Virus record (IMG/VR): IMGVR_UViG_3300043372_000062
Location: 1 to 28,002 of that record
Reading direction: 5' to 3' (one strand)
Source: a virus
Lineage: Duplodnaviria > Caudoviricetes
Length of the DNA stretch: 28,002 bases
Positions 1 to 28,002 of this stretch are shown piece by piece (positions within the stretch are counted from its first letter, which is position 1; each line of letters starts with the position of its first letter). The position numbers and the translations under genes are program-made. Below the pieces are notes generated by a model that was given only the letters and a program-made list of their open reading frames with translations, was not told the DNA's origin and made no database searches.

Positions 1-674
1 GAATATCTAGGTTTTTGTAAATAATCTGGTTGAAAAAACAAAACATCGCCATATTCGTTATGCGACAAAACAATATTTTTTTGACCTGCCAATTTTGCTA
101 AATAATCTTTTATAGTTTGTGTAGGTTCAGCAGAAGTCCTACCAAAAATTGATTTTGCTTTTGCTTTTAAACTTTGATAACTACTTTGTGCAGAAAAAAA
201 AATTTTTTTTTCTTTTTCTTTTATTTTTGCTTTATTATTTTTTTCAGCAGTTGTAGTTGTATCAATGCTCCTGGCTTGATCTGAAATTAAAACTTTTATT
301 CCAAAAATTTTACAATATTTTTTAGCAATATCCTCCAACGAACTATTGGTACTTTCCAATGGATAATATTTCGGTGGAATAGTTACGTCCTCCAGGATGC
401 CACATTTTGAATAGCCAGAAATAATAACTAAATTTCTGCCTTTATCACTTTTAAATCTGTGGTTTAAAATCGTTCCTGTAAATACTAATCTGTCCGCAGT
501 ATTATAAACTTTTAATTCTTTGTATTGTAAAGGCTTAAATATCTCTTGGTGGTCTTTGTTTTGAGCTTCAAATCTACTGGCAAACTCAAATGTACTAGCA
601 ATGGAATCCAATTTTAGATTTATGCTTCCTGCTGTAAAATAGCTAATATTTTTTCCATCAATACTAATTCTCAT
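1..674 (-). CDS. Baseplate hub protein, Mu gp44/gpP-like (3' end truncated by window edge; not in ORF track)
   Basis: Manual translation from ATG at 674 is open to the edge: MRISIDGKNISYFTAGSINLKLDSIASTFEF...LVFTGTI...ISGYSKCGILED...SLEDIAKKYCKIFGIKV...SAEPTQTIKDYLAKLAGQKNIVLSHNEYGDVLF, the typical gpP/gpD hub pattern; follows a gp43-like gene. Confidence 0.85.
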   Translation of the reverse strand, partial: MRISIDGKNISYFTAGSINLKLDSIASTFEFASRFEAQNKDHQEIFKPLQYKELKVYNTADRLVFTGTILNHRFKSDKGRNLVIISGYSKCGILEDVTIPPKYYPLESTNSSLEDIAKKYCKIFGIKVLISDQARSIDTTTTAEKNNKAKIKEKEKKIFFSAQSSYQSLKAKAKSIFGRTSAEPTQTIKDYLAKLAGQKNIVLSHNEYGDVLFFQPDYLQKPRY

Positions 675-686
675 ATCTTTTTTTTA

Positions 687-694
687 CAAATGTA
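687..694 (-). promoter_or_regulatory. Bacteroidota-type -7 promoter box TACATTTG just upstream of hub gene
   Basis: + strand caaatgta = TAnnTTTG on minus strand, 12 nt before the ATG at 674, in an intergenic region. Confidence 0.65.
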
Positions 695-744
695 CCAAAA
701 AAAAAAAAAAAATTTTTTTTCTTTTAATTATATATAACTAATAT

Positions 745-1162
745 ACTTAACTTATAGTCTGCAAAAGGAGGAGTTTGTTCAGGAGAGAGTATAGTTTCCC
801 TTAAGAGAGTAAAATAAAAAAAAATTTTTATTTTACAATCCAAAGGAAAACTAATGATTAATCTGCTATAAGTTATCGTTAGCCTATCGTTCATACTCTA
901 TAATTTACACACTAATTACTCGAATTAGCTTCCTACGGCTTATAGATTCGTTTACCGCCTATCCCAATGTTCCTGCTTTCTTGGATAGCTTTTAAAATAG
1001 AGTGCTAGGTGAATTTATCGACGATTGGCTCTATTCGATTTTGTTTTTATACAGGAACAAAAAAACCCTTTAAGGGGTGCAGTCCTAAAGGGTTTGTATC
1101 ATCTTTTATCAAGAAATCAAAAGGGATAAACCACTTATCAAATGGTTTGCACCCCGTTTGAT
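745..1162 (-). ncRNA. Candidate structured non-coding RNA (attenuator-like leader plus multi-stem body)
   Basis: 535-bp gap between baseplate genes, own TACATTTG box at 1174-1167, multiple 7-15 bp stems, with G.U pairs that work only on the minus strand. Confidence 0.55.
1058..1095 (-). terminator. Intrinsic terminator/attenuator hairpin
   Basis: AAACCCTTTA (1095-1086) pairs with TAAAGGGTTT (1072-1063), running into a T tract. Confidence 0.75.
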
Positions 1163-1166
1163 TTGG

Positions 1167-1174
1167 CAAATGTA
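1167..1174 (-). promoter_or_regulatory. -7 promoter box TACATTTG driving the non-coding region
   Basis: + strand caaatgta, 35 nt after the stop of the gp43-like gene. Confidence 0.7.
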
Positions 1175-1209
1175 TTTTATTTTTTCAGAAAAAAAAATTT
1201 TTTTTTATT

Positions 1210-2424
1210 TTATTTTGCATATTTAATTTCTCTACCTTTCTCAATAGAGAATAATTCATTCAAAGTAATGTTATTTGTTTTAATAAAAATATCAATGTTT
1301 AAATCATCTACATCAAGTCCTAAATATCTGTGTGCTAATAAAATAACATTAGTTTTCTTATCTACATAAACAATTCTTTCTCTTTTAGTTTCAAAGGATA
1401 AATTATATAAATTATCTAAAGTATATTGTACTAAAGAACTTAAATTTGTTTGTGCTTCTGGATTTGGAGAATAAGCATTTGTTACATCATAAATTGATAC
1501 TTGTAAACCATCTAAAGTTTCCAAGTAATCATTATAAATATCTTTTAAAATATCTCTCATTCTAAAAACATCAGAAATCAAAAAATAATCTCCAACAATA
1601 GGTAATACCATTGCATATCCCAATGAAGCAATTAAACTACCAGATAACATCTCAAAATTCTTTTTGTCTGATAATGTTTGAATAGTAGTTTTTAATCTGT
1701 AATATACATTTACATAAGAACTAACACGACCTAAAAGTGCTTGTTCGTACATTGCAGGTAAATCCAAAAAGTTTTGTATGGTTTGAAATGCTGCCAAAGG
1801 ATCAGCAGTTGTTTTGTCAATTGCTTTTAAACATTTATTAAAAGCATTTTGAAAATCTGAATAGGTATTGGAATCTTGTAAACCTTCCATTCCAGCTTTT
1901 ATATTGTAAACTCTATCAGTATTTTTGCCAATATCTGCTGTATCATTAAATGGTAAATCAATTGTTCCAAATGATTCTAATACTTTTCTATGCTTTTCTC
2001 TAGTATTATCTTTTGGAGAATAATTTACAAATGGATAATCAAGCTCAATAGTTTCGTAAAACGGTACAGTAATTTCTGTTACATTTAATGAAGTATCATC
2101 TCTCTTTATACTCATTGGCTGTCCTGTAATCAATCCATAATAAGGATGTGTTACTTTCCATGGTCTAGGATCATCACAAGAAATTTCAAAATTTTCTGAT
2201 AAATCAATACAGTTAGCACCAACAAAATAAAATACTAATGTAAACCTTCTTCCTTGTGGTTTTTTTCTATCTACTAAAGTTCCGTAAACATTTATAAACT
2301 CAAAAACAGAAGTATTAAATTCTTTTTCTAATTCAGTATTTTGTTTAAATAATGGATTATATAATTGTCCATCTCCTGTTGTAATACTAAAGGTTGTATT
2401 GTTAATCTTTTCTTCCCAACTCAT
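1210..2424 (-). CDS. Mu gp43/gpN-like 'DNA circularization' / tail tube initiator baseplate protein
   Basis: N-terminal FEF..V.GTLVD....GRRFTL.FYFVG...HPYYG pattern, helical middle, LysM-like C-terminus (LAHRYLG...IKTNNI...IEKGREI); precedes hub gene. Confidence 0.75.
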   Translation of the reverse strand: MSWEEKINNTTFSITTGDGQLYNPLFKQNTELEKEFNTSVFEFINVYGTLVDRKKPQGRRFTLVFYFVGANCIDLSENFEISCDDPRPWKVTHPYYGLITGQPMSIKRDDTSLNVTEITVPFYETIELDYPFVNYSPKDNTREKHRKVLESFGTIDLPFNDTADIGKNTDRVYNIKAGMEGLQDSNTYSDFQNAFNKCLKAIDKTTADPLAAFQTIQNFLDLPAMYEQALLGRVSSYVNVYYRLKTTIQTLSDKKNFEMLSGSLIASLGYAMVLPIVGDYFLISDVFRMRDILKDIYNDYLETLDGLQVSIYDVTNAYSPNPEAQTNLSSLVQYTLDNLYNLSFETKRERIVYVDKKTNVILLAHRYLGLDVDDLNIDIFIKTNNITLNELFSIEKGREIKYAK

Positions 2425-2428
2425 GTTT

Positions 2429-3184
2429 TTATATTTTAGATTTTAATACTTTGTTGAAGTGATAATTGGCATTTTTAGCATAAAATAATTCCATTTGTTT
2501 TGATGTTTTTATTGCTGCTTCCTGATTGAAATGTGTTGCTTTTGCTTTAGCAACATTTAACTTTCTGCTTCGCATTAAAAAATCTAATTTGAAATCATTT
2601 TTTTTAGTTCCCATGTTATATCTAACATCTGTTACCTGAACTAAAAATGTACCTTTTTTTGTTTTAATAAATGTTGGTTTCTTTTCTTCAAAACTAGAAA
2701 TCATATTCATTGTATTAGAAACGCTTTTTTTACTTCTAACTCTACCTTTTACTAAATTTGTTTTGTTAAACCTACCTTTTCGTTTTACCAATCTATCTCT
2801 GCTATTAGCTGTACGAGATTTTTCCATATACATTGAACCTTCATTGTCGCTTCCACCAACTTCATTATGCTCCATACCAACAATAGCCTTTTTACCTTTT
2901 ATTGGGTTAGGATCAGTATTCTTAAATCCTACTTCTGCATACATGGAATTAATATCTTTTCCAACTGCTCTTTTTACTCCTGTAAACTTTCTGAAAAAAC
3001 TAGGATTTCTTACAGTCATATTTAATTTTGCAGAATCTAAAATTTCCTTTTTCTTCATTTGAAATGCACCATCATTTAATGTACTTCTAACAGTAGCAGG
3101 AAAGGCATATTTATTAAGCCTTTCCAACTTTGCTGTTAAATGTATTATCGCATCAGTATTTACATTTAAAACTTGATTTCGCAT
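2429..3184 (-). CDS. Basic virion morphogenesis / neck or tail-completion protein (lambda gpZ / HK97 gp10-like)
   Basis: Lys/Arg-rich 251 aa; N-terminal LERL...PATVRSTLND.AF helix and C-terminal F.QEAA helix resemble this class; within structural operon. Confidence 0.5.
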   Translation of the reverse strand: MRNQVLNVNTDAIIHLTAKLERLNKYAFPATVRSTLNDGAFQMKKKEILDSAKLNMTVRNPSFFRKFTGVKRAVGKDINSMYAEVGFKNTDPNPIKGKKAIVGMEHNEVGGSDNEGSMYMEKSRTANSRDRLVKRKGRFNKTNLVKGRVRSKKSVSNTMNMISSFEEKKPTFIKTKKGTFLVQVTDVRYNMGTKKNDFKLDFLMRSRKLNVAKAKATHFNQEAAIKTSKQMELFYAKNANYHFNKVLKSKI

Positions 3185-3193
3185 AGCTATTTT

Positions 3194-4366
3194 TTATAAA
3201 TCCCACTTCTTCGCTACTTCGCCATTAAGAAAATAAGTATTTCCATTAAAACTTATTAGCCTACCTAAAGCATTTGGAAATATACCTATCGCTGTAAGAC
3301 TTTCATCAATTAAATTATAACTTCTCAAATTACCTTCAATTAATGCGTATAAATCATTTTCTTTTATCACAACATTTGTACTTTTTACAAAAGTATTATT
3401 TACAGGATTATCCGAAATATAAGCAAGTTCCCCTGATTCTGCATCATATTGAAATTTTTGTAATTTAAAATCTTCTGCACTTGAATTTAAATTATTTGAA
3501 ATATAAATATTATTTTGATTTGCATAAATATAAGGTTTGTAATCTGCTGATGATGCAAAATCAACCGCCCCAATATTAACAATGCTTGGTGTACTTAAAT
3601 TATTTAAATCAAATTGCATAAAAAAATATTTTATCAATGCAGGAATATAACATAAACATAATACATGACCTTGATTTATTATAACATCACAAATAATAGT
3701 TTCAGTAAGTGAAAAAAGAAGTATTATTGTACAATTTCTAATTGTAGTTTGTAAATCATTAATACTAGGTGTATCACTATATAATTTTCCATCTTCAAAA
3801 TAATACATTTTATCAGAATCATTGTAGCTCAAAGGTTGTCCTAAAACTGAAAATACTTCTTCTTTCGCACCACTTAACAATGATAAAGAATATGCTCTTA
3901 CTCCATCTGCATCTATAATAACTAATAATTCATCACTTGCTTTAAAACCACTACTTGTAAATGAAATAGGATTTTCGTCTGTACCCTCAAATGAATAAGT
4001 TGTTCCAACAACATAATTTTCACTCGCTCTTGCAAAGAAAAAATATTTATTTGGTAAAATTTCTAAATCTAAATTAACACTCCAAGTTGTTGCAGTTAAA
4101 CTCAAAACTTGCTCAATATCATTCAAGCTGTTAGGTAGTTGTTGGAGAGCTTGTAGAATTTGATATTGTGAAGTATCGCTGTCTTGGGTTTCAGTTGGCG
4201 TAATTCCAACACTTTGCAACAACTTGTAAATGTTAGTCAATAAATCTCCGTAAATTTCTTCTACAACAGGTGTTCCGTTTAAAGTATCAGTTTCGTTTTG
4301 AATTGTACTAAATGGAAATTTAGCATCTGAATTTTGTGGTACATCTAAATTTTTTATCGTTCTCAT
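3194..4366 (-). CDS. Tail fibre / receptor-binding protein 2
   Basis: N-terminus FP..TI.NET...NGTPV.E...GDL....KLL...GITP....D.....QIL.AL is a Mu gp49-type baseplate-anchoring domain; beta-rich C-terminus. Confidence 0.7.
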   Translation of the reverse strand: MRTIKNLDVPQNSDAKFPFSTIQNETDTLNGTPVVEEIYGDLLTNIYKLLQSVGITPTETQDSDTSQYQILQALQQLPNSLNDIEQVLSLTATTWSVNLDLEILPNKYFFFARASENYVVGTTYSFEGTDENPISFTSSGFKASDELLVIIDADGVRAYSLSLLSGAKEEVFSVLGQPLSYNDSDKMYYFEDGKLYSDTPSINDLQTTIRNCTIILLFSLTETIICDVIINQGHVLCLCYIPALIKYFFMQFDLNNLSTPSIVNIGAVDFASSADYKPYIYANQNNIYISNNLNSSAEDFKLQKFQYDAESGELAYISDNPVNNTFVKSTNVVIKENDLYALIEGNLRSYNLIDESLTAIGIFPNALGRLISFNGNTYFLNGEVAKKWDL

Positions 4367-4378
4367 GTTTTTTTTTAT

Positions 4379-5416
4379 TTATGATTCTAATACTTCTATC
4401 CAACATTTTACATTTTGTACTCTAGGACTTACCTCTGCTAAACAATATTTTAATACAGTAGTTGATACTGGTTTAAAAACAGGTGTTGTAATATTATTAT
4501 CAGTACCCATATTTGTACTTTGACTTTGTAAAAATATTCTTGAATAATAATTAGTATCTGACATTGCATTTTGTAAAACAATAACTACTTCAAAAGCACT
4601 ACCATCATATTGAGTTGTAGCACTAACAATATCTCCACCAACTGCTAATGTAAGTCCACCACCTGTTTGTGGATCAACTACAAAAAAACCTATGTTTTTT
4701 GGAGAAACAAATCCATCAATTAATGCTTTATCTCCCATTGATAAAAGTCCGTTTCTACCTGTTGTTGCCAAAAAATCTCCAGAATCTACTCCAATAATTC
4801 TTTTTGTAAAAGCAACTAAATTTGTCAAAGGTGTTGTAGCAACAGTATCTATTGCTCCTGCATCTTCCTGTGTTTGGTTCGCTTTTTTTAAATAAAAAAA
4901 ATCAGAAATCATCGCATCTAAACTTGTAGCATCAGCTAATCTTACAACAGATACACCACCACTTGTTTTGATAACCCTAACGTACTCATTTGCTAAAAAG
5001 CTACCTGAATAGGTAATTGCAAAAGTTGTCGCTCCTATGCCCTTAATTTGAGTTTCTGTTGTTTTAGTTACAGAAGCTAAACAAACGATATATTCTCCAT
5101 TTTGCATATTTGCCAATTTAATATCAACTGACAAAACACCTCCAACACTTGACAAAGGATAAATGTAATCGTTCTTTGATGCTAATGATTTTAAAGCATC
5201 TACAATCTGAAATCCGTTTGTTTCGTTATCAGGTAAACCATTTGGTATAATTCCATACAATCGCATTAATTTTGCTATTGCTTGGTGCATATCGCCTTTA
5301 ACTCTTTCATTTACTCCTGTACCATTTCCTGTACCTGTATTGTCTTTTATTCTACCATCTGGATAATTGACTAAATCTGAATTATCTACGTTTGGGTTGC
5401 TGTTTAATGCTCTCAT
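4379..5416 (-). CDS. Tail fibre protein 1
   Basis: Same anchor domain (YPDGRIKDN..TGNGT.V.E...GD....KL...GIIP....DN....QIV.AL); immediately after gp48-like gene; fibre-shaft motif NGLLS..DK. Confidence 0.75.
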   Translation of the reverse strand: MRALNSNPNVDNSDLVNYPDGRIKDNTGTGNGTGVNERVKGDMHQAIAKLMRLYGIIPNGLPDNETNGFQIVDALKSLASKNDYIYPLSSVGGVLSVDIKLANMQNGEYIVCLASVTKTTETQIKGIGATTFAITYSGSFLANEYVRVIKTSGGVSVVRLADATSLDAMISDFFYLKKANQTQEDAGAIDTVATTPLTNLVAFTKRIIGVDSGDFLATTGRNGLLSMGDKALIDGFVSPKNIGFFVVDPQTGGGLTLAVGGDIVSATTQYDGSAFEVVIVLQNAMSDTNYYSRIFLQSQSTNMGTDNNITTPVFKPVSTTVLKYCLAEVSPRVQNVKCWIEVLES

Positions 5417-5427
5417 TTTTTATAATT

Positions 5428-6222
5428 TTAAACAAAGTTAATAAAAGTAAACGCTATAAGGTGCGCTGGTTTTAATTTTAATACTAATTCTCTAAATTCT
5501 CTTTCTCTAATTGCTGGTATTTCTGCCATTTCTCCTAGCGTTTCTCCGCCTATAAAAAATGTTGCCCATAAATTACTACCAACAGAATAACTTTCGTTTG
5601 GTTCAATTAAATTTGCAATTAAATCACTCGCTGTACTTCCATGTTGCGCTCCAATTCCATGTTGAAATCCGTTTCCATGTTGAACATTAGTTGGAGAATC
5701 GCCATTGATTTGTTCTGGTGTTTTGTAAACTTTTACTCCACCCTCCATAAATCCATTCTCAAAAACATAAACATCAAATCCTGCTAATCTTAATTGATAT
5801 TCGATATATGCTCTGCCTTGTCTTGCTTTTATATTTCTACCTCTAGCCATTCTTCTAAAAATAGCTTCTCTCCTTTGAATTAAAGTCAAATTTACATCAG
5901 CAACTATTCCAAAACGATATTCCCAAAGCTCACAATCCTGTAAATTAAAATTATTATTATCAGGAATACTTGAATCTAAAGTTAATCTCGAATCATCTAA
6001 AATACGAATAAAACTTGTGTTAATAGTCAAATGTAATTTGTCCATAACACTACCTCGCAACATATTAAATGCTCTACCTGTCGGATATAATTGACTAGCC
6101 AAATCTGACATAAAAACAGAAAAGCTAAATTTACTTTTTGTCGGAAATTTATGTGGCGTAGCAAATCCATGTGGTGTACCAAAACCATGTGCTGTACTTT
6201 TTTCTGTTACATTATATCCCAT
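5428..6222 (-). CDS. Baseplate wedge subunit, Mu gp48/YmfQ (DUF2313)-like
   Basis: LYPTGRAF...WEYRFGI.....L.L.QRR.AI...LKLKPAH motifs; follows baseplate J. Confidence 0.85.
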   Translation of the reverse strand: MGYNVTEKSTAHGFGTPHGFATPHKFPTKSKFSFSVFMSDLASQLYPTGRAFNMLRGSVMDKLHLTINTSFIRILDDSRLTLDSSIPDNNNFNLQDCELWEYRFGIVADVNLTLIQRREAIFRRMARGRNIKARQGRAYIEYQLRLAGFDVYVFENGFMEGGVKVYKTPEQINGDSPTNVQHGNGFQHGIGAQHGSTASDLIANLIEPNESYSVGSNLWATFFIGGETLGEMAEIPAIREREFRELVLKLKPAHLIAFTFINFV

Positions 6223-7398
6223 TTATGTAAATATTAAGTTTCTTAAATAAGGTACAAATCCTAAATCAAATTCATAAAAAACAGCAGCACCTCCATCAAC
6301 TGTCATAGTAAGTGTATTGAAGTAATTTCCGTTTGTTAAACTATCTGTAACAACTGCTTGTAATTTTCCTGAATACAAAATATCATTTTTATTTCTTCTT
6401 AAATCAGCACCATCAATAAATGGTCTTACTTGGTATAAAAAGTTTTCAATATTACTTTGAATAGTATCTTCAATTGCACTTGTATCATTAAATAATCCAT
6501 CAATTGTTACATCAACAGGTATTCTAGTAATTGAACTAACTTGAACATCCGCTTGTAATGGTTTTCTGCTTCTTTCGTAAGGTTGTTTTGTAATATCAGG
6601 ATCTTCATTTATAACATCAAAAACATCATCTAAAATAGTTTCAGAAGGAATACCTGTACCATCTTCACTATCTGCTTTTGTAGCTTCTACATAAATATCT
6701 ACTACACTAGCATCAGCATCTCTTACATAAGGATAAACTAATCTAACTCCTTGCGCATCTGTCGCCCATTGTCTGTAATCGCCTTTGCTACCTCCTTGTG
6801 GTTCTAATTGAATTGCTGTAAGAATTGCTTGTCTGTATAATTCAGTTTCTTCTGCTGCTTTTGGTTGGTCTATTACTTCGGTTACTGTTATTGTTTTATC
6901 AACTCCAATTACAGGTTCGGTTATAGTCAATCTGTCATTTACATTTAGGTTAAATGTAGTTCCTGAACCTGTTGAACGAATTTCAATTACATCGCTTGTT
7001 CCTGTCAAAGTATATTCAGAATCTAATACATAAACTTGACCTGGACTTAAAGAATCATCATTTGATTTAAAAGTTAAATTCGCTCTTAAAATTGAACCTG
7101 CAATTCCAATTACAGAAACTTCAAATACTCCAATTGTAGCAGGAAAAGGATTCCTATTTAAATACATTCTGCCTAATCTTTCTAAAGTTCCACCTTGTAA
7201 TTCAGTTGAAGCTGTATCAGGAAAAATATTATTTTGAATATCTCGCAAATACAAATAAACCAAATGAAATTGACCTGATAAAACAAGTGCCAAAGCATTA
7301 AATGTTTTCTTTAATTTATCCGAAAAAAGATTAAATCTATTTTTTAAATCTCCAGAAATATTTTCATTTATTTCTTTAATAGTTGGTATGTTTTTCAT
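6223..7398 (-). CDS. Baseplate J-like protein (Mu gp47)
   Basis: IFPDTA...LERLG...R.PAT...G..FN...E..E.YR..IL...PQGGS..DY..WA....GV motifs. Confidence 0.92.
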   Translation of the reverse strand: MKNIPTIKEINENISGDLKNRFNLFSDKLKKTFNALALVLSGQFHLVYLYLRDIQNNIFPDTASTELQGGTLERLGRMYLNRNPFPATIGVFEVSVIGIAGSILRANLTFKSNDDSLSPGQVYVLDSEYTLTGTSDVIEIRSTGSGTTFNLNVNDRLTITEPVIGVDKTITVTEVIDQPKAAEETELYRQAILTAIQLEPQGGSKGDYRQWATDAQGVRLVYPYVRDADASVVDIYVEATKADSEDGTGIPSETILDDVFDVINEDPDITKQPYERSRKPLQADVQVSSITRIPVDVTIDGLFNDTSAIEDTIQSNIENFLYQVRPFIDGADLRRNKNDILYSGKLQAVVTDSLTNGNYFNTLTMTVDGGAAVFYEFDLGFVPYLRNLIFT

Positions 7399-7874
7399 AT
7401 TACTTTATCTATTGTTAATTCATTTTTGGCATTCTCATAAACCAAAACAAGTTGCCTATCTTGTTGGTTTGTTTTTTCTGTAAAACTAATACTTATTTCA
7501 AGTCTATTTACACTACTAATTGAAACTTCTACACTAAATGTAATAACATCGCTCAAATAGGCTAAATCTACATTACACGCTTGTATAATTGCCAATCTAC
7601 CTGAACTGTTTAAAGCTACATTTTGAATTGTTCTTTCTGTTGTTGAATTAAACTGAACTGAACTTGCATCATTCCAAATTAAAGCATTTCCCCAATAGTC
7701 AAATCTCTCCTCTTTTTCAGCATAACTTTGTTTTGTATCGCCTTCAAAATTGCCTGAAAAAAGTGCTAAATAAATTTGTTGGTATAAAGATTCGCCCATT
7801 AATAAATCATCGTTTACAATAGCAAAATCTCCACTTGCACCACTTTCAAATAAAAGTATATCTGTCGTATTCAT
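7395..7874 (-). CDS. Baseplate wedge / sheath initiator, Mu gp46-like
   Basis: GDF.....DL....SL...IYLALF...YWGN.L pattern; overlaps the gp47 start. Confidence 0.85.
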   Translation of the reverse strand: MNTTDILLFESGASGDFAIVNDDLLMGESLYQQIYLALFSGNFEGDTKQSYAEKEERFDYWGNALIWNDASSVQFNSTTERTIQNVALNSSGRLAIIQACNVDLAYLSDVITFSVEVSISSVNRLEISISFTEKTNQQDRQLVLVYENAKNELTIDKVI

Positions 7875-7877
7875 AGT

Positions 7878-9836
7878 CTATCCTTTTTTAGCTGTTTTTG
7901 TTGATTCAAGTTTTACAGGTATTCCATTTAATTTGCTAGGATCATAACCTGTTACTTCTCCTCCATCTACTTTTACATTAACTAACAATTCTCCTTTATT
8001 TTGAAAATCCATAAAAGGATTCATACTACCAAAATTATTTTGTTTTCCTGATAAGTTTTCAGGTGTAGGATTTGACCATACAGCAGGTACAGAATTACCC
8101 ATAAACCCTGTTGGAATAGATTTATCATACATAGAAACTTTTGCGTTTTCTAATTCATTAGAAATTCCTTTCAATCCTCCAAAACCAGGAATCCTACTCA
8201 TAATATTTGTAATTCTAATTAATGAATCTAAAATACTATTTTTTAAAATATCGCCTAAAGCTGAAAATGCTTTCGTTATACCTCCTTCTTGAAAAGCCTT
8301 TGTCAAATAACTCCAATTATCATAAATATCAATTATAAAATTTAACATAGTTCCTAAAGGACTTGCTAAAGCTAATATTGTTCTACCCCATTCGTCAAAA
8401 TGATTAATAACATCATTTACCAAAACTCCTAGCAAAACAAATCCACCTATAATTAATGCTATCCAACCACCTAAAGCTAATGATGAAATTCCTATCGCTC
8501 CTGCTGCTAAAGAAAATGAAACTCCAATTCCTTCAATTAATGTTACAACCCAAGTTAAAGTACGAAACCATGCAAAAAATGAATATATTTTTGCCATCCA
8601 ACCAAATACAGTAAATACAGCACCTAAAGCAGCAAAAGCTCCTACAAGTTTTAAAATACCTGTTACTGCTCCAGGATTTTCTTTTAAAAATCTAGTTGTT
8701 GATTCCAAAACAGGTTTCATTTGTTTTGATAATTGAGTAAGTGCAGGAAGCAGAGCATCTCCAATAGTAATAGATAAATCTAATAATTGATTTGTAAGTC
8801 TTTTTAATTGCGACCTTCTATTGTCAGAACGTTCTGCATAAGCCTTATTTAATTCATTGTTGGTTTCATTTAAAATATCATTGTAAGCAGTTGTATATTG
8901 ATTAAGTCCTTTTTGGTTTTTAAGCAAAACTCCAATACCAACAGAAGCTCCTGCTCTACCCCAAATTTGGTCTTGGTTATATCCCAATTCCTCTCCTTTT
9001 TTTAATATCTGTGCAAATGATAATAAAACATCTTTTTTGTTTCTTGCAACTAATTTTGAAAATGAAGTAATGTTTAATTGCTTAAATATCTTTTTAAATG
9101 CTCCAGCACCTTTTGCAGCACTTCTAGTCATTAATCCAATTTGAGAAATTGCTGACGATTGTGTTTGATTTACCGCTGTTAAACCTGCAATCATAGCATC
9201 GTATTGAGCAGAAGTACCTCCAACAAGTCCAAATGGAACAGCACCTTCTGAATAAGTAGGAGATAATTGAGCAAGTGTACCTTTACCATGCTTCATAATT
9301 TTTTGAGCTTGGTTTGCTGATTGTTGAGCAGTTAAATTTTCAGAAGCAAATGCACCTTGTTTAGCAAGTATTAATTCAGTAGCATCCTGCATTGTTCCTA
9401 TACCACCAATAGAAAGTTTTTCAGCAGCTTTTAAAATACCCATTACGTTTGGTTGTTTAACACCTGCTGACAATAAATCGTAATACGATTCCGTAATATT
9501 ATCTAAACCACTTACACTTTCTTTTGCTAATTCCCTTACTTGTTTTGCTAAAATTCCTAAACCTGTTGGTGTTTCATGTAAAATAGTATTTATTTTACCC
9601 ATCTGATCTTCAAACTGAATCGCATCATTTACAGGCTTTATAAATGATGCTCCAATAATAGAAGAAGTTAATAACATTCTTGAACCTAAAGCAGTCATTT
9701 TACGACCAATTCTTTGAGAAGCACCCTCGGCAGCAGTACCAAAACTACCTACGTTTCTTTGCATTGTATTTATAACACCACTAAACCTATCAACAGCAGT
9801 AAATATTGTAGGAACTCTCATTGTTGCTATTGCCAT
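7878..9836 (-). CDS. Tail tape measure protein (TP901-family core); start moved to ATG at 9836
   Basis: IFTAVDRFS N-terminus, A..FE..M..I, IGDALLP motifs, hydrophobic C-half; follows tail chaperone. The ORF-track start (9863) lies inside a terminator hairpin. Confidence 0.92.
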   Translation of the reverse strand: MAIATMRVPTIFTAVDRFSGVINTMQRNVGSFGTAAEGASQRIGRKMTALGSRMLLTSSIIGASFIKPVNDAIQFEDQMGKINTILHETPTGLGILAKQVRELAKESVSGLDNITESYYDLLSAGVKQPNVMGILKAAEKLSIGGIGTMQDATELILAKQGAFASENLTAQQSANQAQKIMKHGKGTLAQLSPTYSEGAVPFGLVGGTSAQYDAMIAGLTAVNQTQSSAISQIGLMTRSAAKGAGAFKKIFKQLNITSFSKLVARNKKDVLLSFAQILKKGEELGYNQDQIWGRAGASVGIGVLLKNQKGLNQYTTAYNDILNETNNELNKAYAERSDNRRSQLKRLTNQLLDLSITIGDALLPALTQLSKQMKPVLESTTRFLKENPGAVTGILKLVGAFAALGAVFTVFGWMAKIYSFFAWFRTLTWVVTLIEGIGVSFSLAAGAIGISSLALGGWIALIIGGFVLLGVLVNDVINHFDEWGRTILALASPLGTMLNFIIDIYDNWSYLTKAFQEGGITKAFSALGDILKNSILDSLIRITNIMSRIPGFGGLKGISNELENAKVSMYDKSIPTGFMGNSVPAVWSNPTPENLSGKQNNFGSMNPFMDFQNKGELLVNVKVDGGEVTGYDPSKLNGIPVKLESTKTAKKG

Positions 9837-9851
9837 AATATTTTTTTTTAT

Positions 9852-9891
9852 AAAAAAACCCAAAGCAGTTTTACTACTGGCTTTGGGTTTT
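9852..9891 (-). terminator. Intrinsic terminator between tail chaperone and tape measure gene
   Basis: AAAACCCAAAG-C-CAGT loop ACTG-CTTTGGGTTTT, ending in T7. Confidence 0.8.
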
Positions 9892-9897
9892 GTTTAA

Positions 9898-10071
9898 TTA
9901 TTTTTTATTTCTTAAATTATCTAATCTTAAAAGTTCATTGTACCAATACAAAATACCTTTAAAATCAAAATCATCACAATACATATTTTCAATCGTTTTT
10001 GGTGTCCAATGGTAATTATCAACAATACTCATTATCATATTGTCTAAACCATCAAAGCACCAATTACGAAA
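9898..10071 (-). CDS. Frameshift extension of tail assembly chaperone (P2 gpE'/lambda gpT analogue; not in ORF track)
   Basis: Open frame FRNWCFDGLDNMIMSIVDNYHWTPKTIENMYCDDFDFKGILYWYNELLRLDNLRNKK* contains the HW.P..I..M....W motif of gpE'-type extensions and overlaps the chaperone end at a T6 run. Confidence 0.75.
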   Translation of the reverse strand, partial: FRNWCFDGLDNMIMSIVDNYHWTPKTIENMYCDDFDFKGILYWYNELLRLDNLRNKK

Positions 10072-10489
10072 AAATTGAACCTACTTGCGAAATTACATCA
10101 TAATCATAAGCACTAAACTTATCTAACATTGCAACTGGCTGACTAATTATATAACTTGTCATTCTTAATTGCAAAGTAAAGATTTCATTTTGTGGATGTA
10201 ATCCTTTTGCCAAATCTGCCAAAGTCAAAGGTTTAATTCTTGTCTTAAATGTTACCTCCGATATTGAAACATCGCCCTTGTCATTTTTAATAGGACTTGA
10301 TAATTTAAATACAGGTAAACCTTCTGAATCAAAACTTAAAAAACCATCCATAATAGCATCTAATACATCAGGATAACCCTTTTCTAAATCATCATTGGTA
10401 GCAGGTACTCTAACGTGCTTTTTTACATATTTGTTTACTAAAGTACCTAATTCCGCAATTGCAACTTCCTTTTCAATTACTGTTTTCAT
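10064..10489 (-). CDS. Tail assembly chaperone
   Basis: Between tube and tape measure; FKL..PI...ISEVTF, LDK....DY..I ending; T6 slippery run near stop. Confidence 0.85.
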   Translation of the reverse strand: MKTVIEKEVAIAELGTLVNKYVKKHVRVPATNDDLEKGYPDVLDAIMDGFLSFDSEGLPVFKLSSPIKNDKGDVSISEVTFKTRIKPLTLADLAKGLHPQNEIFTLQLRMTSYIISQPVAMLDKFSAYDYDVISQVGSIFS

Positions 10490-10511
10490 TTTTCCTTTTC
10501 TTTATTAATTA

Positions 10512-10919
10512 TTAAATTGTTTCTAAAAATCCTGCTCCTGCTACTTTCAAAGTCATTACAGCAGTATTTGAATCCGATTGAATATCTCCAACAGGACTGC
10601 CTTTTCCTTTCAAAATAGCACCAGAAATGTGTGAAATAGTCCAAATTCCCTCAACAGGAGAACCTGACATTAAATTCAAACTATCTTCTTCGTAACCACT
10701 AACCAAATCAACTGCAATAGGACAATCAAACATCCATCTTGTATTGTTAATTTGTCTAATGTTTTGACCATTTGAAGTCAATTGACTTTGATCGTCATTG
10801 GTTCTTCTACCACCTTTATCAAGGTTTCCACTTTCGTTTGCTTTTGGAGAGTAACGATATGTATTACCTAAATGGTTACAAGTAATATCTAATATATCTC
10901 CACCTAAAAATACTGCCAT
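10512..10919 (-). CDS. Tail tube protein
   Basis: 135 aa beta-rich protein immediately after sheath. Confidence 0.85.
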   Translation of the reverse strand: MAVFLGGDILDITCNHLGNTYRYSPKANESGNLDKGGRRTNDDQSQLTSNGQNIRQINNTRWMFDCPIAVDLVSGYEEDSLNLMSGSPVEGIWTISHISGAILKGKGSPVGDIQSDSNTAVMTLKVAGAGFLETI

Positions 10920-10937
10920 AACTTATATCTTTTAAAA

Positions 10938-12458
10938 TTAAAATCCTGCTTTAACTGTTGTACTCTCAATTCTTGCAATTCCAGTAGTTTTGTAGTCAAA
11001 AGCAGTTTCAAATCTGTTTGGATTTGTGTTGCTAATTTGAACTTGTAAACTGCTTTTAGAAAATGCTGCATCTTTTAATAAAGCCTTTTGAGCTAAATTA
11101 TCAAACATTTCATAAACAACCGATTTCCAATCCATAGGTTTAACACAACCATCTACATCAACTAATTGTGTATCTGAAATTAATGTTTTATCTCGCAAAT
11201 ACAATTTCTCTAAAGTAATGTAAGTATCTTTTACGTTAAAATGAATGTTCAACGTTCTTGGATAAGCATATAATAATGGTGTTTCTCCTTCTGGATGATA
11301 TGTAGTTACCAAATCTTGTACTTTGTAAGTACCATTTTCAAGTATTACAGTTGAACAACCTTTTTTTACCAAGTAATCTCTGTTGTTGTAATCGCTCATA
11401 TCTCCAATTACTCCATCAACTGGAACTGGCATATCAGGGTAACTTAAATTATTTACGTCTAAATGTGGTGTATTTTGAAAAGTAACTGCTACTAAAGCTG
11501 CTACGTTTGCACTAGCTTCAAACTTAAATCCATCAGAATTTGGTGCAACACAAATTACGTTTGTAACTTGGTCTATTCTGTCAGCATCATCAGTAATATC
11601 AGATAAATCAAATCTATTTTCATCTGTTTCTCCAAAATAAGCACAAAATGGTTTAAATACTAATCCTGAATAACGACCTGTTGGATTTGTGTCATTTGGA
11701 ACTCCATTAAATTGTTCTAAAACATCTAATTGTGCAGTTCCATAAGGATTAAGTACAATAGTGTACCAATCATCTCCAAATTGAGCTAAAGCACCAGATA
11801 TATCTACTGAACCTGAACCATAAGATTCATCCGTTTGACTGTAAGATAAACCTGCTGTTTCTGTTCCTGTATCAACTGTTATTTTTAATTGTGCGCTAGT
11901 TGTACCTGCCCATTTAGATTCAAAAGTTACAACTCCTGCTGTTCTTGATGCTGTTGCAGGTGCGCCTAAAACTGCGTTTATTGCATTACGCATTTTAGTT
12001 GCAATATCAGTAGGTTCATCTCCTACTACTACATCGTAAGAATAAGGCTTAAAGTCTAAATCGTAACGACCATTAACAACTAATCTGTGAGTAGTGTTTT
12101 TTGTCGCTGTACCTGTTACAGTAATTTCAATACTTGTTGCAGTTGCTCCACCTGAACTAATTTGTGGAAAAACTATTGTTGGAATACCTCCAACTCCATC
12201 AGATCCTTTTGGTCTTAAAATACACATTTGTCTGTGTATTGGAGAACCATAACCATATAATAATCCTGCTTCATCTGAACTTGTAACTTCTCTTTTTGTA
12301 GTAGTTAAACCCATTTGATTTGCAGTATTAGCTTCTCCAAGTACCGCTATAATTTGAGGTAAATTTGGCGTTTCCTTGCTAAAGAAACCTTTTTTAATGT
12401 TGTAACCGCTTACTCTTGAAATTCTTTCTGAACCAACGGCAGTTGATATTGTTCCCAT
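10938..12458 (-). CDS. Contractile tail sheath protein (Mu gpL-like)
   Basis: A..LYG.GS, F.SKW.G, L...G.ST, LVTTY, NPNR motifs; 506 aa. Confidence 0.93.
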   Translation of the reverse strand: MGTISTAVGSERISRVSGYNIKKGFFSKETPNLPQIIAVLGEANTANQMGLTTTKREVTSSDEAGLLYGYGSPIHRQMCILRPKGSDGVGGIPTIVFPQISSGGATATSIEITVTGTATKNTTHRLVVNGRYDLDFKPYSYDVVVGDEPTDIATKMRNAINAVLGAPATASRTAGVVTFESKWAGTTSAQLKITVDTGTETAGLSYSQTDESYGSGSVDISGALAQFGDDWYTIVLNPYGTAQLDVLEQFNGVPNDTNPTGRYSGLVFKPFCAYFGETDENRFDLSDITDDADRIDQVTNVICVAPNSDGFKFEASANVAALVAVTFQNTPHLDVNNLSYPDMPVPVDGVIGDMSDYNNRDYLVKKGCSTVILENGTYKVQDLVTTYHPEGETPLLYAYPRTLNIHFNVKDTYITLEKLYLRDKTLISDTQLVDVDGCVKPMDWKSVVYEMFDNLAQKALLKDAAFSKSSLQVQISNTNPNRFETAFDYKTTGIARIESTTVKAGF

Positions 12459-12461
12459 ATT

Positions 12462-13079
12462 TTAATTATTAAAAATTAATTTTACTCCTTTTGATGTATT
12501 TTCGTAATTGATTTTAGTATTGTTTCCTTGTAAAGCAACTCCTTCCCACAATGCTTGATTTTCTTGAACTCCAACTATAAAAATTGTTCTAGCAAATCTA
12601 ATGTAAGAAGCATCGTAATTTGAGTGATTTCCAAAGTTTGAGTAATCTGTATCTACCATTATTCTTTTAATGTATTTCGTACCAATTAATCCTGGAGGAA
12701 ACAATAAAGTAGGCATTTTACCTGAACTTAAAATATATCTGATTAATCCTAAATATCTGTAAAGTTTTGTTTTTGAAACAATACTTGGAAGTGTAGTATC
12801 TTGACCATATCCCGAACAAAATAAATCAATAAAATACATACAATTACCTCTTACATCTCTTTGAGTATAACCTTCAAAATCATCTTCTTTAAAAGCTACT
12901 GTAATTCCTACATCTTCTTCTTTTGAAAATGGTTCAATGCGCTCTAAAAAAACTTCTACATTTTCTTCAAAACCTTGAATCTGTATTTGGTTTTCAATTT
13001 CTTCTGCTAAAATTTCTGCAATTCTATTCGTAACTAAACCAAAGCCTTGTAATGGTATTGTTTCTGTTAATATTGCCAT
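12462..13079 (-). CDS. Tail terminator / tail completion protein
   Basis: Position directly before sheath; size and alpha/beta pattern. Confidence 0.6.
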   Translation of the reverse strand: MAILTETIPLQGFGLVTNRIAEILAEEIENQIQIQGFEENVEVFLERIEPFSKEEDVGITVAFKEDDFEGYTQRDVRGNCMYFIDLFCSGYGQDTTLPSIVSKTKLYRYLGLIRYILSSGKMPTLLFPPGLIGTKYIKRIMVDTDYSNFGNHSNYDASYIRFARTIFIVGVQENQALWEGVALQGNNTKINYENTSKGVKLIFNN

Positions 13080-13081
13080 AA

Positions 13082-13471
13082 TTAAATCGGTTTATAATCT
13101 CCTAACCAAATTGTAATAAGTCCTAAATTCTCGTCTGGTACATTCTCTCTAATGATGTAATTCTTTATAGTTCCTGTACTGTCTGCAAAATTTACTTTGT
13201 GATACTTCAAATCAACTTCTTCAATTCCTTTCTTTGATGTTCTTACAGGATAACCTTGTGATGTTAATGCTAATTCATCTATCGTACAATGTACGTTTTT
13301 AGTATTTACTTGGTTTCCATCTGAATCAAAAGAACCTGCTACTTTTACCGCCCATCCTTGAATGTTTGCTGTCTTTGTACCATCTGGAGTTATAATTTCT
13401 AGTGAGATATTATAACCTCCAGAATTGACAAATTTTTTAGCATCTCTTTTAACTAAATCAAAAAAATTCAT
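13082..13471 (-). CDS. Head closure / head-tail joining protein (lambda FII-like)
   Basis: Position after capsid; C-terminal Y.I.E..PD..LG.I.I.L motif. Confidence 0.65.
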   Translation of the reverse strand: MNFFDLVKRDAKKFVNSGGYNISLEIITPDGTKTANIQGWAVKVAGSFDSDGNQVNTKNVHCTIDELALTSQGYPVRTSKKGIEEVDLKYHKVNFADSTGTIKNYIIRENVPDENLGLITIWLGDYKPI

Positions 13472-13476
13472 TTAGA

Positions 13477-13728
13477 TTATTTTTGAGTTTTTGGCTTTTT
13501 TGCTACTACAACTTTTTCTTCTACAACTTCAATATTTGCAGATTCAGTTTCAGCTTTAGTTTCAACTTTAGTTTCAGTTGTAGGCTCTACTACTAATTCA
13601 ATAAAACCAGCATCAACTAATCCTTTTACATCTGATGTTAATTGACTTTCATCAACAACCTCGTTGCACTTGCCAACGAGATTGTTTTTTAATGAATGTG
13701 CTATAACTAATATTTTATACTTTGCCAT
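13477..13728 (-). CDS. Small capsid-associated protein (lambda FI-like position)
   Basis: 83 aa after capsid gene; LV.AGFIE motif then low-complexity E/T/K tail. Confidence 0.5.
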   Translation of the reverse strand: MAKYKILVIAHSLKNNLVGKCNEVVDESQLTSDVKGLVDAGFIELVVEPTTETKVETKAETESANIEVVEEKVVVAKKPKTQK

Positions 13729-13745
13729 GATTTCAGCTTTTTAAA

Positions 13746-14837
13746 TTATGCTAAAACTTGCATTGTGTAAATCTTATCAATCGTAAATGGAACTACCAAT
13801 GGTGCAGAAGTTAATTCGATTGTGCTTGACATAGTTTTTTCATCACTATATGGTCTAATCAAATAATTTGCTTCTACGATTCCAGGTATTCTAGTTGTTT
13901 TACCTGCAATTGAAACTTCATTCATTGTTGGTAAACCACCAAAAATAGTTTTTCCTTGAAAATCATCTGGCATCATTACAACCAAATTTTCAGCTAAATA
14001 ATACTGTGTAGCACCATTAGCATCAGTATATTTTTCGTTGTAAGTCCAAAGGTTTACATTGAAATCTCCTGCTGCAACCATACCATGATATGCAAAACCT
14101 GAAACTCCTTCAAATTGTGGCATATTAATATTGATACGTTGAATTTGTTGGATAACATTTGCACCTTGCTCTTTTACTTGTGTAGTAGCTAATAACGCTT
14201 CCAAAGCAGCAGAACGCATTACAACGTTTACAGAAGATCCACCTGAATTACCAACATTTCTCAAAAAGTCTAAACCTTTACGAATATCAGTTAATGGTGT
14301 AGCAGTAGCAGATACTGACCAATAATCTCCAGCAGTATCAACATTTACCATTGAAGTAGCTTTACGCTTGAAATCAATGTTATCTCCGTTTACCAATGTT
14401 ACAATACCTGTTTGCAAAACATCAGCTTGTTGTTTACGGATTGCACGAATAATCATGTTACGATTTTTCTCAACACCTTTAAAAGCATTGGTAGCAATGA
14501 TTCTGTTTACTTGTGCATTTTCTAAACCTACTCCTAAAGAAATGTTATTCATGTAAACATTATCTCTATTGAAATCATAATCCAATTTAAAATAAGGTGG
14601 AATATATTTCTTTTCTGTAACTTTTGAACTTTTTGTTTTGTTTCCTTCGGTAAATCTAACAACATCAACTGCTATTAAATCATTATCTCTTTGAACTTCA
14701 ACATCTACTTCGTAAGTAGGTGTAGTTTCTTCTGGAAACCAAGCAGCGAATCCTGTTCTTACAGGTATCATTTCTTCAAATTTACCAACAATCTTTTTGG
14801 TTAGTAAATTACTGTGTTCTTGAATTGAAATTGCCAT
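13746..14837 (-). CDS. Major capsid protein (lambda gpE family)
   Basis: 363 aa; FP...T....V..EV.R....IA..V, PPYFK, L.TG.V, WS, S.PL.VP motifs of Phage_cap_E. Confidence 0.93.
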   Translation of the reverse strand: MAISIQEHSNLLTKKIVGKFEEMIPVRTGFAAWFPEETTPTYEVDVEVQRDNDLIAVDVVRFTEGNKTKSSKVTEKKYIPPYFKLDYDFNRDNVYMNNISLGVGLENAQVNRIIATNAFKGVEKNRNMIIRAIRKQQADVLQTGIVTLVNGDNIDFKRKATSMVNVDTAGDYWSVSATATPLTDIRKGLDFLRNVGNSGGSSVNVVMRSAALEALLATTQVKEQGANVIQQIQRININMPQFEGVSGFAYHGMVAAGDFNVNLWTYNEKYTDANGATQYYLAENLVVMMPDDFQGKTIFGGLPTMNEVSIAGKTTRIPGIVEANYLIRPYSDEKTMSSTIELTSAPLVVPFTIDKIYTMQVLA

Positions 14838-14839
14838 AA

Positions 14840-15607
14840 TTAATTATCGAATTTAGAAAGCTCGGTTACGTTGTTTAAAACGAATCCTAAAGCGGTTAAT
14901 ACATCTTTTAATGCTTTTGAACCTACAATGGTATCAAGGGTAACTCCTGTTGGTAAAATTAGTAATGAAGCATCAATATCTCCATTTAATGCGTAATTAG
15001 CAGTTAATGAAGCTGCATCAGCCATTAAATTTTCTCCTTCAATTTTTAAAATACCAATAACGTTTGCTAATGTAGCAGAAGTAGCAGGACTGAAACCTTC
15101 ATCAACACCACTTGTACCACCTACAATTGTAAATGTTGGAGCAGTACCTGTTCCTGTTGCTGATAAGTTTGTTTTGTTTCCAACTGTTGAAGCTGTAAAA
15201 ACTACTTCATCAAAATCTAATGTTTGAGCTGAACCAGTTGAGTAATTAGCTAAAGCACCAGAATAAGTACCTGTTGCTGTTCCAGCACCTGTTGTAGCAC
15301 CAACAGCTAAATTTGCAAAAGCAGTAGCCAATTGTTGAGCAGTTGTAGCAGCAGTTGAAGTGTAAGTTAAACCTGCAATAATCATAGTTTGACCTGTTGT
15401 CAATGCTACAAATTTAGCTGTTGCAGTTTCAAATGTACCTGAATTTCTTACTACTAAAATACCATCTTTAGCTAAAATAGATTCTCCAATGTTGTTTATA
15501 AAAACACCATTTCCAAAACGATTTCCGTAAGTAAAAACTTGTTGTTGTTGAATATCAACCGTTGATTGATTTCTAGTTGCATTTCTTTGAGTTGCGTATA
15601 TTCCCAT
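14840..15607 (-). CDS. Head decoration protein (lambda gpD position) with inserted Thr/Ala/Gly-rich domain
   Basis: Between protease and capsid; G.LVVR...P.....VIGIL...G.ID...L.LP core split by a ~110-aa insert. Confidence 0.75.
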   Translation of the reverse strand: MGIYATQRNATRNQSTVDIQQQQVFTYGNRFGNGVFINNIGESILAKDGILVVRNSGTFETATAKFVALTTGQTMIIAGLTYTSTAATTAQQLATAFANLAVGATTGAGTATGTYSGALANYSTGSAQTLDFDEVVFTASTVGNKTNLSATGTGTAPTFTIVGGTSGVDEGFSPATSATLANVIGILKIEGENLMADAASLTANYALNGDIDASLLILPTGVTLDTIVGSKALKDVLTALGFVLNNVTELSKFDN

Positions 15608-15619
15608 CTTTTAAATTAT

Positions 15620-15952
15620 TTAAAGTTTAAAATTAAAAGCAGATTCAATTTCTTTATCATGCTCACTTTTTTCATTCAATTCAGTAGGAGTTCCTTCTGT
15701 TACAATAGCAGGTGCATTATCAGATTTTAAATCTTCTAATTTTCCTTTTTGTGCCATCTTAACTAGGAAACTATGTGATTGAGTTTGTGTAATCTCTAAA
15801 CCACTAGCTATTCCTTCTGATACTGCTTTCGGATCTGCTTCCGAATAAGCCATCCAAGAACTTACTCGCTCTTGTTCCAATTTAACTCCTTCGCTTACTA
15901 TCTCTTGGTAAGCATCTGGAAATTGGCTTTTAAATTCTGATTTGTTCATCAT
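15620..15952 (-). CDS. Putative nested in-frame scaffolding protein (internal start MMNKSEFK)
   Basis: Internal ATGATG preceded by A/T-rich AATATTAATTCAAATTTAAAA resembling the start regions of other genes here; analogous to lambda Nu3 within C. Confidence 0.6.
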   Translation of the reverse strand: MMNKSEFKSQFPDAYQEIVSEGVKLEQERVSSWMAYSEADPKAVSEGIASGLEITQTQSHSFLVKMAQKGKLEDLKSDNAPAIVTEGTPTELNEKSEHDKEIESAFNFKL

Positions 15953-16873
15953 TTTTAAATTTGAATTAATATTTGTTGTTGTTGCTGTTCTAGTTTGTAA
16001 TAAAATGTTTTTTATAACTTCTGATTTTGTAGATATACCATCTATAAATTTACCTACTGAATCCTTTGCAAATTCATCGTGTCCATCGCTAAAATCAGTT
16101 CCTTTGAGTATTGGTCTATTGTTTTCAATCAAACTCAAAAATCTTTCATTAACAGGATTAAGTAAATCATTTACAATTAATGTGTAATTATCTTTATTTA
16201 ATGCTTGTTCAAAACCTTCGTTTTTCTTAACTGATTTTGTTGCGTATAATCTGATGTGCTTTTCTCCTTCTCCATCTGTTGTATTTGCTTCTCTACCTTC
16301 AAACTGAATCATAGTTCCACAACTTCCAACTGTACTCATTTCACTTTCAGCATAAATCTTTTCGCAAGAACTTAAAATACCATAAGCTGCACTAGCAGCC
16401 ATTCCACCTTTTTTAATCAATCCGAATACTGGTTTAGTTTTTCTAATTTCAGAAATAGCATCTGTAATTATTTCTACTGCCATTGTCGAACCACCACCTG
16501 AATTAGCATATATTAAAAACCCTTTTATGTTTTCATTTTTGCTTAACTCTAACATACTTTCAGATAGTTCAGTCATTCCACAACTTGACATTCCACCACC
16601 TACTGTTATTGCACCATTAAGATTTATTACTGCAATACCTTGTATATCTTCATTTGTCGGTTCGTAATCTTCACATTCTTCGTAATCTTCATAATCATCA
16701 CAATCATCACTTTTTGTATTTAAAACTGAAATAGAATTATATTTCACTTTTGGCAACTCTAAATTTTGACCATTTTTTGAATTTGAAATAATTTGAAGCA
16801 TTGCTGGTAATGTTTTGGAATCTACACTCCAAACACCCATTCCATAAACCTCTTTTGCTAATTCAAAATTCAT
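15620..16873 (-). CDS. Prohead protease (peptidase S49) fused to scaffold (lambda C/Nu3-like)
   Basis: IAVINLNGAI, NSGGG, KPV, MAASAAY, VGSCG, G.FIDGI S49 motifs; C-terminal E.ERV helical scaffold domain. Confidence 0.92.
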   Translation of the reverse strand: MNFELAKEVYGMGVWSVDSKTLPAMLQIISNSKNGQNLELPKVKYNSISVLNTKSDDCDDYEDYEECEDYEPTNEDIQGIAVINLNGAITVGGGMSSCGMTELSESMLELSKNENIKGFLIYANSGGGSTMAVEIITDAISEIRKTKPVFGLIKKGGMAASAAYGILSSCEKIYAESEMSTVGSCGTMIQFEGREANTTDGEGEKHIRLYATKSVKKNEGFEQALNKDNYTLIVNDLLNPVNERFLSLIENNRPILKGTDFSDGHDEFAKDSVGKFIDGISTKSEVIKNILLQTRTATTTNINSNLKMMNKSEFKSQFPDAYQEIVSEGVKLEQERVSSWMAYSEADPKAVSEGIASGLEITQTQSHSFLVKMAQKGKLEDLKSDNAPAIVTEGTPTELNEKSEHDKEIESAFNFKL

Positions 16874-16896
16874 ATTTTCTTTATTAATTATAAAGC

Positions 16897-16930
16897 AAAA
16901 AACAGCTCGTAAAAATTAATCTACGGCTGT
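16897..16930 (-). terminator. Terminator-like hairpin in the leader of the head operon
   Basis: ACAGCCGTAG loop TTACG-A-GCTGT followed by T5. Confidence 0.55.
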
Positions 16931-16983
16931 ATTATTTATTTTTATTAATTCTTTGTTTCACAACAATAAATTATTTGTTAGGA

Positions 16984-16991
16984 CAAATGTA
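16984..16991 (-). promoter_or_regulatory. -7 promoter box TACATTTG for head/tail operon
   Basis: + strand caaatgta in the intergenic region 110 nt upstream of the protease ATG. Confidence 0.7.
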
Positions 16992-17042
16992 TATAAATAA
17001 ATTAAATAAATGATTTTTTTTTAAAATATTTTTTTCTACAAT

Positions 17043-17074
17043 AAAAAAATCACACTAAATTAATAGTGTGATTT
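17043..17074 (-). terminator. Intrinsic terminator ending the early region / sRNA
   Basis: Perfect 11-bp stem AAATCACACTA / TAGTGTGATTT, 6-nt loop, ending in T7. Confidence 0.8.
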
Positions 17075-17108
17075 CCCAAAATTAAAACAATCTATGAAAA
17101 AAAATTAC
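17043..17108 (-). ncRNA. Candidate ~65-nt small RNA
   Basis: TATATTTG box at 17120-17113, then TTTTTTTTCATAGATTGTTTTAATTTT, then the terminator. Confidence 0.5.
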
Positions 17109-17112
17109 CTTA

Positions 17113-17120
17113 CAAATATA
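17113..17120 (-). promoter_or_regulatory. -7 promoter box TATATTTG
   Basis: + strand caaatata; a TTTG lies 22 nt upstream (17146-17143), slightly longer than usual spacing. Confidence 0.55.
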
Positions 17121-17133
17121 TTTAAAAATCTAA

Positions 17134-17307
17134 TTACTCTCTCAAAATTGATAAAATCTTTTTTATAAGATTAGAATTTTCTTTTGTAAGCAAATCAATT
17201 TTTAAATTGTACTGTGATAAAAAGTTTCTTTGTTGCAAGAATAAAATAAATATTACGAATCCAAGTATTAAATTTAAAACAACAGAAACTATAATTATAA
17301 AAATCAT
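17134..17307 (-). CDS. Small membrane protein, 57 aa (not in ORF track)
   Basis: Manual translation MIFIIIVSVVLNLILGFVIFILFLQQRNFLSQYNLKIDLLTKENSNLIKKILSILRE*; A-rich upstream region; fills the gap in the operon. Confidence 0.65.
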   Translation of the reverse strand: MIFIIIVSVVLNLILGFVIFILFLQQRNFLSQYNLKIDLLTKENSNLIKKILSILRE

Positions 17308-17321
17308 ATTAGTATTTTTTA

Positions 17322-17573
17322 TTAGTCAATGTAATCTAAAGCAGTTTGTATTTCATTTGCTTTTTGAGAAAAGTTGCAGGACTGCTCCAAACTTTCATTT
17401 TTTTTCTGTTTTAAATAATCGCTTAAACTTCTTCTAGCATTATTTAAAATCTGTACCATCTCCAATTCAGATAAATTATCATCAGAATTTACTATTGTGC
17501 CAATAAGTAACTCGGTGTTTCCAATTACTATTTCTTCTCTAGTTTTCTTTTTTAGTAAAGTAAATTTTATCAT
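17322..17573 (-). CDS. Hypothetical protein
   Basis: ATGA overlap with upstream gene, co-oriented. Confidence 0.65.
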   Translation of the reverse strand: MIKFTLLKKKTREEIVIGNTELLIGTIVNSDDNLSELEMVQILNNARRSLSDYLKQKKNESLEQSCNFSQKANEIQTALDYID

Positions 17574-17941
17574 TTTTCGTTTTCTTTTAATATTTTGACT
17601 AAAATTCCATCTAATGCTTTTGGATTTATTTCATTAGCTACAATACATTTATTTATTAAGTTTTTATCTAATAAATGATTTCTCATTACAAGCAAGTTAT
17701 TAGCTACTACAATATCATAAAAAGCTGTTGTTCCTTCTGGTGTTGCTTCAAACAAATCATTATACTTTTTGGTTTCCTTTTCTAAAATACCATAAATACT
17801 TTTTAAGTTTGATTTCAATTTTAGGTTTTTAATTTGCTTTGATGAATAATTTAAATCATCAATCAATTCAATTGCTCTTTGTAATACTACTCTTAACTCA
17901 ATCTGATTGAATCCAAGTTCTTGTTCTTTGCTTAAATTCAT
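17570..17941 (-). CDS. Hypothetical protein
   Basis: ATGA overlaps on both sides. Confidence 0.75.
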   Translation of the reverse strand: MNLSKEQELGFNQIELRVVLQRAIELIDDLNYSSKQIKNLKLKSNLKSIYGILEKETKKYNDLFEATPEGTTAFYDIVVANNLLVMRNHLLDKNLINKCIVANEINPKALDGILVKILKENEK

Positions 17942-18306
17942 AGTTCCAATTTTAAGTTAGATTTATTACTAGCGTTTTGTGCTTGTCTTTGTTTAAATTC
18001 TCTTGAAATCCATGTGCGAATTAAACAACCTTTACTTTCTGGAGTAACAGAATTTATTGCCCCTTGTCTAAAAATTAATTCTTCCTTTGCTAAATTACTA
18101 AATACAGATCCAAAAATATTTACCTGTTGTGGTAACTGGTGTTTCTCCAAATATGCTTTTTTAAAATCATTTGCAGAAAACACTTTGAATTGTAATTTTA
18201 CCCATTCTACTGCAAAATTAAAACATTCATTATAATCATGCTTATTAGCCATGCGAACTCTATGTAGAGCTTCGTCTTTTGTTTCTTGGTAGTTTTCCAT
18301 AATCAA
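17938..18306 (-). CDS. Hypothetical protein, possible winged-helix DNA-binding fold
   Basis: FSANDF...P...N.FGSVF..LAK..LI...G....W.S pattern; translationally coupled. Confidence 0.6.
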   Translation of the reverse strand: MIMENYQETKDEALHRVRMANKHDYNECFNFAVEWVKLQFKVFSANDFKKAYLEKHQLPQQVNIFGSVFSNLAKEELIFRQGAINSVTPESKGCLIRTWISREFKQRQAQNASNKSNLKLEL

Positions 18307-18671
18307 GTTTTTAAATATTCAAATCCAACTAACTTGTAATCTCTTTCAAGAATCTTAATAACATTCTTAAAGTTTAATGCAGAAATGTATAAACAGTTTC
18401 TTTTGATTATAACATTACCTTTTGTTTTAAATGTTGGTCTGCCTAATAATAATTTGTCTTTTTGCTTTGTAGCTTCTTCAAAAGAAATTTCTTTTTTTAA
18501 ATTTTCATATTTAGCTTTACAAATTGTTTTTGATTCTCTACAACACTCAAATAAAGTGTGGTTTTTTTGTGGTAACATTTTACCTTCCAAAACAGTTGTT
18601 TCTTTTATTTCAGCTTGTTTTACAATCTCAATCTTATCTTCTGATACCTTTTCTAATTCTTGTTTTCTCAT
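18303..18671 (-). CDS. Hypothetical protein
   Basis: Coupled ORF in operon; no family recognised. Confidence 0.7.
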   Translation of the reverse strand: MRKQELEKVSEDKIEIVKQAEIKETTVLEGKMLPQKNHTLFECCRESKTICKAKYENLKKEISFEEATKQKDKLLLGRPTFKTKGNVIIKRNCLYISALNFKNVIKILERDYKLVGFEYLKT

Positions 18672-18673
18672 GT

Positions 18674-19414
18674 TTATTGATTTAAATATTTAATACCATC
18701 AGTTACTTTCTTTGTAAGCAAAACCATATCCTTAACTGGAACTTCAAATCTGAATTTAACCATACTTGGAAAATCTGAATGTTTTGGAATAAATGGTAAA
18801 TCGTACAAATCTTTTTCATACAGAAATCTATACTTCCAGGCATCATCTTTTAAATGCTTTTCAATGTAGTCCGTATTCTCTACCATATCTCGCATTTCAA
18901 GTAGGTTTTGTTCCGTAGGCATAAATGCAATAGCTTCTCCAATATTAACGCCATGAATGATGCAATTAGAAACTATTTGCCAATACTCCGAAGCATATTC
19001 CTTTTTAAAAACTTCTACATTTTGTTGTAACAAAACTTTTACATAGTCAAAATGATTTGACATTTGATAACACTTTAATTCAGAAATTCCAATCTTTACT
19101 CCATTATTTAAAATATTGAAATCTTGTGATCCACTCCATTGAATGTGTTTTGGATGTATTGTTGTTTTGTCAATTACTAATTCATATTCATTTCCTAACT
19201 GCCAATGAACATAAGTTTCCCAAGCCTTACCCCAAATCATATCCTGTTTGTAAATTGGTAAATCTAAACCTCTACCAAATTCAAGTTCTTTTTTCTTATT
19301 GTTAAGATAGGTTATTGCTCCTGCTCCAAATCCCATTTCTTGCCTTCCCTCAACCAACAGTAAACTAACTTTACTGCTGGTTATTCTTGCTACTCTATTT
19401 GCACTATTGTTCAT
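18674..19414 (-). CDS. YqaJ / lambda-exonuclease family protein
   Basis: RITSS, M.WG..WE, SGSQD, ELKC, YWQ motifs of the PD-(D/E)xK exonuclease; adjacent to annealase. Confidence 0.85.
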   Translation of the reverse strand: MNNSANRVARITSSKVSLLLVEGRQEMGFGAGAITYLNNKKKELEFGRGLDLPIYKQDMIWGKAWETYVHWQLGNEYELVIDKTTIHPKHIQWSGSQDFNILNNGVKIGISELKCYQMSNHFDYVKVLLQQNVEVFKKEYASEYWQIVSNCIIHGVNIGEAIAFMPTEQNLLEMRDMVENTDYIEKHLKDDAWKYRFLYEKDLYDLPFIPKHSDFPSMVKFRFEVPVKDMVLLTKKVTDGIKYLNQ

Positions 19415-20138
19415 TCTTTAGTTTGTTAAGTTGGTAAATTACTTTGTCGTAGTTTTTAATATCCTTTTCTTTAATTACTTTTTCAATAAAATCTAAATCA
19501 GATTCTTTTGTAATTAATGATTTCTTTTCTTCAAACAATTCAATAATCTTTTCTTGCTTTGAAACATCTTCATAGTCCGTATCAATAGTTGTAAAAACAT
19601 CTTTTACTTCTTCTACTGACTGCATTCCATTTAATATATCTGGAGCATATAATCTACCAAAAAAACTTGCTGCACGATATTGAAACATTAATTCAGGCAT
19701 TGTTTTCCATTTTGAACCTGGTTTAGATAACCAACCTTCTGACTTGACCATTAACCAAGTTACTAATGTTCCTGTAATTCTGTTACCTTCAAAATCATCA
19801 GTATATGCTCTACAACCATAATCATCAGATTTTGAATCTGCACCTATAAATTCAAATCTTAATGGTTTAAATCTACCACATGAATTTAAAGCAGCTATTA
19901 TAAACGAACTTCTCCAACTTGGCTTTCCTTGAATAATATCAAGGTTTTGCATAACCATAAATGGACTTACTCCTATTCGTGTTGCCATCTCTAAAGCAAT
20001 CATTGTATTTGGAATATTACCTTTGTATGCTTGTGGAACTAAATCTGAACTGCACAATCCTTTTGCAATTCTTTGACCATCTTCAAATGATGCTATCGTG
20101 CTAAATATTGAAGCATCTGCTTTTACTATGTTTGACAT
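19404..20138 (-). CDS. RecT/Red-beta-like single-strand annealing protein
   Basis: S.LVP.AY.G......A.E.A.R.G..P..VMQN...I.GKP...W..MP..M..YRA..FF.R..APD.L.G....EE; paired with exonuclease. Confidence 0.85.
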   Translation of the reverse strand: MSNIVKADASIFSTIASFEDGQRIAKGLCSSDLVPQAYKGNIPNTMIALEMATRIGVSPFMVMQNLDIIQGKPSWRSSFIIAALNSCGRFKPLRFEFIGADSKSDDYGCRAYTDDFEGNRITGTLVTWLMVKSEGWLSKPGSKWKTMPELMFQYRAASFFGRLYAPDILNGMQSVEEVKDVFTTIDTDYEDVSKQEKIIELFEEKKSLITKESDLDFIEKVIKEKDIKNYDKVIYQLNKLKNEQ

Positions 20139-20144
20139 TTTTTT

Positions 20145-20348
20145 TTAATTTAAGTTATTATTACGTTTTTCTAATTTTTGTTCAATCCACTCTCGCATCT
20201 CAATCTTTTCTTCTTCTGTTAATCCTTCTGTATCTGTTTCTTTTGGATATTCAATTTTAAAAAGAAATGGATATGCTAACAAAATACAAATTAAAGCTCC
20301 AACACCAAGTCCTATAAAAAAATCTAGTATATTCATATTACAAATCAT
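20145..20348 (-). CDS. Small single-TM protein
   Basis: Hydrophobic N-terminal helix, charged C-terminus. Confidence 0.65.
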   Translation of the reverse strand: MICNMNILDFFIGLGVGALICILLAYPFLFKIEYPKETDTEGLTEEEKIEMREWIEQKLEKRNNNLN

Positions 20349-21612
20349 TTAGTTGAATTAATAAAACAGATTTAAAATGTTTGATTTGAAAATTTAGTTC
20401 CCCAATGAATTGTTTTATTTCATCGTTTTTTGTTTCTAAATTTATATCAGAAAAATAAACCTCTAAACTTTCTGCAATTACTTTCTTATCATTAGCTAAT
20501 CGTTTTACTCTAGCAGCATTTTCTTTCTTTAAACGAATAGCATCTTTTTTAGATAATTCCAAATCAATTGCTTTTTGCTTTTCAGCTTTTTCTTTAAGCA
20601 ATAATTCAAGTTCTTGTGCTTCTTTTAATTGTTGTTTAACAATTTCTATATGCTCTTTCGCTTCTTTAATTTGATTTTTTGCATTTAATAATATAGATTC
20701 AAATTCAGTTATTGAAGCATTAAATACTAATTGTTCATTTATATTTTCTATATCATAAATAACAAAACTAAAACCATTATGCGGAGTAAGCACAACCCCA
20801 ATTTCATCAAGTCTATTTTTACGAATTTCAAACTGTTCGCCTTTTTGTTGCATCTCTTTAAATTCTCTTTCTCTTTGTTCTGCATCCAATCTGTCTTGAA
20901 GTTCTTTTGATTTACGTTCAATCTCTAAATTTATTTCTTTTAAACGCTCATTTTCCAAACGCTGTTGCTCTTTTTCTTGAACCTCGCTACATTTGTTATC
21001 CCAATAACTTTGAACTCTAATTCGTGCTTGTTCAAACATTATTTCATACTCCTCGTAATCAAATTCATCATTGACAAAACCATCTAACATTGTCTTATGT
21101 AATTCTACATTTCCAATGTTAGTTTCTTGAATGATTTTATAAGAATCAGATTCAAAATCAGAAATCTTTTTTTCAATGGTTTCAATACGATTTTGTTCTG
21201 CAACTCTTTCAGCTTCCTTTTCAATTTCCTTACGCTTTTCCTCAAACTTAATTAAAGCATCAACTGAATCTTCCAAACTAACATTTAAGTCTATTAATTC
21301 CTTTAAATTAGCCTTGTCTTTTTTCTTGTAACTCTCAAATACACTTACGTTATTTTTTTCTATTTTCTGAATTAAATAACGAGGTTCTCGAAGCTCTGCA
21401 CGAATTGAAACCAACTCTTTTAATTCACTCGCATCAAAGTTTTTGTTTTCTGATAATTCAGAAACTCTAATTGAATGCTTTAAATTTAAAGCTACTAAAT
21501 TTTTCTTTGCCATATCAAAATCTGACAACAACATCAAACTCTTATCCGATGCACCCATAAATTCCTTTATTGAAACTTCTTTAGTTCCAAATACCTCTAA
21601 TTGCTTTTCCAT
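20338..21612 (-). CDS. Long coiled-coil protein (DUF1351-like context, upstream of recombinase)
   Basis: 424 aa E/K-rich heptad pattern; family guess is weak. Confidence 0.6.
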   Translation of the reverse strand: MEKQLEVFGTKEVSIKEFMGASDKSLMLLSDFDMAKKNLVALNLKHSIRVSELSENKNFDASELKELVSIRAELREPRYLIQKIEKNNVSVFESYKKKDKANLKELIDLNVSLEDSVDALIKFEEKRKEIEKEAERVAEQNRIETIEKKISDFESDSYKIIQETNIGNVELHKTMLDGFVNDEFDYEEYEIMFEQARIRVQSYWDNKCSEVQEKEQQRLENERLKEINLEIERKSKELQDRLDAEQREREFKEMQQKGEQFEIRKNRLDEIGVVLTPHNGFSFVIYDIENINEQLVFNASITEFESILLNAKNQIKEAKEHIEIVKQQLKEAQELELLLKEKAEKQKAIDLELSKKDAIRLKKENAARVKRLANDKKVIAESLEVYFSDINLETKNDEIKQFIGELNFQIKHFKSVLLIQLNDL

Positions 21613-21615
21613 TTG

Positions 21616-21870
21616 TTATTTTGTTCTCCAACTTGTTACGTTACTAATACAAAGATTTGAACCTACTTGTGCATTAATCCAATCTCCAGGTGTTAAGATA
21701 AATTTCTTTTCTTTTCCACTACATTGATTACGAATTACAACAGAATAATCCTGTACGTTATCACTAATGATTAATCCGCAATTACAATCTTTTGGTGCTG
21801 TTACTACATCTTCTGGCTTTGAACATGATGCTAATAAAACTACCGATAACATAAATACTACTTTTTTCAT
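21616..21870 (-). CDS. Small Cys-rich lipoprotein
   Basis: MKK + hydrophobic core + LASC lipobox (Cys16); four further Cys. Confidence 0.8.
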   Translation of the reverse strand: MKKVVFMLSVVLLASCSKPEDVVTAPKDCNCGLIISDNVQDYSVVIRNQCSGKEKKFILTPGDWINAQVGSNLCISNVTSWRTK

Positions 21871-21904
21871 TTTAAATTGATTTTAATTATTAATTGTTTT
21901 TTGT

Positions 21905-22234
21905 TTAATACGTTTTTTCTAAATTGCTTAATGGTTTATCGTAATCAGGTTCTTTAGGATTTGTTTTAAAATCTTCTCTAGGAACAATCTCTTTTACTTT
22001 TGGAAATCCATCTAATCCTGGAAAATTTAATCTCTCAAAATTTGTTGGACTTTGTTGCAATCCTATTGACTTTTCTTCTACTCTAAAAATCCTGCTATAA
22101 ACTCGAACCAAATACTTTACTTTCTCAACAGCTTCTGCTATGCTTTGTGCTTCAATTTCTATCTCCCTATCCACACATTCATCATTTCTTTCAGCATAAT
22201 AAGAAACAATGTAAGTTCTACTAATCATGCTCAA
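21905..22234 (-). CDS. Hypothetical protein
   Basis: Co-oriented ORF overlapping HTH gene; EIEA.SI.EA..K motif seen in small phage proteins. Confidence 0.65.
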   Translation of the reverse strand: MSMISRTYIVSYYAERNDECVDREIEIEAQSIAEAVEKVKYLVRVYSRIFRVEEKSIGLQQSPTNFERLNFPGLDGFPKVKEIVPREDFKTNPKEPDYDKPLSNLEKTY

Positions 22235-22529
22235 TTACTTCTTTTACAACATCAAAAAAATCTAAATTGTAGTCCTTTAAAAAGTTGTAAAGCAATCCTA
22301 CAACAGCAGGTGCTTGTTTACCCATTTTTGTAATTGACATACGATTAAATCCGTTTTGTTCTGCCAATGCACTTAATGTTAGTTTCACACCTTTCTCTTG
22401 CTCTAATTTAATTAGAATTGTTTTAAAGTCTAATAGAACTTTTTTCTTCTCACAAATTTCTGATTTTGTGTTCACTACTTTTTTTGGTAGTTTTTTCATA
22501 GGTCGCAAAACCTCTTTTTCTTCACTCAT
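22221..22529 (-). CDS. HTH transcriptional regulator (Cro/XRE-like)
   Basis: LTLSALAEQNGFNRMSITKM helix-turn-helix; first gene after a consensus promoter. Confidence 0.7.
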   Translation of the reverse strand: MSEEKEVLRPMKKLPKKVVNTKSEICEKKKVLLDFKTILIKLEQEKGVKLTLSALAEQNGFNRMSITKMGKQAPAVVGLLYNFLKDYNLDFFDVVKEVIEHD

Positions 22530-22556
22530 AATATTATCATTTGATTATTAATTCTG

Positions 22557-22586
22557 CAAATATATACTTTTATATTTCATTAGCAA
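22557..22586 (-). promoter_or_regulatory. Full Flavobacterium-type promoter TTG-N19-TATATTTG
   Basis: TTG at 22586-22584, 19-nt spacer, TATATTTG at 22564-22557. Confidence 0.8.
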
Positions 22587-22618
22587 GTTTTTTTAATATT
22601 ATTATAAATAAAAACATT

Positions 22619-23143
22619 TTATAATTGTCTTGATACATATTTTATATACTCTAAATGTTTATTTTTTGTGTCTAATAAAACTCCATCTAATGAAAAGTAC
22701 ATAAAAGTGTTTTTATCATATTTTAAAAACCTATGAAGTTTTGCATGAAAAGAAGGTGTTAGCTCAATAATATCTTTAGCATATATCTTTTGATAACTCC
22801 AATGATGTAAATGATTTCCTTTTATAAAAGGTTTTAATCTACTACACTTAATATAAGCATTATATTTTTCAGGATAATTAATTCTATATTTTTGCATATC
22901 TCTTTTTTTTATTTCTGGAGATTTTTTATGCTTTTCTAAATAGTTTAATCTATGGTATTTATCTCTATGCCTAATTTTTTCATTTTGTATCCAATCTTTA
23001 TCCTTTCCTAATTCTTTTTGCCTTAAATTAGAATCTTTTTTAGTACAAACCTTGCATTTATTTAAATGACCATCAGCCATTTGTTTATGCACATAAAAAT
23101 CACTTAATGGTTTTTCTAAACCACATTTAAAACATTTTTTCAT
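22619..23143 (-). CDS. Free-standing HNH endonuclease with N-terminal Zn finger
   Basis: KKCFKC..EKPL.DFY.....DG..NKCKVC; C-terminal HLHHWSY......I.L....H.KLH. Confidence 0.8.
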
Positions 23144-23153
23144 AATAAAACAA

Positions 23154-23236
23154 GAATCCTCTAGTGAGTACCGCCAAGTAAACTCAAAAGAGGATCTTAA
23201 TTAAACTTTAATCTTGGCGGATTTGCCACAAAGATA
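23154..23236 (-). promoter_or_regulatory. Promoter (TATCTTTG) plus structured 5' leader of HNH gene
   Basis: -7 box 23236-23229; CCGCCAAG (23220-23213) complementary to CTTGGCGG (23178-23171) in the loop of hairpin 23195-23156. Confidence 0.7.
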
Positions 23237-23261
23237 ATGTTTTTTTTTATTAGTTTTACTT

Positions 23262-23600
23262 TTACGGGATAACTAAAAACCCTAAATTAAAAGGTAAATC
23301 ATCTGTTTCCTCCATCTCTTTAATTTCTTCTGGAGTTGCTTCGTGAACTTTACTTACTGCTTCCCAAATTCTACCATTTCCTAAATAAGTGCTTAAAACA
23401 GTTTCTCCTGCTTTCTTTGCTTCTACTTGTTCCTTTGATAAACAAACTCTAACTGAAAAGTCATTTCCGTATTTATCTTCTTGATCATTATCCCAAGTTT
23501 CTAACATTAAATACTTTTTTCCGTTCTCATGGATTAAGATTCTTTCCTTTGGAATATCTGTTAAGCAAATACTCATTGTTCTCCTTTTACCTGTTTTCAT
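23262..23600 (-). CDS. Single-stranded DNA-binding protein-like
   Basis: SI.LT.IPK..I....NGKKYL......D.YGN...YLGNG core and acidic DDLPF tip, here extended by 8 aa. Confidence 0.7.
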   Translation of the reverse strand: MKTGKRRTMSICLTDIPKERILIHENGKKYLMLETWDNDQEDKYGNDFSVRVCLSKEQVEAKKAGETVLSTYLGNGRIWEAVSKVHEATPEEIKEMEETDDLPFNLGFLVIP

Positions 23601-23691
23601 TTTCTTGTTTTTTAAATTCTGTTAGTAATACTCTCTTTGGATTTTTTTCAGAAGCTAACCATTGCTTCAAACAGTCTTGTGAATGTTTCAT
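23587..23691 (-). CDS. Possible 34-aa protein (not in ORF track)
   Basis: MKHSQDCLKQWLASEKNPKRVLLTEFKKQENENR*; A-rich leader, fills the gap and overlaps the SSB start. Confidence 0.45.
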   Translation of the reverse strand: MKHSQDCLKQWLASEKNPKRVLLTEFKKQENENR

Positions 23692-23725
23692 TTTTAATTG
23701 TTTTAAGTTAATTTTAATTTATTTA

Positions 23726-24859
23726 TTATTTCATAAATGAAAATATATGTTCTATTATTGGCAAAGTCCAACCATCACCGAGTAATGATCCTGCCTTTGC
23801 TTTTGTAAGTATTGAAGTGTAACCATCGGGGAATCCTTGCAAACGTTCCATTTCAATTTGGTTAACTGTTCTAACAATTCCATCTTTATATGAATAAAGA
23901 TTATTATTGCTTTCCATCAAACAAGGGCTTTTACCTTTTGTTACTCTACCTCTGCGAGTTGTTGAAGTTGGAAAAGCTAAATCTAAACAATCATTTTCTG
24001 TAATTACATCATAACCTTTTAAAGTATTTGTTTTGCAACGAAATTCGTTGTTTTCTTCATAGATTAAAGTTAACATTCCTGTTGTTTCGTTTCTGTGTTT
24101 TAAATATTGTTGACTTCCATCTCTACCACTACCAGTGTTTAAACAAGTATGTTTATCAGTATCAACATAAATCATATTAATAAAATCCTTTGACGCTCTT
24201 TTTTTTATACTATCTTGACTCTTACAAGCTCTGCTTTCACTTTCTAATAATGCCAAAGCCTTTACCCTTTCAATTGTTCCTCCAGTAATAATATCCTTAA
24301 ACATTATTCCCCTATCTTTTGGTTGAGGTATATCCGTAACAATATCAAACATCGTTTCTTTTGTTTTTATATTGCTCCAATAATATCGGTCACGAAGTTG
24401 AGCAGTTACTAAACTACTATTAATTCGTACCGGATAAACTCCCAAAGCTCTGCTCATTATTCCAACATCTAACTTTGACGCACTTCCAACATTCTCTTGT
24501 AAAAATAAAACCTTTGGATTAAGTGATTTTATATAGTCCAACATTTTGACAAATACAAAAAATAGACTTGACTTTTTACCGTTTATGCCTGCTCTTTTAC
24601 CAGCTGCGCTTAAATCTTGACAAGGAGATCCACTTAAAATCAAATCAATACTTCCCCAATCTATATCCCATTCCTTCCATTTTGTCACGTCTCCAACTTG
24701 GATAGTATCGGGGAAATGATGTTGTGTTAATTCGATTGCATAAGGTTTTATTTCGCTTGAATAGTATTTATCAACTTTTATACCTACATTCTCTAAAGCT
24801 TGTCGCCCTGTATTCATTCCATTGAATAGTGAAAGTACATTAATTTTTTTTGCCTCCAT
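23726..24859 (-). CDS. DNA (cytosine-5)-methyltransferase
   Basis: VLSLFNG (I), GSPCQ (IV), ENV (VI), Q.R.R (VIII), ERLQGFP (IX), LGDGW (X). Confidence 0.93.
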   Translation of the reverse strand: MEAKKINVLSLFNGMNTGRQALENVGIKVDKYYSSEIKPYAIELTQHHFPDTIQVGDVTKWKEWDIDWGSIDLILSGSPCQDLSAAGKRAGINGKKSSLFFVFVKMLDYIKSLNPKVLFLQENVGSASKLDVGIMSRALGVYPVRINSSLVTAQLRDRYYWSNIKTKETMFDIVTDIPQPKDRGIMFKDIITGGTIERVKALALLESESRACKSQDSIKKRASKDFINMIYVDTDKHTCLNTGSGRDGSQQYLKHRNETTGMLTLIYEENNEFRCKTNTLKGYDVITENDCLDLAFPTSTTRRGRVTKGKSPCLMESNNNLYSYKDGIVRTVNQIEMERLQGFPDGYTSILTKAKAGSLLGDGWTLPIIEHIFSFMK

Positions 24860-25292
24860 GTATTTTACTTAATTGATATTGTTTTGATAATTCTGGATTA
24901 CTTTCTAATTCTCCATTGTGAAATAAACAACAGGCTTTTAGAAATCTTTTATCTACTAATAATGAAATATTATTATCTCTCGCCCAATCATCATAAAACC
25001 CTTTTCTACCAGCAGTATGCTCTATGGTATTGGCTACATTTTTACAGCCATCAATAAAACATATAAACTTTGCTTCTGCTAAAACCTCTATTCTTACTTT
25101 TTCGTATATAGGAATTAATGCTTTTCTCTTATCCGAAACTTTAGGAATTTTGTAAAGTGATTTTAGTTTTAGATTTGGTTTTCTATTTTTATTCATACAA
25201 ACAGAACCGCAGTATTTCTGTAAGCTATTGTATTGCTTAAATTCATTACTGCAATTCTTATCTGCACAAACTTTTAGTTTAATATCAGCCAA
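24840..25292 (-). CDS. NinG/Rap-like Zn-finger HNH nuclease
   Basis: N-terminal C....C...F....SLQK.C...C as in NinG; C-terminal C....C...A.TIEH..GR...C...HN. Confidence 0.6.
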   Translation of the reverse strand: MADIKLKVCADKNCSNEFKQYNSLQKYCGSVCMNKNRKPNLKLKSLYKIPKVSDKRKALIPIYEKVRIEVLAEAKFICFIDGCKNVANTIEHTAGRKGFYDDWARDNNISLLVDKRFLKACCLFHNGELESNPELSKQYQLSKIHGGKKN

Positions 25293-25881
25293 CTTTTGAC
25301 ATCGTTACAACACCATTTAATCCGCTTTCAATTGGTTCACTTCCAAAAAGCTCACCGCCACGCTTTCCTTTGTAAATAAATGACCAAACCTCTTTTTCAA
25401 TTTCTGTAAAAGCACATTCTGCTAAATCTCCAATCATAATTACTTCTTCTACTGAATTAGTAATTTCTGAATCAAATCTTATTACAGGAGAAGTAATTGC
25501 AATAGTTCCTAAATCAGTTTGTAATGTTCCAGAAATTTTAATTCCTTTGCTTTCTTTTGCTCCAATAACTGTCAAACCACTTATTGTTACGTTTTCAATT
25601 TCTTCGTGCCAAAATGTAATTGTTTTTTTTAAAACTTGATCATTTTTACGATTGTGTTCTCTAGCAAAATCCCAACCTTGATTTAATCCTAAAGCATAAG
25701 CAAAAACTTCTTTTAAGCTATGTAAAGCATCATAATAATCCTCACTTGGTTTACTATCACTATCTACCGAATAAAGGTCGTTACTTTGGTTCAAATCAAA
25801 CCAATCAATCTCTAAACCTTTCTTTGCATTGAACTTTACTTTTTTTAGTTCAAAGTCCTTTAAATCTACTTTTTTGTTCAT
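25285..25881 (-). CDS. Hypothetical phage protein
   Basis: 198-aa coupled ORF; no function recognised. Confidence 0.75.
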   Translation of the reverse strand: MNKKVDLKDFELKKVKFNAKKGLEIDWFDLNQSNDLYSVDSDSKPSEDYYDALHSLKEVFAYALGLNQGWDFAREHNRKNDQVLKKTITFWHEEIENVTISGLTVIGAKESKGIKISGTLQTDLGTIAITSPVIRFDSEITNSVEEVIMIGDLAECAFTEIEKEVWSFIYKGKRGGELFGSEPIESGLNGVVTMSKVG

Positions 25882-25899
25882 TTTTAAAATATTTAATTG

Positions 25900-26208
25900 T
25901 TATTCTTCTTTGACAAATGTACCATCTATCATTTTACCTTTTCTTTTTGCAATTACGTTGTAGGCACTCTCTAAACATTCTGTAAGTTTTAATCCTTGCA
26001 TTTCTGCCTGAATAATTATTGTTACTAAAATATCTCCTAAAGCATCAATGATTTCTGCTTTATCATTATTAATTATAGCATCAAATAATTCCTCAACTTC
26101 TTCACTTGTTTTATTACATTGTGCAATAGGTGTTCCTTTTTCAAAAATACCTTTTTGTTGCGCCCACACTATTACAAGTGCTTCTAATTCCTGATAACTT
26201 TTGCTCAT
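25900..26208 (-). CDS. MazG-like nucleotide pyrophosphohydrolase
   Basis: WA...G...Q..K..EE..EL..AI.......I.DA.GD..V...CL..AY..I..RKG.M.DG.FVKE. Confidence 0.88.
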   Translation of the reverse strand: MSKSYQELEALVIVWAQQKGIFEKGTPIAQCNKTSEEVEELFDAIINNDKAEIIDALGDILVTIIIQAEMQGLKLTECLESAYNVIAKRKGKMIDGTFVKEE

Positions 26209-26236
26209 TCTTATTTATATTTAATTGGTTACTAAT

Positions 26237-26926
26237 TTAAAACAATTCAATTTGATTTACTTCATTTTTAAATCTTTTACTTGCTGCAATAAACATTTTT
26301 TCATCTATTTCACTTGCAATACATTTTCGATTTTCTTTATGACAAGCTAAACCAGTTGTAAAACTTCCAGCAAATGTGTCTAATACAATATCATTTTCTT
26401 TTGTATGTATTAATAATAATCTTCTTAACATATCAATAGGTTTTTCAGTTGGATGTATTCTTTCAGCAACACTTGGAACATTGTACTCAAAAACTCTTAA
26501 TTGATTTTTATATCCAATATTGTTAAAAGTTGCTCCTTTACCTCTTACATAAATCATAAATTCAGTATCTCCAATATATTTTCCATTTCCTAAAGGAATT
26601 GGATTTGGCTTTTTCCATACTAATAAAGTAACTGAATAACCTTTATTTTCAAACCAATACATAGTTTTAGAAACTTGCTTATTGCTACAAAATATTACAG
26701 CATTCATAACTTTTAAAACTCTTTCGTATTCGCTAAAATAATTATCAAAATCAAAACCATTACTTAAATATTCAATTCCTTTATTTAAAAGGTTTCTATC
26801 TTTAAAACAACCACCTCCATTACTTGCTTCAATTTCGTATGGAGGATCTGTCAAAATAAAATCTATACTATTATCATTTAATGATTTTAATAATTCTAAT
26901 CCATCAATATTTTTAAGTTCTATCAT
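26237..26926 (-). CDS. DNA N6-adenine/N4-cytosine methyltransferase (beta class)
   Basis: TDPPY catalytic motif precedes HPTEKP and VLDTFAGSFTT. Confidence 0.93.
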   Translation of the reverse strand: MIELKNIDGLELLKSLNDNSIDFILTDPPYEIEASNGGGCFKDRNLLNKGIEYLSNGFDFDNYFSEYERVLKVMNAVIFCSNKQVSKTMYWFENKGYSVTLLVWKKPNPIPLGNGKYIGDTEFMIYVRGKGATFNNIGYKNQLRVFEYNVPSVAERIHPTEKPIDMLRRLLLIHTKENDIVLDTFAGSFTTGLACHKENRKCIASEIDEKMFIAASKRFKNEVNQIELF

Positions 26927-26930
26927 AATT

Positions 26931-27458
26931 TTATATAAAAAACAAATCTAATTCTTTTTGTTCACTTTTGACTTTTCCAAATATTCTAAAAATCATCTTG
27001 TGTTCTCCTTTAACAAACTTTAATTTTATTTCATCAATACATTTTGTATTATCATCAGCAATTGTATTGGTTGTTATAATTGGTTTTTTGTACTGTATTG
27101 CTTTTTTAATCTGTCGTTCTGTTGGAGTTTTTAATACATCTAAAAAAACCTTTAACCAAAAGTTTGCCTTATTATCTAAATCAATATCAGTTACCTTATG
27201 ATATTCAAATTCCAAACGCATTTTTTCTAATTCTGGTAGTGATTTTAAATGTGGGTAAAGATACTCTTTACAATCATAAACTATTTTTGCAATTGTAAAA
27301 GCATTTCCATTATCGCTATAAAATAAGTTTCCTGATAAATAAAACCTTAACTTTAATACTGGCTTTCCATTCCTATCAAACTTTGGTTTTTTATAAACCA
27401 TATCCCAATGCGTTGGAGGATTAATTAATATTATTTCTTTTATTAAATCCATAATCAA
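26931..27458 (-). CDS. RusA-like Holliday junction resolvase
   Basis: DLDN.....K...D.L and I.DDN...I motifs. Confidence 0.7.
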   Translation of the reverse strand: MIMDLIKEIILINPPTHWDMVYKKPKFDRNGKPVLKLRFYLSGNLFYSDNGNAFTIAKIVYDCKEYLYPHLKSLPELEKMRLEFEYHKVTDIDLDNKANFWLKVFLDVLKTPTERQIKKAIQYKKPIITTNTIADDNTKCIDEIKLKFVKGEHKMIFRIFGKVKSEQKELDLFFI

Positions 27459-27673
27459 TTATTTTTACCAATTTCAAACATTCTTTTTATAAGTATTTGC
27501 ATTGAATCAGTATGGTCGTGCAGCACTCTTAATAAATCATATTCCTGATTTGCTATTTTTAAATTCCAACCAAAACATTTGCTTTTGTTTATGTAGTAAG
27601 CAAACTGTTTGTTCAATGTAAAATCATCTAATCTGTAACTTTTTTCTTTTGGCGTTAATTGCTTTTTTTTCAT
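27455..27673 (-). CDS. Hypothetical protein
   Basis: Coupled small ORF. Confidence 0.65.
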   Translation of the reverse strand: MKKKQLTPKEKSYRLDDFTLNKQFAYYINKSKCFGWNLKIANQEYDLLRVLHDHTDSMQILIKRMFEIGKNN

Positions 27674-27674
27674 T

Positions 27675-27893
27675 TTATTTGTTTTTACACTTATTAAAAA
27701 ATCTTCTGATAAAATATTGTCTGATTAATGATGCACAAAAAAATACAGAAGTAATAAGAATGTTTTGCTGAAATGTAACTGGAATATTTAGTAAAGGATA
27801 TAATAATGCTTGTATTCCAAAACTCATACATAATCCAACTACTGTTTGTGATAGGCTTTCCAATACGGACTGATACCTAGTTTGTTTTTTCAT
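27675..27893 (-). CDS. Small two-TM membrane protein (Q...QS..ES......G.......P.......QN......F...S..R.Y..RR.FN family)
   Basis: Motif recognised from small phage membrane proteins (DUF7220-like); two hydrophobic segments. Confidence 0.7.
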   Translation of the reverse strand: MKKQTRYQSVLESLSQTVVGLCMSFGIQALLYPLLNIPVTFQQNILITSVFFCASLIRQYFIRRFFNKCKNK

Positions 27894-28002
27894 TTTTTGG
27901 TTTTTAATAGGTTATAGTAGTAAATTATTGTTTTTGCTACTGAATCATTTATTTCTTTTTGTAAAACTTTTTTTGGAAATGTTTTTAAAACTCCATTGTT
28001 AT
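27890..28002 (-). CDS. C-terminus of a gene truncated by the window edge
   Basis: ...NNGVLKTFPKKVLQKEINDSVAKTIIYYYNLLKTKK*, with TGA overlapping the next ATG (ATGA). Confidence 0.6.
   Translation of the reverse strand, partial: NNGVLKTFPKKVLQKEINDSVAKTIIYYYNLLKTKK

Follow-up and report, generated by a model that had tools for sequence, protein, structure and literature searches.

In this study of 28,002 nt of a linear, 56% complete virus record (hereafter the window), we describe a small cassette on the minus strand, which also carries the genes, that is composed of a promoter-like -7 box, a short stretch mirroring a translation start and an intrinsic terminator. As judged from its sequence, the locus is very likely a real gene for a FopS-like small RNA that reads the generic start region of Bacteroidota genes, CUAUG-AAAAAA. 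That the cassette is an RNA gene at all is highly probable, and its product probably acts by pairing with start regions. For the full proposal, i.e., a trans-acting RNA of the FopS/GibS type of approximately 66 nt that pairs with leader-CUAUG-AAAAAA starts and blocks ribosome loading mostly on host mRNAs, we consider the chances to be about even; a smaller part of the pairing hypothesis falls to phage mRNAs. The initial annotation had already read the locus as a small RNA, and this is supported by the identity of its core with that of FopS and GibS, by a copy in phage FCL-2 and by the recurrence of its layout.

The phage and the setting of the locus

The head protease encoded in the window shares 52% identity with its counterpart in Flavobacterium phage FL-1 and 48% with the one in FCL-2, because of which the phage is regarded as Ficleduovirus-like; its host is presumably a Flavobacterium, and most of the runs that contain the region are labelled as freshwater or riverine metagenomes. 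The cassette is located between a gene for a 57-codon membrane protein and the late promoter of the head protease gene (Table 1). Both the 57-codon gene and the cassette are missing from the close relatives L161 and L162. Homologues of this gene are 91-93% identical. Among the changed codons that were listed, 10 of 13 and 14 of 20 are synonymous, and the gene is evidently under purifying selection. The 57-aa protein could be assigned to no family; it had no loci in the viral or metagenome contigs, and its Atlas matches were under 0.9.

Several further elements were observed in the surrounding DNA. In the late leader (window 16991-16890, minus strand), the promoter is followed by a small hairpin (16966-16953) with GUGA in its loop, after which a second hairpin with a U run precedes the protease start. 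Versions of the small hairpin with altered stems are found in L161-L164, L168, L174, FL-1 and FCL-2. The sequence suggests a terminator-gated late leader that would need antitermination, for which lambda PR'-tR' is offered as an analogy. In the relatives X3 and X5, dissimilar sequence of almost the same length (111 and 109 nt) takes the place of the segment 16902-17013, between flanks that stay similar. The head protease also contains an acidic repeat, DDCDDYEDYEECEDYE (window 16640-16720), which varies by insertions in relative X6. At 1174-1060 (minus strand), an intergenic unit upstream of ORF 894 consists of a -7 box, two hairpins and a U run, and a similar unit is found at FL-1 3691.

Structure of the cassette

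Table 1. Features of the cassette and of its surroundings (window coordinates)
Feature	Position	Strand	Remark
-7 box TATATTTG, Bacteroidota sigma-A type, predicted promoter	17113..17120	-	no well-spaced -33 element
Predicted small RNA, ~66 nt	17043..17108	-	single-stranded 5' part and terminator; start inferred from box spacing
Seed UUUUUUUUCAUAG	17092..17104	-	contains the 10-nt FopS/GibS core; mirrors CUAUG-AAA-AAA
U/G-rich, C-free tail	17078..17091	-	mirrors an A/C-rich leader; trait absent from the search pattern
Intrinsic terminator	17043..17077	-	also the sole terminator found downstream of the early/middle operon
Membrane-protein gene, 57 codons	17134..17307	-	directly upstream of the cassette
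Late promoter and leader of the head protease gene	16874..16991	-	downstream context, outside the RNA
Antisense ORF, 24 codons	17094..17168	+	judged incidental; no upstream promoter word

On the minus strand, the -7 box, the U-rich stretch and the 11-bp terminator that had been described initially were all found at the stated positions. In these phages, the exact word TATATTTG has a promoter-like distribution, with 22 of its 39 copies being non-coding in four phage genomes whose non-coding share is 5-9%, as are both copies in the window. A second box-like word just before the hairpin, TAATTTTG, is non-coding in only 5 of 32 copies. The -7 box is unchanged in the relatives X3 and X5 and apparently also in X11. 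The -33 element is weak, with a TTTG lying off-spacing 22 nt upstream and its G altered in X3 and X11. A start 4-5 nt past the -7 box, as in the rule for F. johnsoniae (PMC6847099; see also PMC9723704), yields the RNA ends that are listed in Table 1.

The stem of the terminator is formed by 11 Watson-Crick pairs (17074-17064 with 17057-17047), encloses a 6-nt loop, is followed by a U run and could be extended by three G.U pairs. Folding 101 nt of the region gave -18 kcal/mol (z -2.78), which was equalled by 2 of 200 shuffles. In the predicted fold, the U run and the CAU are unpaired with a probability of 0.7-0.9; a weak 6-bp helix competes, leaving the seed mostly open. A generic terminator scanner returned four matches in the window, the hairpin at 17074-17047 not being among them. 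A purpose-made scan returned five, including this hairpin, and because no other lies from there to the end of the window, the cassette terminator also ends the early/middle operon. The mirrored sequence had been called a typical Bacteroidota initiation region, of which a modest likeness stands; ranked among 210 phage starts, the mirror reaches the 28th percentile, its base at -3 is U instead of A, and its score is equalled by 7-17% of shuffles. The single RNA run considered (X24) had no contig across the cassette and says nothing either way.

The FCL-2 copy and the wider phage family

At the corresponding place, the cultured phage FCL-2 carries a cassette (NC_027125, 11814 to about 11910) of a box, the identical 12-nt word and a terminator, with different genes upstream; the distance from the CAT to the protease start is 226 nt compared to 228 nt in the window. 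A likeness of this degree was reached by 57 of 5000 shuffles for the 12-mer and by 55 of 3000 for the alignment, i.e., in approximately 1-2%. FCL-2 belongs to a near-clonal group of F. columnare phages with 78 records.

A family pattern that was built from the window and FCL-2 (the box, 8-24 nt, six U plus CAUAG) matched approximately 160 IMG/VR stretches, of which 120 were examined and 84 were distinct. A terminator lay within 65 nt in 25 of these 84 box-plus-seed matches compared to 13 of 181 seedless TATATTTG boxes with a similar span (p 3e-6) and 5 of 258 flanking windows. The 25 terminator-bearing members, which fall by eye into approximately 18 groups (FCL-2 being one), are mostly intergenic where flanks are available, and their tails are U/G-rich and C-poor relative to the other 59 (p about 3e-6 and 5e-7), a profile that the window tail fits. 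The seed is invariant across the family and its flanks are variable, although the shared seed is circular because the pattern was derived from the window locus and FCL-2; only the terminator, the tail and the intergenic setting are independent of it. A sequence model of 20 of the 25 members, leaving out FCL-2 and four near-duplicates, gave its highest score in 698,882 bases to the cassette of the window (17.4 bits, E 0.003), a result that is partly circular through the seed. The other carriers are presumably Bacteroidota phages, as indicated by the promoter word rather than by taxonomy. The special tie to the early/late boundary that had been proposed for the cassette was not upheld, the family members being placed at assorted operon ends.

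A 5' flank that seemed to mirror signal-peptide codons (MKKNYL in the window, MKKTLLL in FCL-2, MKKILLL in G011) was abandoned as the flank is not conserved in the 25-member set. Exact-core patterns produced unrelated matches only (29 loci; 120 loci with a terminator in 0/120; one Tenericutes genome-contig match), and a model search of 39 metagenome loci recovered almost only the antisense of the starts that had been used to fetch them. As separate observations, promoter-terminator cassettes without a gene were seen in L158 (FL-1) at 3183, 3268, 10360 and 10455, in G011 at 5356 and in L175 at 1426; several of these immediately follow the gene for the terminase large subunit, a position that seems to be a recurrent small-RNA slot. 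In L343, a family cassette has directly upstream of it a BTnc231-like match at 1535-1675 (minus strand; 35.1 bits, E 0.0014, below the cut-off) that contains hairpins with GUGA loops.

Relation to known small RNAs

Letter for letter, the 10-nt core of the seed equals positions 4-13 of the 70% consensus printed for FopS, and the same ten letters occur at the 5' ends of the GibS and FopS-10 transcription oligos (PMC11697453). The suggested resemblance to the anti-start small RNAs of Bacteroides is supported by this identity with the FopS/GibS 5' core and by the presence of the layout in FCL-2 and approximately 18 groups. Like FopS of Bacteroides thetaiotaomicron (RF04319), the window RNA has a length of about 70 nt, a single-stranded 5' part and a terminator (all predicted in the window) and the core near its 5' end. 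FopS has a canonical sigma-A type promoter; in the window, the -7 box is strong and the -33 element is off-spacing and not conserved. The two differ in the 3'-extended seed after the core, and the window tail departs from the consensus, although both are U/G-rich. FopS has multiple paralogues per genome, whereas in the window, from a 56% complete genome of a Flavobacterium-type phage, a single copy and no paralogue was found. The Rfam models of FopS and GibS had no match at E up to 10 in 16800-17400, and the best of 20 family-search loci scored 30.3 bits on the FopS model (1/20) against a cut-off of 56. By analogy, the window RNA likely works like FopS without being filed as a member.

FopS represses the translation of susC near its start codon and has predicted targets that are enriched in outer-membrane proteins; the same paper records a FopS sequence in one Caudovirales phage and the origin of FopS-14 from a 3'UTR (PMC11697453). 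GibS also represses by pairing at start codons (PMC7366714). It shares with the window RNA the 5' core and an unstructured 5' seed across start codons (predicted for the window) in a phylum without Shine-Dalgarno sequences, but it has a second seed, R2, and verified metabolic targets, whereas the window RNA has one seed and putative targets. Rfp18 of F. psychrophilum (PMC9723704), an expressed RNA, resembles the window RNA in its sequence, which contains an anti-AUGAAAA word and a stretch rich in U and G and ends in a hairpin; its predicted targets are metalloproteases and a secreted adhesin. Rfp18 differs, however, in being longer (97 nt) and more structured, its predicted pairing region is a stem-loop, and its deletion lowers the target mRNA, so that its mode may be activation (PMC9723704). 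Among phage RNAs, PreS, VpdS (PMC12197685) and svsR (PMC12803456) are described as trans-acting RNAs that alter host expression or limit other phages. They come from proteobacterial phages, PreS and VpdS are Hfq-bound, and the comparison with the window RNA is by description only. We found no description of such RNAs for Flavobacterium or Cellulophaga phages in the literature covered by the search, which lay outside most subscription journals, and a single FopS-bearing phage was mentioned in it.

Candidate targets

The same RNA and mechanism might be aimed at the phage's own early genes, in an early-to-late switch, or at genes of co-infecting phages, which we regard as unlikely. The partial matches to the starts at 21870, 23143, 23691, 27673 and 27893 that had been pointed out initially do exist, with energies of -14.0 to -8.5 kcal/mol against -33.6 kcal/mol for a perfect partner, but they do not exceed those of shuffled RNAs. 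Across the 42 window starts, the window RNA was matched by 40% (mean) and 59% (best) of 300 shuffles, and it was not above shuffles on its own starts (198/500) or on eight other phage sets. The best in-window start partner (-14.0 kcal/mol) is ORF 21870-21616 (minus strand) in the early operon, which is predicted to encode a lipoprotein of 84 aa (MKKVVF...LASC). The seed has just one further perfect 11-nt complement in the window, at 22501-22491 (minus strand; -15.1 kcal/mol), and this covers an in-frame internal ATG at codon 11 of the 102-aa ORF 22529. The initial proposal that early genes of this phage are targeted thus obtained no start above shuffles in the 56% complete genome, a degree of completeness because of which a target may be missing.

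In 12 carriers, their own genome ranked 5th to 17th of 17 sets, with 8/200 as the best own result, and this lack of an own-genome advantage points away from phage-private targets. Six near-complete carriers contain only 0-2 further exact 10-nt target words. Starts that pair with the seed are equally frequent in carriers (22/600) and non-carriers (13/346), and self-avoidance by the carriers, which the low ranks had suggested, was rejected on the same counts. In favour of phage targets, the best partner of the 58-nt FCL-2 RNA is the start of its own gp69 (-29.5 kcal/mol, 0/100 shuffles; 1/500 by alignment score), with gp70 being second; this signal, however, is lost when the 41-nt 5' part is used (74/200), and foreign genomes give it as well. 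In phiSM (L294, 3550-3640), the terminase gene is followed by a seedless promoter-terminator cassette that mirrors almost perfectly the leader of one of the phage's own genes, which starts at 45639 and is annotated as VirE (0/25 and 1/500 shuffles, no foreign match). By duplex energy, three of the four FL-1 cassettes had no target that exceeded shuffles; for the fourth, the signal disappeared when alignment scores were used. The gene starts of L304-L307, four relatives that reach past the window end, contained no strong partner. Four of the 29 exact-core loci, in which the start of a gene for a spanin-like lipoprotein contains a perfect complement of 18 nt, were rejected as cognate targets because their records share almost no DNA with window 9000-28002.

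As regards host targets, perfect 19-nt complements in metagenomes, which come from unrelated organisms and not from the host of this phage, lie at ORF starts in 18 of 54 distinct cases compared to 8 of 59 for ATGAAAAAA (p 0.015) and 691 of 27210 for any ATG. By eye, many of the genes concerned have signal-peptide-like N-termini, and a T9SS sorting domain was found in 4 of the 22 products scanned (18 starts and four borderline cases). The proposed preference for signal-peptide genes did not hold beyond base composition, as 166 of 300 shuffles matched it in the proxy set (148 neighbouring metagenomic genes from 15 hand-picked loci).

Alternative readings of the locus

It is rather improbable that the locus is an ordinary terminator of the early operon with an AT-rich 3' UTR, in which the box and the anti-ATG word arose by chance or as a by-product of a blocked promoter. 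Close relatives were compared across the region. In the Logan contigs X3 and X5, 17014-17140 is kept with one change each, and the 57-codon gene is much changed; this near-invariance is unspecific, as it includes the A/T tract below the terminator, and DNA elsewhere nearby shows few changes as well. The X11 variant differs at 30 of 239 positions, its first listed change being at 17130, and 17100-17129 seems to be unchanged given a second contig beginning at the same base. With divergence being patchy, the conservation in X3, X5 and X11 is suggestive only. Where protease identity is 66-75%, relatives have no cassette here but a terminator that differs in sequence, and the full seed cassette occurs in one of 46 related protease-upstream regions (that of FCL-2), three truncated loci having been excluded, with looser variants in L165/L166 and L180. 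In five close relatives, the seed had no match at up to two mismatches, and no phage homologue was retrieved when the region was searched by blastn, the FL-1 late leader being the most informative match. Within the clade, the cassette is, by its distribution, dispensable. In favour of an ordinary terminator are the terminator in relatives that lack the cassette, the unspecific near-invariance in X3 and X5, the modest start-likeness and the poorly spaced -33 element; against it are the four-fold enrichment of terminators behind box-plus-seed words over seedless boxes, the tail signature of the family, the syntenic FCL-2 copy and the identity with the FopS core.

A slightly less probable alternative is that the RNA mimics host FopS-like RNAs and serves mainly as a decoy for an RbpB-like RRM protein. 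RbpB binds the 5' part of FopS sequence-specifically (PMC11697453), and an invariant seed with variable flanks would fit a protein-binding word. Against this, the tail keeps the U/G-rich, C-poor composition that pairing with leaders would require, and the independent transcripts of F. psychrophilum contain no exact FopS-like RNA, the exact core occurring once, inside the 519-nt Rfp50.

That the plus-strand ORF is real and the minus-strand RNA is its cis-antisense repressor, as in a type I toxin-antitoxin system, is very improbable: the RNA would be a perfect complement of the ORF start, the peptide would be basic and hydrophobic and FCL-2 has a 19-codon counterpart, but no plus-strand TAnnTTTG lies between 15956 and 17804, there is no plus-strand terminator, the ORF has no PHROG match, and the antisense ORFs of the family (4-40 codons, median 10) share no peptide past MKK. 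The ORF as a conserved product, which the initial annotation had kept as its own alternative, is unlikely because the antisense frames are not conserved.

Proposed mechanism

In the start-pairing reading that we prefer, the host polymerase would start near 17108 and stop at the hairpin; alternatively, the RNA may be cut from the 3' end of the early transcript that shares the terminator, as for FopS-14. The seed, predicted to be exposed as a single strand, would nucleate on AUG-AAA-AAA, and the tail would extend the duplex into the A/C-rich leader. Such leaders matter for initiation in this phylum. By analogy with FopS and GibS, translation would fall through pairing. Host mRNAs, e.g., those of Met-Lys-Lys envelope or secreted proteins, appear by the same analogy to be the likeliest targets, and their role as main targets is the weakest step. 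It is favoured mainly by elimination and by the FopS precedent, the invariant seed not being tuned to the carriers' own genes. The benefit to the phage, such as the shut-down of a receptor, is a guess.

Implications

FopS and GibS are among the few mechanistically studied small RNAs of Bacteroidota and are described as conserved within the Bacteroidaceae, with one phage copy. The occurrence of their core, borne by phages, in approximately 18 contig groups beyond the window and in the FCL-2 group suggests that phages reuse a phylum-wide masking of start codons that lack a Shine-Dalgarno sequence. Because FCL-2 and its host are in culture, a reprogramming of the host envelope is directly testable. 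We tentatively propose, as a possibility more doubtful than the RNA itself, that Bacteroidota phages of many lineages carry a generic anti-start RNA with the FopS/GibS seed of their hosts, which would lower Met-Lys-Lys envelope or secreted proteins. If true, this would be an RNA-only device for host takeover or superinfection exclusion, possibly hitting phage receptors.
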